Sequence record: NC_048054.1
DNA length: 64,000 nucleotides
Reading direction: 5' to 3' (one strand)
Part shown: piece by piece, positions 1-64,000 of the stretch
Position numbering within the stretch: the first letter of the stretch is position 1
Layout of the letters: the number at the start of each line of letters is the position of its first letter
The notes under the pieces: generated by a model
What the model was told of the DNA's origin: nothing
Databases searched by the model: none
What the model saw: only the letters and a program-made list of their open reading frames with translations
Translations under genes and position numbers: made by a program

Positions 1-1455
1 CCAAAGATTAAAGAAGCGTACAGGACGGCCATGATGGGCCGTCTTGGCGTTTCCCACTTTAGTTCGGAAGTCACTCGCAAGGCATTCCGCCGCATAACTA
101 AGCTGGTGGAAGTCAAGAGCGAAATAATTGAATGGGAAGACTTGCTGGAAGACCCGAACTTGAACGAGGAGTTCAGGGATAGTCTGCGTGAAGCGGAAGA
201 GACTCCAGCAAAAACCATGAAAGGGTTTGATAAGATATACGATAGTCTGGAGAAGTACCGCCAGCGTCGTGATATCATGAATATCGGTAAGATGATTGCC
301 AAAGACTTCGGCGAAGCTGACCCGGAGGAGTTTGACGAGCATGAGTACATGCAAGGGCTGGCAGATAAGCTCGGGCAGGCTCAACGAGGCACACGAACGA
401 CTGAGAAGGTTTGGACGTTTGGTGGTAAGAAGTCGAACGCAACCAAGTTAGCGAAGCAGGTAATCACCAACCCGAAAGAAGTGATGTATAAGACCGGTTT
501 TAACTCATACGACAAGAAGAACGGCGGTTGGCCGACGACTGGCGTAGTGTTGTTAGCTGGTTCTACCTCTGGTGGTAAGTCTGTGCTGTCGATGAACATC
601 GCAGACCGAATGGCAAAGATCAATGGCATTCACTGTCTCAAGGTCACACTCGAAATGACCGCCGAGCAGGAAATGAAGCGTATGCTGTCCATGATCAGCG
701 GCATCGACTTCTGGAAGATCAAGCAGGGTAAACTCTCGAAGCGTGAGCAGAAAGAACTGCTGAAAGCTGCGAAGAAGTACGACAAGCTCATGAGCAAGGC
801 GAAAGGCCGTAACTCGTTTACCAGCCCTGAGCGCGGTATGTCGATTGATGACGTTCTGTATATGTCGATTCCATATGGCGTACACGTAACGTTCATCGAC
901 TACGTTGGTCTGCTTGAAGGTATCGACAATGACAACCAGTGGCGTGAGCTGTCTACCGTTGTGCGTAAAGCAAAAGTACACGCATCGGCGACAGGCCAGC
1001 TCGTTGTTATCCTGTGTCAGTTGGATGACCAGTCTGGTCGTATTCGTTATTCTGGCGGTATGCGTGAACACGCCGACGTTGTATGGGCGTGGAACTACTC
1101 TGACCCTGAGATCCGTGAAGGCAAAATCATTCCTGTTCAGGTAATGAAAGCGCGTGACGGTGAACTGTTCGAGATGCCACTCAAAGATCTCTTTGAGAAA
1201 ATGCGCGTCGAAGATGCAGAAGAAGGGACAGAGGTACCGAAGTCGAAAGCGATATCTGCTGACGATATGGAAGGCGGAGATTCCAAGAAGAAATTCGGAA
1301 AAGGTAATTTCAAGAAGAAAGGCGATAAGATTGAGATTAAGAAGTCTCGTCGTGGCGCTGCTGCGTTCCTCAATTCAGGTAACGATAGCGATGACGACGA
1401 TGACGACGACCTGCCGAAGAAAAAGAAAAAGCGTAAGTCTTATGACGTAGCTTAG
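1..1455 (+). CDS. dnaB: Replicative DnaB-like helicase, 5'-truncated by window edge
   Basis: Frame open from base 1 (track start 31). Walker A AGSTSGGKS, VTLEM, Walker B FIDYVGLL, ILCQL, KARDG arginine-finger region; acidic/Lys-rich C-terminal tail. Confidence 0.85.
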   Translation, partial: PKIKEAYRTAMMGRLGVSHFSSEVTRKAFRRITKLVEVKSEIIEWEDLLEDPNLNEEFRDSLREAEETPAKTMKGFDKIYDSLEKYRQRRDIMNIGKMIAKDFGEADPEEFDEHEYMQGLADKLGQAQRGTRTTEKVWTFGGKKSNATKLAKQVITNPKEVMYKTGFNSYDKKNGGWPTTGVVLLAGSTSGGKSVLSMNIADRMAKINGIHCLKVTLEMTAEQEMKRMLSMISGIDFWKIKQGKLSKREQKELLKAAKKYDKLMSKAKGRNSFTSPERGMSIDDVLYMSIPYGVHVTFIDYVGLLEGIDNDNQWRELSTVVRKAKVHASATGQLVVILCQLDDQSGRIRYSGGMREHADVVWAWNYSDPEIREGKIIPVQVMKARDGELFEMPLKDLFEKMRVEDAEEGTEVPKSKAISADDMEGGDSKKKFGKGNFKKKGDKIEIKKSRRGAAAFLNSGNDSDDDDDDDLPKKKKKRKSYDVA

Positions 1456-1463
1456 GAGTCTTC

Positions 1464-1706
1464 ATGGACAATATCGAGTGGCTAGTCTTTGATGACGAAG
1501 CCCGTAACAACATAGACAAGGATTATGTCTATCACGTTCGCACCAAGGAGGGTGCGGAACTCTCTGGCATGTACCCGAACGGTAATGGGTTCCACTGCCA
1601 GAATCCAGGTGAACCTAATCGCACTGACATGAGTGACGTTTCTCACTATGCGGTGCAGATGACGTTCGAAGATCATGCCGACAAGTACGTGTTTGGCCGT
1701 GAGTAA
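1464..1706 (+). CDS. Hypothetical protein
   Basis: 80-aa ORF with AGGAG SD, packed between neighbours. Confidence 0.6.
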   Translation: MDNIEWLVFDDEARNNIDKDYVYHVRTKEGAELSGMYPNGNGFHCQNPGEPNRTDMSDVSHYAVQMTFEDHADKYVFGRE

Positions 1707-2496
1707 CTTCGAAGGCCCATACGGACTTGTTGAGTCTGATTCAATGGTCCCACGCTGGACGTACCCTGTTAAGCATGGACAGGTGCGTCGTGTAGAAGCG
1801 TGGGAACTCGATAGATTATCAAACGCCACCGCGCCTGTGCGTATGGTGAATGATATCCATGCTATTCATAGTACCCCTGTAGAGGACCACGACGATGTAC
1901 TCGACCTCGACGAAGAAGCCGCAGCGCTCTCGAAAACTGAGTCCAGACTTCTTATCAAGCCTAGACTCAATGAAGTCCGAGCCCGTAAAAACAAAGACCA
2001 CGTTGGTCCAGAAAACGTCTTCTCCGTCGAAAGTGAAGTAATCGACGGTGCGCTTGACAGCATAGACGAACACTCGAAAACCTTCCGTGACTATTTGCTG
2101 CATCAGGTATTCAGCCCGATACTCGGGTTTGATATCGCAGCGGGTGAAGTCGAAGCAATCTCCAAAGACTGCCTCAAAACAGATCTGGAGATTGATAGTG
2201 AACTCGTGCCTTACATTGAACGTGTGGGCTTGGCTAACATCATTGGTGTGATGCTGTCTAAGTCTAATTCGGTTCCAGAGTCTGTGCGTACTGACGTGCT
2301 GAAAGACTGGCTGATCAAATCGTTCGATGATGTGCGAGCGGAGTATAAGTTGAAACACGGAACGAATACCTTACGTGATAAACTGCGCCGCTTGATGCAC
2401 GGTAACGATGACCTTGTTGCTAAAGGCGTTGGGATAGGAACAACGCGTGGTTATACTGAACACAGGAAAAAGCTGACCGAAAATGGCCAAGCCTAA
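1699..2496 (+). CDS. Hypothetical protein upstream of terminase
   Basis: Track ORF 1675-2496; in-frame GTG at 1699 overlaps previous stop; overlaps TerL start. Confidence 0.6.
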   Translation: MSNFEGPYGLVESDSMVPRWTYPVKHGQVRRVEAWELDRLSNATAPVRMVNDIHAIHSTPVEDHDDVLDLDEEAAALSKTESRLLIKPRLNEVRARKNKDHVGPENVFSVESEVIDGALDSIDEHSKTFRDYLLHQVFSPILGFDIAAGEVEAISKDCLKTDLEIDSELVPYIERVGLANIIGVMLSKSNSVPESVRTDVLKDWLIKSFDDVRAEYKLKHGTNTLRDKLRRLMHGNDDLVAKGVGIGTTRGYTEHRKKLTENGQA

Positions 2497-5311
2497 AAAG
2501 GGCCCAGCATTCACGATACGTCCGAAACGAATAGCTGCGTTTGATGCGCTGCTTGGTGACGACGTAGGCGCGACTGCCTCCTCTGACATGGACTTTTTGT
2601 CGGAGAATACTTCGAGTGCGATTAACTTTCTTGAAAAGGGTGAGGTCAACATTGTTGATCTCGTCGAGGGTGCTTTAGAGCAACGCACACTTGTGCCGCG
2701 CGATTTGAAGTTTGATGACAGTGCAATGCCTAAGGCGAAACACTTCCTTGAGTGGTGTACGAGTCCAGACTTCTTAAAAGCAGAACCGTATCTCGAACAG
2801 GCCCTTATTGGCCTTCGCTTATTCGGTGAGATCTGTGTACGCTGTAGTCCTAACTTGCAATGGATGTACACAGAGAACCACGAGCCGCAAGAAACCACAG
2901 CCGCGATTGAGAAGCACCTGCACCTGTTACACAATGGTGTGTGCCCTCATTGCGGCGCTCGTCGTTCTGAGATGATTAAAAAGGGCGAGATGAACTTCTA
3001 CAACGAACTGGCGGTGAACGCCGGACAGCGTTGTGTGATTGCATCTACGCCTGTTGTGACTTCTCGTGGTATTATGCCTATCGGTCATATGATGATTGGC
3101 CACGACAGCCCTGGATTCCACAAGCCGCAGCGTAACTTCAATGCGCATAACGGTCGTGAGATTCGGAGCGTCAGTCAAGTCTATGTGTCCGATGTTGCGC
3201 CAACCAAAGTCGTCATGCTTGCAAATGGCATGTGGATTGAAGCTACTCATGAGCACCCTGTGCGCACTGAGGAAGGCTTTAAGAAAGTGTCTAAGCTGCG
3301 TGGTGGTGAGCGTATCGAAGTCAAACTCGGTACAAACGCATGGGGCAAGATTCAACGGCCTGTCAGTATCTATGACGCTGGCCTGTCTACGCGAGAAGAA
3401 GCGCTGCGTTACATCTCCGAGAGAAGTGTGCCTCTTGGTGATAAGATGCAGTACGTTACTGACGACACAGACGCGCTTCAAATGGTGTGGTCGATTCTGA
3501 TCAACGCTGGTCATATGCCGCAAATCGTTCACGGTACGCGCATGTGGAGCTTGGTCTATGATTTGACTGAACAGCCTGAGTGCCGTTCCGTTCACGTCGA
3601 AGTGATATCCGTTGATGATGGTACGCCTCAGGTTACGTATGACTTGCAGATGGAAGGCCTGCCGCAGTTTGTTGCGTCAGGTATTCTACACCACAACAGC
3701 GGTAAGTCGGTCGTAGTAGCAATGATCTCGACCTATCTGACGCACAGGCTGCTTATGTCGCAGTCGCCTACAGGCATCTTGAGTATCGACAACACAACCG
3801 TATTGCACGGCACGTTCGTCGCGCTGACTCAGAAGCAAGCGTCCGATACACTCTGGACTCCGTACTTCAACTACATCATGGGCAGCCCCTGGTTCCAAGC
3901 CTATCATGATCTGATTCGCAAACACGAACGCCGTTACGGCATCGAGGTGATGAAGATTCGTGATACGTTCGTACTGTACGGACACAGGAACTTTGTTATC
4001 TACCCAGCAGGTCCAGATGGTCGTATTCTTCGTGGTCGAACCCGTGTGCTGGCGGTAATCGACGAAGTGGCGTACTTCGACAACGACGCCCAATCGAAGA
4101 AGATTAAAGTTAGTGCTGGTGCGGTGTACGGAGCACTTGACCGTTCACTCGCTACCGTCCGCGCTAAAGAAAAACGCCAGGTCGAAGCTGGCTATGATGA
4201 AGCGTTCACAGGTTACTTCTGCAACATCAGTAGTCCTGTACACGCCCGTGATAAGATCAACGAACTGCTTCGTATGTCAGTTGGCTCGAAGACGCTGCTT
4301 GGGATTCATGCGCCTACATGGAAGATGAACCCAGACATGCCGCGCAACTCCGAGTTCCTGTTAGAAGCATTTCGTCGTGACCCTGTAGGTGCGGCTCGTG
4401 ACTATGGAGCAGAAGCACCGTTGTCGGCTAACCCTTTCATCACACAGCCTACGTTTATCGCAGATGCTATTCGTGAGAAAGGTCGTTCGATGTGTACCTA
4501 TACCCATCACATCATTCGACACAAGGATGGCGAGCGCCAGCGTTATGGTAGTCTCGTCAAAGCGGCCACAACTACAAAAGCGTCGATACTTGCAATTGAC
4601 GCAGGCTTCTCGAACAACAGTTTTGCTCTGGTCACAGGCTCACGCGATGAAGCTGGGATTATCAGTGTCGATTGTCTGGTAGAGATCGTACCGAAGCCTG
4701 GCATACCGTTGAACTACACCCTCATATTCGATGAACTCCTAATTCCGTTGTGCAGAGCGCGTAACGTGCGCGTAATGCTCGCAGACCAGTGGCAGTCACT
4801 CAAGCTGCTGCAAGATGCGAAACTGAAAGTGGATTCGATTGAGGAGTCTGCACAGTACAGCCTGAAATATCAGGACATGTGGACTGTTAAGACGATGTTC
4901 GAATCGCAGCCGAGCCGCATCAGTCTGCCTCGCATGACTCACGCGAAAACTATTGCGGACACGTTGAAGTATGACGGTGACGAATATCCTCAGTGCTTCG
5001 AGAACAAACCAACAGAGCATTTGATTATGCAGCTCCAGACTGTGCAAGACACAGGCCGCAGCGTAATCAAGAACACAGGGGCAACCGATGACCTGTGGCG
5101 TGCTATGGCACTCATGGTCTACGGCTTCGAGTGTGGTGAGTACGACGAGTATCTGACGAAAGCTCCTGAGGTAGCTATGAATCGTGACCCTAACCGCTTG
5201 GGCCGCGTAGCGCATCGACTTAACTCAGGCACTGCTGGTAGCTCGCGTGTTGCGCTTACTGGCGGTCGTGTTCTTGGTTCTGCGCGTACTCGAATGATTG
5301 GCCGTAAATAA
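2483..5311 (+). CDS. terL: Terminase large subunit with intein
   Basis: After intein removal Walker A reads AGQR-SGKS; Walker B AVIDEVAYF; NISSP coupling motif; RNase H-like nuclease AIDAG...DDLWRA; upstream of portal. Confidence 0.88.
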   Translation: MAKPKKGPAFTIRPKRIAAFDALLGDDVGATASSDMDFLSENTSSAINFLEKGEVNIVDLVEGALEQRTLVPRDLKFDDSAMPKAKHFLEWCTSPDFLKAEPYLEQALIGLRLFGEICVRCSPNLQWMYTENHEPQETTAAIEKHLHLLHNGVCPHCGARRSEMIKKGEMNFYNELAVNAGQRCVIASTPVVTSRGIMPIGHMMIGHDSPGFHKPQRNFNAHNGREIRSVSQVYVSDVAPTKVVMLANGMWIEATHEHPVRTEEGFKKVSKLRGGERIEVKLGTNAWGKIQRPVSIYDAGLSTREEALRYISERSVPLGDKMQYVTDDTDALQMVWSILINAGHMPQIVHGTRMWSLVYDLTEQPECRSVHVEVISVDDGTPQVTYDLQMEGLPQFVASGILHHNSGKSVVVAMISTYLTHRLLMSQSPTGILSIDNTTVLHGTFVALTQKQASDTLWTPYFNYIMGSPWFQAYHDLIRKHERRYGIEVMKIRDTFVLYGHRNFVIYPAGPDGRILRGRTRVLAVIDEVAYFDNDAQSKKIKVSAGAVYGALDRSLATVRAKEKRQVEAGYDEAFTGYFCNISSPVHARDKINELLRMSVGSKTLLGIHAPTWKMNPDMPRNSEFLLEAFRRDPVGAARDYGAEAPLSANPFITQPTFIADAIREKGRSMCTYTHHIIRHKDGERQRYGSLVKAATTTKASILAIDAGFSNNSFALVTGSRDEAGIISVDCLVEIVPKPGIPLNYTLIFDELLIPLCRARNVRVMLADQWQSLKLLQDAKLKVDSIEESAQYSLKYQDMWTVKTMFESQPSRISLPRMTHAKTIADTLKYDGDEYPQCFENKPTEHLIMQLQTVQDTGRSVIKNTGATDDLWRAMALMVYGFECGEYDEYLTKAPEVAMNRDPNRLGRVAHRLNSGTAGSSRVALTGGRVLGSARTRMIGRK
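3032..3697 (+). mobile_element. Mini-intein (222 aa) in TerL Walker A
   Basis: Starts Cys (CVIASTPV), block B TxxH (EATHEHP), ends GILHHN followed by Ser+1; no intact LAGLIDADG motifs. Confidence 0.9.
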
Positions 5312-5313
5312 GC

Positions 5314-5319
5314 TAATTT
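5314..5319 (+). promoter_or_regulatory. TAATTT candidate phage promoter element
   Basis: Recurring motif; 32 nt upstream of ATG 5351, ahead of the portal operon. Confidence 0.4.
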
Positions 5320-5350
5320 AGTAGAGTCAGTTATCATAAGGAACAAGATC

Positions 5351-5566
5351 ATGAGCAAGCATTACAATCCGTTGCTGGACAATAACTCTGTAAAGTCAGA
5401 GTCAGGAGCTAAGGGCACTGTAGAGAGCACAAGCGCATTTGTTGTGGATAGTGCTAACTACTGCCCTAAATGCAGTTCCTCAACCGTGCCGACTAAACTG
5501 CTTTCTGGTGAGGACGTAATGTTCTGCACTGGTTGCCGCGTAAGTCTCGCCATTCCGTTACAGTGA
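5351..5566 (+). CDS. Small zinc-ribbon protein
   Basis: CPKC...CTGC pairs in 71 aa. Confidence 0.6.
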   Translation: MSKHYNPLLDNNSVKSESGAKGTVESTSAFVVDSANYCPKCSSSTVPTKLLSGEDVMFCTGCRVSLAIPLQ

Positions 5567-5573
5567 GGTACAG

Positions 5574-7517
5574 ATGGGTATTCAGGTCGGGCGTCGTCAA
5601 TTGGGCGCCGCACCCTCGGAGCCTGCAAAGAAGAAAACAAACAATTCTCTCGGCGCAGCCTCTTTACCGCGCGAGATAGGCAAAGCAATCCGCAGTGAGA
5701 GTTCGCGTCGTCACACTGACTTCGTATCTCAATCTGCGGGTGGCGCAGGGATGGCTGCCGGTAATATGCAAATTGGTACCGTGCCTCTTGATATCGACTT
5801 AGAGCCGATGATGGAAGGTATGGACTATGATGCTGACGACCGACAGCTATTCAACGTCTACCGCGATATGTATCACTTCGACCCAATCTGCGGCTCTTAC
5901 GTGGACTTGTTCTCAACGCTGCCATTCTCTGATGTGAGTTTCAGTGGCGCGAAAGACAGTGTGCTTGAGCCGTACTACGAAGTGAACGAACGTCTGTCAC
6001 TGACCACCAGTATGCCGAACATCACAACCGATATTCAGGTTACTGGCGCGTTTGTTGGCAGTATGATCTACAACAAAGACCGTAAGAAGTTCATCGACCT
6101 GATGACGCACCGTTACGACAACATCGACGTAACGCCACTGCCGTTTATCAGTCAGGACCCAATGTTCGAGCTGCGTATTCCTCAGTACGTGAAGTCTGCT
6201 TTCGCTAAAGAAGGTAAACGTATTGACGCGCTGAAAAAAGAACTCGGCTCTGGGTTTGTTGAGAAGTTGATGAACGATACGACGATGGAACTCGACCCCA
6301 TCGGCACAATCTACATTCCACGTAAGACGTTCAGCTTTGGCGAAGGTATCTCGGTGTTACGCCGTGTGCTGCCGATTTGGCTGATCGAAAAGAACCTGTA
6401 TCGTGGTACGCTGATTGAGTCGGGCCGTCGTCAACGCGGTATCTTACATGCCCAGCTGGGTGATGGTGATCAGTGGGAACCGTCGCAAGAAGAAATGGAC
6501 TTTATGACCGATCTTCTTCTGTCTGCGGATAGTGACCCGATTGGATCTATCATTACCACGCGTCTGGGTGTGAACATCAGCGAGTTCCGTCAAGGCGGTG
6601 ACTTCTGGAAGATTACGGATATCTGGGACCAGACTGCTCAATTCAAAATGCGAGCTATGGGTATCAGTGAAGCGTTCCTCAGCGGTGAAGCGAACTATGA
6701 CTCAGGAGCTGCTGGCCTGACGATTTTCGTTGAAGCGATGCGAGCGTTCCGTGATCATCTGACGCGTAAAGTCTACTACGAGAAAGTCTTCCCTCTTATC
6801 AGTATGATGAATGGCTTGGCCGTTCAGCGTAACGGTAAGATCATCAAGAAGAACAATCTCATGGAAGGCGGCTTGACCGAAATAATGTACAAACTGAATG
6901 ACGGTAGCAAACTGTTTATTCCGAACGTGCATTGGTCTAAGCAACTGCGTCCTGACGTTGACCAAGCGATGATGGAAAACTTACGTGCGATGACTGAGCT
7001 GGGTGTTCCGGTTCCGTTACGTGCTATCGCGGCTGCTGGTGGGTACAACTTCGACCAGATTCTTATGGATCAGGATGAAGACCTCGCTATGCGTCGTAAG
7101 CTGATGGCCTATCGCAAACGTATGTCTGAAATCGACGCTGAGTTCGCGCCGCCTGAGCCCGGTGCTGGTGGTGATGGTGACAGCTTTAGTTCTGTCAGTA
7201 GCACGTCTGCCGATCGTGACCTACAACGTCGCCGTCGTCACATCGCTGGTATCGGCCTGTCATCTGCTGTTCTCGGTGGTGAGAAGCGTAAGCTGCTTAA
7301 CCGCGACTTCGGTGAACGTTCTGAAATCTTCGAACTGTCCAAGACAGGTAAGAAGAAACACGTCTTCCGTCAGTCTGTGGCGAACAGCCGTGCGAACGAC
7401 CAGATCTGGAAAGCTGCCAAGAACTACGAAGCCAACAAAACGATGCCTCTCGATAACGGCAAGGTTTCATTCAAGCCTACACCGGGTGAGCTTCGTGCAA
7501 TGTCGAGACTCCGTTAA
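5574..7517 (+). CDS. Portal protein (T4 gp20-like, putative)
   Basis: 647 aa downstream of TerL; SVLRRVLPIWLIEKNLYRGTLIESGRRQRGILHAQLG resembles the gp20 core. Confidence 0.7.
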   Translation: MGIQVGRRQLGAAPSEPAKKKTNNSLGAASLPREIGKAIRSESSRRHTDFVSQSAGGAGMAAGNMQIGTVPLDIDLEPMMEGMDYDADDRQLFNVYRDMYHFDPICGSYVDLFSTLPFSDVSFSGAKDSVLEPYYEVNERLSLTTSMPNITTDIQVTGAFVGSMIYNKDRKKFIDLMTHRYDNIDVTPLPFISQDPMFELRIPQYVKSAFAKEGKRIDALKKELGSGFVEKLMNDTTMELDPIGTIYIPRKTFSFGEGISVLRRVLPIWLIEKNLYRGTLIESGRRQRGILHAQLGDGDQWEPSQEEMDFMTDLLLSADSDPIGSIITTRLGVNISEFRQGGDFWKITDIWDQTAQFKMRAMGISEAFLSGEANYDSGAAGLTIFVEAMRAFRDHLTRKVYYEKVFPLISMMNGLAVQRNGKIIKKNNLMEGGLTEIMYKLNDGSKLFIPNVHWSKQLRPDVDQAMMENLRAMTELGVPVPLRAIAAAGGYNFDQILMDQDEDLAMRRKLMAYRKRMSEIDAEFAPPEPGAGGDGDSFSSVSSTSADRDLQRRRRHIAGIGLSSAVLGGEKRKLLNRDFGERSEIFELSKTGKKKHVFRQSVANSRANDQIWKAAKNYEANKTMPLDNGKVSFKPTPGELRAMSRLR

Positions 7518-7852
7518 TGTACAACGTTTCAACGTGTCCAATTGACGGTACTGAGGGGGTGGTTGTTTACCGCCACCCAATCTTTACCGATTATGGCTTG
7601 GGGTTGAAGATTGATCGTAGTGGCGAAATGACTGTCGTTGAATGTAACATCGTTAATGGTGTTATCGACGGTCAGTCTAAGCTGGAAGTAATCACGGACC
7701 ACACCGCACCGTTGGATGTTCAACTGTGGTGTTTTACGTGTATGATCAATCTGAGAGAATCTGTAAATAGACAGAGCCTTTCACTAGATGCCTTATTCCC
7801 TAATAATGGGGGCATCGTTTACTACAATCAAAATCAGGAGAGTACATCGTGA
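7517..7852 (+). CDS. Hypothetical protein
   Basis: 111-aa ORF, TAATG-coupled to portal. Confidence 0.55.
   Translation: MYNVSTCPIDGTEGVVVYRHPIFTDYGLGLKIDRSGEMTVVECNIVNGVIDGQSKLEVITDHTAPLDVQLWCFTCMINLRESVNRQSLSLDALFPNNGGIVYYNQNQESTS
7757..7776 (+). promoter_or_regulatory. CTGTAAATA candidate phage promoter (20-nt exact match to 29227-29246)
   Basis: GAATCTGTAAATAGACAGAG seen twice; upstream of GTG 7849. Confidence 0.55.
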
Positions 7853-8235
7853 GTGGATTATTCCCGCATCGCGTTATCGATCAAAAAGAAGGTTTCGTGT
7901 TCATCGTTCAGCCCGCTGACGACAACGATCCTGACTCGGTAGAAGCCGCGCGTGAAGTCGAAGAAGTGCTGGCAGAAGCATGGCCGACTGCACCTTCTGA
8001 ATTGACCGTCGATGACGTGCGCGATCCAGAAGAAGCCGAACTGATTTACGCTGACGTGGCGCAACTGCTGGAAGAAGCAGAGCGCGAAGAAGCGAAACAG
8101 ATCGTGATCACCAGCGTTGTAGTTGCCGGTAACATGGCTATCGTCAACTGTATGCTGACGGGTGAAGACCTGGAAGAAGAAGACGAAGACGAAGATGATG
8201 ATTCCGTTGAAGCCGACGAAGAAGACTTCGCTTAA
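7849..8235 (+). CDS. Highly acidic small protein
   Basis: 128 aa, about 41 Asp/Glu vs 6 Lys/Arg; AGGAG SD. Confidence 0.65.
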   Translation: MSGLFPHRVIDQKEGFVFIVQPADDNDPDSVEAAREVEEVLAEAWPTAPSELTVDDVRDPEEAELIYADVAQLLEEAEREEAKQIVITSVVVAGNMAIVNCMLTGEDLEEEDEDEDDDSVEADEEDFA

Positions 8236-8244
8236 CGTCTGTCG

Positions 8245-8264
8245 TGAGGACCTTCGGGTCCTCA
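8245..8264 (+). promoter_or_regulatory. cUUCGg stem-loop covering SD and start of next ORF
   Basis: TGAGGACC-TTCG-GGTCCTCA, no U-tract; last base is A of ATG 8264. Confidence 0.5.
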
Positions 8265-8398
8265 TGAATCTTGCCGATACCAACGTAACATACGCAGCAA
8301 AGTTCCTTACTAACAAGACAGACGATGAAGCACGTAGTCTGCTTGCTGCCCTTAACAATGAGGATGTAGAATCACTCTATAACTTCTTGGTGGCATAA
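8264..8398 (+). CDS. Small hypothetical protein (44 aa)
   Basis: MNLADTNVTY...; stop coupled to next ATG. Confidence 0.45.
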   Translation: MNLADTNVTYAAKFLTNKTDDEARSLLAALNNEDVESLYNFLVA

Positions 8399-8895
8399 TG
8401 GAAACAAACTCAGTGGACGAAAGTCCTAATAACGCAAGGCATCGCATTTTCTTCAAGCAGCCGAAACGAGTACCTCCCTTCGATACAGCTTTCGTTCGTT
8501 CCTCAAACAAGGAAGGACTGAAAGTTCTCCTATCGGCTGCTCCTGAACATTGTCAGATTATTTTGTTTACGGACGGCCCCGGCGCCGCTTACGCCCTGAA
8601 ACGCCTCTTTAAGCGCAACTTCAAACTCTGTTCGCAAGCTCCACAACTTGACCTTAGGACACTTACGTTCACCGGTCAGGTCGTTCTACAGTTCGTTCGC
8701 GGTGGTGCAGTCGTCGATCCGCTTTCGCGTTACTTCTGTGCTGGTGATAGCTATCTGCATGAGCTTGCCCAGACAACGAAGATTGCCGAAGTCGATACAG
8801 ATACGATTGATATGTTCTGTTGCGGCTTAGGGTTTCATCGTGCGTTACGCGAACGCGGTCGAGGCCGTTCTCTCGTATTCGCGGAGGAACAATGA
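8398..8895 (+). CDS. Hypothetical protein
   Basis: 165-aa ORF coupled on both sides. Confidence 0.55.
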   Translation: METNSVDESPNNARHRIFFKQPKRVPPFDTAFVRSSNKEGLKVLLSAAPEHCQIILFTDGPGAAYALKRLFKRNFKLCSQAPQLDLRTLTFTGQVVLQFVRGGAVVDPLSRYFCAGDSYLHELAQTTKIAEVDTDTIDMFCCGLGFHRALRERGRGRSLVFAEEQ

Positions 8896-9920
8896 GTAGA
8901 TCGTTCGCCTCTATCGGGAAAACTCCCGTTGCTGGCACGACACCGAAGATGAAAATCAAGTACGGCAAGCTGCCTATGCTGCATGTCGTTGATGCCTCGA
9001 ACTGGATGTGCCGAGCATACTTCGCCACGAACAAGAACCCGACATACGCCAAAGACGGTACTCCCAACTACGGCCTGCGTCAATTCATGAACATGGCGAA
9101 AGACTTGATTGATATTGCGGCGAAAGACCCAAACGGTGCGTACATTGCGTGGTGCTTTGACCCAAGCAGTTCCGCGACATGGCGCTACCGTGCAATACAA
9201 CAATGGGCTGCCGAGCACAAAAAGAAATACGTTAGTCAAGTCTTCAAGAAGTCGACCGATTACAAGGGCAACCGAGATCGTTCGCTGACTGTTGAGCTGC
9301 CTGTGCAAATGGAACTGGCCCAACGTATTCTCGAAATGGCTGGCTACTACGTTGGCATAAAAGCGCCTTACGAATGTGACGACCTCGTTGGAACATTGAG
9401 TGACCGCTTCAAGCACAACTATCTGGTCAAGCTGTATTCGCGTGATAAAGACTACGTGCAACTTGTGGACCACAAGAACGTTGAGCTTATCATGCAGGCT
9501 CAGTCTAATGCAGTCGAACGTCGCTTCACGCTTAAAACTGCCCAAGGATTCTTTGGCGTACCTCCAGATCGCGTTATTGATATGCTGGCACTTTCCGGCG
9601 ATAGCGTTGATAACGTTCCAGGGATTCCGGGCATTGGCGAAAAGACTGCGGCCGAGTTCATTCACCGTTATGGCGGCGCGCTCGAACTTCGAGATGCGTT
9701 GTTGAGCGGCAAGTTGAAGTCGAATGCTCGTTGGGCGCAAGCACTAACAGGCAAGATACCTTCAATGGATATTGAATTGCAAATGGAGCTTGTAACTATC
9801 GACCGTAACGTTCCGACTTTGCCTCGCAAGATCGAAGCGTTCGCACCAGGCAGACCTGATATAAAAGCGTTGAAAGCAACCATGAAACGCTTAGGTCTGC
9901 CGCATCTACTACACGTCTAA
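8892..9920 (+). CDS. 5'-3' exonuclease / flap endonuclease (PolA N-terminal, RNase H type)
   Basis: VVDASN, YKGNR, YECDDLVGTL, SRDKDYVQL, H3TH GDSVDNVPGIPGIGEKTA; start moved to ATG 8892 (GGAGG SD). Confidence 0.9.
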   Translation: MSRSFASIGKTPVAGTTPKMKIKYGKLPMLHVVDASNWMCRAYFATNKNPTYAKDGTPNYGLRQFMNMAKDLIDIAAKDPNGAYIAWCFDPSSSATWRYRAIQQWAAEHKKKYVSQVFKKSTDYKGNRDRSLTVELPVQMELAQRILEMAGYYVGIKAPYECDDLVGTLSDRFKHNYLVKLYSRDKDYVQLVDHKNVELIMQAQSNAVERRFTLKTAQGFFGVPPDRVIDMLALSGDSVDNVPGIPGIGEKTAAEFIHRYGGALELRDALLSGKLKSNARWAQALTGKIPSMDIELQMELVTIDRNVPTLPRKIEAFAPGRPDIKALKATMKRLGLPHLLHV

Positions 9921-9930
9921 TGAGGACATC

Positions 9931-10473
9931 ATGACGGATAAGATTACGCAGTTGGAGAAATGGTACGAAGCGGCGAAAGTCGCGTTCAAGATGGGCACTG
10001 TCAATCCTGATGGTGATGCCGCACTGCTTCTGGCCATCTATAAGCGATTGGCGAAAGCTGCCGAAGATTCGGGTGACAAAGACACTGTGACAGCAGATCG
10101 GTTGAATCTGCAAGAGTTCCTTGAGGACCTACGCAAAGAACTCCGCATGTACGACCTGATCTGCCGCCGTTTCAATACTGACTTGTACCCACACATCAAA
10201 GTCAGTGAAGACGTTAAAATCTATATCGCGCTCATGGCAACAACGCCAGGCAGTGCGGTAATGGCAATGACATATCTGTACCTTGCTCGCTGCTACACGC
10301 TGCAAGACATGGTGCTGAATTTCCTGCCGAGTGGTTACCCTGGTGAAGATGCTCTTGGCCTTACGTGGAGCATTCAGAAAGGGAACAGCGATGCCTTTAC
10401 CGGAAACCTGGTGGACGATATCGAAACTGTAAATAGCCTGTACAATAAGATGTATAACTCGGGAGATAAGTAA
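9931..10473 (+). CDS. Hypothetical protein
   Basis: 180-aa ORF with GAGG SD. Confidence 0.55.
   Translation: MTDKITQLEKWYEAAKVAFKMGTVNPDGDAALLLAIYKRLAKAAEDSGDKDTVTADRLNLQEFLEDLRKELRMYDLICRRFNTDLYPHIKVSEDVKIYIALMATTPGSAVMAMTYLYLARCYTLQDMVLNFLPSGYPGEDALGLTWSIQKGNSDAFTGNLVDDIETVNSLYNKMYNSGDK
10427..10435 (+). promoter_or_regulatory. CTGTAAATA candidate promoter
   Basis: Exact copy 38 nt upstream of ATG 10473. Confidence 0.5.
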
Positions 10474-11066
10474 TGGATTTGTCTGCTATCGGTTACGCTC
10501 CGAAGCAGTTCCGAGTAATCCCCGTTGAGAAGGGTAATCTCGTTACTGACTTCATTCAAGGTAAGTTCCGCGTTATCGGCGTTGAGTGCAACGCTCGTGG
10601 TGCTTACGGTAGTCCTATTCAAAAGAGTATCGCACGTCGCTTCCCGGAAGTTGTGCGCAAGGTCGAATCTATCGACTACGAACACGAACTAACAATCGGT
10701 AAGACGCACATGGTGCGTGTTGGTACTCAACATCGCCGCAATATGTTTGTTGCTAACATGCACATTGCTCGCGGTTTCGGTCTCGGCCTGAATGGTTCTG
10801 CTGAGGGCTTTCATAAGCCTATCAATCGTTTCAGTGAGAAGTTCCTGACGCGAGCATTTGAAGATATGCTGGAGCAGTGCGACAAGCTGAACATCGCACT
10901 CGACAGGCAGATCGCCATTCAGCGTTTCTATGGCGGACTCGGCGGGGTTTCGTGGGAAGAAGTATGTGCTGTCCTTGATGTTATCTGTGAGAAACATCAG
11001 TTCAACATGTACGCATATCTCCCACGCAACTACAACACTAACTATGTGCGGGGCGTTGCGCAATAA
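10473..11066 (+). CDS. Macrodomain protein (ADP-ribose processing, DarG/Poa1-like)
   Basis: KGNLV, CNARGAYGSPIQKSIARRFPE, IAIQRFYGGLGGVSWEEV match the macrodomain pattern. Confidence 0.7.
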   Translation: MDLSAIGYAPKQFRVIPVEKGNLVTDFIQGKFRVIGVECNARGAYGSPIQKSIARRFPEVVRKVESIDYEHELTIGKTHMVRVGTQHRRNMFVANMHIARGFGLGLNGSAEGFHKPINRFSEKFLTRAFEDMLEQCDKLNIALDRQIAIQRFYGGLGGVSWEEVCAVLDVICEKHQFNMYAYLPRNYNTNYVRGVAQ

Positions 11067-11078
11067 CTCTGGGGTGTA

Positions 11079-11423
11079 TTGATGAACACAATACGCGGAT
11101 TTGATTGGCTCTTTTACGGAGATGGAACCGATAGTGGCCAACACTCTATTTTAAGCGTCGTTGTTGAACAAGCAACGAAATCAGTGCAGGTGGAAGTGAA
11201 GCCAGGAATGGCGGTGCCTGTAATTCAAGCGATTCAGGAAAATGAAGTCCTGTACGCTCAGACGGAAGAAGGCTTGTACCGCATTCGCTATAGCTGTTCT
11301 TTCCGTACTCTGGATGCTAACGCATTCCCGAAAGACAAAACTGTTTTCCGCTTGAAGCTGATTGCATGTGACTTCCTTGCGGGTGTAACAACGCACGATA
11401 AGCTGTCGGAGTACGTGCCATGA
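11079..11423 (+). CDS. Hypothetical protein
   Basis: 114-aa ORF in operon. Confidence 0.5.
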   Translation: MMNTIRGFDWLFYGDGTDSGQHSILSVVVEQATKSVQVEVKPGMAVPVIQAIQENEVLYAQTEEGLYRIRYSCSFRTLDANAFPKDKTVFRLKLIACDFLAGVTTHDKLSEYVP

Positions 11424-12181
11424 TAACTGTACAGAAAATTGAAGCCCGTTTAAAGAGACTGGATTATACTCGGCCCTCACCTGATCGTGAGATGCTTGAG
11501 GGACTTATGAAAGATGGGCGCACTCGCATTCTCAGCAAATCTGCTGAAAGTGATTTGTGTGCCGACTCAGATCGTTACTTTGAGTTTTGTCTTTCGCAGG
11601 TCGGCTCTTTCTGTACTGCATCTTACAACGCTGTAGAGATTGGTCTGTCTCTCAACATCCAACCGATTTATATCGCTGCTGCGATTCATCTGTATGGCAG
11701 CGATTGGCAGTTCCGCTTCCTCGAACTTAAACGCTTCGGCCAATTGGCTCGTGGTGATTACTCGGTGTGGAAGTCTGCTGACGCGTGGTTCGGTTTAGGT
11801 GAGTGCCGTCGCCGTCTGGTCAGTGTGGGAGTCTCGTCTGAGATCTCAACCGGTCAATCTATTCTTCGCATGGCTGTACGCAAAGGCGAGATGGATAAGA
11901 TTCGTGAGATTGCTGAGGCGCATCCACATCGCATGATGTCCATTCTCGGCATGAAGCGTGAGCCACTGTATACTGACCCGCGCATCGTCGCATCAAAGAA
12001 AGCGCGTGAGAAAGCAAAAGCAGATGCTGCGGCTGCCGGTAAGAAACTGGCTGAGCCTCGCTCCTATGCAGACCTTACTCCTGTGTTCAACGGCCCCATC
12101 GCTCCTCGTGACGTTACTCGTGGTTTCAGTGATTCATCTGAAACTCGCGGTACGGTTAACGGTCGTCGTTTTCGCGTTTAA
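11420..12181 (+). CDS. Hypothetical protein
   Basis: 253-aa ORF, ATGA overlap. Confidence 0.55.
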   Translation: MITVQKIEARLKRLDYTRPSPDREMLEGLMKDGRTRILSKSAESDLCADSDRYFEFCLSQVGSFCTASYNAVEIGLSLNIQPIYIAAAIHLYGSDWQFRFLELKRFGQLARGDYSVWKSADAWFGLGECRRRLVSVGVSSEISTGQSILRMAVRKGEMDKIREIAEAHPHRMMSILGMKREPLYTDPRIVASKKAREKAKADAAAAGKKLAEPRSYADLTPVFNGPIAPRDVTRGFSDSSETRGTVNGRRFRV

Positions 12182-12194
12182 TAACTGCGAACGG

Positions 12195-12200
12195 TAATTT
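12195..12200 (+). promoter_or_regulatory. TAATTT candidate promoter of the cmoA operon
   Basis: 33 nt upstream of ATG 12233. Confidence 0.35.
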
Positions 12201-12232
12201 CGAGCGTCAAAACAAATAACGGAAATCTAATC

Positions 12233-13003
12233 ATGAGCAACGTTGATAAAACAATGCCAGAAGGTCGCTGGGAGTTTAATGAGCCAGTAGCTTCTGTATT
12301 CGATAACATGCTGCAAAACTCAATCCCATCGTATGACCGTATGCGTGACCTGACGTACCGTCTTGGTCGCCAGTTCGTAACACCCGGTTCGGCCATTGTC
12401 GATCTGGGTGCATCACTCGGTCGTGCTATCGAACCGTTCTGTGCTGAGTTCGGTGAGTATCGTTATCTCCATGCTGCTGATCGCCCTGAGCCAGATCGTG
12501 AAGTAGGTAACCTGTACTGCTGCTACGAAGTCGCACCTGCGATGCTTGAGCGTCTGCGTGAAAACCCTGTACTGAAAACTGCTAAAGCGCAAATCAGTAG
12601 CGAGTCGCTGGTGGAAGTAGACACGTTCCGCTTCGACGAGCAGGTTGAGTGCTCACTGATTCTGTCTGTGCTCACTCTCCAATTCACGCCGATTGAACAT
12701 CGTCAGCACATTCTGGAGAAAGTGTACGACTCGTTGCAGAAAGGCGGCGCGTTTATTCTGGTTGAGAAAGTGTTGGGTGACGACAACTTCCTCGACCGTC
12801 TGCTGGTAGACACCTACTACGGCATGAAAGGCGATAACGGTTACTCGCAAGAATCTATTGCGGCTAAACGTAAGTCCCTCGAAGGCGTACTGGTGCCTGT
12901 GAAAGCTGCATGGAACGAAGAACTGCTGCGTAAAGCTGGCTTCGACCGTGTAGAGTGTTTCTACCGCGACCTGAACTTTGCTGGATGGATCGCAGTCAAA
13001 TAA
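12233..13003 (+). CDS. cmoA: CmoA-like carboxy-S-adenosylmethionine synthase
   Basis: WEFNEPVASVFDNMLQNSIPSY, DLGASLG, TLQF, VEK, NGYS...AKRKSLEGV, AGF...NF match the CmoA pattern including the carboxylate-binding KR arginine. Confidence 0.85.
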   Translation: MSNVDKTMPEGRWEFNEPVASVFDNMLQNSIPSYDRMRDLTYRLGRQFVTPGSAIVDLGASLGRAIEPFCAEFGEYRYLHAADRPEPDREVGNLYCCYEVAPAMLERLRENPVLKTAKAQISSESLVEVDTFRFDEQVECSLILSVLTLQFTPIEHRQHILEKVYDSLQKGGAFILVEKVLGDDNFLDRLLVDTYYGMKGDNGYSQESIAAKRKSLEGVLVPVKAAWNEELLRKAGFDRVECFYRDLNFAGWIAVK

Positions 13004-13014
13004 GGTAAAACGAA

Positions 13015-14070
13015 ATGAGCGTAAGTGGTGATATTTATAACATCCCCCAACCGTTCGCCATGTATTGTGGCAACTGTGAAACTCGTGCTCAGGCAAAAGT
13101 GGCCTCAGGCACAATTGAATGGGCTCCAGAGAAAGTCTGCTGCGTTGTTGCAGACGATAACGGCCTGTTCCCTGATGTTCCCCACGTCAACATCGCAAGC
13201 GTCCACGCTACAGATGCGCGTACTCTCGTAATCGGCTGTGCGCCGTTTGGCGGTAAGATTGACGAGCACATGGACCGCACTATTCGCAGTGCTATCTATC
13301 GTGGTCTGAACGTCGCTGCTGCAATGCACAATCGTCTGGCCGATAATGCCGAATACGTTGCGCTGGCTGAACAGTACAACGTCAAGCTGTATGACTTCCG
13401 TCATCGCCCTGATGCGTACCCTCTCGGTACTGGTGAGAAGCGCAAAGGCATTCGTCTGCTGACTGTCGGCACTGATAGCTCTTGCGGCAAGAAGTTCACG
13501 ACGCTGACGCTGCACCGCGCACTGAAAGAGATTCACGAAGACACCGTGTTCTGTTCAACTGGACAGACTGGCTTCCTGATCAGCAACTGTGGTATCAACA
13601 ACGATACTCTGGTGGCTGACTTCCTTGCTGGCGCTGCCGAGTCATTATCGCCTGACGGTCCTGCTGATCGTATCTATCTGATCGAAGGTCAAGGTGCTAT
13701 CACTCACCCAGCTTATACTGGCGGCAGCATGAGTCTGATTGCTGGCTCGCAGCCTGACTACTTCATTATGTGCCACGCGTACGGACGTAAGAACCAGCTC
13801 GGTGTTAAACGTGCGCCGAATTTGATGTTCGAATTGAGCGCCAATATGGACGCTGCTGCAATTCACGGCCTAACTCCTAAGTATCTCGGTATCAGTGTCA
13901 ACTTCTCTGAAAGCGGCCTGACGATTGCGGAGCAGAACGAAGTGATGTGCGATATGCAGCATATGTACGGTCTGCCTGTATTTGACCCGTCGCGTGATCA
14001 AGAGTATATCGCAGAGATCGCCAATAAGCTCCAGCAGGAAGCAGAGAGCAGGAGCAATGCGAATGGCTAA
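13015..14070 (+). CDS. DUF1611 / DgcN-like P-loop protein
   Basis: TLVIGCAPFGG, MHNRL, RLLTVGTDSSCGK, TGQTG, VADFLAGA, IEGQG, HPAY, QPD, GISVN, LPVFDP. Confidence 0.85.
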   Translation: MSVSGDIYNIPQPFAMYCGNCETRAQAKVASGTIEWAPEKVCCVVADDNGLFPDVPHVNIASVHATDARTLVIGCAPFGGKIDEHMDRTIRSAIYRGLNVAAAMHNRLADNAEYVALAEQYNVKLYDFRHRPDAYPLGTGEKRKGIRLLTVGTDSSCGKKFTTLTLHRALKEIHEDTVFCSTGQTGFLISNCGINNDTLVADFLAGAAESLSPDGPADRIYLIEGQGAITHPAYTGGSMSLIAGSQPDYFIMCHAYGRKNQLGVKRAPNLMFELSANMDAAAIHGLTPKYLGISVNFSESGLTIAEQNEVMCDMQHMYGLPVFDPSRDQEYIAEIANKLQQEAESRSNANG

Positions 14071-14932
14071 ACATCCTCTTCGCAAGCTGTTTGAACAGCA
14101 CGTAAAGAAAGAGGTCAAAGCCAAAGAAGTGGCCGTTCTGCTTTCGAGCGGCCTCGACGGTTTGGTTAGCGCACTCGCCGCGCATGATCTCGGCATGAAG
14201 GTACATGCCTTTACTTTCCAGATGGGCGACAACCAGAGCTTCGATAGCAAACACGCTGCAATCGTCGCACAGAAGATGGGCTGGGAGTTCACGCTCGTCA
14301 AAGTGCCTACCTCTGACAGTGCTATCGCTCAGGGCTGGAAGACGCTGCATAAAAAGTTCCGCTGCATTAAGAAGCGTGACTATGAGTGTGCGTACCCTAT
14401 GGTGTATTGCTACAAGGCGATCAAAGAAGCTGGGTTTAAGTACGTGCTCAGTGGTCTGGTGGCAGACGGTTACTTCCTGTATAACCGCAATACGCACATT
14501 CAGAAAGTAAGCGGCCCGCACTCAGTCGCTGAAAAGTATCACGCGTACCGCACCGAATACTTCCGACCGTGGATCAAAGACGGTAAGAAGTCTCTCGGTG
14601 TTGACGGGTATAACCCAAGCGGTATGCTGCAACACGAAATGCTGTGTGACCACTTCGGCCTTGTTCACGTTAACCCGTGGATGCAGCCGAAAGTATTTGA
14701 TTACTTCATCAAGTACACATGGCAGGAACTCAATCAGCCCAAGCAGAAACAACCTATTACAGAAGCATGGGCTGACCACATCGCTATTGTAGGGCATCGC
14801 CCGCATCGCGGATATCAAACAGAAGCTGGAGTACCTGCGTACTTCGAACGCTTACTGGATAATCCTGAGATCAACTTCAACGGGCGCAAGCGTATCATGG
14901 ATGTTGCCCGTGATTGGTCAACGAGGACGTAA
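14063..14932 (+). CDS. Asparagine-synthetase-like ATP-dependent amide ligase (synthetase domain only)
   Basis: PP-loop VAVLLSSGLDG, VLSGLVADGYF, NP(W) motif; no glutaminase domain; AGGAG SD supports ATG 14063. Confidence 0.7.
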   Translation: MAKHPLRKLFEQHVKKEVKAKEVAVLLSSGLDGLVSALAAHDLGMKVHAFTFQMGDNQSFDSKHAAIVAQKMGWEFTLVKVPTSDSAIAQGWKTLHKKFRCIKKRDYECAYPMVYCYKAIKEAGFKYVLSGLVADGYFLYNRNTHIQKVSGPHSVAEKYHAYRTEYFRPWIKDGKKSLGVDGYNPSGMLQHEMLCDHFGLVHVNPWMQPKVFDYFIKYTWQELNQPKQKQPITEAWADHIAIVGHRPHRGYQTEAGVPAYFERLLDNPEINFNGRKRIMDVARDWSTRT

Positions 14933-14933
14933 C

Positions 14934-15554
14934 ATGTTAGTACACATCATTGACGGTGGCGTAGGCTGCAATTATGTAGCTGAAAAATTGCGTGAGTCGA
15001 ATATCAACTGTCGCACACACGCTCCAAACAATCCGCGCATTCGCGCTCAGTATGCTCCTTACCCTTCACTGTCTATGGGCTTTGAGGCACAGGAGATCGA
15101 GAAACATATCGGTAACGTGCTGGGCACCTATCGCGGACTGTTCCTGATCAGTAGCTACGTCGGCTCTCTTGTCGCACGTAGCATGATTGATCAATGCGGC
15201 CAGAGCCATAACATCATCTATTGCGATGACTTGCAGTGTGGCTCAACGCCTGTTGTTGCTTCCTCAATTTCTGTAAACATCTACAAGAAGCAACGGCAAC
15301 TCGGACGTATCGCTGGGCGCATCAAACACTTCGACCTTGACCACGAATTTATTATCGCTGATAAGTCAGTGCGGTTCGCGTCAGGTTCGGAGTTCGATGA
15401 ACACGGCGCGCGTGAAGAACTGGACGATACGCCTAAGTTCTTATCGAGTCCGTCAATGATTGTTGCAGCACACAAACTCGGTGTGAAGCGCAGCATGTAT
15501 CACAACTATGCAGGGTTGGTGCGAGAGTTCCTCGAAAAGCGCCAGCAGCAATAA
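14934..15554 (+). CDS. Divergent Asp/Glu-racemase-like protein (putative)
   Basis: N-terminus HIIDGGVG...APYPSLS...LFLISSYVGS parallels MurI IGVFDSGVGG...PYG.KS...IVIACNTAS; catalytic CNT not conserved. Confidence 0.35.
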   Translation: MLVHIIDGGVGCNYVAEKLRESNINCRTHAPNNPRIRAQYAPYPSLSMGFEAQEIEKHIGNVLGTYRGLFLISSYVGSLVARSMIDQCGQSHNIIYCDDLQCGSTPVVASSISVNIYKKQRQLGRIAGRIKHFDLDHEFIIADKSVRFASGSEFDEHGAREELDDTPKFLSSPSMIVAAHKLGVKRSMYHNYAGLVREFLEKRQQQ

Positions 15555-15566
15555 CGCGAGGGCACG

Positions 15567-15830
15567 ATGATTAATCGCTTTCAGTTAAAACGAGTTCCAG
15601 TGATTGAAGCCTGTCAGTGGAACGGTGAGAACGTTGAGGAGATGAATAACTTCCTCAACGGCAGCGGTTACGTTGTAGGGCGTTACGTTCAAATCGGTGT
15701 GACTGACCAATACGGTAAGCCTACTCTGGCGAACGTGGCAGTTGGCAACTACGCAGTAAAACACGAAGACGGTAAGTACGACGCGATCACAGCGTCTGAC
15801 CTGCACACCAACTACGTGTTGGCAGATTGA
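15567..15830 (+). CDS. Small conserved-type phage protein
   Basis: PVIEACQWNGEN...GNYAVKHEDGKY pattern seen in many phage small proteins. Confidence 0.55.
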   Translation: MINRFQLKRVPVIEACQWNGENVEEMNNFLNGSGYVVGRYVQIGVTDQYGKPTLANVAVGNYAVKHEDGKYDAITASDLHTNYVLAD

Positions 15831-15834
15831 GGAC

Positions 15835-16293
15835 ATGATGAACCTGTTTTCTATTTTAAAGCAGCAAGTGAAGAAAGCGCTATCTACCGAAGCGAACCAC
15901 GAGCCTGAGGTTCGCTCTCTGTTTGACTGGCGTTACTCTGTTGAAATCAAAGGCCAGATGTATATCGTCGGTAAGACTGGCGCTAACACCTGCTTCTATA
16001 TTGAGCCAGGTACTTCTGAGCCTATCGCTTGTTACCCTGATGCGTTACTCGAAAAGATCGACGAGTGGGGAGCGAGCAAGTACGTGTCGTATTCGATCTT
16101 CTTCAAACGCTTCGATAGCCCTGTTGCCGAGAACATCAAAACTCTCGAAAAGGCAATGAGTGGTAAACCGAAGTCCTTTAAGAAAGGCTACTTCATCTGT
16201 GGCGTGACCCCGAAAGGCAAGCGTGAGAAACTCTATCGCTTGCAGCAAGGTCTGTCTGGTATGCAGTGGGTAGCTGTGGAGAAACAAGCATGA
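15835..16293 (+). CDS. Hypothetical protein
   Basis: 152-aa ORF, GAGG SD. Confidence 0.55.
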   Translation: MMNLFSILKQQVKKALSTEANHEPEVRSLFDWRYSVEIKGQMYIVGKTGANTCFYIEPGTSEPIACYPDALLEKIDEWGASKYVSYSIFFKRFDSPVAENIKTLEKAMSGKPKSFKKGYFICGVTPKGKREKLYRLQQGLSGMQWVAVEKQA

Positions 16294-16499
16294 GTAAGCG
16301 CATTCAATTCCTTTTGTCCTGTAGCGCGTTTGTCTCAGGCTTGCTTCTGACGCTGGTGATCTTCGCTCTGATTGTGTTCAATGTTGTTATGGACATATCA
16401 AAGGAAGTAACCACACCTCTGCTGATCGTTCTCGTTGTTTGTTTTATTAACAACATGTCAACGGCGTTCTTGATGCGGACCAACAACTCTAAATCGTAA
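16290..16499 (+). CDS. Small membrane protein (2 TM)
   Basis: Two hydrophobic segments; ATGA overlap at 16290. Confidence 0.55.
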   Translation: MSKRIQFLLSCSAFVSGLLLTLVIFALIVFNVVMDISKEVTTPLLIVLVVCFINNMSTAFLMRTNNSKS

Positions 16500-16528
16500 C
16501 GCACGGTCTGTCCGTGTGAGGAGCAAGT

Positions 16529-16822
16529 ATGATTAGTGACATTACAGTCGGCCATATCTACAAGTCGCCCAGCGACAAGCCATTTATTGTTGACTGCATT
16601 GCTGCACACGGACAGGATTGCTCACTGCCTATGGTTGTCTACCGTAATCTCGAACCTACGGCAGACAGACCTGCCGATAGCGTGTGGGTAATCCCTGAGT
16701 CGTTGTTTGTGATGCAGTTCTCTGAGTACGAATCAGGAGAGCACCATGAACACAACGAGCTTGTATCATCATCTGGAATCAAGGGGGTTTGCTCCTTCTT
16801 CCTATCACTGTTGGCTAAGTGA
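16529..16822 (+). CDS. DUF1653-like protein
   Basis: GHIYK...FIVDCIAAHGQD...MVVYRNL...VWVIPESLF. Confidence 0.55.
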   Translation: MISDITVGHIYKSPSDKPFIVDCIAAHGQDCSLPMVVYRNLEPTADRPADSVWVIPESLFVMQFSEYESGEHHEHNELVSSSGIKGVCSFFLSLLAK

Positions 16823-17259
16823 AACGCAAATGACCGTGCCGCTGTTTGGCTTTGATCGAGCCATGCGCGGTCTACAGGTCTACACACCCGATGCACCAAA
16901 GCATGATAAGAACCCGAAAGCGTGTCGTTACTTTACGCGAGCATTCGGCGGCAAGCAGTTGGTGTGGGGATCGGAAATTAAACCTGAACGGGTCGACCGT
17001 ATTCTTAACTGAGTCTGTATTCAAGGCGTGTGCTCTGCATCGCGTTGGACTCAACGCTTGGTCCGTTCTAGGTTCGGATGTTAGTCTGCACCTATATCAT
17101 CAGTTGCGTCTGCTTGGTCTACGTTTCGTCTGTCTTGGTGATGACGATGCCGCAGGTGAAAAGTTTAGTCAGACGTTTGGACTAGGCACCACCAGCAAAG
17201 ACCTTGACGAAATGACTGACAGTGAACTTCTCGATTTAACTCTCCCATTCGTAAGGTAA
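16746..17259 (+). pseudogene. Small Toprim/primase-like gene split by a +1 frameshift
   Basis: ORF 16746-17012 (...RYFT...VWGSE) continues in the +1 frame as LNLNGSTVFLTESVFKA...GDDDAAG...KDLDE; one extra A near 16975-16982. Confidence 0.65.
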
Positions 17260-17264
17260 CTGAA

Positions 17265-17717
17265 ATGCCAAACGTAAATGAAACACAAAAGAAGCACAAG
17301 ATCATCGTGCGTATTCTCGGTGATGTTGGTAGCGGTAAATCTGCTGCGTACTGCCGTATAGCCGCGATGTTGAAAGACAGTGGCGCGACCGTTGTTCATG
17401 CTGACGAAAAAGCGTGGAACATGTTGCAGAATGCAGGCGAAGCGGCTTCGGCTCAGGCTGACCTGTATCAATTTGCTCCAGAAGTTGTTCTGGAAGAAGC
17501 CTGCATCCGCTCCGACTGGACCGATTCGAAAAATCAGATCATGCAGTATTTCGCATATGCCCACCTGCCGCCTCATTTGCAGCGTGTCAGTAAACCGTTT
17601 GCGCTGCTGGCTCAAGAGATGGACCTGTATCTGCCTGACGGTGCTGAGAAGTCTGCGGGTCTGCGTAAACTTCTCGAAGCTAAAGACTGCGCTGTTCGTG
17701 CAGTAGTCACCAAGTAA
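17265..17717 (+). CDS. P-loop-like N-terminus fused to helical-hairpin domain
   Basis: ILGDVGSGKS; C-terminal YAHLPPHLQRVSKPF...EKSAGLRKLLEAKDCAVRA. Confidence 0.6.
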   Translation: MPNVNETQKKHKIIVRILGDVGSGKSAAYCRIAAMLKDSGATVVHADEKAWNMLQNAGEAASAQADLYQFAPEVVLEEACIRSDWTDSKNQIMQYFAYAHLPPHLQRVSKPFALLAQEMDLYLPDGAEKSAGLRKLLEAKDCAVRAVVTK

Positions 17718-17731
17718 CCTGGAGCACAAAC

Positions 17732-18115
17732 ATGCCTCGTTTTATTCGACCGCCTGTGATCGTTAAGTCCGTACCTACTGTATCAACTACGTCAGCTACT
17801 GACTTTTTCGGGCAGCTCGCTCCTGTTAACCACGTCATTAATCTGGACGCTGTTCAGGCGTTGCATCGTGAGATGATTGGCGCAGGACACATCGAACAGT
17901 TCACTACTGATATCGGTCTGCACCCAGACGACGTTCTGCCTGATAACGAGAGTCACGTAAGTGTGCCAGCTCTCGCTTTCTTCCTTGAGGGCGGCGAGAG
18001 TGAGATCTGGTACTTCTGCGGTCCTGAGCGTACTCTGGCCGAATGGGCTGCTGTGCGTGATAAGGTTGAGCAGGCTGTGTTCGATAACTCATACTATCAT
18101 GAGATCGAAGCCTAA
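17732..18115 (+). CDS. Hypothetical protein
   Basis: 127-aa ORF, GGAG SD. Confidence 0.55.
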   Translation: MPRFIRPPVIVKSVPTVSTTSATDFFGQLAPVNHVINLDAVQALHREMIGAGHIEQFTTDIGLHPDDVLPDNESHVSVPALAFFLEGGESEIWYFCGPERTLAEWAAVRDKVEQAVFDNSYYHEIEA

Positions 18116-18142
18116 TAACCTAACCAGCTAAAGGAGGCGATC

Positions 18143-18169
18143 ATGAGCGATTGGTTCTACGACTGGTAA
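18143..18169 (+). CDS. Micro-ORF MSDWFYDW (8 aa), putative
   Basis: AAGGAGG at 18131-18137, 5 nt before ATG; followed by terminator; not in ORF track. Confidence 0.4.
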   Translation: MSDWFYDW

Positions 18170-18174
18170 TAATC

Positions 18175-18201
18175 AAAGGGTGGCCATTTGGCTGCCCTTT
18201 T
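18175..18201 (+). terminator. Rho-independent terminator
   Basis: AAAGGGTGGCC-ATTT-GGCTGCCCTTT then T. Confidence 0.65.
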
Positions 18202-18240
18202 CTGATCTTAGACAACTAAAACAAGCCCATAAGGACCATG

Positions 18241-18290
18241 TAGAACCGTGCGTAAACAGTATAGAACCATGCGTAGGCAGCGTAGAAACA
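18241..18290. repeat. Direct repeats with 21-bp period
   Basis: TAGAACCGTGCGTA (18241), TAGAACCATGCGTA (18262), partial TAGAAAC (18283). Confidence 0.5.
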
Positions 18291-18326
18291 CCACCTTTTT
18301 CTTGAGCAATGGGAAGCGCTTAAAAA

Positions 18327-18335
18327 CTGTAAATA
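18327..18335 (+). promoter_or_regulatory. CTGTAAATA candidate promoter
   Basis: Exact copy 19 nt upstream of dam ATG. Confidence 0.5.
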
Positions 18336-18353
18336 CTGATAAAGGAGAGAAAA

Positions 18354-19196
18354 ATGACCGTAATCAGTCCAATCCGTTATCAGGGCAATAAGCGAAGCCT
18401 TATCCCTCTTATTCTTGAGCACACACCAAGCGTACAAGACTGTCCGCGTATGGTCGATGTGTTTGGTGGTAGCGCTACTGTCTGCGCAAACATGCCACAG
18501 AAGTTTCGCGTGTACAACGAGCTTAGTCCTCAGGTGTTTGAGATCGTTAAGATGCTGGTGGAACAAGACCCGAAGAAAACTCTCGGTCAAGTCAAGCGTC
18601 TGGTCAAACACTGGTGCCTGACAAACAGCAACGAAGCGAACTATGATGCGTTTCGAACTGTCGTCCAGAAGAAGCGTACACCGATATTGCATTACGTTGC
18701 ACACAGACACGCACACTCGAACATGCTGCGCTTCAATCAGCAGGGTGTGTACAACGTGGGATTCGGTGATCGTGGTCTGATTGGAAAGTTCGACGAGCTG
18801 GAGCATGAACTCACTACCTTCCACAGTCACATGCAGGGCGTCCACCTGACGAACATGAAGTACGGTAAGTTGCTGAGTCGCTTAGGCCATCAACTGAACT
18901 GCAACACGTTCTGTTATTTCGACCCGCCTTATCTGGCGAGCGGCGCAATGCAGTATGGCAAGTGGACTGAAACGAACGAGCGTAACCTGCTTGCCACTTT
19001 GGAGCAACTCAATCGTTTAGGCGTACCGTGGATGTTGAGCAACGTTACTGAGCACCGTCACTTCTCGAACGACTTGCTAAAGCGTTGGCTAAAGAAACAC
19101 GCGACTACCGTGCTGTACCCAAACAAAAGCTATGCGATGAACAACGGCCAGAGCGGCTCGCATGGTACTGTTGAAATTCTGGCAATGAACTACTGA
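18354..19196 (+). CDS. dam: DNA adenine methyltransferase (Dam/D12 class)
   Basis: SPIRYQGNK, VDVFGGSATV, YNEL, FCYFDPPY, WMLSN. Confidence 0.9.
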   Translation: MTVISPIRYQGNKRSLIPLILEHTPSVQDCPRMVDVFGGSATVCANMPQKFRVYNELSPQVFEIVKMLVEQDPKKTLGQVKRLVKHWCLTNSNEANYDAFRTVVQKKRTPILHYVAHRHAHSNMLRFNQQGVYNVGFGDRGLIGKFDELEHELTTFHSHMQGVHLTNMKYGKLLSRLGHQLNCNTFCYFDPPYLASGAMQYGKWTETNERNLLATLEQLNRLGVPWMLSNVTEHRHFSNDLLKRWLKKHATTVLYPNKSYAMNNGQSGSHGTVEILAMNY

Positions 19197-19203
19197 GGCT
19201 GCT

Positions 19204-19515
19204 ATGACACCTGAACATGAAGCAAATCCCAAACTGAAACGCGTTCTGTTTAGTATCGTGCGTGAACTGGAAAAGATTAGTTCTGTCGCATGGTATGTTT
19301 CGAAAGACGAAAAAGATGCCTGCGGTGTGATCTGTCCTTCGTCAATTCCTGACTGGTCGGACGAGGCGCTGATTGTGGAAATCGAACGGCGCACTCTGCA
19401 AATCGAAGAACGTAAGCGCTACATTGCTGGTCTTCATGGCGGTGCCGAGAGTCATCAACGTGCAGCCGAATACAGAGCCGACGAGCTTTACCAGAAATAC
19501 TGCTCCAAGAAGTAA
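19204..19515 (+). CDS. Hypothetical protein
   Basis: 103-aa ORF, GAGG SD. Confidence 0.5.
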   Translation: MTPEHEANPKLKRVLFSIVRELEKISSVAWYVSKDEKDACGVICPSSIPDWSDEALIVEIERRTLQIEERKRYIAGLHGGAESHQRAAEYRADELYQKYCSKK

Positions 19516-19567
19516 TCTGTAAAACAATAACGTACCAACCATTTGACTACACATTAAGGATATAAAA

Positions 19568-20152
19568 ATGAAAGAGTTCCTGTCTAAGTATTTCGACCTG
19601 CGTGAGTACGATAGCTGGCCACTAGGTCTGATGTTCATCGGCATTCTCTGGGGAATGGCCAGTGACTTCCTGTTCGACTACAACGCCATCTGGCCGTCAA
19701 TCGTTGTTGTCGCAATCTACTCGGTTGCGGTGGTTCTCGATGTTCGTAAGATTATGGACAGCGGCAACACTTCGCCATCGTGGGGCTGGCTGCTGTTCAT
19801 TCCTATCTACTTGTGGAAGCGCGATACACTGACGAAGAAAAAGAATCGCAATATCTTCTGGGCGTGGATGTTGTTGTGCGTAATCTCTTTCGGTACTAGC
19901 TTCCTCGCTATGTCCAAAGATAACAACGTGCAGGTTGAACAAGACGTGTGCCGCATTCTCAATACGCTGGATAGTTTGAAAGAGAATGACGTTACCTGCG
20001 TTCGTGCGTACAACATGGAAGAGCAGTACGACGGCTACTGGAAAGGTAGTGCGCATCTGTCTAACAACCGCGACGTAAACGTAAGTGCCGACTACAATAA
20101 AGAACAGGGCATGGTGTACGTTCAAATCCACAGTCTGCTTGGAGCTTATTGA
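19568..20152 (+). CDS. Membrane protein
   Basis: Several hydrophobic segments then a soluble C-terminal domain; AAGGA SD. Confidence 0.6.
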   Translation: MKEFLSKYFDLREYDSWPLGLMFIGILWGMASDFLFDYNAIWPSIVVVAIYSVAVVLDVRKIMDSGNTSPSWGWLLFIPIYLWKRDTLTKKKNRNIFWAWMLLCVISFGTSFLAMSKDNNVQVEQDVCRILNTLDSLKENDVTCVRAYNMEEQYDGYWKGSAHLSNNRDVNVSADYNKEQGMVYVQIHSLLGAY

Positions 20153-20850
20153 TGGAACAGGAACAAGATCTGCGCGATCTCCCTCAGCACATCGTCAACG
20201 GCTTCTCATTCCGCGAAGGTTCAGCGCAACTCATGTCCTTCGCGTTAGACGTCGTTCGTCTTGGTGGTACAATTGACGAGTCTTTCTGGGAAGACCGCAT
20301 CGTCGAAAATCTCAACAAGATTGATCTCATGTCCGTTGTCCATATCACAGGGCCTGTTATTGATCGCCGTCAGTTTGATTTGTTTGAATCGCTGGAGCGG
20401 TGCCGCAAGAATGCGCACGTTGTTCTTGAGGCTCTTATCTACGGCTTCGATCTGCTGATGCGTGAACTGGAGACTGCATTTCTCGAAGAAGATGGCGCGT
20501 CTACTCTTATTCGCCGCAACAAAACGAACATGTTCAGCCGTGAGCTGATCAAGTATCTGACGCGACCTGCCGAAGAGAAAGACATTCTGATGCTCCACAC
20601 GTATCGCCGTCAAGCCGCCAGTCTGTGTGACGCTGAGCCTGTTGTGCTTGGCATTCATTCGAGCAATAGCCACCAGTTTGTCTGGAACGGTGATTGGCGA
20701 GCGTACCTGACGCAGCCTCTGGAGATGCGTAAGATGCACTTCTCCAGCTGGCGCCACAATCACGCGCTGACTGAGCATCGCATGAAGGAAATGCTCAATG
20801 CGTACCTGTACAACAAATTCCCTGAGCAGTTCGGAGGTAAGAGTGCGTAA
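20149..20850 (+). CDS. Hypothetical protein
   Basis: 233-aa ORF in operon. Confidence 0.55.
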   Translation: MMEQEQDLRDLPQHIVNGFSFREGSAQLMSFALDVVRLGGTIDESFWEDRIVENLNKIDLMSVVHITGPVIDRRQFDLFESLERCRKNAHVVLEALIYGFDLLMRELETAFLEEDGASTLIRRNKTNMFSRELIKYLTRPAEEKDILMLHTYRRQAASLCDAEPVVLGIHSSNSHQFVWNGDWRAYLTQPLEMRKMHFSSWRHNHALTEHRMKEMLNAYLYNKFPEQFGGKSA

Positions 20851-21181
20851 GATCGTTGCTGTACTGAAAATGCGTTTTCTGGAGCAGTTGCGTAACGGCT
20901 ATGAAGATGGTCCTCTGTTCGATATCATCTTCTTTGACGGCGACCCTAAAGCCGCGCCTGACTTTGTTCGCAGCCGCGTGTGCGACAAGCTGTTTCCAAA
21001 CTGCATCGAAGATTCCATCGTAGGTGGTTATGACTACATGGTACTCAACGTTCGTGATATGGACGTTGAAGTCGAACTCAAGCCTGGTGACTTCGTTGTG
21101 TTCCGTGATAACGATAGCTTCACGACTATTCGTGGCTTCGATAAAGCAGAGGTAGTCGATGGCACTCTCGTCCTTCACTGA
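20843..21181 (+). CDS. Hypothetical protein
   Basis: GTG 20843 with GGAGG SD (track start 20798). Confidence 0.5.
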   Translation: MRKIVAVLKMRFLEQLRNGYEDGPLFDIIFFDGDPKAAPDFVRSRVCDKLFPNCIEDSIVGGYDYMVLNVRDMDVEVELKPGDFVVFRDNDSFTTIRGFDKAEVVDGTLVLH

Positions 21182-21638
21182 GTTGCGTGAGCGTCTGATT
21201 AAGGCGCTCGATATGTCCGTAGTAAGCGACGGCCCATCTGCCTGCTACGTCGATGCAACTGGCAAACCAATGGGTCTGGTCAGTCAATGGCGTCCTGAAT
21301 CGGCAGAGAACATTCTGCTTGTGATCGAGCGTTACGGTCTGCATGTCGAGCGCACTGTTGACCCGCGACACAAACCAAAGCCAGGCGAAGAAGACAGAAT
21401 TGTGTGGCAGTTCAACGTATGGTCGCGCAATCCTATCTATCGCACACTGTCTCAGGACTACGGACGTGTGTTGCAGCACGGACCTCGTATCGTTGGTCCT
21501 GATCTGACAACTGCCGTGTTTACGTGGGCGGTACTTCGCGCCGAGCGTGTTAAGCAACTGCGCGAATCCAAAGTAGAAGGGAAGCTCTATCACTTCGGTG
21601 CGCTGCGGGAGAAAGTCTATGTATCGCCAGCTGAGTGA
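21159..21638 (+). CDS. Hypothetical protein
   Basis: 159-aa ORF overlapping neighbours. Confidence 0.5.
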   Translation: MALSSFTELRERLIKALDMSVVSDGPSACYVDATGKPMGLVSQWRPESAENILLVIERYGLHVERTVDPRHKPKPGEEDRIVWQFNVWSRNPIYRTLSQDYGRVLQHGPRIVGPDLTTAVFTWAVLRAERVKQLRESKVEGKLYHFGALREKVYVSPAE

Positions 21639-22029
21639 TGATGCCTCGTCAGATGAAATCCGCCGTTACTACGAGCAGATTCATCGTGATGCCGAAGCGA
21701 TCATGCAGCAGGTGTGGGCGCTTCGTGGTTGGACTGTGCGTTGGGAATGGCACAATGGCATTTGCGACGACTGCGAGTTTGTCTTTGACGAGACAGGCAA
21801 GTGTCGTGGCACTAAGTCTGACTGCATCCCACAGCAAATGGGCATAGCTGATCGCATTGACGAGCTAAAGCTGTTTGTTTCCCACACCAAGAAATCTGTA
21901 AAGATCAGCAACAAGGGCGATGCTAATCCAGTTGAAGGTAAAGGCCGTAATCTTCGGCTTGCTTATCTCGACTGGTTGCTCAACGTCGAAAAGAGAAAAG
22001 CGGAGGAAAGAACGTGCGCTGCACCTTAA
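21619..22029 (+). CDS. Hypothetical protein
   Basis: ATG 21619 in frame with track ORF 21598. Confidence 0.5.
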   Translation: MYRQLSDDASSDEIRRYYEQIHRDAEAIMQQVWALRGWTVRWEWHNGICDDCEFVFDETGKCRGTKSDCIPQQMGIADRIDELKLFVSHTKKSVKISNKGDANPVEGKGRNLRLAYLDWLLNVEKRKAEERTCAAP

Positions 22030-22535
22030 ACGAATTACCGATTAACATCACTCAGGCTGAACACATCATGGCGAGCGTGTTTACTCTTGCTGGTGCGTCA
22101 AAGTCAAAACGCCGTGCGACTGCCGCAATGTTGATTCACTTCCATAATGGTTTTCCTACCATTATCAGCAGCGGCGTGAACGGTACGGAGCCGGGTGCAA
22201 GCAACGTCATGGAAAACGAAGACCTGACGTTATCGCTCGACACCGTTATTCATGCAGAGGTGAACTGCCTCAATCGCATGGAAGAGTACAGCATGTGGGC
22301 TGACGAAGCAGACATTCTGTTTTGCACCGATTCGCCATGTCCTAACTGCTTGGCTGATCTCGAAGCCGAAGGCGTTAAGACCGTTGTGTACGCGCGTGAG
22401 TATCGCCTGACTGATCATCTGGACGCATCTCCCATCAAGATGTTCTGTCTGGATATGGACAGCGTTGTCCAGCGTATGCAGCACGGCATCGACCGCATCA
22501 AAGAAGTGATCGCAACAACACCAGCGTCTAACTAA
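22014..22535 (+). CDS. Deoxycytidylate (dCMP) deaminase
   Basis: SGVNG, HAEVN, TDSPCPNC zinc-deaminase motifs. Confidence 0.85.
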   Translation: MRCTLNELPINITQAEHIMASVFTLAGASKSKRRATAAMLIHFHNGFPTIISSGVNGTEPGASNVMENEDLTLSLDTVIHAEVNCLNRMEEYSMWADEADILFCTDSPCPNCLADLEAEGVKTVVYAREYRLTDHLDASPIKMFCLDMDSVVQRMQHGIDRIKEVIATTPASN

Positions 22536-22560
22536 GACCAATAACTGAGAGGCTCTCAAC

Positions 22561-23328
22561 ATGGAAAAGAAATTCGAATCAGATTTTAAATGCCACCCTC
22601 TGACTAAAGAACAACAGGACGAAGCGTTCCGTGCGTTCGATAGACAGCAACAAAAGTCGCTTGAGCGTCTTGCGCAGATGATTGAATCTGATCCCAAGTT
22701 GAGGGCCCAGCATGAAGCAGCACGTCGTCATGAACACCTGCAAAAGTTTGGTAGCTTGGACTTTTCCAAACTCGAAGATAGGGTTATGGCTAATGCTGTC
22801 ATGGGTAGCATGTCTTCGCCGCGCAGTAACATCGAAGAACCTTTTGGTACTTTTGAACATTCATCCGGTATCGTTCGTGGTGTTGTGCAACGCTATCCTC
22901 GTATGTCAGATAATCTGCCTCGTGATGGTCGCATTAAAGTTGACGTAGCACCAGGGAAACGTGTGATGCAAACTGATATCTACGCAGGTAATGTGAAGAC
23001 CGAAGATTTAGGCGATGCGCTTGCCGCATTTGCGTATGGCCTTAGTGGTGAACAGCTTGGCGTTATTCCTGCTGAGTCTGGCGGCGGCCAATCTACACCA
23101 GAGCATCTCCCTCTGCATTACCTGCATTCCGAGAGAGGTCCTATCGTCGATTTCAAAACAACTGGCGATCCTAAAGGCCCTCAGCCTATTGGTCGTGCGC
23201 TTCGTGTGCGCCGTGATTCTGTCTGGTCTGCTGGACGTCGTGACCGTGCTGCAACATCCGCTTCTGATCGCAAGAAGCTCCGTGCCAAAACACGCGCCCA
23301 GAAGAAAGCGCGTCGTAAACAACGCTGA
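22561..23328 (+). CDS. Hypothetical protein with PolA motif A-like segment and basic tail
   Basis: DFSKLEDRVMA; C-terminal RKKLRAKTRAQKKARRKQR. Confidence 0.55.
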   Translation: MEKKFESDFKCHPLTKEQQDEAFRAFDRQQQKSLERLAQMIESDPKLRAQHEAARRHEHLQKFGSLDFSKLEDRVMANAVMGSMSSPRSNIEEPFGTFEHSSGIVRGVVQRYPRMSDNLPRDGRIKVDVAPGKRVMQTDIYAGNVKTEDLGDALAAFAYGLSGEQLGVIPAESGGGQSTPEHLPLHYLHSERGPIVDFKTTGDPKGPQPIGRALRVRRDSVWSAGRRDRAATSASDRKKLRAKTRAQKKARRKQR

Positions 23329-23338
23329 GGTAACAGCA

Positions 23339-23827
23339 ATGATTGATCTTAAAGAAATTGCGATTCAGCGCTACCGTGCTCTTGGTCTGCCTGATGATTT
23401 TATGAATCTCTTCCCAGACGAAGACGCTACGCGTTTTGTGGAGAGTCTCTCCGAAGAGAAACGTCGCAAGATGGTTGTCGGTCTAGCGCTGCTGCAACTC
23501 CAAATTCCTGATGAAGTTCGTTTTGAGTTACTGACGAACCATCTGGACGAAACTGAGCGTCTGATTAGTACCGCGTTCGAAGATCTTACTGCCTCGCTTG
23601 TGAACAAGTTATCACATGCGAGTGATGCGGAAACCAAATCGACACTCGGTAGTGTTCGTCTGGCTATGCTGATGAACATTCTGGGTTTTGATGACGCTAC
23701 TCTCAAGGGCGTCCTTACCGATCCTATACTCACTCGTCGCGCCAGCCTTGTTGCTGTGACGTGCATGAATGAGATGGGTCAGAAAATCCAACAAATGTAC
23801 GACGAGAAAAACAATGAGCCAACCTAA
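23339..23827 (+). CDS. Hypothetical protein
   Basis: ATG 23339 with GAGG SD; the track's upstream extension overlaps the previous gene. Confidence 0.55.
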   Translation: MIDLKEIAIQRYRALGLPDDFMNLFPDEDATRFVESLSEEKRRKMVVGLALLQLQIPDEVRFELLTNHLDETERLISTAFEDLTASLVNKLSHASDAETKSTLGSVRLAMLMNILGFDDATLKGVLTDPILTRRASLVAVTCMNEMGQKIQQMYDEKNNEPT

Positions 23828-23978
23828 CAATCCATTAGCAGATTACTTCAACGCTGACGCAGTTATCCCAGGTGTAGACGACGCAGAAGATCGTGTCGAA
23901 GCTATGCGTGACGGAGGCGGCGAAGTCGTTGACGATAAAGATGCTGATGGTTGCGAAAGCGGCGCCTGTAAAATCTAA
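23814..23978 (+). CDS. 54-aa acidic protein ending in NrdA-like tail DGCESGACKI
   Basis: ATG 23814; C-terminus matches the class Ia RNR alpha C-terminal Cys pair; followed by terminator. Confidence 0.6.
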   Translation: MSQPNNPLADYFNADAVIPGVDDAEDRVEAMRDGGGEVVDDKDADGCESGACKI

Positions 23979-23981
23979 CTC

Positions 23982-24004
23982 ATGGGGCCTAGTGCCCCAT
24001 TTTT
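23982..24004 (+). terminator. Rho-independent terminator
   Basis: ATGGGGC-CTAGT-GCCCCAT then TTTT. Confidence 0.7.
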
Positions 24005-24016
24005 GTTTTGGGGAAC

Positions 24017-24547
24017 ATGATGCAAACAGCATATCGTTGTAAGCACTGTAAGTATGTCCACATCGGCAAAGTGTCCAGCTGTGACTGTCAAGGTAGTAAG
24101 AAATTCGAATACACGTTGGTGCAAATCATCGACGTGCCTGAGAACGAAGACGGTGTGCCTCCGTTCAAAGATCTCAAACACTCTCGCGCCCAACGTTACG
24201 TCAACGTAAAGAACGGAACGTATGGCAACGGCATTTATGAGCTACGTGAGAAGCGGGAAGGTGAGCGTTACTGGTGGACTCATTTAGGTCAGATGCAGAG
24301 CGGTCTGGATAGCACAGACGCAGGCTATAAGATGTGCGAAGATAACCGCAAAGCTAACTGTGTGTTAGCGGCTGCTGGTCCTGTTATGCTCGAAGCACTT
24401 TACATGACCTATCAGTATTTCCATCGCAAGCGTCTGGTGCAAGGCGATACGCCGCAGACTGCTATGCGACTCTCCATCATCGCAGATGCAATTCGTCAGG
24501 GCACAGACCTGTCTGTGTTCGATACACCGCAAGTACCGAAGGAGTAA
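24017..24547 (+). CDS. Hypothetical protein, Cys-containing N-terminus
   Basis: CKHC...CDC; ATG 24017. Confidence 0.5.
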   Translation: MMQTAYRCKHCKYVHIGKVSSCDCQGSKKFEYTLVQIIDVPENEDGVPPFKDLKHSRAQRYVNVKNGTYGNGIYELREKREGERYWWTHLGQMQSGLDSTDAGYKMCEDNRKANCVLAAAGPVMLEALYMTYQYFHRKRLVQGDTPQTAMRLSIIADAIRQGTDLSVFDTPQVPKE

Positions 24548-25189
24548 GTGATGTTTTACGATATTCTGAAAGCTGTGCCCGCAGTTATCCTGTGCTATCT
24601 TCTCTGGCGTTATGTCACGAACAAGATCGAACGTGACCGCCATCTGGTGAAAGCGCAAGAGCACTACAACTGCGGGCGTCTTGATCGCGGCAACGTCTGG
24701 GTCCACTTGAAGACAGGCCGACCGTACACTGTGTTATGTCTGACTAACACGGGCACCTCAAAGGCTGGGTGGGAAGTCAACGTCGTCTACACGAATGACT
24801 TCGAGCAGATCTACAGCAGGCCGTTCAGCGAGTTCTGCCACAAATTCACGCACGTCAGTGAAGGCCAACCATCTGAGTGCTTCAACACTACCTTGCTCGT
24901 AACTCAGATGATCAATAACACCAAACTGAGACTGCCTAAAGCTGGGGAGATTTGGGTAGAGAGTTCTGTGCGCAGCGCACCTTCTTCTGAGCTGGTCGCT
25001 CAAGGACATGTAGCTAAAGTCTTCCCTCTACGTGTGCGCATTGACCTTGTATTAGGTATGGGTCAAGCCCATCCTGTCGTTGTGTTTACTGTAAATGAAG
25101 ACTATCAAACAGCGATGTTACTTTCGCAGTTTATCTTCGTTTATCACAAAGAGGTCGAAGCCAATGACACAGCAAGCGCTAGTGTTTAA
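24548..25189 (+). CDS. Membrane-anchored protein with DUF1653-like domain
   Basis: N-terminal TM; WVHLKTGRPYTVL...VVY...YSRPFSEF. Confidence 0.5.
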   Translation: MMFYDILKAVPAVILCYLLWRYVTNKIERDRHLVKAQEHYNCGRLDRGNVWVHLKTGRPYTVLCLTNTGTSKAGWEVNVVYTNDFEQIYSRPFSEFCHKFTHVSEGQPSECFNTTLLVTQMINNTKLRLPKAGEIWVESSVRSAPSSELVAQGHVAKVFPLRVRIDLVLGMGQAHPVVVFTVNEDYQTAMLLSQFIFVYHKEVEANDTASASV

Positions 25190-25511
25190 GTACGTGATGT
25201 TCGTCCGCACTCGTAATAAAGAGCGCACGGACGGCGTACACATGCCAGTGATCTTCCCGTCGCATATCATGCACTCTGATATGGACGAAGCCGTGATTGG
25301 CTACGCGGTTTATAACGGCCACGTGGAGAATCACTACTACCAGCAGATGAAAGCTGTGTCTGCTGGCTTCATCGATCTGCGTACACTTCAATGCTTCGGT
25401 GAGTCTGAATCTCTGGAACTCAAATCACGTCCAGAAGACAGTCAGATAATTGCCGAGTATATGAAGACTCAGGGCAAAGGCGCAGAAGCTCCGCCAGAGG
25501 ATGACGCATGA
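25164..25511 (+). CDS. Hypothetical phage protein
   Basis: ATG 25164; KYV...VSAGF...CFGESESL pattern. Confidence 0.5.
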   Translation: MTQQALVFKYVMFVRTRNKERTDGVHMPVIFPSHIMHSDMDEAVIGYAVYNGHVENHYYQQMKAVSAGFIDLRTLQCFGESESLELKSRPEDSQIIAEYMKTQGKGAEAPPEDDA

Positions 25512-25849
25512 TGGACATTCTAAAAGCAATCTGGAACAGTCCTTTCTGGGACGAGCCTATCAGTGCGATGGTTGTGCCTGTTATCGTCATCAGCTATTTC
25601 ATTTTCACCGAATGGCGCGAGCGTCGCACGTTACGTCTTTCCCGTAAAGCATTCGCGGACGGCTGGGATCCAAAGAAGAACACACGCTTTCGTCACAAGT
25701 GGTTTCCATTCATGACGTGTCGCGTTGACTTCTATTCGAATAGTCCGAATGACAAGTTCACGCCGTCTGTGTTCGTACAAAGGGGTGGTGGGCGTTACGT
25801 TGAATTGCCCGCCTCTGTCTTACGTTATCGCTATAACGAGATCAAATAA
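25508..25849 (+). CDS. Hypothetical membrane-anchored protein
   Basis: Hydrophobic N-terminal segment; coupled start. Confidence 0.5.
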   Translation: MMDILKAIWNSPFWDEPISAMVVPVIVISYFIFTEWRERRTLRLSRKAFADGWDPKKNTRFRHKWFPFMTCRVDFYSNSPNDKFTPSVFVQRGGGRYVELPASVLRYRYNEIK

Positions 25850-26199
25850 TGCCTCCTGTAATTCGTTTCAACGAGCAAACCCGTGAACTGCTGAAAAAGA
25901 CTTTCGGCATTGATTCACCTTTCATTGTCGTTCGCCGCGAGCGCATCATCGAAGACGATAAGTCTTTCGGTGATCGTGTTTATTTGAACAACGGCATTCA
26001 TACCGTGACTGTGCCTAACGTACAGGGTCTCGACTTCGGCGATAAGCTGTATCTCGCCGAAGATATGGAAGTGTATGAGTGGCACTCGCACTTCGGCCTT
26101 CATCCTAACATTCATCATTCTGTAAGCAATAACCAGAAGACTGCGCTCTCGTTCGGCCTTCATCCTATTATCTACCACAAAGACAGTCGGAACTCTTAA
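25849..26199 (+). CDS. Hypothetical protein
   Basis: 116 aa, TAATG coupling on both sides. Confidence 0.5.
   Translation: MPPVIRFNEQTRELLKKTFGIDSPFIVVRRERIIEDDKSFGDRVYLNNGIHTVTVPNVQGLDFGDKLYLAEDMEVYEWHSHFGLHPNIHHSVSNNQKTALSFGLHPIIYHKDSRNS
26092..26167. repeat. 16-bp direct repeat, 60 nt apart
   Basis: TTCGGCCTTCATCCTA at 26092 and 26152, encoding FGLHP twice. Confidence 0.6.
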
Positions 26200-27305
26200 T
26201 GAGCAAACAACAAACTCTTGATCTGCGCGATCCAAATCAGTACGAACTCTACTCGTTGCATTGCGTGGACGAGCAGTACATCAATCTGGGCAACGCTATC
26301 ATGATGCACGGTACTGACGAAACGGACCCAGGCCGCACCGAAGATACATGGCGCACTCTGATTGGTATTGGCTTCCAGTTGTCTAACACGCTGATCGCTT
26401 TCCCTGCGCTGGTGTCTGCGCGTAAGAACTGGTACGCTGCTGTAGATGAAATGTGCTGGATGGCGCGCGGCGAAACGAACATCGGCAGCCTCAATTCCAA
26501 AATCTGGAACGAGTGGGCAGACGAAGACGGCGAGTGCGGTCCTATCTACGGTCTGATGTGGCGCATGTGGCCTGATATCAAAACGTTCCCGACTATTGAG
26601 TCGATGAAAGAACGTCAGATCAGCGATGCTGAAATCGAACGTATCTCCAAAGAGATCAATCGCATGAAAGCCGCTGGTTATACCGAAACACAAATGGCCG
26701 ATGGCCGTGTGTGCTACGAAGGTACGATCGACCAGTTCGCTGATGCTCTGCGTCAGGTGATGAATCGCAGTCGTTCGCGCCGCATTCGCGTTCAGGCGTA
26801 CAACCCTGCGTATCTCCACATGCAGGGTCTGCCTCCGTGTCACACCGAGTTTGAGTTCAACGTCACTAAGCCGACGCTGTACGAAGTTGCTCAGATGGAA
26901 GCGCGTCAAATGGCACCTGCCGAAGACACGTTGCATATCACTGTGACCATGCGTTCCAATGATGTGTTGCTCGGGCGTCCCTTCAACATCATCGGCTATA
27001 GCGCGATGCACCAGATGATCGCCAAGTGGGCTGGCCTGAACGTCGGTAGCTTTACGCTGAACACTACCAACACTCACCTGTATACGCATCACTTCGAAGC
27101 GTTTGAAAAGCAACGTGAGCAGTGGGCAGTTCTCGCAGACAACATGAAACGCACAGGCGAACCTGTTGTCTATCCTATGCTGGAAATCAGCGACGACATT
27201 CTCGGCCTGACGCCAGAAGAGTTGCTGGACAACGCCAACGCAGAATGGTTCCAGCTTCTCGATTATGCACCATCACCAGCGGTTAAGGGACGTGTGACCA
27301 AATGA
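26199..27305 (+). CDS. thyA: Thymidylate synthase
   Basis: EMCW, IWNEW, GPIYG, SRR, LPPCH, RSNDVLLGRPFN (dUMP-type Asn), HLY. Confidence 0.92.
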   Translation: MSKQQTLDLRDPNQYELYSLHCVDEQYINLGNAIMMHGTDETDPGRTEDTWRTLIGIGFQLSNTLIAFPALVSARKNWYAAVDEMCWMARGETNIGSLNSKIWNEWADEDGECGPIYGLMWRMWPDIKTFPTIESMKERQISDAEIERISKEINRMKAAGYTETQMADGRVCYEGTIDQFADALRQVMNRSRSRRIRVQAYNPAYLHMQGLPPCHTEFEFNVTKPTLYEVAQMEARQMAPAEDTLHITVTMRSNDVLLGRPFNIIGYSAMHQMIAKWAGLNVGSFTLNTTNTHLYTHHFEAFEKQREQWAVLADNMKRTGEPVVYPMLEISDDILGLTPEELLDNANAEWFQLLDYAPSPAVKGRVTK

Positions 27306-27952
27306 ACAATGATAACTTCATGTTGATTAAACGCCTGAGTGCGTTCCTGTATGTCGGGTATGCAGAGCACGAGCTGCATATCCCGCGTCGCGGCGTTCAG
27401 AGTGTTCACGTTGTCATCCCTGATCCAAAAGGTGATGATGAACCTATTCTGGATATGCAGGCGCGTTGCATTTATCATCTGCCGCACAACTGCTTTATTC
27501 TGCAAGCCAGACCTGGTACAGAAGGCAATGAGACAATGTGTGCTATGAAATCGCATTGTCAGTTCAACGAAGGCCTGTTCCAGAAGTCAGTGCATGGCCG
27601 TGAGCAGGCCGCTCTCAATCTGATCATGAACGAGCTGCGCGACGCAGAAACAGATCACCCGACGTGGCCGGAAGAATGTATTCACGCTGCGTCTATCGTG
27701 GTCGAAGAAGCTGGCGAGTTGCTGCGTGACTGCGCTACGTTTGAAGAAAATGGCGATGAACGTCTTATCGTTAACATGCAGATGGAGGCGGTGCAGACAG
27801 GCGCAATGGCTGTGCGTTTCCTTAAGAATCTGCCGTTCAGCCAGAAGCGCACAATCCCGCACAACGCTTTGCGTTCTATTCTCGATTCTGAAATGTCGCC
27901 AGAAGAACAACTGATCGAGTTGCGTCGTCTGGTGCAAAATGGAGTTAGCTGA
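27302..27952 (+). CDS. MazG-like nucleotide pyrophosphohydrolase domain protein
   Basis: HAASIVVEEAGELL...EAVQTGAMAVRF. Confidence 0.6.
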   Translation: MNNDNFMLIKRLSAFLYVGYAEHELHIPRRGVQSVHVVIPDPKGDDEPILDMQARCIYHLPHNCFILQARPGTEGNETMCAMKSHCQFNEGLFQKSVHGREQAALNLIMNELRDAETDHPTWPEECIHAASIVVEEAGELLRDCATFEENGDERLIVNMQMEAVQTGAMAVRFLKNLPFSQKRTIPHNALRSILDSEMSPEEQLIELRRLVQNGVS

Positions 27953-28842
27953 TGAAGCTATTAGGTTATGCAGCCTGTGGCGGTACGCCGTTTCGTATTC
28001 TGCGCGTAGAAGACTCAGGCCAACTCACTGATGGTACGCATGAACGTATCGACCTGTTCGATTGTATCTTCACTAACGTTGACGTGTCGCATGACATTGA
28101 TACCGGCCATGCGATTCTCGCTCTGCCTCAGGCGACTGATTGGCGGGTTGACCTGACCAGTAAGATGTTCACTAAAGAGTACATGGACTGGTTCAGGGGC
28201 TACTCGCCGACAATCGAAGTTCTGCTCGATGCTCATAAGCTGAAAGCACTTCTGCCGAACATCACTCAGGAGTTTGACCAGTTCGTTGAATGGTTGAAAG
28301 CAGAAACAGCCAAGATGCCTACGCTCGAAGTCACGTTTAAGTACGACACGCTTACGGCAGTTAAGACAGGTGCCAAGTATGACATTTGGATGTTGTACAA
28401 ACACTACCTGATGGTCGAAGGTAATCTGACTGTGACGCGCAACCCTGAAGGTGACGTTATCTTCCACGATGCGCACATCTCAGAAAAGGGTACGCAACAT
28501 TGGTTGCATGAGCATAACAAAGAGATGATGCGTCTTGCGGCAGAAAACGATCTGCTTGCCGCGTACATCACTTTCGGTGTTGATCGTGGCAGGCCTCAAT
28601 ACCAGTACACGTTTGTTGCGCGTGATGGTGGGTATGCGACTCGTCAAGTTGATGATGCAGAGTTCATGCACATCGCACTTCGTGGTCTGATGCCTAAAGT
28701 TCTGATGCAGGATGCTGGCGCAAATCTAAACATGACGGTAAGTATCGAACATCACTTCCCGCAGAAGTATCTGGACTTTGAGCGCAGTGCTCGACCAACA
28801 ATCGGTTATAATCATGCACTGAATCTGATTCGTTTCATCTGA
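27952..28842 (+). CDS. Hypothetical protein
   Basis: 296-aa ORF, TGATG coupling. Confidence 0.55.
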   Translation: MKLLGYAACGGTPFRILRVEDSGQLTDGTHERIDLFDCIFTNVDVSHDIDTGHAILALPQATDWRVDLTSKMFTKEYMDWFRGYSPTIEVLLDAHKLKALLPNITQEFDQFVEWLKAETAKMPTLEVTFKYDTLTAVKTGAKYDIWMLYKHYLMVEGNLTVTRNPEGDVIFHDAHISEKGTQHWLHEHNKEMMRLAAENDLLAAYITFGVDRGRPQYQYTFVARDGGYATRQVDDAEFMHIALRGLMPKVLMQDAGANLNMTVSIEHHFPQKYLDFERSARPTIGYNHALNLIRFI

Positions 28843-28851
28843 CCGGCGCTG

Positions 28852-28887
28852 GTCTCCTGTCAGTAATTTGATTGTCTAACAGGAGAC
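28852..28887 (+). promoter_or_regulatory. SD-sequestering hairpin with TAATTT in loop
   Basis: GTCTCCTGT / ACAGGAGAC perfect 9-bp stem; AGGAG SD in 3' arm; TAATTT at 28864-28869. Confidence 0.6.
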
Positions 28888-28892
28888 TTGCC

Positions 28893-29228
28893 ATGAAATA
28901 TGATCCGAAGAAAGACTTCCATCCGTTCCAATATCTGGGTGCACCTAAAGTCCCGCACACAGGCTTCTTAGGTAACACAGTGAATTTGGTAGAGAACGAT
29001 GTAAACATCGGCAGCGATGAATGCACGTTCGAGTTCACTGTGGCTCAGATGAATCAGATGGATCGAGGTACTGTTACGTTCAGGGCTAAAGACTCTGGCG
29101 GAGGTATCGACATTAAGAAATGCTCTGTCTCAGGTCTGAAAATGGTAATTAAGCTCGACCGACGAGTGATTGAGTTTGGTAAAGTTCAAGTTGAATGGCA
29201 GACCACTCCTCGTCACTACTATTACTGA
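28893..29228 (+). CDS. Hypothetical protein (possibly late-expressed)
   Basis: ATG 28893 after AGGAG; track start 28872. Confidence 0.55.
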   Translation: MKYDPKKDFHPFQYLGAPKVPHTGFLGNTVNLVENDVNIGSDECTFEFTVAQMNQMDRGTVTFRAKDSGGGIDIKKCSVSGLKMVIKLDRRVIEFGKVQVEWQTTPRHYYY

Positions 29229-29246
29229 ATCTGTAAATAGACAGAG
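29227..29246 (+). promoter_or_regulatory. CTGTAAATA candidate promoter
   Basis: GAATCTGTAAATAGACAGAG, identical to 7757-7776; upstream of the ParB-MTase operon. Confidence 0.55.
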
Positions 29247-29273
29247 AAAGAGCAACCGATAAGAGATACGACA

Positions 29274-29984
29274 ATGGCAAAAACTGCTATCAAAGCAAAG
29301 GACGGGAAAAAGAAAAAGAATGACGGACTAAAGTTTGAGTTGAAGAAACTCAACTCCGTCGCTCAGTTGAAAGGTGCGGCGTACAACCCGCGCTTCATTA
29401 CAGACAGTCGCCTGAAAGCGCTCGAAGGTTCTTTGGGTAGTTTCGGCGACCTGTCTGGTATCGTGTTCAACAACAACGTCAAATCGGGCGTGTTGATCTC
29501 TGGCCACCAGCGCCTGAAATCAATCGAAGGCTGGAAGACTCGTATCGAGATCCAGAAGTCTGTTGACAAGCACGGTACAATCGGCCTGGGCTATATTCAC
29601 GCAACGCATCCGAAGAAAGCTGATAAGGTGATCAGCATTCCTCTGCGTGTCGTGAACTGGACCGATAAGAAAGCGGAGTATGCTGCGAACATCGCGGCGA
29701 ACGCTCATGGCGGTGAGTTCGACAACAAAAAGCTCGCCAAGCTGGTTGAACAACTCGACCTCAATACAATCAAGCCTCAACTGCTTGGTCTTGACCCGTT
29801 AGAAATTCGTGGTCTGCAAGCCAAGCTGAAAGTTCAGGCCGTTGTGCAGGACGAGAAACGTGCTGGCAAGACTACTGGCCAGATGAACGGTAGTACCGGC
29901 AAGTTCAATGAGTACAGCCCTGATGATGTGGGCGAAACTCTGAACTGCACCTGCCCGCGTTGTGGATTCAAGTTCGAGGGATAA
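29274..29984 (+). CDS. ParB/Srx-like domain protein
   Basis: AAYNPRFI, LISGHQRL, NIAAN...GEFD, C-terminal CPRCGFKF. Confidence 0.75.
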   Translation: MAKTAIKAKDGKKKKNDGLKFELKKLNSVAQLKGAAYNPRFITDSRLKALEGSLGSFGDLSGIVFNNNVKSGVLISGHQRLKSIEGWKTRIEIQKSVDKHGTIGLGYIHATHPKKADKVISIPLRVVNWTDKKAEYAANIAANAHGGEFDNKKLAKLVEQLDLNTIKPQLLGLDPLEIRGLQAKLKVQAVVQDEKRAGKTTGQMNGSTGKFNEYSPDDVGETLNCTCPRCGFKFEG

Positions 29985-29985
29985 T

Positions 29986-32115
29986 ATGATCATCAAGCCG
30001 CCTACGATGAAGGAAATCAACAAGCTAGATAAACCCTGGCGTGGTATGAGTTTCTTCGCAGGTTGCGGTGGTTCTTCTACCGGTCACAAGATGGCCGGTA
30101 TCAACATCGTGCTGAGTAACGAGTTCGTTGACCCAGCGCGTGAGTCGTATGAAGCAAACCACCCGACAACCAAAGTGCTGCCGCATGACATTCGCCGTTT
30201 AGACCCAGGTAAGTTGTTACGCTTCGCTGGTCTGGCTAAAGGCGAATTGGATTTACTTGACGGTAGTCCTCCTTGCTTTACCGAAGACACTATCATTCAT
30301 ACAGCAGACGGCATGAAGTTCATTTCGGACATGAACGTCGGCGATAAAGCGATGACAAGTATTGGTCAGTATCTTCCTGTGTATGACACTATGGTTAGAC
30401 CATATGTCGGTACCATGCACAAGATTGAAACGCTGATCAGTAGCAACAACGCAACGCCTGAGCACCCGTTCTTCGTTCGTCGTCCGCTTGAATCTGGTGG
30501 CTTCTCTGACCCGTTCTGGTGTGATGCTAAAGACGTGCAGGAAGGCGACTTGGTTGGTACACCACGAACTACTCCTGATATCGGTGCTGATGCAGTACAT
30601 GCGCAAATGGAACAACTGCCAAAGTTGATTCAGCAGTGGGTGTGCATCCCTGAGTTCTGGTGGATGGTCGGTCACTGGTGTGATCGCGGTTCAATCGAGA
30701 CTGTTAGTGGCGTAGAAGTTGTTAGCTTCGAATCGCACACCAGCCTCGAAAATGCGATGATTGAGCAAGCGTTTGATGCGCTTAAACTTAGCAGTCTGAA
30801 TCGTATCGACCGCATGACCGCACAGCGCAAAACGTTCCGCACTGTTATCGACGCCGAGCTGGTGCAGTTCCTGCGCCGCTTCGTCAGTGCTGGCAATAAC
30901 ACGTTCTCTCGCCGTCTGCCTGCTTTGGTGTTCCACCTGAGCACCGAACTGAAACGTCAATTCATTCTCGGCTGTGCTGGGCATGACTACGTTACAGCGA
31001 TGGGCACTGGTCTTGCTATCACGTCTGCAAGCAAACGCTTCCTGCTTGAGCTGAACTACCTGTGCTGTTCAGCTTTCAATCGTCCTCTGTTTGACGGTAT
31101 GATTTGGGGTGACGTGTATTTCGGTAACGCGTTAACTCCTCGTGAGCGTAACAGTTCGCGTGAGCATCTCGGCTATCTGTTCCTGCAGGAAGAGCACAAC
31201 TTCTTCCACGAGTTCGATAAAGAAGACCCGAACCTGTGGGTTGAAGTGATTGAGAACCTTGCGTATCAGGCTACTTGTGACGTCTATAACTTCTCTGTTG
31301 AAGTTGACGAAACCTACGTGGCTAATGGTACTGTGGTGCATAACTGCAAAGGCTTCTCGACTGCTGGCGTGAAAGAAGAAGGCTGGGGCAAAGAAGTTAA
31401 GTACAGTGATAACAAGTATCAGCAGGTTGATGACCTGTTCGATCAGTATTGCCGTATGCTGGAAGGCATGATGCCGAAAGTGTTCACTGCGGAGAACGTT
31501 AGTGGTCTTGTTAAAGGAGCCTCGAAAGGTTACTTCCTTGAGATCATGAAAGAGTTCGACAGGATTGGGTATTACGTCCGAGCGCCGCTGCTTAATGCTG
31601 CATGGCTTGGTGTGCCTCAGTCCCGTGAGCGTATCATCTTCATGGGTGTACGCAAAGACGTAGCACACGCTCTCGGCTATAAGAGCAATCAAACCGCTGT
31701 GCCTGATGTTGTGCCGTGTGAAACAATGGCGTTCCTTGCTGATGCGCTACCGCACATTCAACGGTATAAGTCCACGAAGAAAGATATCATTACGTATCTG
31801 CCTGCGATGAACGGACCGATGCCTACGATTACTGCGGCTGATGCAATCGCATATGAGACTGCACGATTCTCGTCTGCGGGTTTCATTGAAGACAACAAAG
31901 GCCATCGCCGTAAACTGACCATCGACGAACTCAAAGTTGTTTCTGGTCTGCCGTCTGATTATAAGCTGGTCGGCAAGTTTGAAGAACAATGGGAACGTCT
32001 TGGCCGCATCTGTGTGCCAGCAATGACACACGCCGCATCCAAAGCGCTTATCGAACACGTCTTGATTCCTTATGCGAAGAAGCGTAAGAAGAAGCCTGGC
32101 GATATCTTTAAGTAA
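29986..32115 (+). CDS. C5-cytosine DNA methyltransferase homolog with intein; candidate carboxymethyltransferase
   Basis: Motif I FAGCGG, IV GSPP-C(KGFS) after splicing, VI ENV, VIII QSRERIIF; motif X reads GRICVP instead of GN(S/A)VP. Confidence 0.85.
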   Translation: MIIKPPTMKEINKLDKPWRGMSFFAGCGGSSTGHKMAGINIVLSNEFVDPARESYEANHPTTKVLPHDIRRLDPGKLLRFAGLAKGELDLLDGSPPCFTEDTIIHTADGMKFISDMNVGDKAMTSIGQYLPVYDTMVRPYVGTMHKIETLISSNNATPEHPFFVRRPLESGGFSDPFWCDAKDVQEGDLVGTPRTTPDIGADAVHAQMEQLPKLIQQWVCIPEFWWMVGHWCDRGSIETVSGVEVVSFESHTSLENAMIEQAFDALKLSSLNRIDRMTAQRKTFRTVIDAELVQFLRRFVSAGNNTFSRRLPALVFHLSTELKRQFILGCAGHDYVTAMGTGLAITSASKRFLLELNYLCCSAFNRPLFDGMIWGDVYFGNALTPRERNSSREHLGYLFLQEEHNFFHEFDKEDPNLWVEVIENLAYQATCDVYNFSVEVDETYVANGTVVHNCKGFSTAGVKEEGWGKEVKYSDNKYQQVDDLFDQYCRMLEGMMPKVFTAENVSGLVKGASKGYFLEIMKEFDRIGYYVRAPLLNAAWLGVPQSRERIIFMGVRKDVAHALGYKSNQTAVPDVVPCETMAFLADALPHIQRYKSTKKDIITYLPAMNGPMPTITAADAIAYETARFSSAGFIEDNKGHRRKLTIDELKVVSGLPSDYKLVGKFEEQWERLGRICVPAMTHAASKALIEHVLIPYAKKRKKKPGDIFK
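30274..31344 (+). mobile_element. Intein (357 aa) with degenerate LAGLIDADG region
   Basis: CFTEDT start, ATPEHPF block B, VYNFSV...VVHN end, Cys+1 is the MTase catalytic Cys; decayed blocks WMVGHWCDRG and FILGCAGHD. Confidence 0.9.
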
Positions 32116-32125
32116 GGGTCGCTCT

Positions 32126-32230
32126 ATGTTTTATGCCGGGCTGGGAATAGGTATCGTGATTGGCGTCGTCCTCACGATATTCTGTCTGTGGTTTTTCTTC
32201 TTTAAGGACTTCGAGGTGTTCAAGCCTTGA
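32126..32230 (+). CDS. Small membrane peptide (34 aa)
   Basis: MFYAGLGIGIVIGVVLTIFCLWFFFFKDFEVFKP; not in ORF track. Confidence 0.45.
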   Translation: MFYAGLGIGIVIGVVLTIFCLWFFFFKDFEVFKP

Positions 32231-32263
32231 TTCAATCGGACAAGGAAGTCCAGGAGATTTAAA

Positions 32264-32827
32264 ATGTCATACAGTTTAGTCCGTTCAATGATGATTGCGC
32301 ATGTGCAAGAAGGTCAGCTTGTTTGCTCTAAGTACAAGATCAAACTCGGAGGTAAAGACTCCACAACGCTGTTCAACTTCATGCACCGTGTCTTCTTTGA
32401 GTACAACGGGCGCATCCTGCTTGAAGACGAGCAGGACCGTGACCTGATGCCTACGCTTAACTATCGCAAGATGGCCAAAGTGCTGGAAGGTAACGGCAGC
32501 GTGTTCTCTCGCATTCTCCAGCTTGCCCAGAAGCACGGCGTTAACTGCCGTCTGGTCAACTGTTTTAAAGACACAACTGACGTGGCCTCTGTGTTCTATC
32601 TGACGCAGCCTTCGGCAGTTGCCTGTCAAGTTCTGGAGACAGACAAAGAAGACCTCTTCGGTAAGACGTTGTTCGTTGGTGCGGACTCAGACGTTGACTA
32701 CGTTGGCCGCAATGTTGTGCCTGTCGTATGTGATGATAACTTTGACGTGGATGATAAAGTTCTCGGCGTCAACATGTTCTCGCTGTACGATGACAGCAGC
32801 AAGCTGATGGTTCTGGTCGGTAAATAA
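32264..32827 (+). CDS. Hypothetical protein
   Basis: 187 aa, AGGAG SD. Confidence 0.55.
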   Translation: MSYSLVRSMMIAHVQEGQLVCSKYKIKLGGKDSTTLFNFMHRVFFEYNGRILLEDEQDRDLMPTLNYRKMAKVLEGNGSVFSRILQLAQKHGVNCRLVNCFKDTTDVASVFYLTQPSAVACQVLETDKEDLFGKTLFVGADSDVDYVGRNVVPVVCDDNFDVDDKVLGVNMFSLYDDSSKLMVLVGK

Positions 32828-32828
32828 A

Positions 32829-33002
32829 ATGATACGCTACCCGATAATATTCCTCGCTACATGGATTCTGGTAGCGTATTCGTTATCGACAATGGACGTT
32901 ACGTATGAATGGTGTGAGAAGATAGGCATCGTTAGTGCCGCACTCGTCACACACTTCGAAATCAAATGGCAACGTTTTATCAAGAGGCAGATCAATGAGT
33001 AA
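32829..33002 (+). CDS. Small membrane protein (57 aa)
   Basis: MIRYPIIFLATWILVAYS...; fills gap and overlaps next start; not in ORF track. Confidence 0.45.
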   Translation: MIRYPIIFLATWILVAYSLSTMDVTYEWCEKIGIVSAALVTHFEIKWQRFIKRQINE

Positions 33003-33405
33003 GCGCCAAGACGCTCTCAACATTCTGAAAGAGTTCGGCTTCGATCACCAGCGTGGATTTATTCGTTTCGTTCGTGGTGAGTATCTTTCAGCATTCCAGT
33101 TTCATCTGGACGAAATTCGTGAGGTCAACATCCATCGAGGTGATGGCGTCAACAAAAATGACAGCAGCATCGTCACTGTGTGTCGTGTCAACATCGATCT
33201 GATTGGTGGCGGCTCCGCGCATTCGGGTCCTATGCACCCGGAGAACGACAAACAGCATCTGCAAAATCTTGTCGGTGCGTTCCTGTTGCTGCGTGATTCA
33301 GCTAACGGGCTCCCTTACGCTCCCTACGAAGTAAAGATCATCGACACAAAGTTTTACATCGATCAGCCAATAGTTGATTGGCCGGTTGAAACTCCCGCCG
33401 AGTAA
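32995..33405 (+). CDS. Hypothetical protein
   Basis: ATG 32995 with GAGG SD. Confidence 0.5.
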   Translation: MSKRQDALNILKEFGFDHQRGFIRFVRGEYLSAFQFHLDEIREVNIHRGDGVNKNDSSIVTVCRVNIDLIGGGSAHSGPMHPENDKQHLQNLVGAFLLLRDSANGLPYAPYEVKIIDTKFYIDQPIVDWPVETPAE

Positions 33406-33463
33406 TCGGCATTCGGTGTGTGGCACAAACGTGACTACACCCTCTACCTAAAAGGTATGTACT

Positions 33464-34369
33464 ATGTCAAAGCAACATGTGTCTTATAGCAGTGCGTTCG
33501 CAATCGGTGAAATGGCTTTACTGTCTCTCGATAACTTTGGTCAGAACAAAGTACCTTACGGCGTTATCGAAGGTGTGATGTTCTACGGTCGTCAGCGTCT
33601 GTATCGTGTGTCGTTGTTCGTTAACGACGGACCAGAGTCGAACCCATCTGCGTTCTTGCACCAGGGTCGTCCTGTTGATGGCTTCATTGCACAGGACTTG
33701 AGGCCGATTCTTGATCGTCAGTATATCGATCACATCGGTCATGTTGGTAAGTTCGAGCGTCCTGACGAAGCGTACTCAGGTAACACGCAGTTCATTCCTG
33801 GTCAGCTTGTCGAAGTTGATATCGACCTCGAAGGAACTGACGAACAGGATAAGTTCAACATTCCTGTTATGGTTACTGGCGTTACCTACGTCGAAGGTAA
33901 AGTGCTGTACGAAGTGAGCATCCAACGCGCCTACTATGAAGATGGTCGTGTTAAAAACGGTCGTCTGGTGCGCGATACTCTGAGCAATATCGACAGCATC
34001 TACCTGAAACCTGTTGGTGGTTGGCCTGAGACCGTTCTCGATTCTGAGAAAGGTGATGTAGCGCTCACCATTAAAGGTGACGGCACTGTGGCTATCGACT
34101 GTGACGCAGAGTTAGTTATTACTGCCAACTCAATCGCAGTTGAACCTACCTCAGTACCAATCTCCAACGATCTGTTTGACGCTGCATATGAAGCGCATCT
34201 CAACGGTGTGCTGTGTGGCGATAGCAACAAAGATGCAGCACGTAACTTCTTAGGCCAGTATATCCATGAACAGGATAAACGCCTCAGCGCGTTCCGTTCT
34301 CGTGGTGCAGTTACAGGCCGTGTTAGCTGTGCGCATGAAAACCTGAGCGAGATTCCTCGTTCTAAGTAA
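33464..34369 (+). CDS. Hypothetical protein with C-terminal PolA-like motif
   Basis: 301 aa ending GAVTGRVSCAHENLSEIPRSK. Confidence 0.55.
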   Translation: MSKQHVSYSSAFAIGEMALLSLDNFGQNKVPYGVIEGVMFYGRQRLYRVSLFVNDGPESNPSAFLHQGRPVDGFIAQDLRPILDRQYIDHIGHVGKFERPDEAYSGNTQFIPGQLVEVDIDLEGTDEQDKFNIPVMVTGVTYVEGKVLYEVSIQRAYYEDGRVKNGRLVRDTLSNIDSIYLKPVGGWPETVLDSEKGDVALTIKGDGTVAIDCDAELVITANSIAVEPTSVPISNDLFDAAYEAHLNGVLCGDSNKDAARNFLGQYIHEQDKRLSAFRSRGAVTGRVSCAHENLSEIPRSK

Positions 34370-34376
34370 GACCCTG

Positions 34377-34401
34377 TGGGTGGCTTCGGCCGCCCATTTT
34401 T
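34377..34401 (+). terminator. Rho-independent terminator
   Basis: TGGGTGGC-TTCG-GCCGCCCA-TTTTT. Confidence 0.75.
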
Positions 34402-34411
34402 GTATCTAAAT

Positions 34412-34420
34412 CTGTAAATA
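34412..34420 (+). promoter_or_regulatory. CTGTAAATA candidate promoter
   Basis: Directly after terminator, 30 nt before ATG 34450. Confidence 0.55.
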
Positions 34421-34449
34421 TCTGATACACAAACAAAGAGAGAATCAAT

Positions 34450-35109
34450 ATGAATCTTGAGCACGAACAACTAGCCGCATCGGCTGTGGTCAATCTCGTC
34501 AATGAGATGAAAAGCGAAGCAGAGAAACAAGGCTTCAAAGTCAAAGATACAACGAACGGCATTCGTATTCTATTTCCTGGATTTGGCGGCAGTCAGGAAT
34601 ATGACTTCTTACGTCTGTCTCGTATGGCCCTTGTAGGTGCTGCGGCGAAGTGCCCACTCAAAATCAAACTCGACGAGCGCTACGGGCCTGTGATGATACC
34701 AGAAGTTGATCTCAGTGCCTATGATGGCGTCTTCCCAGATAAACATAAGATGTTCAGTACCGTAAACAAAGAGCTACGGGAGTTCTTGGCCGCACAGGGG
34801 GAGCTTGAGCCTGCACATATCTTCTGGACACAATCCGCGCCTCCAGGACTCAACGCAACCAAAGAAGAACACGACTATTTCGCTGTTCTGGGTAACGTGT
34901 ACGAAGACGGACGTTTCCGTAACCTTACCCTCATCCTCAATCATTTCACCTACATCTACCTGACTGATAACGTCAAGTACGCAGTGCTGAAAGATTCAGA
35001 ACGCGGCCAGTATGTCGATCTGCATGAAGACTCAGACAAGGCGTATGGCCTGCTTTGCTTGAAAGTATTCAACCGTGTCAAGCGCGAACTCCACACCGTT
35101 CAATCATAG
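34450..35109 (+). CDS. Hypothetical protein
   Basis: 219-aa ORF. Confidence 0.55.
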   Translation: MNLEHEQLAASAVVNLVNEMKSEAEKQGFKVKDTTNGIRILFPGFGGSQEYDFLRLSRMALVGAAAKCPLKIKLDERYGPVMIPEVDLSAYDGVFPDKHKMFSTVNKELREFLAAQGELEPAHIFWTQSAPPGLNATKEEHDYFAVLGNVYEDGRFRNLTLILNHFTYIYLTDNVKYAVLKDSERGQYVDLHEDSDKAYGLLCLKVFNRVKRELHTVQS

Positions 35110-35117
35110 AGGCCAGC

Positions 35118-35471
35118 ATGGAGCAGGATAAACAAGCAGTTAAACAAATTGCTGACTACATATCGAAGCGCGTTAACGAGAACGCGGTAGAAGGCCTCGA
35201 TATCAGCGATGAAGCGATTAAAAGCCACGTCCGTGATATTGTTCAGGGTGTAGCGAAGTCGCTTGCTTCGCACAATTGCGGTATGCGTGTTGTCTGCGAT
35301 GAATCAAACAATCCGCAGTACAATCTCGAAAACAACATCTTGACTATGCGCTTGGAGATTAACAGACCAAGCAGGATCCGAGTAATTCTCGAAACGGGGA
35401 ACGACAATGCTAAAACGTCTGTTGGCTTTATTCAGCAAGAAGAAGCAGCCGCCGGTCAAAAAGACCTTTGA
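35118..35471 (+). CDS. Small protein resembling the tail-sheath C-terminal segment
   Basis: RVVCDESNNPQYNLENNILTMRLEI; ATG 35118 with GAGG SD. Confidence 0.45.
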   Translation: MEQDKQAVKQIADYISKRVNENAVEGLDISDEAIKSHVRDIVQGVAKSLASHNCGMRVVCDESNNPQYNLENNILTMRLEINRPSRIRVILETGNDNAKTSVGFIQQEEAAAGQKDL

Positions 35472-35931
35472 AGAAAAGCTGGCCGAGATTGCGGATGCGA
35501 CTCAGGAAGAACGTCTGGCCGATCAGATTCGCCGTGACGAGGAACGTCTGCGTCGTGCTCTGCATCCTGGCCATCAGCCTGTGCGTAAGAAAGAGAGACT
35601 GACTGTGACTGTGGTTGATGCCCCTCGTAAGCGGCACAAGCCTAAACGTCCTTCGAGTGATCGACGTCACGTAGATCGTCATGGATTCTCTGCGCCTGCG
35701 CACCGTGGCATGACAGTCAATCAGGCATCTTCTAGTCGCACTCAGACAGAAGATCTGGCTATGGCTGTGATGATGCAGCAGACCTACGTTGCACCAGCAC
35801 CAATTCGTTCCTATGACGATAGCTGCCGCGTAGACCACACGCCAAGTCATCGTCACAGCGACCCTGACCCAAGCCCATCATACGATGGTGGTTCGGATTC
35901 TGGCTATAGCGGAGGTAGCGGCTGTGATTAA
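35407..35931 (+). CDS. Hypothetical protein with Ser/Gly/Asp low-complexity tail
   Basis: Ends SYDGGSDSGYSGGSGCD. Confidence 0.5.
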   Translation: MLKRLLALFSKKKQPPVKKTFEEKLAEIADATQEERLADQIRRDEERLRRALHPGHQPVRKKERLTVTVVDAPRKRHKPKRPSSDRRHVDRHGFSAPAHRGMTVNQASSSRTQTEDLAMAVMMQQTYVAPAPIRSYDDSCRVDHTPSHRHSDPDPSPSYDGGSDSGYSGGSGCD

Positions 35932-36265
35932 ACGTCTAATGAACTGGATAGGCTTGATGCTTATCTCAGACGCAAACAAGCGCAAGCTGCGTCAACACGA
36001 AGCAATGATGCGCGCCTGTACTGACGTGTATGACTGGTGTGGTGCAGACCTACCGCAAACAGCAGAGGCTGTTGAGTATGTTCGTACACGCGCTCTCGGT
36101 TATGAAAACCGATTGAACATTCATAACGGTAAAATCATGACGCCGTATGAGTGTCACACAGGCATAAGCGATTGGCGTGACGCCATGCGTCGTAAATACA
36201 GGGACCTGCCTGAACTTGACTTCGATGGTAAGGACTTCAAGGTCAAATCAGTTTCTGTAAACTAA
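35924..36265 (+). CDS. Hypothetical protein
   Basis: GTG 35924 with GGAGG SD. Confidence 0.5.
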   Translation: MIKRLMNWIGLMLISDANKRKLRQHEAMMRACTDVYDWCGADLPQTAEAVEYVRTRALGYENRLNIHNGKIMTPYECHTGISDWRDAMRRKYRDLPELDFDGKDFKVKSVSVN

Positions 36266-36296
36266 CAGTACGATCAACATATACCGAGAATAAACT

Positions 36297-36764
36297 ATGG
36301 AACGTAACACTGATGAAAAGGTTGTGGTGCTGGATAAAGATGTGTACCGCACCCTTGTACAATACGCAGAGTGCGGTGAACGCGACTGCGGGGAAGGCTT
36401 CTTCGGGAAATCCATGAACGAACTTCAAAAACATGCGCGACACTTCAATCCGCATTTACGTCCTCCGTTCGAGCGTATGCTTGAAAATGAACGCTTAGGC
36501 AAAGCAGAACGTCGTCGTCTGGTTAAGAAAGCGCGCCGCCTGAGTTCACAACGTGAGCCTGTGCGTTTCCTCGTTGACCACCAGCACAAGGTAATCTATC
36601 CGATTATCATCATCGGTGTGTCGTCTGACAATCAACTGCGCCTGAAATATCGCGCACTGTCTGACGGCTGGGAATCGTGTGCTATGGCTGATCTGATCTT
36701 CGAAACACCAGAAGAACTGCCTCAGTCGTATCGTATTCTCAAAGAAGGAGAGAAGGACGAATGA
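36297..36764 (+). CDS. Hypothetical protein
   Basis: 155-aa ORF. Confidence 0.5.
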   Translation: MERNTDEKVVVLDKDVYRTLVQYAECGERDCGEGFFGKSMNELQKHARHFNPHLRPPFERMLENERLGKAERRRLVKKARRLSSQREPVRFLVDHQHKVIYPIIIIGVSSDNQLRLKYRALSDGWESCAMADLIFETPEELPQSYRILKEGEKDE

Positions 36765-36961
36765 TGTGGCATGAAGGTGTCTTCTTGGCAAGCGCTGTCG
36801 CATTTGCTCTGTCTTGGGGTATGATGCGAATTGATGCTTGGTGTGAACAAAATATCACTAACCATAATCGCTCTTACGTGATATGGTGGGCATTCATTGT
36901 CTGTGCTATTATTTTCTTCCTCGTTGTACTCTACAACGCCTGTCTGGAGTGGTCACGATGA
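36761..36961 (+). CDS. Small membrane protein (2 TM)
   Basis: Two hydrophobic helices; coupled overlaps. Confidence 0.5.
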   Translation: MMWHEGVFLASAVAFALSWGMMRIDAWCEQNITNHNRSYVIWWAFIVCAIIFFLVVLYNACLEWSR

Positions 36962-37356
36962 AAGCACTCTCCATCCGCCAACCGTGGGCGTGGCTGATCA
37001 CTCAAGGCCACAAGAAGATTGAGAACCGTACGTGGGACACAAAGAAGCGCGGACGTTTTCTCATTCACGCCAGCTCTAAGCGGCCGAGCGACGATGACAT
37101 GCAGATAGCATCTGAGATTTGCGCTGGTTTGAATATCAAGCTGCCTGAGAAGAATGAGTTCGTGCTCGGCGCTATCGTCGGCTACGCAACATTGTGTGGT
37201 ACGACAACGAAATCTGACGATCCATTCTTCTTTGGCCCTGTTGGCCTGCAACTGAAAGACTGTCGTGCCGTTGAGCCTGTACGTTTCAAAGGTGCTCTCA
37301 GTTTCTTCAACACACCGTACTGTGTAATAGGCGGTAAGCTGGCTAAAACACAGTGA
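36958..37356 (+). CDS. ASCH domain protein
   Basis: MKALSIRQPWAWLI..GHKKIENRTW...RGRFLIHAS. Confidence 0.85.
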   Translation: MKALSIRQPWAWLITQGHKKIENRTWDTKKRGRFLIHASSKRPSDDDMQIASEICAGLNIKLPEKNEFVLGAIVGYATLCGTTTKSDDPFFFGPVGLQLKDCRAVEPVRFKGALSFFNTPYCVIGGKLAKTQ

Positions 37357-37568
37357 GGCCTATACTGGTTGTATTCCGTGGCAAGGTATTGCCCGCACAA
37401 CTGGTTAATGAAGATCGTAATGACGTGTATTTCGTTCGACACATGCAGGTACGTGGCGCAACAATCTACACTACAGGCATTGCACCAGTTGCTGCCGTTG
37501 TCTTTCTCTATGGCTACTCGCCTACTGCCGATGACTATGAAGTTGTTAGACAGATGCGAGGCATGTAA
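37353..37568 (+). CDS. Hypothetical protein
   Basis: 71-aa ORF, GTGA overlap. Confidence 0.45.
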   Translation: MRPILVVFRGKVLPAQLVNEDRNDVYFVRHMQVRGATIYTTGIAPVAAVVFLYGYSPTADDYEVVRQMRGM

Positions 37569-37571
37569 AAC

Positions 37572-37596
37572 AAGGGTGGCCTCGTGCTGCCCTTTT
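37572..37596 (+). terminator. Rho-independent terminator
   Basis: AAGGGTGGC-CTCGT-GCTGCCCTT-TT. Confidence 0.6.
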
Positions 37597-37613
37597 CGCG
37601 TTTAAGGAGCACC

Positions 37614-38039
37614 ATGTTACCGTTTGCACCTAAGACCCGCGTAGTTAGTATGCGCAATGGCAATAAGGACTATGACGTTCGCATTGACCGTGAGACTAAG
37701 TGGGGCAATAAGTTCTACATGACCCATGAGTCTGTCGCAGAACGCAATAGAGTGTGCGACGAACACGAAATAGATTTATGGCTCAAGATATACGACGGTG
37801 AGATACGAATCGGCCATTTGCTTGAACTCTACGGCAAGCGTCTTGGTTGTTGGTGTAGCCCAAAGCGCTGTCACGGTGACGCGTTGGCCAGAGCAGCAGA
37901 GTGGGCGTACAATGCAAACTGTAAATGGGAGCGTATAAAAGCCACTTACAGGAAACGTCGTCGTGCAGCAGCCAAAGCCAATCGTCAAAAAGACGGGAAG
38001 AAAGTTTCTCGCAAAAAGTCCATCACTAAGAGCCGTTAA
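37614..38039 (+). CDS. DUF4326 domain protein
   Basis: RIDRETKWGNKF...LYGKRLGCWCSPKRCHGDAL. Confidence 0.8.
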   Translation: MLPFAPKTRVVSMRNGNKDYDVRIDRETKWGNKFYMTHESVAERNRVCDEHEIDLWLKIYDGEIRIGHLLELYGKRLGCWCSPKRCHGDALARAAEWAYNANCKWERIKATYRKRRRAAAKANRQKDGKKVSRKKSITKSR

Positions 38040-38529
38040 TTGGGAAGTGTACGTTAGTCCATTCAGCGGTACTGCTTACGGGCAGTTCGCTGTAGCGTGG
38101 GGAGATTCCTACGTTGTGATTCACACACTCGATGCAACTGAGGCGATACGTGACAACTGCGATCAGCTATATATCGACAAGCTGACCAAAATCATTGACT
38201 GCCTGAATGCGTTCATGGATCTGTTGGGTACGACTAACACGGGCCACTGCCGTGAGTGGTTGAACCCAATTGAGACAGGAGCCACAGGCAGCGTTGCTTT
38301 CTGCTACTCAGTTACACCAAAAGAGGCCACCATCTATTTTGAACTGGCCTCATGTACAGAGAAGATTCGCTTCTACCCAGCACCTAATGGGCGCAATAGA
38401 CTGCGCAACCTAAAGACCAGTCTGGCGCGTCTGCGTGTAGAACTAACCAACCATAGGCAAGCTATGCTCGATACCATGGGCGTGGTCAACGAAACACGGG
38501 CTATGTTGAAATCTGTAAATAAAGCATAG
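37963..38529 (+). CDS. Hypothetical protein
   Basis: 188-aa ORF; start uncertain. Confidence 0.45.
   Translation: MQQPKPIVKKTGRKFLAKSPSLRAVNWEVYVSPFSGTAYGQFAVAWGDSYVVIHTLDATEAIRDNCDQLYIDKLTKIIDCLNAFMDLLGTTNTGHCREWLNPIETGATGSVAFCYSVTPKEATIYFELASCTEKIRFYPAPNGRNRLRNLKTSLARLRVELTNHRQAMLDTMGVVNETRAMLKSVNKA
38513..38521 (+). promoter_or_regulatory. CTGTAAATA candidate promoter
   Basis: 38 nt upstream of ATG 38559. Confidence 0.5.
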
Positions 38530-38558
38530 AACCACTATACCTAGAATAAGGACCTATT

Positions 38559-38885
38559 ATGGCAATGACAGAATTGCAGTTTGCTCTTTCCCTGTTTGGT
38601 CAGAAATGTACTGAGGCCGCATTGTTAGCCACAGAGGCACAGCAGTTTGGTATGGAGCACAAAGACGGCAGCGGCAAGACAGTCGAGGAACGTCTGTACA
38701 GCAACATGCGCGATATTGACGCGGCTCGCTATCTGCTCGAAGAAAAGACGCGCGGGTTTGAATACGTTCCTGATCTTATTCGTTCTTTGGATCGTACCGA
38801 CGAATTGAGAGCGCTCATAGAACAGGCCAAAGATAGCGGCCATGTTATGCGTGAAGACGAAGCAGACGAAGACGAGGAAGAGTAA
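38559..38885 (+). CDS. Hypothetical protein (possibly degenerate MazG-like helical fold)
   Basis: KCTEAA...QQFGM...ERLYSNMRDIDA pattern; weak. Confidence 0.45.
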   Translation: MAMTELQFALSLFGQKCTEAALLATEAQQFGMEHKDGSGKTVEERLYSNMRDIDAARYLLEEKTRGFEYVPDLIRSLDRTDELRALIEQAKDSGHVMREDEADEDEEE

Positions 38886-39400
38886 TGAGCTATTCATTTG
38901 TTGTTGACTGGAACATACGCTTGAAGCCTGATACACCTAAAGAGGTTATCAGCATGTTGAAGCAATGGCACAACAATCCGCACGGCTTCGACGATTTTCT
39001 GCATCTCGGTATTGATGTTGGTGCCGCGTTGGGCTGCCGTGACAGTGAAGGCTTTGCTGGTGTTGTACCTGAACGTAACTTCATTCATGGTTCTGGCGTT
39101 GTGTCGTATATCCGCACCAGTGCCAACTTCTCTCGTCGCGCTCAAGGCACAGACCGCCTCGTAGGATTTATCAACTGGCTTGAGCCGTACATCGACCATC
39201 GTGATGAAGTGATTGGTATTATGCGAGGCGAAGACGACCTGTATAATATTCACGATGATCGTGTGAACATTTGGTCAGACGAGCCAAGTACTCCATCGCA
39301 CACGTATTTCGAAATCCGTATCGTCAATAACCATGCACAAATCAAATACGTGCGTGGCGATCTCTATAACCTCTACCCGTGGGTACAACATGCTTACTAA
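38885..39400 (+). CDS. Hypothetical protein
   Basis: 171 aa, TAATG coupling. Confidence 0.5.
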   Translation: MSYSFVVDWNIRLKPDTPKEVISMLKQWHNNPHGFDDFLHLGIDVGAALGCRDSEGFAGVVPERNFIHGSGVVSYIRTSANFSRRAQGTDRLVGFINWLEPYIDHRDEVIGIMRGEDDLYNIHDDRVNIWSDEPSTPSHTYFEIRIVNNHAQIKYVRGDLYNLYPWVQHAY

Positions 39401-40064
39401 CATTGCTCGTCTTGTCGCTACACAAGCTCACTCCGGTCAGGTACGTAAGTACACCAACGAGCCGTACATCAACCATCCGTTGCGTGTTAGCGAGTGGTTG
39501 TCTCAGTTTCACGTAGGTGAACTGATCGAAGCTGCTGCTATCTGCCATGACGTTATCGAAGATACAGGCGTCGGCTACGGTGCTCTCGAATTGACGGTAG
39601 GTACGCAGGTTGCTGATCTGGTACTCGAAGTAACTAACAACGAATATCCAGAAGGTACACCGCGCATCGAGAAGTTCTGGGGCAACATCATCAAGCTGCT
39701 GCAAGCGAGCCATCAGGCGCAAACGCTCAAGTGTGGTGACTGCTATGATAACTGCAAAGACGTGTACGAACTGGACCCGTCGTATGCTGCGCGTTACATC
39801 GCAGAGAAGTTCTTCATGATCCGCATGTTTACTCGCGCTCAGGGTGACGTGCGTTCGGCTGTGCTGCAACTGCTGTCTGATATCTACAACAAAATGTCTG
39901 ACGGTCATCGCATCTACTGCCTGGAGTACATGCAGCGTCTGGAACGCGAATGCCCAGACAACCTGTTAATCCACTTCCATAACGCGTTGGCCGAAGCACA
40001 GAACTACAACGGCTACACGCTGCGTATCGGAGATTCATATGGAACTGAAACTGCCTCCGTTTAA
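39390..40064 (+). CDS. HD-domain hydrolase (RelA/SpoT/Mesh1-like)
   Basis: AHSGQVRKYTNEPYINHP, AAICHDVIEDT, VADLVLEVT, KCGDCYDN. Confidence 0.8.
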   Translation: MLTNIARLVATQAHSGQVRKYTNEPYINHPLRVSEWLSQFHVGELIEAAAICHDVIEDTGVGYGALELTVGTQVADLVLEVTNNEYPEGTPRIEKFWGNIIKLLQASHQAQTLKCGDCYDNCKDVYELDPSYAARYIAEKFFMIRMFTRAQGDVRSAVLQLLSDIYNKMSDGHRIYCLEYMQRLERECPDNLLIHFHNALAEAQNYNGYTLRIGDSYGTETASV

Positions 40065-40413
40065 AAGTCGTAGCGTGTTGGTTGAAGACATGGAAGTTAA
40101 AAACAAACACGCTAGTGCAGTTCTATCCGTCAGCGAAACAAGCTGGTGGGGTTGGCGTAAACGCCATTTGCGTGTGGCGATGCGCTGCGATAAGATCACT
40201 CGTAAGGAACCTGAGTGGTCTGCGCTTGTCAAATGGGATGATGGCTTTATCGTCACTCCAATCTGCAAGGACAGTGAAGTCCTGACAGTGGCAACCAATA
40301 CATTACGCGATATGCGCAACATGAACATGACCCATTATGATCAGTTGCTTGCGCACCGCCTTTCTATTCACATGAGGAAGAATCATGGCCGCCTTATCTC
40401 TGCATCTGTTTGA
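40039..40413 (+). CDS. Hypothetical protein
   Basis: 124-aa ORF, GGAG SD. Confidence 0.45.
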   Translation: MELKLPPFKSRSVLVEDMEVKNKHASAVLSVSETSWWGWRKRHLRVAMRCDKITRKEPEWSALVKWDDGFIVTPICKDSEVLTVATNTLRDMRNMNMTHYDQLLAHRLSIHMRKNHGRLISASV

Positions 40414-40768
40414 GAACGTAGCGAACGAACAGGAGTTCGCTGAACGTCGTTTCCACAAAAGCATTATGTTCATGCACGGTGTATCGTCTAACAGCCCGTA
40501 CGCTAAAGACAGCCAGCCTGTAACGTTCGCCGTGTATGAAGTGGGTGATACCCGCACGTATGCTGCAACTGTAGGCCAGAAGCTGCCTGAGCACCTGCAG
40601 GAAGCGATGAACCTTGAACCTGTGCGTGTCTGGCAGTTGATTCGTCGCGGCAACGATGTGTTCTTTGTCGGCGAAAGCTCCGAAGCAATCGTCGCAGACA
40701 ACGTGGTGCCGTTAGAGATTCGTGTTGAGGGAGGGCAAGATGCTGAACGCTGCTGGTCCCGAGCTTGA
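40385..40768 (+). CDS. Hypothetical protein
   Basis: 127-aa ORF, GAGG SD. Confidence 0.45.
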   Translation: MAALSLHLFENVANEQEFAERRFHKSIMFMHGVSSNSPYAKDSQPVTFAVYEVGDTRTYAATVGQKLPEHLQEAMNLEPVRVWQLIRRGNDVFFVGESSEAIVADNVVPLEIRVEGGQDAERCWSRA

Positions 40769-41390
40769 GCTAACAGCCAAAGACGTTGAAGCGTACTGGC
40801 GTGGTCGTGCGTACATTGAAGCTGCTCGTTTGGCTCATGATGCGCACGATGACAAGACTGCCAACACCATGACGTATCAGGCGATTGAGCCTTATCTCGA
40901 ACAAGGCCGTGCTGCTATTGCTGATGAACGGGCGGCGCACACAGGTGATGATTTACCTGATGCTGTGTTTGAAGAAGGGCAGACGCTTGAAGCACGTTTC
41001 GTTGTGCTGCTGGCTCTGATGCTGGACAGTGATCGGCATGAAGTTGGCGGGAAGACGCTTCTTTCTATGGCGCACCTGTCTGCTGCTGCGCGTGACAAGA
41101 AGATCGTGTTGGTGCTTAACGGGCACGGTACTGCGCTGGCTAAACATCTGGCCATTGAGTCTGGTTATGAAGTACGAGAGTCTGGACTCATTGCGGCTAT
41201 CAGCGAGAAGATGGCCAGATGCTCACAAAGCACGGGCTTCTTCGAACTGGACACGCCGCGTATTCGTAAAGAGCCTGACCCTAATCTGAAAGCGGTACGG
41301 CAGAAGCATAATCGTGTAGGCCGACACTCAGGCAATCAGCGTTTCAGCGCGAAGCCTCAGCGTCAGAACTTTAAAGGTCGCGGTCGTTGA
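40740..41390 (+). CDS. Hypothetical protein
   Basis: ATG 40740 with GGAGG SD. Confidence 0.5.
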   Translation: MLNAAGPELELTAKDVEAYWRGRAYIEAARLAHDAHDDKTANTMTYQAIEPYLEQGRAAIADERAAHTGDDLPDAVFEEGQTLEARFVVLLALMLDSDRHEVGGKTLLSMAHLSAAARDKKIVLVLNGHGTALAKHLAIESGYEVRESGLIAAISEKMARCSQSTGFFELDTPRIRKEPDPNLKAVRQKHNRVGRHSGNQRFSAKPQRQNFKGRGR

Positions 41391-41513
41391 CAAACAATCC
41401 ACCATCTCTGCCGCAACATCCACTTGATGCGGTATCGACACGCACACAGGTTTTTCTTGATGTGCTTAATAATGAACGTACACCAGCAGGTCAGTGTATC
41501 AGCCGTGTTGTAG

Positions 41514-41888
41514 ATGCAGAGCTTGCTCAGGGGAATGGCCATGGGTATCAAAGACTGGTTGATAGCGACGGAGACAGTCATCCACAAGATGATTGTTGAC
41601 ACCGAAGAAGGTACAGCGGTAGGTCTAGTGGAGACTGTCTACTATGGACCTAAGCGTACTGGCGGTCGTCGTATTCACGGTTCAAGTCTGTCCTGCATCT
41701 GCCACGATATCTATCGACGCCATCTGACGTGGACTGATACTAACGGCATGGCAGACTTGCTGCCTAAAGATAACCGTGCAAAGTCATTGAGCCGTAGACT
41801 GCGCACTGAACTCAACAAACTCGTTGCAGAAGGTAAAGTAAATGGCGAGTCCATTATCGGAAATCAACATCGGGAGCCCGCTGCCTGA
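41514..41888 (+). CDS. Hypothetical protein
   Basis: 124-aa ORF; start uncertain. Confidence 0.45.
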   Translation: MQSLLRGMAMGIKDWLIATETVIHKMIVDTEEGTAVGLVETVYYGPKRTGGRRIHGSSLSCICHDIYRRHLTWTDTNGMADLLPKDNRAKSLSRRLRTELNKLVAEGKVNGESIIGNQHREPAA

Positions 41889-42567
41889 CAGTGCTGACCT
41901 GATCTACAAACAGATTCTCGATGGTAGCATTGAGATTCTGGACAGCACCCTCGATCTACATCGTCACAGTAGTGTGGTGTTGCGCTCCACAAAAGAGCTT
42001 GGAGTTGATTTGCTCAACGGCACCTGGACGTATACTCCGAAATACACGTATGAGAACAGACACCCTCTGGCTTATACGTTCGGTCATATGCTGGCTGACC
42101 CAAACGCTACATACACGGACCTGTCCAAAGCAATAGCTACGAAAGCGGAGCAAGACCTGTTCTATGCACCGTTGCGCAAACTCCGAGCTTTCTTGATCAA
42201 CCACGATCCAGTAACAGCAAAAACTGAGTTGCGTATGCCAGAGGCGTGGATCGTTAACATCGACGATGCACTCAATATGCGCGACTTTATGGGTGTGATT
42301 GAAGGCTATGTTCACTCAGGTCCTCGCCAAGAAATCTCGTCGGTGGTGTTTGAGAAATACTACGCCACAGGTGAGAGCATGAGAAATGCCAAGGCGCGTC
42401 TGCTGTTTAGCGGTGGAAATCTGATCGTGGTTGACCCAGACAGACACACCGCAGGTATGGCGAATCTGTTTGATATGACGCCTGTATTCAAATTCATTAC
42501 CCAGCCTTGGGATCACGGTCTGACGCAAGAACATCTGCGCGCCTATCGCAAGTTAGTAAATCTGTAA
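41842..42567 (+). CDS. Hypothetical protein
   Basis: 241-aa ORF. Confidence 0.5.
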   Translation: MASPLSEINIGSPLPDSADLIYKQILDGSIEILDSTLDLHRHSSVVLRSTKELGVDLLNGTWTYTPKYTYENRHPLAYTFGHMLADPNATYTDLSKAIATKAEQDLFYAPLRKLRAFLINHDPVTAKTELRMPEAWIVNIDDALNMRDFMGVIEGYVHSGPRQEISSVVFEKYYATGESMRNAKARLLFSGGNLIVVDPDRHTAGMANLFDMTPVFKFITQPWDHGLTQEHLRAYRKLVNL

Positions 42568-42570
42568 ATA
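42562..42570 (+). promoter_or_regulatory. CTGTAAATA candidate promoter
   Basis: Flanked by inverted repeat AGTTAGTA/TACTAACT; 64 nt upstream of ATG 42634. Confidence 0.5.
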
Positions 42571-42633
42571 CTAACTGCTAAAGTTATCTGTCTAAACTAA
42601 CTCTATCTATCAAATATCAGAAGGAACAAAAGT

Positions 42634-43335
42634 ATGGCTTCTAAAGAACGTGGCGGTGCCGTCGATAACTCTGCTAAGTCTATCCGCTCAGGCGGCTCTG
42701 CTGGTAAGCGTGTGACTGCACCCGTATATAACGGTGTTCAAGCCTCGGCTGTAGTAGAAGCCGGTGCTGCCTCCTCAGTCTGCGTCGGTCTGTCTGTAGC
42801 CCAGCAAATCTATGGCCGTATTGATAGCCTGAACTCTGCTCGTTCGCAACTGGCGGACACGCTGATGGCTCTCGGCTTGTACGAACCAGCGCCTGCCAAA
42901 GCAGAAGATCTGGCAACGCAGCCTCACAACAACGTGCTGCGCATTATCAACGAAGATCTGAACGCTGCTCTGCGTCACGCCAACCACCTGGTGTACGAAG
43001 CTGTTAACGGTGACGACGAGCGTGATGAAATGGGCGAAGATGAAGACGTAGCCAAAGAGCCTACTGGCCCGATCATGAAAACGCAGTACGGCCGTAGCGT
43101 GTATCATGATTCGCAGACTGCTATCCTGCGCCTGCTGTCTATTCAAAGCCAGGCTAACCGTCTGAACGCTTCCATGATTGGCGTAGAAGGTCCTGCTGAT
43201 CGCCGCGAAGCTGAGGTGACCGACAGTGTTCACGCTTGCCTGTGTAATCTGGCTGATCATCTGGACGACACCATCTCCACTCTGCATCGCGTTAATGCAG
43301 ACCTGTCTACCAATCTGCTGGGAGCCACTTTATAA
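42634..43335 (+). CDS. Hypothetical helical protein
   Basis: 233 aa, AAGGA SD. Confidence 0.55.
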   Translation: MASKERGGAVDNSAKSIRSGGSAGKRVTAPVYNGVQASAVVEAGAASSVCVGLSVAQQIYGRIDSLNSARSQLADTLMALGLYEPAPAKAEDLATQPHNNVLRIINEDLNAALRHANHLVYEAVNGDDERDEMGEDEDVAKEPTGPIMKTQYGRSVYHDSQTAILRLLSIQSQANRLNASMIGVEGPADRREAEVTDSVHACLCNLADHLDDTISTLHRVNADLSTNLLGATL

Positions 43336-44333
43336 TGATCGACTTTACCGCTGTTAAATTCGATGACGACCGCAACCCGTACATTGTTGTACGTGGTGAG
43401 AAAGGCAAGTTCAAGCGTCACTATCTGACCGACGCAGAACAGCAAGCACACAAAGAGTGGGATGCCGACCGTGTTCGTAAACTAAACTCACAGGCCGTAG
43501 CACCAGCTCGTGGTCAGACACAATCGTTCCAACACGTTGATACTATCGGTACTGATCGCGCCGCTGCGCGTAACTCTACTCTGCGTAATGGTTACGGTCT
43601 GTCTGATGGTCCTACTGGCGCACTCGGCCCAGGACCTTGCCCTGCGGGTGTTGAACTCTCTCACATTCCACCTTCAATCGAAAGTGGTTCAGACACAGAA
43701 GTGCCAATCGGCCCGCGTGTTGCTCGTCGCTCTGTTAACCTGATGTACAGCATTGCACACCTGACTATCGCACTGTATGACTTCGGCGCGATTGACAATG
43801 CCTGTGTTGCTGACCTGCGTTCTCGCATCAACGAAATATTTGAAGGCCAGAACGAAGCAGAGGCCGATGGTGATATTCGCGCAGACGGTGAGCTGGTTCC
43901 TGCATACGACTATGTGCGCAGCATGGCTTACTACATGCACAATGCGTACTTCGAGTCGCGTACTCAATCGCCGTTGAAAGTTGTAGGCTGGCATGCCGCA
44001 CCGATCATCACTCTGACTCAGTTCCTGATGGGACAGGTATTCCCTGACGGTGACATGGCTCGTCGTGCGCAAGAAGGCGTGCTACTGAACCGTGCCGATG
44101 CAGACGTCCGTGAACTGGCTATGGACATGCTGGTGGTCTACAACAACATCCAGGCTGATATCAGTGAAGCTGGTATGCGTCTGCTGGGCGAGATGCCAGA
44201 AGAAATCGGCGAAATCAATGTTAGCTTTAGCGAACTGGCTAAACTCGACGTTGTTCGCGCTGTTGACGAGATGCTGGACTATCTGGTAACTCGTGTTGAT
44301 GGTCTGCGTCAGATGATCAACGACCAGCTGTAA
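43335..44333 (+). CDS. Hypothetical protein
   Basis: 332 aa, TAATG coupling. Confidence 0.55.
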   Translation: MIDFTAVKFDDDRNPYIVVRGEKGKFKRHYLTDAEQQAHKEWDADRVRKLNSQAVAPARGQTQSFQHVDTIGTDRAAARNSTLRNGYGLSDGPTGALGPGPCPAGVELSHIPPSIESGSDTEVPIGPRVARRSVNLMYSIAHLTIALYDFGAIDNACVADLRSRINEIFEGQNEAEADGDIRADGELVPAYDYVRSMAYYMHNAYFESRTQSPLKVVGWHAAPIITLTQFLMGQVFPDGDMARRAQEGVLLNRADADVRELAMDMLVVYNNIQADISEAGMRLLGEMPEEIGEINVSFSELAKLDVVRAVDEMLDYLVTRVDGLRQMINDQL

Positions 44334-44350
44334 TCTGCTGTAGAAAAGCA

Positions 44351-44388
44351 AAAAAGGGCGGCCCTCGTAATTGAGAGTCGTCCTTTTT
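44351..44388. terminator. Bidirectional terminator between convergent gene blocks
   Basis: AAAAAGGGCGGCCCTC-GTAATT-GAGAGTCGTCCTTTTT. Confidence 0.7.
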
Positions 44389-44390
44389 CG

Positions 44391-44855
44391 TTATAGCGCT
44401 AAACCTATACCGATAGCTGCTGCAATGCGCGTCAGCCACAATTGAAAATCGGCAGACTTCTGATCTTCAATACGTGCCTTGCGCTCTGCCGCTAAATCAT
44501 CGGATAGTCCGTTCGCCCTCACCTCTTCGGCTTGAGCCAAACGCAGTAGTTTGTTGCGTTCATCAATCGTCAGGTTCAACACATCGAGTAACTTGTTTCG
44601 TTCTTCGGTGCGCGTCTTGCCTGACTCATACAAATTGATCAAATCAACCATTCCCTTGTTGTCGAGCACTGCAACCTTTTTGTCGTCTACAACTTTGACA
44701 ACGACTTGAGGCTTGGCAGGAACGGCTTCCTTTTCCCACTCAACACGATTGATCTGCTGAATGTCTTGCATGGTTGTTTTCTTGGTTGGTTCGATGCCAG
44801 ACAACGAACTACAACCAGTCACTAGCAAGCACAGGAGTAACGTGATTATTTTCAT
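44391..44855 (-). CDS. Spanin-like lipoprotein (o-spanin or u-spanin architecture)
   Basis: Lipobox LVTG-C, coiled-coil body, hydrophobic C-terminus LWLTRIAAAIGIGLAL. Confidence 0.65.
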   Translation of the reverse strand: MKIITLLLCLLVTGCSSLSGIEPTKKTTMQDIQQINRVEWEKEAVPAKPQVVVKVVDDKKVAVLDNKGMVDLINLYESGKTRTEERNKLLDVLNLTIDERNKLLRLAQAEEVRANGLSDDLAAERKARIEDQKSADFQLWLTRIAAAIGIGLAL

Positions 44856-45148
44856 AGCTTATTGTACCTGTCCACAAGCTCGTCCATGCTGTCTTCTTTG
44901 GTCGGAGGCTTAACATCAGTCTCAGGCTTCCGCGTGTTCAGTTCTTTCACAGCATCGTTAACAGTCTTGCTGTCTTGGACTTGGTTCTCGATTGCTGCTT
45001 CACGCGTATTGTCAGCGGCTTTCTGTTCACCTGTGGTAGTTGAAGGGCTTGTCTTAGGACGACGGAACAACAACGCCGTAACGACAAGCACAATAACAGA
45101 TGCGAAAACCTTCCAGTATTTTCTCACGATCTCAATAGCCTTAGACAT
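44852..45148 (-). CDS. i-spanin-like membrane protein
   Basis: N-terminal TM VFASVIVLVVTALLF, helical periplasmic part, overlaps lipoprotein gene. Confidence 0.55.
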   Translation of the reverse strand: MSKAIEIVRKYWKVFASVIVLVVTALLFRRPKTSPSTTTGEQKAADNTREAAIENQVQDSKTVNDAVKELNTRKPETDVKPPTKEDSMDELVDRYNKL

Positions 45149-45162
45149 AATCACGCACTCCA

Positions 45163-45471
45163 CTATTCGGCTTTGTCTTTGTCCTGCTCCTGAGCTTTGG
45201 TGGTCTGCATGTTGACAAGGTTCTCAACTGTGAACGCCAAAGAGAAGTAGGTAAGATGGTCTGTCTGGCCGTTCATCAGTAAACCAATGAACATACCTGT
45301 AGACACAAACACTGCGGCGACGGAGGAGATTGGGTTCAGTGTCCAATACTCTTTCCAGTTTAAGCCTTCTCGCTTAGTCTTGACCACATAGTTCATCAAG
45401 ACGCCGCCAACATATGAAAGAAAGAAGGCTACGATTTGAATCGTTGGCATTTGTGATAATACATCACCCAT
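45163..45471 (-). CDS. Holin-like membrane protein
   Basis: 102 aa, 2-3 hydrophobic segments, charged C-terminus, upstream of the spanin-like genes. Confidence 0.45.
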   Translation of the reverse strand: MGDVLSQMPTIQIVAFFLSYVGGVLMNYVVKTKREGLNWKEYWTLNPISSVAAVFVSTGMFIGLLMNGQTDHLTYFSLAFTVENLVNMQTTKAQEQDKDKAE

Positions 45472-45492
45472 GTTTAATACTCCCTATTAGAC

Positions 45493-45520
45493 AAAAAGAA
45501 AGGGCAGCCGAAGCCGCCCT
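45493..45520 (-). terminator. Rho-independent terminator
   Basis: Minus strand AGGGCGGC-TTCG-GCTGCCCT-TTCTTTTT. Confidence 0.75.
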
Positions 45521-45526
45521 TATCGA

Positions 45527-45766
45527 TCAAAGTTGCTCAGAAGTAATCTGACCATCTTGATACAGTTCACGCTTACGCGCTTTCCACGAAGAGGAAAGTT
45601 CAGAGAAGAACTCCCTCAAACGATCATCGTCCAGTTCAAAGGGTTGCTGTACGCCATACTTCTCGCACATACCTTTGACCATATCGGCGTATTCTTGCTG
45701 GAGCATTGATTTCTCCGCGCTTACGCTGATATACTGCTTGGCTGACAGAGCTACTGTTAGTTGCAT
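45527..45766 (-). CDS. Small hypothetical protein
   Basis: EYADMVKGMCEKYGVQQPFELDDDRLREFFSEL; own upstream TAATTT and downstream terminator. Confidence 0.55.
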   Translation of the reverse strand: MQLTVALSAKQYISVSAEKSMLQQEYADMVKGMCEKYGVQQPFELDDDRLREFFSELSSSWKARKRELYQDGQITSEQL

Positions 45767-45795
45767 GATACCATCCTCTTATTTTGTACTCGCTT

Positions 45796-45801
45796 AAATT
45801 A
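45796..45801 (-). promoter_or_regulatory. TAATTT candidate promoter
   Basis: 30 nt upstream of ATG 45766. Confidence 0.35.
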
Positions 45802-46401
45802 TCAAGCGAATTTCAAAACGAGGTCGTTAATGATAACAGCTTTCGACTGGTCAGTTGGCGTGGTGTTGTTTGCATATACCTTACCACCAAGCAGCTTCAA
45901 GTCTGCGTTTGAGTTTTCGTCACCAACACTGCACACTGTAAGGAATGCTGCGCCAGCATCGTTGCTGCCTGTTTGCAGGTTAACAGTGTTTGAGTACGCA
46001 CCGATAACGATACACCATGTAGGGAAAGCATCTTTCAGGAAGTAGCTCGCACGGTAATCGTTATAGGTTGCATTCAGACGCATGTTCATCGCAGAAGACA
46101 GAGGAACGATAACGTTATTCGCCATCTGAGTAACTGTGGGCTTGTTACCCGTCACACCACCAACGTAGTCTGCGACGCGAGCAGTAAACAAAGGGCCTGC
46201 TCGCGTATACGCTGCGTTGCCACCAGCCAACTGCGTACCCTCAGCAAGCAGCGACTGAACTTCTGCTTTGGTTGGCATTGTGCCTGTGTAAAACAGAACA
46301 GACACGGTAGTGGTTGTGAACGCTGTTGGTGAGGCATTACCAACTAAGTTGATAAGCGCGTTTCGCATCATGGCATTAGCGGTTGCTGGAAGCATCTTCA
46401 T
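45802..46401 (-). CDS. Virion/fibre paralog, short type
   Basis: LFYTGTMP...CSVGDENSNADLKLLGG shared with neighbours. Confidence 0.6.
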   Translation of the reverse strand: MKMLPATANAMMRNALINLVGNASPTAFTTTTVSVLFYTGTMPTKAEVQSLLAEGTQLAGGNAAYTRAGPLFTARVADYVGGVTGNKPTVTQMANNVIVPLSSAMNMRLNATYNDYRASYFLKDAFPTWCIVIGAYSNTVNLQTGSNDAGAAFLTVCSVGDENSNADLKLLGGKVYANNTTPTDQSKAVIINDLVLKFA

Positions 46402-47303
46402 TATACATTCCCCAAGAAGTTATCAGAGATGCGGATAGTGAAGTCAGACACCGCAAGAGTTCCATACTGACCTATAGACGGTGTACCGAGTACGATGTCC
46501 GTACCTACGTCCAGCACAAGACCGTAGTAGTCTTCTGGCCCAGCACCTAAATAAGGCTGAGTTGTTGAAGGAACTGACGGAAGCAGAGGGACAAGCACCG
46601 CGTGAGTGAATGCAGCAACAACGAAGTCACTGCTTTTCTCTGCATACGGAACAAACATGATTTGGCTGGTGGAGGACGTACCATTCATGTTGATTCGCAA
46701 TTTACGCGCTGTGATATCGACTTCATTCATACCAAGAGCAACTACGATGCGCGTCCATACCAGAGTCGTTGGGTCCTGATACTCAAGTCGAACGTTACCC
46801 GCGTTTATGCCGTTGGTAGCGATCATGAATGAGCGGAAACGCAGAGTACGTCCGTAGTCATACTCCATCATATCATTCGCATCCCACGACTGAGCAATAG
46901 GCAGCGTAATGTCTGAGCAAGAACACACGTTAGCCATTACCTGTTGTGGCGTTTTAGACCAACCAATAGACGGTGTATAGCGCGAGTATTCAGGGAACAC
47001 TGCGTATGTCTGCACAGACTGTTTAGCTACAGGGTCGAATGCAACACGTCCTGGACCGTAACCGCCTATAGGCATCAGGCTTCTGGCCTTGCTGTACTGA
47101 CGACACAGAATACCGTTAGCATCTGCGGTCTGTGTTTGGTACTTCAACTCAACGGCTGCACGAGAAGAAGCCACAAGATCAGTGAACGCTTTCGGTACGT
47201 TGTTGCTGCTTCCGTTTCGGAAGAATGCCGCCCAGCCACTGCTACCTGTCGTACCAACTGTTTGCAGTAGCTGATACAGCGCTTGTTTTTCAGAGACTAA
47301 CAT
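46401..47303 (-). CDS. Virion/fibre paralog, long type with discoidin-like insert
   Basis: MEYDYGRTLRFRSF...ITARKLRI; C-terminal LDVGTDIVL. Confidence 0.55.
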   Translation of the reverse strand: MLVSEKQALYQLLQTVGTTGSSGWAAFFRNGSSNNVPKAFTDLVASSRAAVELKYQTQTADANGILCRQYSKARSLMPIGGYGPGRVAFDPVAKQSVQTYAVFPEYSRYTPSIGWSKTPQQVMANVCSCSDITLPIAQSWDANDMMEYDYGRTLRFRSFMIATNGINAGNVRLEYQDPTTLVWTRIVVALGMNEVDITARKLRINMNGTSSTSQIMFVPYAEKSSDFVVAAFTHAVLVPLLPSVPSTTQPYLGAGPEDYYGLVLDVGTDIVLGTPSIGQYGTLAVSDFTIRISDNFLGNV

Positions 47304-47312
47304 AAGGCCTCC

Positions 47313-47846
47313 TTAGAATTTAATGCGCATATCAGGAACACGCACAGGCTGACCAGCAGTAACAGTACCACCAACGATTTTAAGATCGGCCGCAGAGTTT
47401 TCGTCACCAACAGTACCGATAATGCAATTGTACAGGTTTGTACCCTGCACGAAGCTGGCCCAAGCATCTGCGCTTATCCCAGCCGAGCATTGACGCAACA
47501 TAAACCACGTAGGTGTTCCAGACGTTGCGATAGTGAACAGGTTAGACTGGGCACTTAACGGCAGATTGAACACGTTGTTGTCGAAGTCCATAGTTGGAAC
47601 GAACGCGCCGAGAGAAACGTTACCCAAGAAATTCGTCTGTGTTGCGAACGCAGCGATAAGAGCTGCCGACCATGAGGTCATCGTGTTGGTCGTACCCAAC
47701 AGCGTCTGCAATTGATCATCAGTTGGAGGGGTACCAGAGAACAAAGCAACGTGGGTGGTGCCTGACGTAACTGAGCTGCCAGGCGGCATACGATAAGCGA
47801 GAGCAATTTGGGCCTGGAGCGTGTTGTATGCTTTGGAGACGCGCAT
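47313..47846 (-). CDS. Virion/fibre paralog, short type
   Basis: ALFSGTPP...GTPTWF...GTVGDENSAADLKIVGG. Confidence 0.6.
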   Translation of the reverse strand: MRVSKAYNTLQAQIALAYRMPPGSSVTSGTTHVALFSGTPPTDDQLQTLLGTTNTMTSWSAALIAAFATQTNFLGNVSLGAFVPTMDFDNNVFNLPLSAQSNLFTIATSGTPTWFMLRQCSAGISADAWASFVQGTNLYNCIIGTVGDENSAADLKIVGGTVTAGQPVRVPDMRIKF

Positions 47847-47847
47847 A

Positions 47848-48903
47848 TTAGTATACCTCAGTTGCGACAGGTTTATAGGTTACAGTGAACGAGCTAACAG
47901 CTTGCTCCTGCGCAGGGTAAACAGTGGCGTCGTTTAACACGAGGTCAAAGTTTGCAGCCTGTTTCAAATCATCCGTAATAGTCAGGCCATAGTGACCGAA
48001 GTGGCGTCCATATGCTACTGTGCTGAGGCCGTTAGACATGGCCACTGAGCCCCATACGGTGGAGTAGATAACAGGCATGATCACTGCATGTTGAATCTTC
48101 GCCAGAGTACGAGGAGACGTGCCAGAAGCATAGTCACCATAGAAGTGCAGAATAAACGGACCCAGCCCAGTAGAGAATGGATTGGTTGCTGCTTTAGAAA
48201 CGATACGCCAGCGACGACCTTGAACTGTGGCAGGAAGCTGGAAATACTTCTCAGATTGAGCAGTGGTGACGGATAAGTTCGTGTTGATGTTCGTCACGTC
48301 AACCCAAGAACTGCCCTGCTGCACTTGCAAGAAGATAAGGTTTCCTGCCGGGCCACTGAACAAGTTGTTTGCCGGTATCATACAGATTGAGGCCAAGCTG
48401 TTTACTACTACCTCAGCACCGAAATCATATTCAACAAGAGTCCATGAGCCATCTGCGTTGACAGTCTTAACTGGCGGTACTGCCGAGTTTGTTGATATAC
48501 ACGGCCCAATGTATGCCGCTGTAGTGGATGCAGTACGATGCGCCAGAATAGTGAAGAACAACATATCAAGCTGTTGGCTGTTGAGGGACAAGTTAGCCAC
48601 GAGGTCTTGATAGACTGCGCTGTATGATGCGAACGTCACTTTGGGCAGAACGCGCTTACCACGATAACCCTGCACGGTAGTCCAGGCAGGAGCTGGAGAT
48701 ACTCGGTAACCAGAGACAGCAGTAGGCGTCAGTTGCTGCTGGGAGACACCGATGTTGTTTTGCAGAAAAGCACGACCACTCACCATGTTATTCAACACAG
48801 TCTGGAGATCATAGTTCAGTGTAGTCGGAAGATTCCCTTCCATGAAAGCGCCAAACACAGCCTGAGGTGTGTTCTGATAGAGAGGTACAATTTTCATATA
48901 CAT
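47848..48903 (-). CDS. Virion/fibre paralog, long type with discoidin-like insert
   Basis: WTLVEYDFGAEV...LPATVQGRRWRI...PRTLAKIQH; clear paralog of 49485-50561; start may be 48897. Confidence 0.6.
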   Translation of the reverse strand: MYMKIVPLYQNTPQAVFGAFMEGNLPTTLNYDLQTVLNNMVSGRAFLQNNIGVSQQQLTPTAVSGYRVSPAPAWTTVQGYRGKRVLPKVTFASYSAVYQDLVANLSLNSQQLDMLFFTILAHRTASTTAAYIGPCISTNSAVPPVKTVNADGSWTLVEYDFGAEVVVNSLASICMIPANNLFSGPAGNLIFLQVQQGSSWVDVTNINTNLSVTTAQSEKYFQLPATVQGRRWRIVSKAATNPFSTGLGPFILHFYGDYASGTSPRTLAKIQHAVIMPVIYSTVWGSVAMSNGLSTVAYGRHFGHYGLTITDDLKQAANFDLVLNDATVYPAQEQAVSSFTVTYKPVATEVY

Positions 48904-48934
48904 GCCCTTGGTTTAAAGACAGTTCAAATTAATG

Positions 48935-48958
48935 ACGTGGCAGCCGAAGCCACCACGT
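48935..48958 (-). promoter_or_regulatory. cUUCGg stem-loop without U-tract, followed by TAATTT
   Basis: ACGTGGTGGC-TTCG-GCTGCCACGT; TAATTT at 48926-48931. Confidence 0.45.
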
Positions 48959-48963
48959 AGATA

Positions 48964-49488
48964 TCACAGCTGGATTGTCAGATCGAGGAAGCGATACGCT
49001 TGACCTGTTTTAATCTGACCTCCGATGAACTGGAGTTCGGCATCAGAGCCTTGATCACCGACGGAACCTATCCAGAAGGGACCTGTTAGCATGGCACTGT
49101 ATGCAAAGCCTGCCCAGTTATTCGATGCGTTTGCAGGTAGAATACGTGCAACGTAGAATGTAGGCGTACCGTCAGCAACACCAGTAAGAGTAGCGGCCTG
49201 CCCAGCAAGAGGCAGTGTTACTGTACGTGCCTGTACGTTAACGACAGGTGTGATCGCAGCAGAGGCCAGTACACCAAGAAAATCAGCAGACACAAGCCCC
49301 AGGTTTGCACGCACGGTGTTCCAGTTCAACAGGCTATTGACAGCGCCAGGAGGTAATACATCCAGCGCCTTGCTTATCTTGGGTGCAGTACCTTTGAACA
49401 GACCAATATGCAGAGAGTTGGCTACGATTGATGTGGCTGGAAAGGCGGCATTCATCTGAGCCAAAGAAACGGCTTTATTGCTAATCAT
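48964..49488 (-). CDS. Virion/fibre paralog, short type
   Basis: GLFKGTAP...GTPTFY...GSVGDQGSDAELQFIGG. Confidence 0.6.
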   Translation of the reverse strand: MISNKAVSLAQMNAAFPATSIVANSLHIGLFKGTAPKISKALDVLPPGAVNSLLNWNTVRANLGLVSADFLGVLASAAITPVVNVQARTVTLPLAGQAATLTGVADGTPTFYVARILPANASNNWAGFAYSAMLTGPFWIGSVGDQGSDAELQFIGGQIKTGQAYRFLDLTIQL

Positions 49489-50561
49489 ACGCCCCTCCCT
49501 ACGAGTGCGTCTTGCTTCACACGGAACGTAGGCACAGGCGCTTCACCGAATGCTGTGTTATACGTTGTGTCCAACATAACTATATCGTTACTGGCAGACA
49601 GTTTAACATCGTCAGTGATAGTGAAGTGCGTCATGCTGAAATATCTGCCAGCAACCGTAGCCTCTTGGGCGGGCCAGTTGAAGTGCCACTGAGTGCTGTT
49701 TGCGTAACTGGCACTGGCGATCAGATTGAGCACAGACATGTGCTTATACTTACCTAACGTGCGAGGCTTAACACCTGTATAGTTGCCGTAGAACTGCAAA
49801 CTAAATGGATAGTGGCCAAGCGTTGTCCATGGCCATGATACTGATTTATTGATCAGCCTAAACTTCTGAGCTTTGACAGATGCTGGAAGTGTGTATGCAA
49901 CAGGCGACCAGTTGGTTACTGTGCGAACGTTAGCGTAGCAGTCCACTGCATCCACCCATTGCCCGTTGGCATAGGCTTGCAGTACGGTACCTTGTGTACC
50001 GAGTACCATAAGTGAGTTCACGGCAGCACCCACTGAAACACCAACGAGTCCTTTCAGCTCCATCTCGGCACCGAAATCATACTCGGCGATCAGCCAATTA
50101 CCGGCTTCTGTCAGATTGTACTGAGGACTCAAGTACAGGCTGGTAGTCGTTGAGAATTGACTTGCCGCGTTACCCATCTTGTGCGCAAGGATAGTCGTTG
50201 CCACACTCTCGTTATACTTACCGACAGTTGCAGCAAAACGGTTGTCGATAGCAGGCAGACGTACCTTAGGGATGATACGAGTTAATGCGTTGATCGCCGC
50301 GCCATATCCGAACGCGGCATTAATCTCCACCCAAGCTGGATAGAAGTTATTACCAACAAAGGTCGAGGCTGACACTGGAGTGTACTGCCAACGAAACGGC
50401 GCTGTACTCATTGGCGTCTTTTGAAGCAAACGAATCGTAATAGCATCATTGAACGTGCTATGAATATCACGCTCGCCATTATCGGGCACGTCTGTATCGT
50501 ACAGCAGGCCAAGCGAGAACATAGAAGCTACGTTCACCGCCTGATACGGAAAGAGTTCCAT
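49485..50561 (-). CDS. Virion/fibre paralog, long type with discoidin-like insert
   Basis: WLIAEYDFGAEM...LPASVKAQKFRLI...PRTLGKYKH. Confidence 0.6.
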   Translation of the reverse strand: MELFPYQAVNVASMFSLGLLYDTDVPDNGERDIHSTFNDAITIRLLQKTPMSTAPFRWQYTPVSASTFVGNNFYPAWVEINAAFGYGAAINALTRIIPKVRLPAIDNRFAATVGKYNESVATTILAHKMGNAASQFSTTTSLYLSPQYNLTEAGNWLIAEYDFGAEMELKGLVGVSVGAAVNSLMVLGTQGTVLQAYANGQWVDAVDCYANVRTVTNWSPVAYTLPASVKAQKFRLINKSVSWPWTTLGHYPFSLQFYGNYTGVKPRTLGKYKHMSVLNLIASASYANSTQWHFNWPAQEATVAGRYFSMTHFTITDDVKLSASNDIVMLDTTYNTAFGEAPVPTFRVKQDALVGRGV

Positions 50562-50570
50562 AATGCGTCC

Positions 50571-51149
50571 TTAGCTGAATGTGATGTTGTTGATATTGAC
50601 AGTGCCATTCAGGTTGAACGTACCATCACCGTTATCAGTCAGAGGAACACCCATAGAGATTAAATCTTGTGGTGTGAACTCAACCAAAGATGAAACAGAA
50701 GCTGTATTGTTGTTTAGTGTAGACGAGCTATTGCTCAACAACAAGTACATACGGTTGAACGCCTTAGCATATGCGAAGCGGCCGAGCGCAGTATACAGAT
50801 CGAACATGCGCTTACCGTTCCCAAGATTGACAATGCGTATTGTACCGGACGAGGCGAAGGTTGATTCCATTACGCAGCCCGGAACGTTGGCAGTCAGATA
50901 CGTGCGCAACGAAGTCAGACTAAATGGTGCCTGTGCTTGGTTGTTCCACACTGAATCTGGGATGGTATCACCCGCAGAGAAAACAAGGGCGGCAGTGACC
51001 TCAGCAGAAATTGGAATACCACCAGATTGCAAATTGCCGGAGTTATAGCCAACAAAAGATGCAGGCTGACACGGGTTTTCAACAGTAGGGTTGGCCGTTG
51101 AACCAAGCGAATCACCGCGCATGTTGAGCATTGCTTTAGAGATATACAT
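50571..51149 (-). CDS. Putative virion protein in the paralog array
   Basis: 192 aa, coupled; weak similarity to short-type paralogs. Confidence 0.5.
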   Translation of the reverse strand: MYISKAMLNMRGDSLGSTANPTVENPCQPASFVGYNSGNLQSGGIPISAEVTAALVFSAGDTIPDSVWNNQAQAPFSLTSLRTYLTANVPGCVMESTFASSGTIRIVNLGNGKRMFDLYTALGRFAYAKAFNRMYLLLSNSSSTLNNNTASVSSLVEFTPQDLISMGVPLTDNGDGTFNLNGTVNINNITFS

Positions 51150-52051
51150 CAGCTACTCCTTTGCGTGAAGCGCAGTTTAGGACAGTACATCAACGTCTTC
51201 TGACTTGGGATAACCTGATCCACCAGCTTGAATGGCCCCTGATTACCTACAGCGCCAGCAGTGTACATGATGCTGTCTGAGTAGTCGATATCCCCATGCG
51301 TGAACGTGTTACAGTGTGCAAGCGCGGCCCACGTAGGAGAAGTTACGGCAACAGAAGACGGCACATCAACTGAGCTGAGTAGCACTCGCATGGCAGACAC
51401 TGCGGTTGTGCTCGACACTTTATAGCGATAACGTTTAGAAGCAACAGGAGCCGAGAGAGCCAGACAGGTAGAATCACCCGTGACAGCGCTCGCACTTCCT
51501 AACGTTATTTCTTGGCCCTGATCGTTAACGGCTACCAAGGTCAATGCAGAAGCAGGCGTTGTGTTGTACTTAATGTGCGTCACAGTGACGGCCGTATCAA
51601 ACTCGAAGTCGATATCTGATATAGCCGTACGCGCAGCAGGACTGTTTCCGCTACCTGCACCCATCAGCACTGTGATGTTACGATCAGTAAGGCCTGAACT
51701 AATGATACGATGAGGCACAAGTTGAGATACCACAATAGCAGGAGTGCCAACGGTCCCATAGTACGATACCCCTTTAGGGATGTACTGAGATTGTAAGGCA
51801 AGTGCAATCACGTTGCCGTTCTCAATTCCAGTGATAGGGTTTCGCACAATGCCGATAGCTTGGTTATACATATCAGCAAGTGACTTATTGTTGAAGGCCG
51901 CTTCGAAGCCTTCTTTGGACGTAGGCAGTTTGCCACTAAACGCAAAGATATTCCAGCCAGCACCTACGTTTGGATCGTTGAGTAGTGCTGCCGTGTTTGC
52001 ATTCGTGCCTACAACTGCTTGCGCCATGATACGTGTGTTAATGATCTTCAT
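51149..52051 (-). CDS. Virion/fibre paralog, long type
   Basis: IFAFSGKLPTS...FEFDTAVTV...SKRYRY...SPTWAAL...GAVG. Confidence 0.55.
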   Translation of the reverse strand: MKIINTRIMAQAVVGTNANTAALLNDPNVGAGWNIFAFSGKLPTSKEGFEAAFNNKSLADMYNQAIGIVRNPITGIENGNVIALALQSQYIPKGVSYYGTVGTPAIVVSQLVPHRIISSGLTDRNITVLMGAGSGNSPAARTAISDIDFEFDTAVTVTHIKYNTTPASALTLVAVNDQGQEITLGSASAVTGDSTCLALSAPVASKRYRYKVSSTTAVSAMRVLLSSVDVPSSVAVTSPTWAALAHCNTFTHGDIDYSDSIMYTAGAVGNQGPFKLVDQVIPSQKTLMYCPKLRFTQRSS

Positions 52052-52506
52052 TAGCTCACCACCGGTGCTACAGATTTGTTATTCGCTTTCGTATCAGACA
52101 GGTCAAGTGCACCAACCGTAACACGGAACACAATGTTATCAAACAGAGGTTCAATAGTCTGGTCAGTCACGAATGCACCAGTCGCCAGAGGTACGTCAAT
52201 ACGTCCTGGCGTGATGTTGGAGTTGAACGTGCGTGCCGTAAACTTAGACTGCACCTGACCAACGAGTGCTGCAACAAGCACAAGCTGATCTGCACTTGTT
52301 ATTTGCTGATTGAGAATCTGCGTCCAACGATACGCAGGAATCGTCTGAGACAGAACATCAGCCACACGTTCCTGAGGAATGTACGTGGCTTTCTCGTTCG
52401 TCGTAGGCTTAGACGGCTGCGACGCCGTACTGATTTCAAGCTGCGACATAACGAACACGAAGTCAGCAAAGAGATCAGGATCATACGCAATGACAGGTAC
52501 AAACAT
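52051..52506 (-). CDS. Putative virion protein in the paralog array
   Basis: 151 aa, coupled; RVTVGALDL. Confidence 0.5.
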   Translation of the reverse strand: MFVPVIAYDPDLFADFVFVMSQLEISTASQPSKPTTNEKATYIPQERVADVLSQTIPAYRWTQILNQQITSADQLVLVAALVGQVQSKFTARTFNSNITPGRIDVPLATGAFVTDQTIEPLFDNIVFRVTVGALDLSDTKANNKSVAPVVS

Positions 52507-52507
52507 G

Positions 52508-53596
52508 TTATGCTCCTTGTCTCACGCTGTAGTTATTGATGATAGGCGTATACGATGCGTTGCCACCACCATAGCCACCAGCAACTTGCTGTATTGTTGC
52601 TGAGGCTGGTTTGGTAACGGCGTATGTGAACTGATCAACCTGAGTACCGTTGAAGTACACAGTATGCTTGTTGGTAGTCGCATCATACACATATTTGATA
52701 TGAACGATAGAACCTGACCACAGAGCAGAGTACGCAGAGATAGGACGAGATACTTTGGCCGTAGCAGAGCCACCGTTAGTGTTGTTCCATATACACAGGC
52801 CACGTTCGTTTGAGCGGTCGAATGCAATTGCAAAACGATCAGAAGTGCCTGTGCCTATCCTGAGAAGTGCCCACTCTGCATAATCAGCATTGCCTGACTG
52901 GTGGTAGTCACACTCAATCGTAAAGGACTTGCTTGGGTCAAACCCAGGAACCGATGGTGTGGAGATTACACCAGCAGTGCCCAGGTCAATACCTTGACCG
53001 TCAGTAGCGACTTTGGCACCAGTCGATGTGTATGCTAGGCCAACATAGTCAGTGAATGCGCCTGTGTTGAAACTACCAATATCGAAAGCAGTAGCCTCAG
53101 AGCCAGTTAGCCAAGTAGCGCTTGCTGTCTCAGTCCACATCTGCGTCAGGCTGATAGAGAACGCCAGAATGGTGATCTGGGTCTTATATCCGTTCGGGCC
53201 GTACTTGATGTTGAGGTCAGGATAAAGCAACGTAACGTCAGTGCCTACCGTCAGGCAGATAGGCAGAATGCCACCCAAGATTAAGTGGGTAGGTACACCC
53301 TCAGCCAGAGCCGTAAGCAAGCAATCAGAAATAGACAGCTTGTTACGGTCGATAGTGCGAACGCAGTTGGTGCCTTTGGCCAACACAGTACAGATACCGG
53401 TAGACGCTGCGAGTGACGCATCGAACACATAGCCTGCACCAGTCTGCGCCTGAAAGTTAAGGCACTTGTTAAGGTCTGCTTCGGTGTAGCCCGCATTTAG
53501 CTTTACCAGATAGCAGGACTTATCATCTGCCGTTGACTGAGCAAACAAGCGTGTCAACTGAGGCACAGCAGAGTTAGCAAACAGCTTATAATTCAT
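52508..53596 (-). CDS. Virion protein with C-terminal LamG/ConA-like domain
   Basis: ATG 53596; N-half GVPTHLI...LTVGTDVTL; C-half KSFTIECDY...VHIKYVYD...HTVYFNG. Confidence 0.6.
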   Translation of the reverse strand: MNYKLFANSAVPQLTRLFAQSTADDKSCYLVKLNAGYTEADLNKCLNFQAQTGAGYVFDASLAASTGICTVLAKGTNCVRTIDRNKLSISDCLLTALAEGVPTHLILGGILPICLTVGTDVTLLYPDLNIKYGPNGYKTQITILAFSISLTQMWTETASATWLTGSEATAFDIGSFNTGAFTDYVGLAYTSTGAKVATDGQGIDLGTAGVISTPSVPGFDPSKSFTIECDYHQSGNADYAEWALLRIGTGTSDRFAIAFDRSNERGLCIWNNTNGGSATAKVSRPISAYSALWSGSIVHIKYVYDATTNKHTVYFNGTQVDQFTYAVTKPASATIQQVAGGYGGGNASYTPIINNYSVRQGA

Positions 53597-53597
53597 G

Positions 53598-54554
53598 TTA
53601 TACCTCTGTGGACAAACGAAGCTGGGCGACAGAAGCGAACTCACCAGGACCGAGTGTCACGTTTAACAACTCGATAGGTTTGCCACTGCCAATAGCACCA
53701 ACTTCACAGGCAAAGTAAGTCGGGATGTAGTTGCCGTTAGCAAGAGCACCGTAGTTGGTGTCCTGAATAACAACCAGTGCTGTCTTAATCGTTCTGTATG
53801 CTGCGTTACGTCCAACATCGGATGCGGTAACAGGCAGAACGCGACGAGTACCTGACGTCTGGATGAAGCGATAGCGGTTCGACTGAGGCACGGCAGTAGC
53901 AATCAAGTTGCTTTCCTGATTGGCAGCAATCGACCAAGCGACAGCAGTACCGACAGCACCAGAGCCATCAATAGGAGCAATGGTACCAGCAGCGGCTGTG
54001 CTTGTATCGCCAACGTCAGACAGAACAGCGTCGATAGTAACAGCGAAGTCATACGTCAGATCAACAGACGACAGGTGAATGCCTGGCATCAGTGCGTCGT
54101 GAGGAATACCTGCATAGTCCCACGGACGATAGCCAGCAGGACCAATGCCCCACAGAGCTTTGTTGCCAGCATCGTTGCTGGTGTTGTACGCACTTTGAAT
54201 CTGAGAAGATCCAGCACCGTTGTAACCCACAGGACGCGCTTTAGATGGATAGTGAATGGTTGCACCGTTCTTGATTTCGTACACATGACCAGAACGAGCT
54301 TTCCATCCTTCCTGTTGGTCCATAAGAGGTAACAGGCCTTCTGTGGTCGGGCGCAGTGTGAGTCGAGTAGCAGCGACAGCGTTATCAAACAGGTTACGCA
54401 TGTCCAGAAGATGCTGCGAGAAGTTACCCTGATCTGCCATCTCAGTGTCGAAGAAGAACACGTTAACGGTCTGGCCGTTAGCTGCATTCGACGCCCAACC
54501 AGAACCTAAGTTAAGCACACTGAAAGGCAAAAGGTTATGTCCTAAGATACGCAT
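53598..54554 (-). CDS. Virion/fibre paralog, long type
   Basis: LTYDFAVTIDAV...QSNRYRF...CEVGAIGSGKPIEL. Confidence 0.55.
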   Translation of the reverse strand: MRILGHNLLPFSVLNLGSGWASNAANGQTVNVFFFDTEMADQGNFSQHLLDMRNLFDNAVAATRLTLRPTTEGLLPLMDQQEGWKARSGHVYEIKNGATIHYPSKARPVGYNGAGSSQIQSAYNTSNDAGNKALWGIGPAGYRPWDYAGIPHDALMPGIHLSSVDLTYDFAVTIDAVLSDVGDTSTAAAGTIAPIDGSGAVGTAVAWSIAANQESNLIATAVPQSNRYRFIQTSGTRRVLPVTASDVGRNAAYRTIKTALVVIQDTNYGALANGNYIPTYFACEVGAIGSGKPIELLNVTLGPGEFASVAQLRLSTEV

Positions 54555-55051
54555 TAGAACTCCTTAGAGTCTTTAACAACGGTCGCAAGGAACTTACCGT
54601 TGCGTAGGTTGGATGCAGACAGAATCAGGTCAGCACCAGAGCCAGCAGCACCGATAGTCAGAATCAGGAAGCCACCGTAAGGCGTGCTTGCAATATCTTT
54701 GTTGAAGACAATCACGTTGTACGCGCTCAACAAGTCTGTGATAGTGCCCGCGAATGTACCCTGCAGCGTAGCGCTCAGGCGGAACTTATATTTGTTGTCT
54801 TGACCATGAATCCAGCGCACAGGGTTAACGGTAACAGAAGTCAGGTCGAGCACCGCAGTAGCACCAATAGCAGTTTGCACTGTAGTGCCGTCGGCAACAA
54901 CAATGTTTGCAGGGTCTGGTACTTTAGCTAGGCAGATTGTTTTCTGCATGTTTGATAGGCCATACTTCAACGGCGGATCAGTTACAGGGCGTTTGCCTGC
55001 ATCTGGAATCACAATGCCGTTGGCGACCAAAGGGAATGAAACTATTTCCAT
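54554..55051 (-). CDS. Virion/fibre paralog, short type
   Basis: LTIGAAGSGADLIL. Confidence 0.55.
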   Translation of the reverse strand: MEIVSFPLVANGIVIPDAGKRPVTDPPLKYGLSNMQKTICLAKVPDPANIVVADGTTVQTAIGATAVLDLTSVTVNPVRWIHGQDNKYKFRLSATLQGTFAGTITDLLSAYNVIVFNKDIASTPYGGFLILTIGAAGSGADLILSASNLRNGKFLATVVKDSKEF

Positions 55052-55076
55052 TGTATGTCTCCAGTTAACTCGCTAT

Positions 55077-55082
55077 AAATTA
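55077..55082 (-). promoter_or_regulatory. TAATTT candidate promoter
   Basis: 26 nt upstream of ATG 55051. Confidence 0.35.
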
Positions 55083-55118
55083 CTGAGTACGTAGGTTTCA
55101 TTTGGGCTACGCCGTGTC

Positions 55119-56042
55119 TCACAGCGCCCAACGATCTTTATCGTGCAACTGTATCTGGTTTATTGTCCCTTGAATGGAGGCACGCGGTGCACCTGCAGGA
55201 AATGAGAAGTCTTCATCAGCTTTTATATGGATGACAACCAGCCTGTCTGGAAACGATACGCCGATAATACCCTTTGCAAGACTAATACTGGACTCGCCAG
55301 TTAGAGATGCACTTGCCGTTGGAACAAGAGGTGTGCCAGTGCTTCTGACAGGAGTGTTCCATCGGCCAGACCCATACAACTCTTTTGCCCACTCAAGTAG
55401 AACACTTGTGTTTTGAGCAAAGGACATGTCCATAAACTTGGTGACGGAGTATTCTGTCGAATCGTGCTGCGCTACCTGTTTTACCTCAGACACGCTCTGC
55501 TGGTTGGCTGCATATCTGTATCTTAGGTTGTACATTACGCCGCTAGAAGAACCGCCAAACACACGATATACACCAGCACTGAATCCAGATATATAATAAG
55601 ATGATACAGGCACAGGGTTTCCGCCAACCTGTGTTGGACAAAAGGAAGCTACGCCAGGTGTGTACGATTTGCTGCTGCTAGAAAACGTAAATGGGCTTTC
55701 GTCTGTGTCCGAAACATGATGCTGTTCGTTTCTTCCATTGCACCTGCCATTAACATTAAAACCCACAGATGTGGGAAATAGTGTTGTGGCAAATGCCTGA
55801 TATGAAGATATGTCAGGCTGTACGCCTAGGTTGGTTATGCGAGTAAGAGTTATACCTCCATTCAATGCTCCCATTAGAGGGTTGAGCGTTGCATTGTTGC
55901 CCTGTATTGTGTCAACTGTCGCGCGAGCGTTCCGCAGCAATGACAACATCTGGTCTGGACTTGTGATTGTCGTGTCTATTTGATCATCGAACAACCACGA
56001 ATATAGAGCCAGATTCTTTGTTAAGGGAAGAACCAATTGCAT
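55119..56042 (-). CDS. Putative virion protein, paralog triplet member
   Basis: MQLVLP...FDD...LLRNAR...GN..TLNPLMG shared N-terminus. Confidence 0.55.
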   Translation of the reverse strand: MQLVLPLTKNLALYSWLFDDQIDTTITSPDQMLSLLRNARATVDTIQGNNATLNPLMGALNGGITLTRITNLGVQPDISSYQAFATTLFPTSVGFNVNGRCNGRNEQHHVSDTDESPFTFSSSSKSYTPGVASFCPTQVGGNPVPVSSYYISGFSAGVYRVFGGSSSGVMYNLRYRYAANQQSVSEVKQVAQHDSTEYSVTKFMDMSFAQNTSVLLEWAKELYGSGRWNTPVRSTGTPLVPTASASLTGESSISLAKGIIGVSFPDRLVVIHIKADEDFSFPAGAPRASIQGTINQIQLHDKDRWAL

Positions 56043-56051
56043 GTTAGTGCC

Positions 56052-57002
56052 TCACAATCGTATTGGGTCTGTCGAGTACATCTCAGGCTGCGGCTGGATA
56101 TTGAATGAAGTTGTGTTGCCTACACCCAATGTCTTAACGCCAAAATCTTCTTCGGTGTAAAGCACTGCGCGAATGCGCGTACCTTCCCAAATGAACAGCG
56201 CGAACTTATCTATGGTCTGCGGTGGCTCTGCATAACCACTGTTTCCGTATTGGTTTGAGCAGCATACATACCTTCCTGAATCATACAAGTTTCGACGCAC
56301 TGGCGTTGTTGCTCGCCAGTAGCCGCCGTCAGAGAATGCCTCCAAATAGGCTCCCATACTAAACGCCATCAAATCAGTCTGGTCCGTTGCCCAAGAGGAG
56401 TAGTTTGTGCCCGTGAAGGTGTATGACCATGAGTGTGCAGACTTAGTGACCGTAGTTGCACTCGTTGACGTAAACAGTCTACGCCTGTGCATATAAGCAT
56501 CACCCGTCTGTCTACTGGCAGATGATACAGTGACTTGCGTATCAGGGAATGAAGCCAGGAATGCTGTAGGTAGCGTTGTTCCTTGAAGTGACTTCGGTAC
56601 TAATGCGAAAGGCGTATATGCAAAGTTCGTTGTATTTCCCGTGAATGGTGTGTTCGAGTTGTAGTTATCAACAAAAGCCATCTGGCTGGATTTACGTCCG
56701 TAGCCGTCCTTAAGACCTGTAACCAATAATGTTCGAATGACTCCATCATCCGATGTGAAGTCAGGCGGCTCGGCAACCATGGTTAACTTCGAGTAATAGA
56801 GTCGTGCTTGTGTGTTGTACGCAGCGACACCCATCATTGGCTGACAGGTTATCGTGTTTCCAGAGATACTTGCAACGGAGCTTCTGCTATTACGAATTAA
56901 ATCACGTAGCTCGGATATGCTTTTGAATTGTATCTGCTGGTTCGAGTCGAAGAAGAATCCGTATTTACGAACATCATCCTGCTTCGGCAGAACAAGCAAC
57001 AT
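56052..57002 (-). CDS. Putative virion protein, paralog triplet member
   Basis: MLLVLP...FDS...LIRNSR...GNTITCQPMMG. Confidence 0.55.
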   Translation of the reverse strand: MLLVLPKQDDVRKYGFFFDSNQQIQFKSISELRDLIRNSRSSVASISGNTITCQPMMGVAAYNTQARLYYSKLTMVAEPPDFTSDDGVIRTLLVTGLKDGYGRKSSQMAFVDNYNSNTPFTGNTTNFAYTPFALVPKSLQGTTLPTAFLASFPDTQVTVSSASRQTGDAYMHRRRLFTSTSATTVTKSAHSWSYTFTGTNYSSWATDQTDLMAFSMGAYLEAFSDGGYWRATTPVRRNLYDSGRYVCCSNQYGNSGYAEPPQTIDKFALFIWEGTRIRAVLYTEEDFGVKTLGVGNTTSFNIQPQPEMYSTDPIRL

Positions 57003-57011
57003 ATTGTGTCC

Positions 57012-58055
57012 TTACACTTTGAACAGTGTCTTTGTCCCAAACGGGTTCTCAAATTCGATGTTCAATACAGCAACATCACCAGTGGCCGCGGGTGCGGTCT
57101 GTATAATGTCCTGGCCAATTTTGGCACGAAGCATATACCCTTGACCATTGCACTTAAACATCATCATGCAAGAAGTCAGAAGCACGTCAGGCGTATTGTC
57201 TTTTCCAGTGACAGCCGTACGCATAGGGAAAGCTGCACTGTCACGCACATAACCACCGACGCCATTCGAAACAGTAGGTGCATCCCAAGCAGTAAACTGA
57301 TTAAGTCCACTACAGCTGTAGCGTTTACCAACAGGCCTAATGAATGTGATATGAGGATTAGAAGCAGGGCCACTGAGGACAGAAGGGATGCCTTGCATCG
57401 GCGAAGAGGTAGTCTGAATGTAGGAGTAAGACTGCGCTCCTGATTCTGCCCGCGTATTCAGATTAAGAGAAGCATTCATAAATCCTGCATCATAACCACT
57501 ATACGTTCCCCAGAAACTATCAACGTACCTAGAATACTGACTGCCGGTCTTAGAACTGTATGATTCAATTATGGATGATTCACGCATGTTCTCAGGAAAG
57601 ACGAGCATACAGGATGAGGGCCAATAGTAACCAGTCTCACCCGTATCTCTACTGACGCCGTTCCAGCCATTGAACACAGGATTGCCGTTAGCCCACTGCT
57701 GGCCATTTCCTGCGGCAGTGTCGTACACACAGAAGTAGCGTTCGGCCACAGCCTTATAGGTTTGCACTGCCGTGTAGCTATTGTGAGGAGCAGAGTTGCC
57801 TGAGATTAGGTTAGCACTACGCGCTGGGTAGAAGTAGTTGTCCTTAACACCGCTCATAGGGCTTAAGGTAACTTGGTCACCTTGTGTGTCAGAGCTATTT
57901 CCCCAAGCACGGACAGAAGCAATCTTAGATATGTAATGCTCCTCGTCAACGTGTGCGTCTGATATATCTGTCTGATCATCAAAGTAAAGACCTCGATGTA
58001 CAGCAAGCTTGGCAATCGCATTCGCCTTATTGTTATGGTACGTGGCATACAACAT
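57012..58055 (-). CDS. Putative virion protein, paralog triplet member
   Basis: YFDDQ...GDQVTLSPMSG. Confidence 0.55.
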   Translation of the reverse strand: MLYATYHNNKANAIAKLAVHRGLYFDDQTDISDAHVDEEHYISKIASVRAWGNSSDTQGDQVTLSPMSGVKDNYFYPARSANLISGNSAPHNSYTAVQTYKAVAERYFCVYDTAAGNGQQWANGNPVFNGWNGVSRDTGETGYYWPSSCMLVFPENMRESSIIESYSSKTGSQYSRYVDSFWGTYSGYDAGFMNASLNLNTRAESGAQSYSYIQTTSSPMQGIPSVLSGPASNPHITFIRPVGKRYSCSGLNQFTAWDAPTVSNGVGGYVRDSAAFPMRTAVTGKDNTPDVLLTSCMMMFKCNGQGYMLRAKIGQDIIQTAPAATGDVAVLNIEFENPFGTKTLFKV

Positions 58056-58064
58056 AAAAACTCC

Positions 58065-58700
58065 TTAATCTAATTCGAATGCGCTCGCAGGAGGTACGAA
58101 TGTGGTGTCGTAGCGAGAGAAGTTACTCACACGAATCTGATCCCAATAACTATTCGAGGAACCTTCGTACCCACCAACACGCAGGGGTACAGCAGACATG
58201 CCGAATCCCGGAGCGGTGTCAGTAGTAGTCATTTTAGCAACACCATCAATCCAGATAGTGTATACGTTGCCTTTGCGCGTCAACGCTAGGTGATACCAAC
58301 GGCCAACAGGAATGATCGCAGCAGCAGAAGCCATAGCGTATTGTGTGCGCGTCTGTAGATATACGTTGCCTTGATATGTCTTAAAGCAACTAGACACGCC
58401 ATCACCTTTACTCAACCACCACTGATTGCCTGTGATACTAATCGTATACACCCAGCCTTCAATAGTGAAGTCACCGCTCTCGAATGGCAAATCTGTGGTG
58501 CCGAAGTCAACATAACCGTTGTTCATCAGAAAGGATTTATCGCCAAACTTGGATTGTGCTGTGCTCACGACTGGACTTGTCCACAGTGTCAGCTTTCTTC
58601 CAGGAACGGCGAGATCATTGAATCCGTCTGTAGCTCTCAAGAGCACACGCGTCTTGTCGCCAACATCGAAGTCATACGTCAACGCTTGGACGTAAGTCAT
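58065..58700 (-). CDS. LamG/concanavalin A-like domain virion protein
   Basis: SKFG, DFTIEGWVY, WYHLALTRKG...IWIDG, DQIRVS...RY..FVPP. Confidence 0.8.
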   Translation of the reverse strand: MTYVQALTYDFDVGDKTRVLLRATDGFNDLAVPGRKLTLWTSPVVSTAQSKFGDKSFLMNNGYVDFGTTDLPFESGDFTIEGWVYTISITGNQWWLSKGDGVSSCFKTYQGNVYLQTRTQYAMASAAAIIPVGRWYHLALTRKGNVYTIWIDGVAKMTTTDTAPGFGMSAVPLRVGGYEGSSNSYWDQIRVSNFSRYDTTFVPPASAFELD

Positions 58701-58723
58701 GGTGAAAATCTCCGATAGAAGGT

Positions 58724-58753
58724 AAAAAGGCCCGTACCATTACGATACAGGCC
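58724..58753 (-). terminator. Rho-independent terminator
   Basis: Minus strand GGCCTGTATC-GTAAT-GGTACGGGCC-TTTTT. Confidence 0.7.
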
Positions 58754-58760
58754 ATATGTG

Positions 58761-59342
58761 TTACACTAGCAGACGGCCTGCGATGGTGATTGCCACGCCG
58801 TTCAGTGTTGTATCAGCAGTATCTGGTGCGACAACGCGGAGCTGGTCACCAGCAACCAGAATGATCTCTGTGTCGAGATATGCAGATAACGGTGCGAATA
58901 CGCCAGTCTTAGAACCAGCACCGAACGTGATGGTACCAAGCTGAATAACAGCCTGAGTAACTGTGTCGTATGCGCTTACTTTGAACACCGCTTGGGCGGT
59001 AGCAGCAACATCAGCATTTGCCATAGAGCCAGCGAAATTTTTGATGATTGCCGTGGTACGTACTGACAGGTAACGCGCAATCTCTTGACCACCAGCGTAG
59101 CGCTTGAGAATACTCAGGCCTACATCATATGGATTTACAGACTGCAACTGGTTAACCCACTTAGCTCGAACAGTCGAGTAGACGTACAGGCCAGGTTGGT
59201 TAGCGCCAACAACAGCAGTCAGGTTCCATACACGACCGTTTGTTGGGTTTGAAGGAAAGGTAGGGCCAGATGAATTCGGGTCACCTGGTGCGCGTGTAAT
59301 CTGAGCTTGTTCGCCTGCGAGTTGCAAACCAAAAGTATACAT
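58761..59342 (-). CDS. Tail-fibre-associated structural protein (putative)
   Basis: TFPSNPTNG, LGTITFGAG, LVAGDQLRVVAP...ADTTL patterns common in fibre/baseplate genes. Confidence 0.5.
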   Translation of the reverse strand: MYTFGLQLAGEQAQITRAPGDPNSSGPTFPSNPTNGRVWNLTAVVGANQPGLYVYSTVRAKWVNQLQSVNPYDVGLSILKRYAGGQEIARYLSVRTTAIIKNFAGSMANADVAATAQAVFKVSAYDTVTQAVIQLGTITFGAGSKTGVFAPLSAYLDTEIILVAGDQLRVVAPDTADTTLNGVAITIAGRLLV

Positions 59343-59353
59343 TGTTTATCTCC

Positions 59354-59575
59354 TTAGGCGATCCGCACATGTCCCGTAACTGCATACGGGAATGTTACTT
59401 TGACCGTGTTCATATCCACAACGATAACATCGAGTGGTAGCACTTGATGGAGCTTACCATCAGGCATATTCACGCAAGTTGTCACTGCGACGTAGCGGCC
59501 GAAGTTATGTGCGATCGTCCATTCGGTCGCGGGCGTCTCCTGTTCAAAGGTGCGCCCCATCGAATAGTTGATCAT
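59354..59575 (-). CDS. Small structural protein, single W.I.HN domain
   Basis: ATEWTIAHNFGRY...VTFPYAVTG. Confidence 0.55.
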   Translation of the reverse strand: MINYSMGRTFEQETPATEWTIAHNFGRYVAVTTCVNMPDGKLHQVLPLDVIVVDMNTVKVTFPYAVTGHVRIA

Positions 59576-59586
59576 GCGAATCTCCC

Positions 59587-60183
59587 TTAATACAGAATAA
59601 CAGTACCAGACTGCGCACTGTCAAACGTGATGGTGAGCTGGGTATTGCTATCATGGACGATAGACTTAGGCTGAACTTCTTTCGAGCCCTGATGGACCTG
59701 AACCGCAGGATGGTAGCCGAGGTTGTGTGTAACAACCCACACAGCTTCGTCTGTGAACGAGGCAGTGAATGCGACAGTAGGTGCAGGTAGACCGCTTTCA
59801 ATACCAGACAGCAGCACGGCAGTACCAGCAACAGGCTCAGGGAACAGCACGATTGTGGTGTTAGCGTCTTGCGCTTTGATTGAGGAAGGCATCAGCACTT
59901 CACCATTTTCATCGTAGCACTGTACGATAGGCGTTGCTGTATTCATGTTGTGGGTGATTTCCCAACGAGATGAAGCAGATGCCTGAGCATGACGGTACAT
60001 CGTCATTTGTTGAGACAATGGAACCCAAATAGGCAGGTCCAAAATCTCAACACAGAACATCAGACGCTTATCCATGAAGATTGCCATGCCCGGTTGAGGG
60101 TTATCAGGCCAATCAGTAACTTCTGCAAACTTGAAGTTCTTAATCGAGCCGAACTCTAGGTCTAAACTACCGAGGACTTTCAT
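59587..60183 (-). CDS. Structural protein with two W.I.HN domains
   Basis: RWEITHNM and VWVVTHNLG repeats. Confidence 0.6.
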   Translation of the reverse strand: MKVLGSLDLEFGSIKNFKFAEVTDWPDNPQPGMAIFMDKRLMFCVEILDLPIWVPLSQQMTMYRHAQASASSRWEITHNMNTATPIVQCYDENGEVLMPSSIKAQDANTTIVLFPEPVAGTAVLLSGIESGLPAPTVAFTASFTDEAVWVVTHNLGYHPAVQVHQGSKEVQPKSIVHDSNTQLTITFDSAQSGTVILY

Positions 60184-60201
60184 AAATCTTCTCCTGAAGG
60201 T

Positions 60202-60227
60202 AAAAAGGGCAGGCAGATGCCCACCCT
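60202..60227 (-). terminator. Rho-independent terminator
   Basis: Minus strand AGGGTGGGC-ATCT-GCCTGCCCT-TTTT. Confidence 0.7.
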
Positions 60228-60240
60228 CTTAGTATGCTAC

Positions 60241-61866
60241 TTACGCAGCTGGTTCAACGTAGGCGTTAGTACCAGTTACGAATGCGATTGCGACTTTCTT
60301 CGCAGTAGCCAGCTCAACACGCAGACTGTTTGCGTCGATGAACACAACTTCATCAGGGATGATCTGATAGCCAGTGTCGTCAACAACTGTGACAGTACCA
60401 TACTTCACACCAGCGTTGTGAGTGAAGGTGTGGGCAGTTGCGGCAGCATCACCGCCAGCAGTTTTGTCGTACTGGTACAGTTTAGCAGCAGCGCCACCAG
60501 CAGAACCTGCGATAGCGTCGTCAACGTACTTCTTGCTGACAGCAGAAGCATCGGTCAGAGCGCCAGTACCAGTCAGGTTGATGTGGTCAACGTCACCGCC
60601 GTTTGCGTCGATGAAGCCACCGGCAGTTTTAACCGCAGCAACGTCAACAGCGATTTTGCTGTTAGTGGTGTCCTGTTTCAGGCCATCACCAAGTGCAGCG
60701 GCAGCAATCTGGTCGTAACCAACGCCACCATCAGCAATTGCCAGACCATCAACAGAACGTGCCAGAGTAGCGCCGTCCAGTTTAACGCGAGTGCTGCCAG
60801 CGTTATCTTCCAGGCCGCCAGCAGAGTCCAGCTTCGCAGTTACAGCGTTAGAGGTGATCTGAATACCAGCACCAACTTTCACGTTAACAACGTTGCCAGA
60901 TTTCTCCAGACCGTCGCCTGCGTTGAACTCAGAAGCACCGCCGAACGTGGTCCACACAGTGCCGTCGAAACGACGATACTCTTTGATGGACTTAATCCAG
61001 GTAACAGCACCACCAGCTTCGCTGTCAGTTGGGTCGAACACGATAACGAACGCAGTGCCGTTATAGCGAACGATCATGTTGTCTACCAGACCAGTGATAG
61101 AACCGAAGTTCGGGTTGATCTGGTCAGCAGCCAGAATCAGGTACTGTTTACCAGCTACCAGTTCTGGGTCGAGAGTGCCGTCCTGCTGAATAGCGTCAGA
61201 GTCTTGCAGCCAGTCGATACCCGCGATAGCGTTGTCGATATCGATCTTACGAGCAGCATCGTTCGCGTTAGCTGGAGCAGCCAGGTTAGAAACGGTGTTA
61301 CCGTTCGCGTCGAGGTCGCCAGTCAGTTGGCCGTTAGCGGCGTTCAGCTTACCAGCCAGAGCAGTTTCGTTCGCGTTAGCTTTGTTGCTAACAGCGGTGA
61401 TCTGAGACTGGATGTTAGAGCTTGCGCCAGACAGATAGCCTAGCTCGGCAGCGGTTACGTTTGAGGTTTGCAGTTCGTTATCTGCACCAGCAACTACTAC
61501 ACCGTTTTCAGTCAGGCCGGTCAGCTTGTCCTGCTTGGTAGCAACAACGGTTTCAACGTGTTTCTTAGAAACAGCCGCGTTGTCGCCAGATGCAGACTGG
61601 TCTGGACCAGACAGCAGCAGGTCCGCAGTCATCGGCACAGTACCGTCAGCCAGGATAGCGCCCTCTACAGAACCGCCACCGCCCAGCTCTTTGATTGCAG
61701 TACCGTCGAAGTATTTGTACTTACCTTCGGTGCTGTTGTACCACATACGTGCAGTTTGAGCCTGGACCAGATCACCTACAACTGGATCAGCGGAAAGAAC
61801 CTCTGGACGGAAGTTCTTAATCTGAGCACTGAGCATCAGTTCAATATTACCAGTACGCATTGTCAT
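60241..61866 (-). CDS. Tail fibre-like structural protein
   Basis: 541 aa; AVSKKHVE / AARKIDID / AVSKKYVD motifs, AGDGL repeats, C-terminal HTFTHN domain. Confidence 0.65.
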   Translation of the reverse strand: MTMRTGNIELMLSAQIKNFRPEVLSADPVVGDLVQAQTARMWYNSTEGKYKYFDGTAIKELGGGGSVEGAILADGTVPMTADLLLSGPDQSASGDNAAVSKKHVETVVATKQDKLTGLTENGVVVAGADNELQTSNVTAAELGYLSGASSNIQSQITAVSNKANANETALAGKLNAANGQLTGDLDANGNTVSNLAAPANANDAARKIDIDNAIAGIDWLQDSDAIQQDGTLDPELVAGKQYLILAADQINPNFGSITGLVDNMIVRYNGTAFVIVFDPTDSEAGGAVTWIKSIKEYRRFDGTVWTTFGGASEFNAGDGLEKSGNVVNVKVGAGIQITSNAVTAKLDSAGGLEDNAGSTRVKLDGATLARSVDGLAIADGGVGYDQIAAAALGDGLKQDTTNSKIAVDVAAVKTAGGFIDANGGDVDHINLTGTGALTDASAVSKKYVDDAIAGSAGGAAAKLYQYDKTAGGDAAATAHTFTHNAGVKYGTVTVVDDTGYQIIPDEVVFIDANSLRVELATAKKVAIAFVTGTNAYVEPAA

Positions 61867-61884
61867 TCTCCTGAGTGCGTGGGA

Positions 61885-62628
61885 TTAGAAGAAGTTACTT
61901 TCACAGTCATCGAGGCTACAACGTAGCTTCTGGTAGGCCGCAATTCTTTCTTCTGTTAGATTGATATACTTATCATCAATATTGTACTTCACTCGGATTG
62001 GCACATCGTACCCATCGAGCAAGCCGTGACGTTGATAAACTTCAAGGCGAAGTACCGGTGCGCTGACCCCACCACGTTCCATAATGGTGAGGTCAATCTT
62101 ATCGGCATAAATGAATGGACGTTCGCGCTTACACAAGATGTAGTCAATCTCATGCAAATTAAACAGCGTGAAGTTCATATAGCCGATAATGAACTCGGCT
62201 ATGAGTTTGAACGATTCACTCATGTCCTGCCGAAACTGTTGTGTGAGAATCTGATCAACGTAAGGACGAATCGCCATACGCATCTCATACCAACTCTCAC
62301 AGAACAGCGCGGGAAAGTCTTCAGGATGGTGGGCCATAAGACCCAACACCTCGTTTTCAGTATCTGCAAAGGAACTTAAAATATCAGTGGCATCGTGTTC
62401 CATTTCGACACCACGACCAGTTGAAATGAATCGACGTTCAATGTCTCTCAACCAAGACTCCGACGCAGATAGGTATTGAAGCAATGTTTCTCGTGCGGCA
62501 GCCGTGAAGTTATGCCTGGTAGAGTCTAGGACTTCACCTAGCATAAAGGCTTTCGCTTTGTAGAAATCACCATAGCGTTCGGCGGTGAATCGTCTGAACC
62601 CTATGTTATTCTTCAAATAGCCCATCAT
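61885..62628 (-). CDS. Hypothetical protein
   Basis: 247-aa ORF, coupled. Confidence 0.55.
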   Translation of the reverse strand: MMGYLKNNIGFRRFTAERYGDFYKAKAFMLGEVLDSTRHNFTAAARETLLQYLSASESWLRDIERRFISTGRGVEMEHDATDILSSFADTENEVLGLMAHHPEDFPALFCESWYEMRMAIRPYVDQILTQQFRQDMSESFKLIAEFIIGYMNFTLFNLHEIDYILCKRERPFIYADKIDLTIMERGGVSAPVLRLEVYQRHGLLDGYDVPIRVKYNIDDKYINLTEERIAAYQKLRCSLDDCESNFF

Positions 62629-63143
62629 CGCAATGCCCTCAAATCATTCAACTCCGTGTTGCCTTGAGCATTCGGGGTTGTATAAAGAGAACTGGATATG
62701 CTCTGCAATCGCAGACCGAGCTTCTCAAGTTCTTGTTGGCTCCCACCTAACTTATCAAGCACTTCGCGCATTAGCTCGACTGACACCTGATGGTCTTGGG
62801 ATTGCTGGGATATGATTCGTTCGAAGCGCTGCATCGCACGAAGAACTGAGTTCAATCCCTCTCTCATATCCAAATTATCGACTGGTGCGGAATCGGCGAT
62901 TGACTGAATCAGTCGCATCATCTGCGCTAAGTCGGCTTGCACTATACTGCTATCTGGATTGACAGCAGTAGTTGCGGCTTCCAGCTCTGCATTCCGCTCC
63001 CTCAGTTGCTCCAGTTCTTCAAGCTGAGGCAGTATTTTCCACCAAACATAGCCACCGCCAATGATCAGTAGAACAACAGAGAAGACAGTCGCATAGTTGG
63101 ACGCGAGCAACTTGTCTAAAATTTCCGCCCACATTATATTCAA
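62625..63143 (-). CDS. Membrane-anchored coiled-coil protein
   Basis: N-terminal TM followed by heptad-rich helix. Confidence 0.55.
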   Translation of the reverse strand: MNIMWAEILDKLLASNYATVFSVVLLIIGGGYVWWKILPQLEELEQLRERNAELEAATTAVNPDSSIVQADLAQMMRLIQSIADSAPVDNLDMREGLNSVLRAMQRFERIISQQSQDHQVSVELMREVLDKLGGSQQELEKLGLRLQSISSSLYTTPNAQGNTELNDLRALR

Positions 63144-63424
63144 CCCTTACAGGTGTTGTCGTTCAGATCAACAATAATCCTCTCGGCACCTGGTTCGTTT
63201 ACGTCAGTGGTTTTGTACGTGTGCGCCATCCTAGGCTTGAACTCTAAGCAACTCTGTCCGTACCGACCATCGACGACACAAATGGCAGACAAGCAGCTAA
63301 CATCTTCCTTGAGTATCAAATTTTCAGGAGAGTCGTTGGCACTTCTAACAGCAGTGATCACGAAACCAACCACAGCGAGAGAAACAGCAACGATAATCGC
63401 AATCCTAATTCGCTTGGCTTGCAT
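63140..63424 (-). CDS. Small secreted/membrane protein with Cys residues
   Basis: Basic N-terminus plus hydrophobic segment; four Cys. Confidence 0.5.
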   Translation of the reverse strand: MQAKRIRIAIIVAVSLAVVGFVITAVRSANDSPENLILKEDVSCLSAICVVDGRYGQSCLEFKPRMAHTYKTTDVNEPGAERIIVDLNDNTCKG

Positions 63425-63459
63425 TTCGGGTTCTACCTCATGGTCCTTTTATCTGAGTG

Positions 63460-63465
63460 AAATTA
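63460..63465 (-). promoter_or_regulatory. TAATTT candidate promoter
   Basis: 36 nt upstream of ATG 63424. Confidence 0.35.
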
Positions 63466-63488
63466 GCGAACCACTGATGTACGGAAGG

Positions 63489-63992
63489 TTATTCCTTCAA
63501 TACACCGCCAATCTCCGCAAACATATTTTTGTAGACCAATGAGCCATCCAGCTTATCCAATCGTTCCGCCTGAACATAAAGTCTAGGTGATGTGCGCATG
63601 TTCGCCCACGTCTTTTCATTACGATCAAGTCCACCAAGCATCGGGACAATGACCATACTGAGATTCCTATTTGCTCTGACGAAACCTATGTCAATATGCT
63701 TCCTGTTTATGCTTATGAACAGTCTATTGATTGCGTCCAAACCAACAGGCCGATTGAATTCCGTGTCACTGACAGTATTGACTAAGCTAATGAGAAACCC
63801 TCTCTCCTTGCTTTCAATTTCAAACAGGTCTGCTTTCAAATCACCAACAGTTGACGCAGAGTAATACGACACGTCATGGCCATAGTCTTTGAGGCAAGCA
63901 CCTAGCGTACGGGCTGATTCAATGTGCGCTACGTTATCATCTCGCAGGATATAGACAGGAGCATCGGACTGATATGTCTTCTGCGCAATCAT
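63489..63992 (-). CDS. Hypothetical protein
   Basis: 167-aa ORF near window end. Confidence 0.5.
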   Translation of the reverse strand: MIAQKTYQSDAPVYILRDDNVAHIESARTLGACLKDYGHDVSYYSASTVGDLKADLFEIESKERGFLISLVNTVSDTEFNRPVGLDAINRLFISINRKHIDIGFVRANRNLSMVIVPMLGGLDRNEKTWANMRTSPRLYVQAERLDKLDGSLVYKNMFAEIGGVLKE

Positions 63993-64000
63993 GCTGATAA

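Follow-up and report, generated by a model that had tools for sequence, protein, structure and literature searches.

The closest described counterpart of the enzyme considered here is SpCmoX of the Synechococcus phage S-B43, a cytosine C5-carboxymethyltransferase that depends on carboxy-SAM (Cx-SAM) (Yang et al., Nat Commun, Dec 2025; PMC12783734). In SpCmoX, R350 replaces N304 of HhaI and touches the carboxymethyl group of Cx-SAM, which is the only cofactor accepted by the wild-type enzyme; in E. coli, 5-carboxymethylcytosine (5cxmC) is formed only in the presence of cmoA (PMC12783734). A second protein, SpCmoY, attaches glycine, and carboxymethylated DNA is resistant to HhaI (PMC12783734). 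Neighbours of the ParBc type have been described beside many members of the CmoX family (PMC12783734). A basic residue at the Asn position of motif X also allows use of Cx-SAM by the engineered enzyme M.MpeI N374K (cited in PMC12783734). Because SpCmoX R350N is inactive with either cofactor (PMC12783734), the Arg is not the sole determinant of cofactor choice.

In this work, we analysed bases 1-64000 of the jumbo phage Dickeya phage vB_DsoM_AD1 (MH460463.1/NC_048054.1), and this whole stretch of 64,000 nucleotides is what we call the window; it agrees with that record at 100% identity and in identical coordinates. Its gene gp048 (29986..32115, + strand) encodes a precursor of 709 aa composed of an N-extein, an intein and a C-extein. 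We consider it probable, at roughly 85%, that gp048 is an intein-interrupted DNA cytosine C5-carboxymethyltransferase of the CmoX family, a reading based on sequence comparison. A preliminary description of this DNA had predicted a natural carboxymethyltransferase at this place, and had anticipated that automated annotation would call it a plain Dcm; the RefSeq product name is indeed "putative DNA-cytosine methyltransferase". The ATG at 29986 is preceded by GAGGG and lies one base past the TAA (29982-29984) of the ParB-like gene gp047.

The C5-cytosine methyltransferase fold is readily recognized in gp048, which matches PF00145 in two stretches (E 3.7e-37) and exceeds the cut-off of TIGR00675 (dcm) with 114 bits. 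The N-extein (aa 1-96; 29986..30273, + strand) carries motif I (FAGCGGSSTG), the cofactor contacts F24, E46, F47 and D68, and the terminal GSPP of motif IV. The C-extein (aa 454-709; 31345..32115, + strand) begins with the catalytic Cys454 (TGC 31345-47, + strand), followed by motif VI (AENVSGL), motif VIII (PQSRERIIF), a short target-recognition region, motif IX (RRKLTIDELKVVSGLPSDY) and motif X. Motifs I, IV, VI and VIII are present as the preliminary description had claimed, with motif IV (GSPP...C) interrupted by the intein. In CmoX, cytosine N4 and O2 are contacted by a conserved Glu of motif VI and a conserved Arg of motif VIII. Their counterparts in gp048, E503 (ENV) and R547/R549 (QSRER), are invariant in our alignments A1 and A3. 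In having motifs I, IV, VI, VIII and IX, and presumably in the mechanism of a Cys-C6 adduct, gp048 resembles M.HhaI, M.HaeIII and Dcm (PF00145). It differs from them by an Arg in place of the motif X Asn, and its predicted cofactor and product are Cx-SAM and 5cxmC instead of 5mC.

In motif X, this Arg674 (CGC, 32005..32007, + strand) stands where HhaI has Asn304 and SpCmoX has Arg350, the latter being the contact to the Cx-SAM carboxylate. Direct reading of the codons, caa tgg gaa cgt ctt ggc CGC atc tgt gtg cca, gives Q W E R L G R I C V P, so the codon that the preliminary description had singled out within ERLGRICVP was exact. Its assignment to the motif X Asn position was equally borne out by alignment: R674 was paired with SpCmoX R350 by both phmmer and MAFFT, and in the MAFFT alignment A1 it shares a column with the Asn of GNAV in two ordinary phage C5-methyltransferases, a BspRI-like enzyme borne by P2 and one from a Streptococcus phage. 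The Asn of GN(S/A)V, which marks ordinary SAM-dependent enzymes, is absent from gp048 (GRICVP vs GNAVPP). Besides SpCmoX, the homologues from a Yersinia phage and from the Moraxella phage Mcat8 have Arg in this column of A1. When the C-terminal part of gp048 was compared with its 120 best database homologues, 111 of them, including all 31 of the closest ones, proved to have the same residue, so its presence in motif X is not due to chance. It is also retained by all six full-length clade homologues that we tabulated, AD1 aside (692-711 aa). Relatives of the Asn type, reading WERLGNSVP, are present within the 120 best homologues, which suggests that the switch between Asn and Arg is evolutionarily easy.

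Among solved structures, the closest to gp048 is that of SpCmoX itself (8YF3), matched in three collinear stretches (E 8e-54); taken by itself, the stretch with motifs IX and X reaches only E 7e-4. Residues 21-98 of gp048 align without gaps to residues 22-99 of SpCmoX, and the cofactor contacts F25, E47, F48 and D69 of the latter correspond to F24, E46, F47 and D68. The SPPC of SpCmoX (S95-P96-P97-C98) is also present, as S94-P95-P96 followed by a Cys that is Cys97 of the intein in the precursor and would be Cys454 after the predicted splicing. The identity to SpCmoX is moderate, approximately 31% over the C-extein by tblastn. The likeness to SpCmoX then includes the fold and motifs of C5-methyltransferases, the SPPC, the Arg in place of the motif X Asn and the adenine/ribose contacts, and this best match together with the R674-R350 equivalence supports, at the level of sequence, the natural carboxymethyltransferase that had been predicted. 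The target-recognition region of gp048 is not alignable with that of SpCmoX, and therefore GC specificity may not be assumed for it; the observed/expected dinucleotide ratios of the window (GC 1.16, CG 1.09) are uninformative on the target motif. M.MpeI N374K, like gp048, has a basic residue where motif X normally has Asn, but this Lys was engineered into a CpG methylase, which continues to use SAM, whereas the Arg of gp048 is natural and belongs to a separate clade; M.MpeI (4DKJ) is only a weak match to gp048 (E 1.4e-5).

Unlike SpCmoX, gp048 carries an intein of 357 aa at its catalytic Cys (Cys97...His452-Asn453; 30274..31344, + strand). The reasoning of the preliminary description did not describe this element, which splits motif IV between Pro96 and Cys454. 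We classified it as a class-1 intein with a diverged LAGLIDADG-type endonuclease domain. The splice residues are Cys1 (C97, TGC 30274-76), a block B reading TPEH, a C-terminal VVHN (H452-N453) and C454 at position +1, which agrees with the class-1 pattern of Cys/Ser1, TxxH, HN and a +1 Cys, Ser or Thr. These residues were read one by one in the sequences of AD1 and the Yersinia phage. In our analysis the exteins and the intein were searched as separate pieces, and natural intein-free relatives served as the "empty site". TIGR01443 (intein_Cterm) was matched with 22.3 bits against a cut-off of 15.6, and the Pfam gathering score was not reached for PF14890 (Intein_splicing; 27-30 vs 35.8 bits) or PF13403 (Hint_2; 22-23 vs 28.4 bits). 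A profile search with the intein matched solved inteins, namely the V-ATPase inteins 7QSU (E 3.7e-10) and PI-SceI, as well as 2LWY and gp41-1. The intein-free relatives, that is, P0047/L016 and the L029 gene, run continuously across the site as SPPCKGFS(A/T)AGV, and the insert is also missing from SpCmoX and five other methyltransferases in A1.

Both LAGLIDADG motifs of the AD1 intein are atypical, motif 1 being WWMVGHWCDRGS and motif 2 FILGCAGHDY, each of them with an acidic residue preserved, and no Pfam LAGLIDADG match was obtained for the intein. The second motif, GCAGHD in AD1, has been lost in the Yersinia phage (GYQSRC). The exteins are 74-97% identical and the intein 35-97%, and the much higher conservation of the former is a sign that purifying selection acts on the protein after splicing. 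Inteins at the same insertion point, between P and C of motif IV, are found in methyltransferases of Escherichia phage A4 and Pseudomonas phage Lana; like that of AD1, they start with CF and terminate with VVHN before a Cys. Their LAGLIDADG-type middle domain is 22-24% identical to that of AD1 over the full length, with the motifs better preserved in A4 and Lana. In contrast to gp048, the host C5-methyltransferases of these two inteins keep the motif X Asn (LGNGW, VGNSVPP), and since same-site inteins occur in enzymes of the Asn type, the intein is independent of the switch from Asn to Arg. The unspliced precursor should not be catalytic, because its nucleophile is severed from motif IV and doubles as the +1 splicing residue. 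Judged from the sequence, the position of the intein could make the activity of the writer dependent on splicing.

Like S-B43, AD1 encodes its CmoX together with a CmoA and a CmoY-type ligase. The preliminary description had pointed to a CmoA homologue some 17 kb upstream, and this proved to be gp016 (12233..13003, + strand), the predicted supplier of carboxy-SAM as its synthase, 17.75 kb from gp048 start to start. It matches E. coli CmoA (4GEK) almost end to end (residues 11-256, E 4.8e-30) and phrog_4752 (E 3e-80), and is 30% identical to the validated SpCmoA. Its match to TIGR00740 (E 3.3e-42, 144.8 bits) is under the equivalog cut-off of 193.3, and an insertion of roughly 20 aa breaks it into two stretches. 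Next to it, gp018 (14063..14932, + strand) is an ATP-dependent amide ligase of the CmoY type, with the PP-loop domain of asparagine synthase (PF00733, residues 33-165 only, E 1.4e-13) and no glutaminase domain. Its similarity to SpCmoY extends over the full length (276 of 289 residues), with 34% identity and E 5e-52. No relative of CmoY with a solved structure was obtained by sequence search.

The AD1 cassette differs from that of S-B43 by two further genes, a DgcN-like one and gp019. The first, gp017 (13015..14070, + strand), contains both DUF1611 domains (PF07755 and PF17396), its end overlaps the start of gp018 by 8 nt, and we predict for it an accessory step in hypermodification. It resembles DgcN, a D-glutamate N-acetyltransferase, whose structure 7XRJ aligns with it over 319 residues (E 2.8e-51). 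Its 281.8 bits against the NCBIfam model of DgcN (NF041892) are under the cut-off of 480, and for this reason gp017 is not a DgcN equivalog; also unlike DgcN, which acts in D-amino-acid catabolism, gp017 lies in the context of a phage DNA-modification cassette. The phage records with DUF1611 number 34, as do those with a CmoY at least 83.7% identical to that of AD1, and DUF1611 was found directly upstream of an AD1-type CmoY, or one gene off, in three unrelated contigs. This link between DUF1611 and CmoY came from inspecting contigs that encode AD1-type CmoY, and pattern scans of IMG/VR for DUF1611 relatives outside the clade returned Alexandravirus-type contigs only.

The second gene, gp019 (14934..15554, + strand), encodes an orphan protein of 206 aa that is kept in the cmoA cassette of the AD1 phage clade, being 61% identical to gp021 of Y3 and 28% to a protein of the Yersinia phage. 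A profile search of 1.84 billion proteins returned five cluster representatives, all restricted to the clade, and no match was found in Pfam, NCBIfam or PHROG, even at E 10. Its AF2 model has a pLDDT of 54 and gave no Foldseek match at E<=1e-3. A likeness to glutamate racemase, read by eye from VFDSGAGG...CACNT in the Yersinia phage paralogue, was not supported: RacE came only at Foldseek rank 14 (E 0.09, TMq 0.42), and phmmer against the PDB gave only chance matches to antibodies. As for the gene directly before gp048, gp047 (29274..29984, + strand) encodes a ParB-like protein of the ParBc type with a C-terminal ribbon of the CxxC...CxxC type, and is translationally coupled to CmoX. It matches phrog_620, "ParB-like partition protein" (E 2.7e-32), and phrog_498, a DNA methyltransferase family (E 1e-18); a Pfam search gave no match. 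In the metagenomic relatives L016 and L029, the gene directly before CmoX is a homologue of gp047 with 44-45% identity.

While SpCmoX is adjacent to cmoA, gp048 starts 14.4 kb past the end of the cmoA cassette. That it is nonetheless the writer of the 12233-15554 operon, split from it, had been proposed in the preliminary description, and is supported by the comparison of sequenced genomes. CmoA, a C-extein of at least 74% identity and the intein were each found in 51 phage records (48 Erwinia, 2 Dickeya and 1 Yersinia). In the syntenic phage JA11, CmoA, CmoY and CmoX are all without a match; there is no cassette between the macro-domain gene and the primase and no methyltransferase after thyA, and all four genes, including the ParB-like one, are listed as absent from JA11 in Table 5 of Day et al. 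2018. Moreover, the modules are contiguous in the two metagenomic relatives, both with an intein-free CmoX: L016 has the ParB-like gene, CmoX, a 105-aa ORF, CmoA and CmoY, and L029 has the ParB-like gene, CmoX, CmoA, a glycosyltransferase-like gene, DUF1611, an alanine-racemase-like gene and CmoY. The same taxon tally, the absence from JA11 and these contiguous modules together argue that gp048 belongs with the operon. Promoters or terminators common to the two loci were considered as a further link and rejected, with sigma-70 and terminator scans at or near background, and the intergenic regions of the two loci showed no obvious motif in common. In the sister phages Y3, Yoloswag and the Yersinia phage, the type of ligase has been swapped, the replacement being 22-29% identical; in Y3 and Yoloswag it is accompanied by a 2OG-Fe(II) oxygenase.

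Based on these comparisons, the following pathway may be proposed. By homology, gp016 would convert SAM and prephenate into carboxy-SAM. The 709-aa precursor of gp048 would lose its 357-aa intein, as its canonical splicing residues and the intein-free relatives suggest, and the joining of Pro96 to Cys454 would create the catalytic PC dipeptide of motif IV. By homology to 8YF3, Cys454 of the 352-aa mature enzyme would attack C6 of a flipped-out cytosine and the carboxymethyl group of Cx-SAM would be transferred to C5, with Arg674 holding the extra carboxylate, leaving 5-carboxymethylcytosine in the phage DNA. The ParB-like gp047 would be a conserved partner, translated from the same message as gp048. 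Subsequently, gp018 may adenylate the new carboxylate and couple an amine, and gp017 and gp019 may act on the adduct or supply it; the roles given here to gp017, gp019 and gp047 are guesses. By analogy with HhaI on 5cxmC DNA, the payoff for the phage is likely to be DNA resistant to host restriction.

It could be argued that gp048 is an ordinary, Dcm-like 5mC methyltransferase that uses SAM and merely tolerates the Arg, the phage CmoA serving, for example, to boost cmo5U in host tRNA. The complete set of C5-methyltransferase catalytic motifs, the easy switch suggested by the WERLGNSVP relatives and the classical role of CmoA in tRNA modification (PMC12783734) all fit this idea, but wild-type SpCmoX, with the same Arg, took only Cx-SAM (PMC12783734). 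Furthermore, CmoA and the Arg-type enzyme have identical taxon tallies, are both unmatched in JA11 and lie within one module in L016 and L029, and a CmoY ligase in the cmoA operon would be left without a substrate if the product were 5mC. We regard such an enzyme as very improbable. Even less probable is that gp048 is dead, either by loss of intein splicing or as a decaying methyltransferase remnant, beside a cmoA cassette that is independent or vestigial. Although the Pfam Hint and intein models stay under their gathering scores and the endonuclease motifs are degenerate in AD1 and in the Yersinia phage, the reading frame of AD1 is intact through all 709 codons, the Arg is retained in the six clade homologues and the exteins are far more conserved than the intein.

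The last step of the pathway allows more than one outcome. A CmoX-family gp048 may use Cx-SAM while the end product is either bare 5cxmC or an adduct made by the DgcN-like enzyme, and not an amino-acid amide of the CmoY type. We hold this as a tentative option of some weight: the DgcN-like gene and the orphan gp019 are both absent from S-B43, the AD1 ligase has no more than 34% identity with SpCmoY, which ligates glycine, and the ligase type is swapped between related phages; on the other side, the AD1-type ligase is intact and conserved at 83.7% or more in 34 phage records. Such an outcome would refine the last step of the carboxymethyltransferase reading without contradicting it. It is also possible, though again we put it forward tentatively, that AD1 and its closest relatives make a hypermodified cytosine that differs from the published glycine adduct, 5gcxmC, since the AD1-type CmoY is in strict association with a DgcN-like (DUF1611) enzyme. 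Where the module is more complete, CmoY and DUF1611 are joined by a PLP protein resembling alanine racemase and by a GT-B glycosyltransferase-like protein. With DgcN-like, racemase-like and glycosyltransferase-like genes present, the adduct on 5cxmC might be acidic or a D-amino acid, to which some phages would add further decoration. If so, a single genus-level group of jumbo phages would be varying its DNA chemistry around 5cxmC as an unchanging handle.

With the publication of natural CmoX enzymes in December 2025, the prediction of a carboxymethyltransferase is no longer new, and the core claim on gp048 is confirmatory. Working from the letters only, the preliminary description had arrived at what was published, namely that natural C5-methyltransferase homologues with a motif X Arg carboxymethylate DNA with cofactor from a phage CmoA. 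What had not been reported is the intein at the catalytic Cys, the strict coupling of the DgcN-like enzyme to CmoY and the swapping of ligase cassettes in close relatives, three features which suggest that the final base is not the known glycine adduct. We found no literature on DNA modification in AD1, Y3 or PaBG, or on the methyltransferase intein; restriction, digestion, modification and inteins all go unmentioned in the paper describing AD1, and the CmoX paper (PMC12783734) and those of its supplements that we covered make no mention of AD1, Erwinia, an intein or DUF1611.

The system is now located in phages of Enterobacterales (Dickeya, Erwinia and Yersinia) that are large and can be cultured, and in which genetics and DNA mass spectrometry are easy, with E. 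coli as a provider of Cx-SAM. For genes such as those described here, the labels "Dcm" and "tRNA methyltransferase" should be dropped by annotation pipelines. Because the catalytic Cys is also the +1 nucleophile of the intein, the writer would be produced only through protein splicing, at an insertion site that gp048 has in common with ordinary methylases. Finally, the ligase cassette beside cmoA, swapped between almost identical genomes, and the DgcN-like enzyme as a fixed partner of one ligase type point to the existence of more amide, and possibly glycosyl, derivatives of 5cxmC in these phages.

Over 29000-33000 the DNA matches Dickeya phage vB_DsoM_AD1 (MH460463.1 / NC_048054.1) with 100% identity and unchanged coordinates. 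The gene gp048 (29986-32115, + strand) of AD1, a jumbo myovirus of the genus Alexandravirus with a genome of 261.7 kb, is annotated in the record as a "putative DNA-cytosine methyltransferase", the plain-methylase naming that the preliminary description had foreseen. Its ATG, preceded by the Shine-Dalgarno sequence GAGGG, lies one base after the stop codon of gp047 (29274-29984, + strand), a ParB-like gene with a PHROG match. The Pfam model PF00145 matches the gp048 product in two pieces (E 3.7e-37). Reading of the sequence and alignment showed ordinary motifs I, VI, VIII and IX. Motif IV had also been described as canonical, and the intein had been named there just briefly; the motif is interrupted by it and reads GSPP, then C-F-T-E-D...V-V-H-N, then C-K-G-F-S.

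In motif X, the translation of 31987-32019 is Q-W-E-R-L-G-R-I-C-V-P, with a CGC codon at 32005-32007, exactly where the arginine had been reported. In a MAFFT alignment, Arg674 of gp048 falls in the column that holds Asn in two ordinary C5-MTases of phages, a BspRI-like one borne by P2 and another from a Streptococcus phage (...VGNAVPP... in each), so that the residue does stand at the motif X Asn position. The top match of gp048 among solved structures is 8YF3 (E 8e-54, in three collinear stretches), the SpCmoX of Synechococcus phage S-B43. Counted along this alignment, R674 pairs with R350 of SpCmoX, and F24, E46, F47 and D68 pair with its cofactor contacts F25, E47, F48 and D69. SpCmoX moves the carboxymethyl group of carboxy-SAM (Cx-SAM) onto C5 of cytosine, uses Cx-SAM and not SAM, and requires CmoA in vivo; its Arg350 replaces Asn304 of HhaI and touches the carboxymethyl group (Yang et al., Nat Commun, Dec 2025, PMC12783734). 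Of the 120 database homologues that best match the C-terminal part of gp048, 111 have Arg in the motif X column, the closest 31 all among them, which places gp048 inside the Arg-bearing CmoX clade. Based on these comparisons, gp048 is a predicted natural carboxymethyltransferase, as proposed from the first reading, and belongs to an enzyme family already published. Both sequence features by which Yang et al. defined CmoX candidates, SPPC and R350, are present in gp048, which is probably already among the 5,615 candidates of their trawl of UniProtKB and IMG/VR (PMC12783734).

The intein covers 30274-31344 (+ strand; residues 97-453) and carries class-1 marks, namely an initial Cys, a block B T-P-E-H and a terminal His-Asn followed by Cys454. 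It scores over the cut-off of the NCBIfam intein C-terminal model and slightly under those of the Pfam Hint models. A profile built from the AD1 intein and three related ones finds PI-SceI, PI-PkoII and those V-ATPase inteins that contain LAGLIDADG (7QSU, E 3.7e-10). At this site, two natural relatives that lack the intein have MSPPCKGFSAAGV and GSPPCKGFSTAGV, matching the predicted spliced junction of gp048 exactly. The catalytic nucleophile is therefore the intein +1 residue, and the predicted enzyme activity must await splicing. The intein has the same taxon tally as the CmoX of the clade (48 Erwinia, 2 Dickeya and 1 Yersinia records), and its sequence has changed faster, with identities of 35-97% against 74-97% for the C-extein. 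Such a pattern is consistent with vertical descent of the intein under looser constraint on its endonuclease. The second of its LAGLIDADG motifs has an unusual form in AD1 and has disappeared from the Yersinia phage. Related LAGLIDADG inteins occupy the same site in the MTases of Escherichia phage A4 (L013:3001-4038) and Pseudomonas phage Lana (L014:3001-4035), but these are of the ordinary type and retain the motif X Asn, whereas AD1 has Arg. The presence of the intein is thus independent of the Asn-to-Arg switch, and phage cytosine methylases seem to receive inteins repeatedly at this "address" before the catalytic Cys of motif IV.

The preliminary description had regarded gp048 as the writer of the 12233-15554 operon (gp016-gp019), split from it, and this is well supported. 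The upstream CmoA homologue is gp016; it can be aligned with CmoA of E. coli (4GEK, E 4.8e-30) over residues 11-256 and is 30% identical to the validated SpCmoA, and it falls under the NCBIfam equivalog cut-off because of an insertion. The ligase gp018 shows 34% identity over its full length (E 5e-52) to SpCmoY, an asparagine-synthase-like gene neighbour of SpCmoX that ligates glycine onto the new carboxylate (PMC12783734). The four genes are tightly spaced (11 nt between gp016 and gp017, an 8-nt overlap of gp017 and gp018, 1 nt between gp018 and gp019), and gp047-gp048 start 13.7 kb downstream on the same strand. The taxon tallies of phage records are equal for CmoA, CmoX and the intein. The same searches found no match to CmoA, CmoY or CmoX in the syntenic Dickeya jumbo phage JA11, where the primase directly follows the gp015 equivalent and no MTase follows thyA. 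AD1_016, 018, 047 and 048 had been reported before as common to Y3 and missing from JA11 (Day et al. 2018). Elsewhere the genes are contiguous: a 225-kb marine contig (L016) has ParB-like (44% identical to AD1), CmoX (50-57%), a 105-aa ORF, CmoA (48%) and CmoY (28%), and a 74-kb contig (L029) has ParB-like, CmoX, CmoA, a GT-B-like gene, DUF1611, an alanine-racemase-like gene and CmoY. A radical-SAM protein outside the window, AD1_267, is also common to AD1 and Y3 and absent from JA11 (Day et al. 2018, Table 5), the phyletic pattern of cmoA, cmoY, the ParB-like gene and cmoX.

By homology, gp016 would make Cx-SAM. The gp048 precursor would splice, as its canonical residues and the empty-site relatives suggest, and mature CmoX would put the carboxymethyl group on C5 while Arg674 holds the carboxylate of the cofactor, in line with 8YF3. 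Following SpCmoY, gp018 would adenylate the new carboxylate on the base before amide formation; the ParB-like gp047 is a conserved partner, an association recorded in PMC12783734. More speculatively, gp017 and gp019 might supply or modify the adduct. The first is related to DgcN, a D-glutamate N-acetyltransferase (7XRJ, E 2.8e-51; 282 bits against an NCBIfam cut-off of 480), and we infer that it helps to select, produce or further alter the amine attached to 5-carboxymethylcytosine; gp019 belongs to an orphan family confined to the AD1 phage clade.

The cassette adjoining cmoA varies between close relatives. After cmoA, AD1-type phages carry DUF1611, CmoY and gp019, and the SNUABM_17 type a 420-aa protein of weak GT-B glycosyltransferase likeness (Glycos_transf_1, E 2e-4; 9V0L, E 3.6e-5), DUF1611, an alanine-racemase-like protein, CmoY and a gp019-like gene. 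In the Yersinia phage a weak PP-loop protein precedes two gp019-like proteins. Y3 (L010:5297-7092) and Yoloswag (L011:5281-7085) have a divergent ligase of only 22-29% identity, a small ORF and a 2OG-Fe(II) oxygenase (PF13640, E 1.6e-15) in place of the AD1-type ligase and DUF1611, followed in Y3 by a gp019-like gene; the neighbouring cmoA is well conserved (86% identical in Y3, 68% in Yoloswag), and this cassette suggests a different hypermodification. Sequence comparison separates the ligases of the clade into two deeply divided types. One, at least 83.7% identical to that of AD1, occurs in 34 records; DUF1611 is carried by an equal number, each set comprising 32 Erwinia and 2 Dickeya. Those of the other clade members listed (Y3, SNUABM_5, 30, 35, 2, 39, phB78 and the Yersinia phage) are only 22-29% identical to the AD1 ligase, to which even the cyanophage SpCmoY (33%) is nearer. 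Across the clade CmoA is 67-99% identical, and the CmoX C-extein is conserved as noted. In three unrelated metagenomic contigs with ligases 57-70% identical to that of AD1, DUF1611 likewise either immediately precedes the ligase gene or is one gene away from it. Fuller modules occur in Erwinia phage pEa_SNUABM_17 (L012:5282-8516) and at L027:5694-6950 and L029:4802-8032, with two genes absent from the first 64 kb of AD1: a GT-B-like protein (405-420 aa, weak glycosyltransferase similarity) and an alanine-racemase-like PLP protein between DUF1611 and CmoY.

Other genes of the window deserve mention. The cmoA cassette is closely preceded by the gene of a macro-domain protein (10473-11066, +), annotated as an O-acetyl-ADP-ribose deacetylase. 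The record has only a 60-aa "DNA primase" (16830-17012) at a place where two ORFs overlap in different frames (16746-17012 and 16846-17259, +). Two short "DNA primase" CDSs adjoin in Y3 as well, and the group may share a primase gene that is split or frameshifted. A Dam-family N6-adenine MTase homologue (18354-19196, +; 103 bits, slightly under the 114.85 cut-off) may provide the phage with a second DNA modification. There is also a dCMP deaminase (22014-22535) and an unusually long thymidylate synthase homologue (26199-27305, +; 368 aa), matched in two stretches by the best NCBIfam models, which implies an insertion of ~100 aa.

The December 2025 paper (PMC12783734) already describes the CmoX family with its cofactor logic, its partnership with CmoA and CmoY and even its ParBc neighbour, without mentioning AD1, Erwinia, inteins or DUF1611; our literature search found no subsequent publication on natural CmoX enzymes. 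Three computational findings are undescribed in the literature searched: an intein placed at the catalytic cysteine, a DgcN-like gene strictly coupled to the AD1-type ligase, and the swapping of cassettes inside one phage group. Two C5-MTase homologues, of Flavobacterium phage FpV9 (L007:3704-4768; IGMSVPP) and Methylophilales phage Melnitz-2 (L006:1204-2418; IGLMVAP), have Met and Leu in motif X, neither Asn nor Arg, and may use another cofactor again or be inactive. Where CmoX-type proteins read WERLGR..., seven of the 120 best homologues (P0060, P0071, P0077, P0082, P0084, P0086 and P0117) read WERLGNSVP, so that enzymes with Asn and with Arg intermingle at ~41-53% identity and would be good material for tracing the evolution of the cofactor switch.

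Follow-up and report, generated by a model that had tools for sequence, protein, structure and literature searches.

Twelve consecutive genes of vB_DsoM_AD1, a jumbo phage and 'hairy' myovirus that infects the potato pathogen Dickeya, lack any functional annotation ('hypothetical'), which raises the question of what such an array contributes to the phage. The locus was analysed within a window of 64,000 nucleotides from record NC_048054.1, which MH460463.1 matches at 100% identity and with the same coordinates. Reading of the open reading frames (ORFs) places the array at positions 45802–55051, where twelve minus-strand ORFs run from AD1_087 to AD1_076 (g087 to g076 below; all features described here lie on the minus strand). 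The initial annotation, made from the sequence alone, had taken the array for a modular fibre system of alternating short and long paralogues, and possibly for the genetic basis of hair-like fibres. We lean instead towards accessory host-recognition parts at the tail tip, in the form of an expanded, domain-decorated garland/tail-fibre network.

Organization and conservation of the array

The lengths first given for the twelve products (165, 318, 362, 151, 300, 192, 358, 174, 351, 177, 300 and 199 aa, from g087 to g076) were confirmed, with the provisos that g085 comprises 378 aa if translated from an upstream GTG and that g079 is annotated as 349 aa. Strict alternation of short (S) and long (L) genes was not found; the actual order is S-L-L-S-L-S-L-S-L-S-L-S. 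Eleven of the twelve junctions measure −4 to +9 nt, with Shine-Dalgarno-like sequences present, so that 'translationally coupled' is a fair description, with the exception of the 66-nt gap between g080 and g079. This gap, the sole sizeable one between genes, contains a stem-loop with a 10-bp stem and a UUCG loop (48935–48958), which marks the boundary of two duplicated long/short pairs. A terminator-like hairpin with a T-run (45500–45521) ends the array ahead of lysis-like genes. A scan for sigma-70 promoters returned fewer sites than in shuffled sequence and was uninformative. The transcription unit of the array also includes g075 (45527–45766; phrog_28651), which encodes an acidic protein of 79 aa and trails the last short gene in every relative examined (44–89% identity). 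Judging by its sequence, the g075 product is probably helical; that it acts as an assembly factor is a guess.

The virion module runs from the capsid genes through sheath, tube, VgrG, baseplate wedge and tail-fibre genes to the array, and is followed by the lysis genes. The array therefore occupies the distal end of this module, downstream of the fibre genes AD1_092–108, in agreement with its original placement among virion genes. Each array protein falls in a clade-specific PHROG family of unknown function, and no further copies of the S or L families were found elsewhere in the AD1 genome.

Synteny of the array holds in six phage genera and in phage NCTB (the array was followed in Y3, Alexandra, Yoloswag, SNUABM_5/7, JA11, fHe-Yen9-02 and NCTB), and the array comprises either 10 or 12 genes. 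Among these relatives, domains have been gained, lost and moved between scaffolds, and the term 'modular' is therefore apt. In JA11 the laminin G-like (LamG) domain of g085 is joined to the homologue of g086, and the LamG part stands alone in SNUABM_7; the N-domain of g085 stands alone as a 150-aa protein in the Yersinia phage fHe-Yen9-02; and in a metagenomic relative (locus L025) the g076 position is taken by a 380-aa homologue that is longer by one domain of some 200 aa. Comparison of array content between relatives, which had been suggested as a check, thus showed that the number of pairs varies and that LamG is shuffled. Column entropy along the g081 orthologues gave no sign of a hypervariable patch within the lectin domain. 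The array proteins are 86–98% identical to those of the nearest Erwinia-infecting relative, as against mostly 95–100% for the flanking genes. Array identity is just modestly below that of its flanks, and the proposed 'combinatorial host-range device' is a conjecture.

Short proteins and the garland family

The twelve products had been described as about twelve paralogues. Several related groups are indeed detectable, but twelve demonstrable paralogues were not obtained by BLASTP or HHalign: the all-against-all profile alignment that had been proposed yielded only g076/g078/g080, g079/g081 with the C-terminal half of g077, and g083/g086. The first of these is a clear short family (S family) in both methods. 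It comprises g080 (48964–49488; 174 aa, phrog_17152), whose start shares 4 nt with the end of g081 at its stop, g078 (47313–47846; 177 aa) and the last member of the array, g076 (45802–46401; 199 aa, phrog_17152). BLASTP relates g078 to g080 with an E-value of 7e-22 and to g076 with an E-value of 1.5e-9. The first and most conserved gene, g087 (54554–55051; 165 aa), is a divergent member that enters the family through a deeper profile (deep S profile against the g087 orthologues, HHalign probability 91.5%, E 8.8e-7). Its identity is 76–98% in Alexandra/Y3/Yoloswag-type phages and 52–56% in JA11 and Yen9-02; its annotation as a 'membrane protein' is probably wrong, and the ESM Atlas was uninformative here.

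Two motifs had been thought to be shared by most of the array. The N-terminal one, (L/F)F.G..P, occurs in its strict form in g078 and g080, with g076 one residue off, and nowhere else in the array; the C-terminal one, (T/S)VG...S.ADL.L, is strict in g076 and g078 and in no other member. Degenerate forms were noted in g087, g086, g081 and g079.

An AlphaFold2 model of g078 (the S model; pLDDT 89.9) has a single outstanding match in the PDB, chain A of entry 9RKV (Foldseek E 1.6e-4, TM 0.50/0.61). The two superpose with a VIA Z-score of 9.2 and an r.m.s.d. of 4.3, with 131/139 residues aligned, whereas the next-best chain scores 5.1–5.2. The chain was traced by phmmer (E 9e-89) to gene 7-7-1_000103 of Agrobacterium phage 7-7-1, and thus to its garland, which encircles the tips of the tail fibres and consists of 36 homodimeric proteins that sit at the baseplate and touch both fibre types (PMC12796354). 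Sequence profiles agree with the fold: a 143-sequence S profile matches 7-7-1 000103 and 000105 with an HHalign probability of 95.8% (E 7.6e-9, 55 columns), as compared with 57% for a shallow g078 profile against the 7-7-1 garland, and an HMM search of PDB sequences with a 39-sequence S profile gave no match. The orthologue of g080 in Alexandra resembles the S model with a TM of 0.83. Homology to the small garland protein is accordingly assigned to g076, g078, g080 and g087, and the garland match is limited to the S family.

For two further proteins the relationship is probable and is suggested by predicted structures. Among the BFVD models that resemble the S model are proteins of 186 aa from Yoloswag and of 197 aa from JA13 (probabilities 1.00 and 0.99, TM about 0.45), and the g082 orthologues of the two phages have these lengths. 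Two larger proteins, of 339 aa in JA13 and 351 aa in Yoloswag, are matched as well (Foldseek probabilities 0.99 and 0.66), and here the lengths agree with those of the gene that occupies the g085 position. In all four cases the orthologue was recognised by organism and length only, and it is only by such structure matches that the g082 orthologues and the N-domain of the g085 orthologues reach the S family, although the deep S profile aligns colinearly with g082 over 140 columns (P 5e-4). We therefore regard g082 (50571–51149; 192 aa) and the N-domain of g085 as probable garland homologues, g082 having a probable garland-like fold. The remaining short protein, g084 (52051–52506; 151 aa), is a conserved array member with a PHROG of its own; it matched nothing in HHalign, either all against all or with the deep S profile, and its ESM Atlas model is of low confidence.

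The likeness to the 7-7-1/Milano garland extends beyond the fold and the profile homology, which is centred on W...G.VG...S.A(D)L. In these myoviruses, as in AD1, the small proteins are products of tandem paralogues that alternate with another gene near tail-fibre or receptor-binding genes. In 7-7-1, gene 000103 comes immediately after gene 000102 for the long tail fibre (587 aa), which the paralogue 000105 follows as well, and the Milano garland genes gp125 and gp127 flank gp126 and adjoin receptor-binding protein genes. However, the garland of those phages has two modules of about 140 aa, whereas AD1 has five or six of 165–199 aa, interleaved with lectin-domain proteins of 300–360 aa and in one case apparently fused to LamG. 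The 7-7-1 ring and its dimers were seen by cryo-EM, whereas the AD1 proteins are known here from genes and models. The function of the garland itself is not established in 7-7-1 or Milano.

Garland proteins were first recognised in 2024–2025, in two small Agrobacterium phages. The family reaches a whole lineage of jumbo phages that infect plant pathogens and enterobacteria (Erwinia, Dickeya and Yersinia hosts) as well as the marine phage NCTB. In this lineage the family has expanded five- to six-fold, with lectin-fold proteins encoded in between, and a testable role can thereby be proposed for twelve 'hypothetical' genes in each genome.

Long proteins and their lectin-type domains

The long proteins fall into two groups, A (g077, g079 and g081) and B (g083 and g086), between which there is only a weak link. 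The group A protein g081 (49485–50561; 358 aa) was modelled with AlphaFold2 (the L model; pLDDT 85.2, pTM 0.87), and the model predicts a jelly roll of the discoidin/F-lectin/CBM32 type (residues about 82–265) within a β scaffold formed by the N- and C-terminal parts. Foldseek relates the model to the discoidin domain of CASPR2 (E 8e-6). Galactose-binding-domain-like lectins (discoidin, F-lectin and CBM32) superpose on the central domain with Z-scores of 9.4–10.8 over 126–143 residues, with 10.8 for the F-lectin 3cqo, 10.2 for neuropilin b1b2, 9.9 for both CASPR2 discoidin and discoidin I, and 9.3–9.5 for CBM32 (VIA-align). We read (E)YDFG and A.K(F)R(L) as counterparts of the first and late strands that typify this fold. 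Unlike the known lectins of this class, the g081 domain is inserted in a separate N- and C-terminal scaffold and has no Pfam match.

The discoidin/F5-8-like segment that had been noticed in the long members is accordingly real at the level of fold in g081, but PF00754 and its relatives gave no match at E ≤ 0.1 in the ten array proteins scanned (g087–g078), and the jelly rolls are therefore treated as fold-level resemblances only. By homology, a jelly roll would also be present in g079 (47848–48897; 349 aa, phrog_22190), a paralogue of g081 (BLASTP E 2e-31, HHalign 100%), and in the divergent g077 (46401–47303; 300 aa), which carries EYDYG...ARKLRI and the C-terminal half of which matches g079 at 92.6% and g081 at 68.5% in HHalign. 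In group B it is made probable by motifs only, DIDFE...SKRYRY in g083 (51149–52051; 300 aa) and the degenerate SVDLT...NRYRF in g086 (53598–54554; 318 aa). These two proteins match each other over 130 central residues (HHalign 93.9%, E 1.6e-7), and an HMM search of PDB sequences with the g083 profile gave no match.

The sole Pfam match among the ten proteins scanned is in g085 (52508–53596; 362 aa), in which an N-domain of about 150 aa precedes a C-terminal LamG/ConA-like domain (about 206–346). The LamG domain reported earlier corresponds to this weak match to Laminin_G_3 (PF13385; residues 206–346, E 7.7e-5), which at 23.3 bits is below the cut-off of 27.6 bits.

Whether long proteins consist of a short-protein scaffold with an insert was addressed by profile comparison. 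The merged group A and group B profiles are colinear over 251 columns (P 7e-4), but when the g083 and g086 profiles are compared with the g081 family, just the N-terminal 40–60 residues align (P 0.003–0.01). The deep S profile aligns weakly with the g086 C terminus (P 6e-4), the L alignment stripped of its jelly roll has no significant match to the S profile (P 0.19), and P-values for the link between the L and S scaffolds range from 6e-4 to 0.2. The notion of 'long = short scaffold + insert' remains weak, because it is backed only by such weak colinear signals and by a few low-probability structure matches.

Proposed role and alternatives

The best reading of these data is a network at the baseplate periphery that carries lectin modules. 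The short proteins are homologous to the 7-7-1 garland, which was seen in the virion by cryo-EM, and this is in line with their earlier assignment as virion proteins; we infer the presence of the array products in the AD1 virion, their location, their oligomeric partners and their glycan binding. With at least five garland relatives and at least five sugar-lectin-like proteins encoded in one array, the products probably assemble into an elaborate host-binding network at the tip of the tail and not into 'hairs'. In such a network, the short proteins would supply the garland-type homologues, and the long proteins of group A, and probably those of group B, would be globular and jelly-roll-bearing, with g085 contributing a LamG-type domain instead. 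Many weak binding sites for glycans (lipopolysaccharide, capsule or exopolysaccharide) would then surround the baseplate, and would aid reversible adsorption or orientation ahead of contraction. Natural variants for probing what garlands do are at hand in arrays of 10 and 12 genes, in fused and free LamG, and in a last short protein with one more domain. The phages are biocontrol candidates for fire blight and soft rot, and knowing which genes contact the host has practical value.

The products could instead be baseplate-proximal connectors of the T4 gp8 or A511 gp105 type, dimeric baseplate accessories that organise fibres, and would join wedge proteins to fibre N termini instead of making up a distal garland, with the jelly rolls and LamG mediating protein–protein rather than glycan contacts. 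The Milano authors likened the garland fold to both connectors, T4 gp8 (334 aa) is of the size of the long proteins, and AD1 has many fibre genes to anchor (AD1_092–108). Connector chains do occur among the S-model matches over 124–133 residues for gp8 and gp105 (6hhk_A, Z 4.6; 5hx2_B, Z 4.5; 1n7z_A, Z 4.3; phi812 arm chains, Z 4.0–4.4), but scores this low are also reached by chance and come with no sequence signal, in contrast to the garland with its Z-score of 9.2 and its sequence support. Connectors also act near fibre N termini and are encoded among baseplate genes, whereas the array follows the fibre genes, a position that it shares with garland genes, and is set apart from the wedge genes; we consider this reading unlikely. 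The least probable alternative is that the products are not virion parts but fibre-assembly chaperones, or lectin-like proteins in or on the infected cell that act in superinfection exclusion or in surface modification at lysis. The array does adjoin a lysis-like cassette, and the small acidic trailing gene g075 has a chaperone-like look. Yet the array is closed off by a terminator before the lysis genes begin, inspection of the protein sequences showed neither an N-terminal signal sequence nor a lipobox, and a homologue was resolved in a virion. Twelve chaperones would be, to our knowledge, without precedent.

The hairs themselves could arise if short/long pairs polymerised into structures that decorate the sheath, for example as beads-on-a-string chains of dimers. 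Garland and gp105-type dimers are capable of forming chains, AD1 and Y3 are both hairy, and a 2026 review assigns the hairs to no gene. The array is kept across the hairy Y3/AD1/JA lineage, and an S-family profile search of PaBG gave no match, which proves nothing because the morphology of PaBG was not checked. Hairs are borne by the lineage of AD1, as by hairy Myoviridae in general (Y3, CBB and phAPEC6). Against this reading, the array encodes nothing of fibrous appearance: the S and L models are compact and globular (pTM 0.85–0.87), without coiled coil, β-helix or collagen repeat. The hairs of phAPEC6 originate from rings on both sheath and capsid, whereas the baseplate is where the nearest solved relative of the array proteins is located. 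Polymerised pairs are thus a doubtful source of hairs. A related and still unlikely idea, no less so than the connectors, is that chains of garland-type dimers, each with a different lectin module, form a new virion appendage, either the curly Y3/AD1 hairs or a multi-tiered lectin skirt at the baseplate; in a skirt, pair duplication and LamG shuffling would tune which surface glycans the phage sticks to. With both models globular and collagen-like fibre genes lying upstream, the proposed link between array and hairs is unsupported. Those genes encode four collagen-like proteins (AD1_102, AD1_106, AD1_107 and AD1_108; 23–34 Gly-X-Y triplets) and are located 10–18 kb upstream. Their triple helices, of about 20–30 nm by our estimate, make them more natural hair candidates, and the search for 'hair' genes is redirected to them.

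Organization of the array and folds of its proteins

The window corresponds to the first 64 kb of record MH460463.1 (Dickeya phage vB_DsoM_AD1, genus Alexandravirus, 261,658 bp), with 100% identity and the same coordinates. The array (45802–55051, minus strand) comprises the twelve open reading frames of the initial annotation, with the lengths it gave, and corresponds to AD1_087 to AD1_076 (here g087 to g076); eleven are annotated as 'hypothetical protein' and one as 'putative membrane protein'. In transcription order, short (S) and long (L) genes run S-L-L-S-L-S-L-S-L-S-L-S, which departs from strict alternation. Gene junctions range from −4 to +9 nt, with Shine–Dalgarno-like sequences, except at g080/g079, where a 66-nt gap separating the duplicated pairs contains a 10-bp stem-loop lacking a T-run (48935–48958, minus strand). 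The last short gene is followed by the conserved g075 (79 aa, minus strand), after which a hairpin with a T-run (45521–45500, minus strand) closes the unit at the end of the array. The two hairpins share a common core, GGCTTCGGCTGCC, with a UUCG loop.

The short protein g078 was modelled by AlphaFold2 with 39 homologues (pLDDT 89.9, pTM 0.85). In a Foldseek search of the PDB, the model matched 9RKV chain A with an E-value of 1.6e-4 (runner-up 0.25), and VIA-align superposed 131 of 139 residues with a Z-score of 9.2 (next chains 5.1–5.2). A search of phage 7-7-1 genes against PDB sequences identified this chain as 7-7-1_000103 (E = 9e-89). The gene lies immediately downstream of that for the 587-aa long tail fibre, its 141-aa product is a 'structural protein', and it has a paralogue, 7-7-1_000105. 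The product has been described as the garland protein (PMC12796354). The same garland structure is made in phage Milano of gp125 and gp127, with unexplained blobs that are possibly gp126, encoded between them (PMC10811340). The Milano fold has been likened to T4 gp8 and A511 gp105, connectors between the wedge and the tail-fibre network that are able to make beads-on-a-string chains (PMC10811340); these two proteins are among the weaker matches of the g078 model (Z-scores of 4.3–4.6, a level that carries no weight by itself). A profile of 143 short-family sequences also aligns with the 7-7-1 garland pair (HHalign 95.8%, E = 7.6e-9) over a segment that includes the C-terminal motif of the initial annotation. 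Among the array families, the garland sequence signal is limited to the short ones.

The long protein g081 was modelled with 27 homologues (pLDDT 85.2, pTM 0.87). Residues ~82–265 adopt a galactose-binding-domain-like jelly roll, matched by Foldseek to the discoidin domain of CASPR2 (E = 8e-6) and structurally similar to F-lectin (Z-score of 10.8), neuropilin b1b2 (10.2), discoidin I (9.9) and CBM32 modules (9.3–9.5). The discoidin-like insert proposed earlier therefore stands at the level of the fold, with no Pfam model matched by the segment. The N- and C-terminal remainder forms a separate β-domain in the model, for which comparison with the short-family profile gave no significant match that would relate it to the short fold.

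Relationships among the twelve genes

Comparison of the array proteins by BLASTP linked g076, g078 and g080, linked g079 with g081 and, weakly, g077 with g079, and gave no further links. The PHROGs grouping agrees, placing the three short proteins in phrog_17152 and g079 with g081 in phrog_22190; each remaining protein forms its own clade-specific PHROG. HHalign comparison of family profiles, with orthologues taken from ten related phages, linked g076/g078/g080 (98–100%), g079/g081 (100%), g077/g079 (92.6%, C-terminal half) and g083/g086 (93.9%), and no other array pairs. When 1.84 billion cluster representatives were searched with the short-family HMM, 157 were retrieved at E ≤ 1e-3, nearly all of 160–210 aa, and this search provided the 143-sequence profile. 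The deeper profile reached g087 (91.5%, E = 8.8e-7) and aligned colinearly but weakly with g082 (P = 5e-4) and the C terminus of g086 (P = 6e-4). Between the two long groups, a colinear alignment spans 251 columns (P = 7e-4), and g084 had no match in either the HHalign or the deep-profile comparisons.

The predicted viral structures in BFVD were searched with the g078 model using Foldseek, and returned orthologues of g080 and g076 and four proteins sized like those of phage NCTB. Further matches, assigned to genes by organism and length only, would fit g082 orthologues (Yoloswag, 186 aa, probability 1.00; JA13, 197 aa, 0.99), the g085 position (JA13, 339 aa, 0.99; Yoloswag, 351 aa, 0.66) and the g083 orthologue (Yoloswag, 297 aa, 0.54).

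The motifs described in the initial annotation occur in strict form in only two to three proteins and in degenerate form in several others. The array therefore combines genes that are clearly paralogous, others that are probably distant paralogues, and one or more orphans.

A proposed garland-type module and the question of tail hairs

The array is best read as an expanded garland or tail-fibre-network module with lectin-fold domains, located at the tail tip; we infer the virion presence, location, partners and ligands of its products. Garland-type structures were described only in 2024–2025, and the AD1 array would represent a variant of that kind. The initial annotation was partly confirmed in what it observed and partly supported in its interpretation. 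That the array products form the hair-like fibres is unlikely; some weight is left to this proposal because garland-type dimers are capable of chain formation, but neither the g078 nor the g081 model has a fibrous part. More natural candidates are the collagen-like fibres AD1_102, 106, 107 and 108 (25675–34244 of locus L001, or 65.6–74.2 kb of the record, outside the window), each with one uninterrupted run of 23–34 Gly-X-Y triplets starting at residue ~71–80. A 2026 review cites hairs in phage Y3 and names no genes for them.

Relatives and neighbouring genes

The array is syntenic, with twelve genes, in Y3 and Alexandra-like phages, and with ten (one long/short pair fewer) in Yoloswag, SNUABM_5 and JA11; it is also syntenic in Yersinia phage fHe-Yen9-02 and in phage NCTB, from surface water. 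Profile search with the short family gave no match in PaBG. Modularity is visible across relatives. The two parts of g085 also occur separately: Yen9-02 encodes the N-domain by itself (150 aa), SNUABM_7 has the LamG part as a protein of its own (215 aa), and in JA11 the LamG part is joined to the g086 homologue. The terminal short protein of one metagenomic relative carries an extra domain of ~200 aa. Within the array, conservation is highest for g087 and lowest for the 3′-end genes. Array proteins are 86–98% identical to those of the nearest Erwinia-infecting relative, compared with 95–100% for most flanking proteins, a mild excess of divergence.

Two database records showed peculiarities. 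A 175-kb contig (ENA ERZ26696836) encodes a 1,617-aa open reading frame whose N terminus matches the short-family profile (E = 7e-11), surrounded by tiny, very sparse gene calls; the contig may come from a phage whose genes were called under the wrong genetic code. The 108-kb record of Salmonella phage Sen-NF (PV359490) has a tail-fibre module resembling that of AD1, with the g087 homologue placed immediately after a g095-like virion protein; its coding sequences abut with no intergenic bases, and the record is odd and possibly partial.

The entire minus-strand block from AD1_149 to AD1_072 constitutes the virion module. It begins with capsid, sheath, tube and VgrG, continues with the baseplate wedge, two proteins of very large size, and tail and collagen-like fibres, and then holds a 539-aa fibre-like protein, the g088–g090 family, g091, the array and, past a terminator, a lipoprotein with a weak Rz-like spanin match. 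The g091 protein (211 aa; 58065–58700, minus strand), a LamG-like 'putative structural protein', aligns with inner stretches of PHROGs for very large virion and baseplate-wedge proteins (E-values down to 6e-35) and looks like a stand-alone ConA/LamG-type module, an additional free lectin-like domain beside the array. The g093 protein (73 aa), g094 (198 aa) and the C terminus of g095, the 539-aa fibre-like virion protein (59354–61860, minus strand), share a ~60-aa module, present twice in g094 (BLASTP E-values of 4e-5 to 5e-4, with PHROGs cross-matches).

The genes g088, g089 and g090 (307, 316 and 347 aa; 55119–58055, minus strand) form a second tandem paralogue family, without PHROG or Pfam match, whose copy number varies among relatives; SNUABM_33, the nearest of these, lacks an orthologue of g088. 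The annotation of AD1_088 (164 aa, 55119–55613) looks truncated, since the reading frame continues as far as 56042 and residues 1–147 of its product align to g089 (E = 2e-11). Directly past the array terminator, genes for a membrane protein, a small protein and the lipoprotein g072 (44391–45471, minus strand) probably constitute a lysis cassette. Besides its lipobox, g072 has a hydrophobic segment at the C terminus and weakly matches an Rz-like spanin; it is possibly a unimolecular-spanin-like protein.
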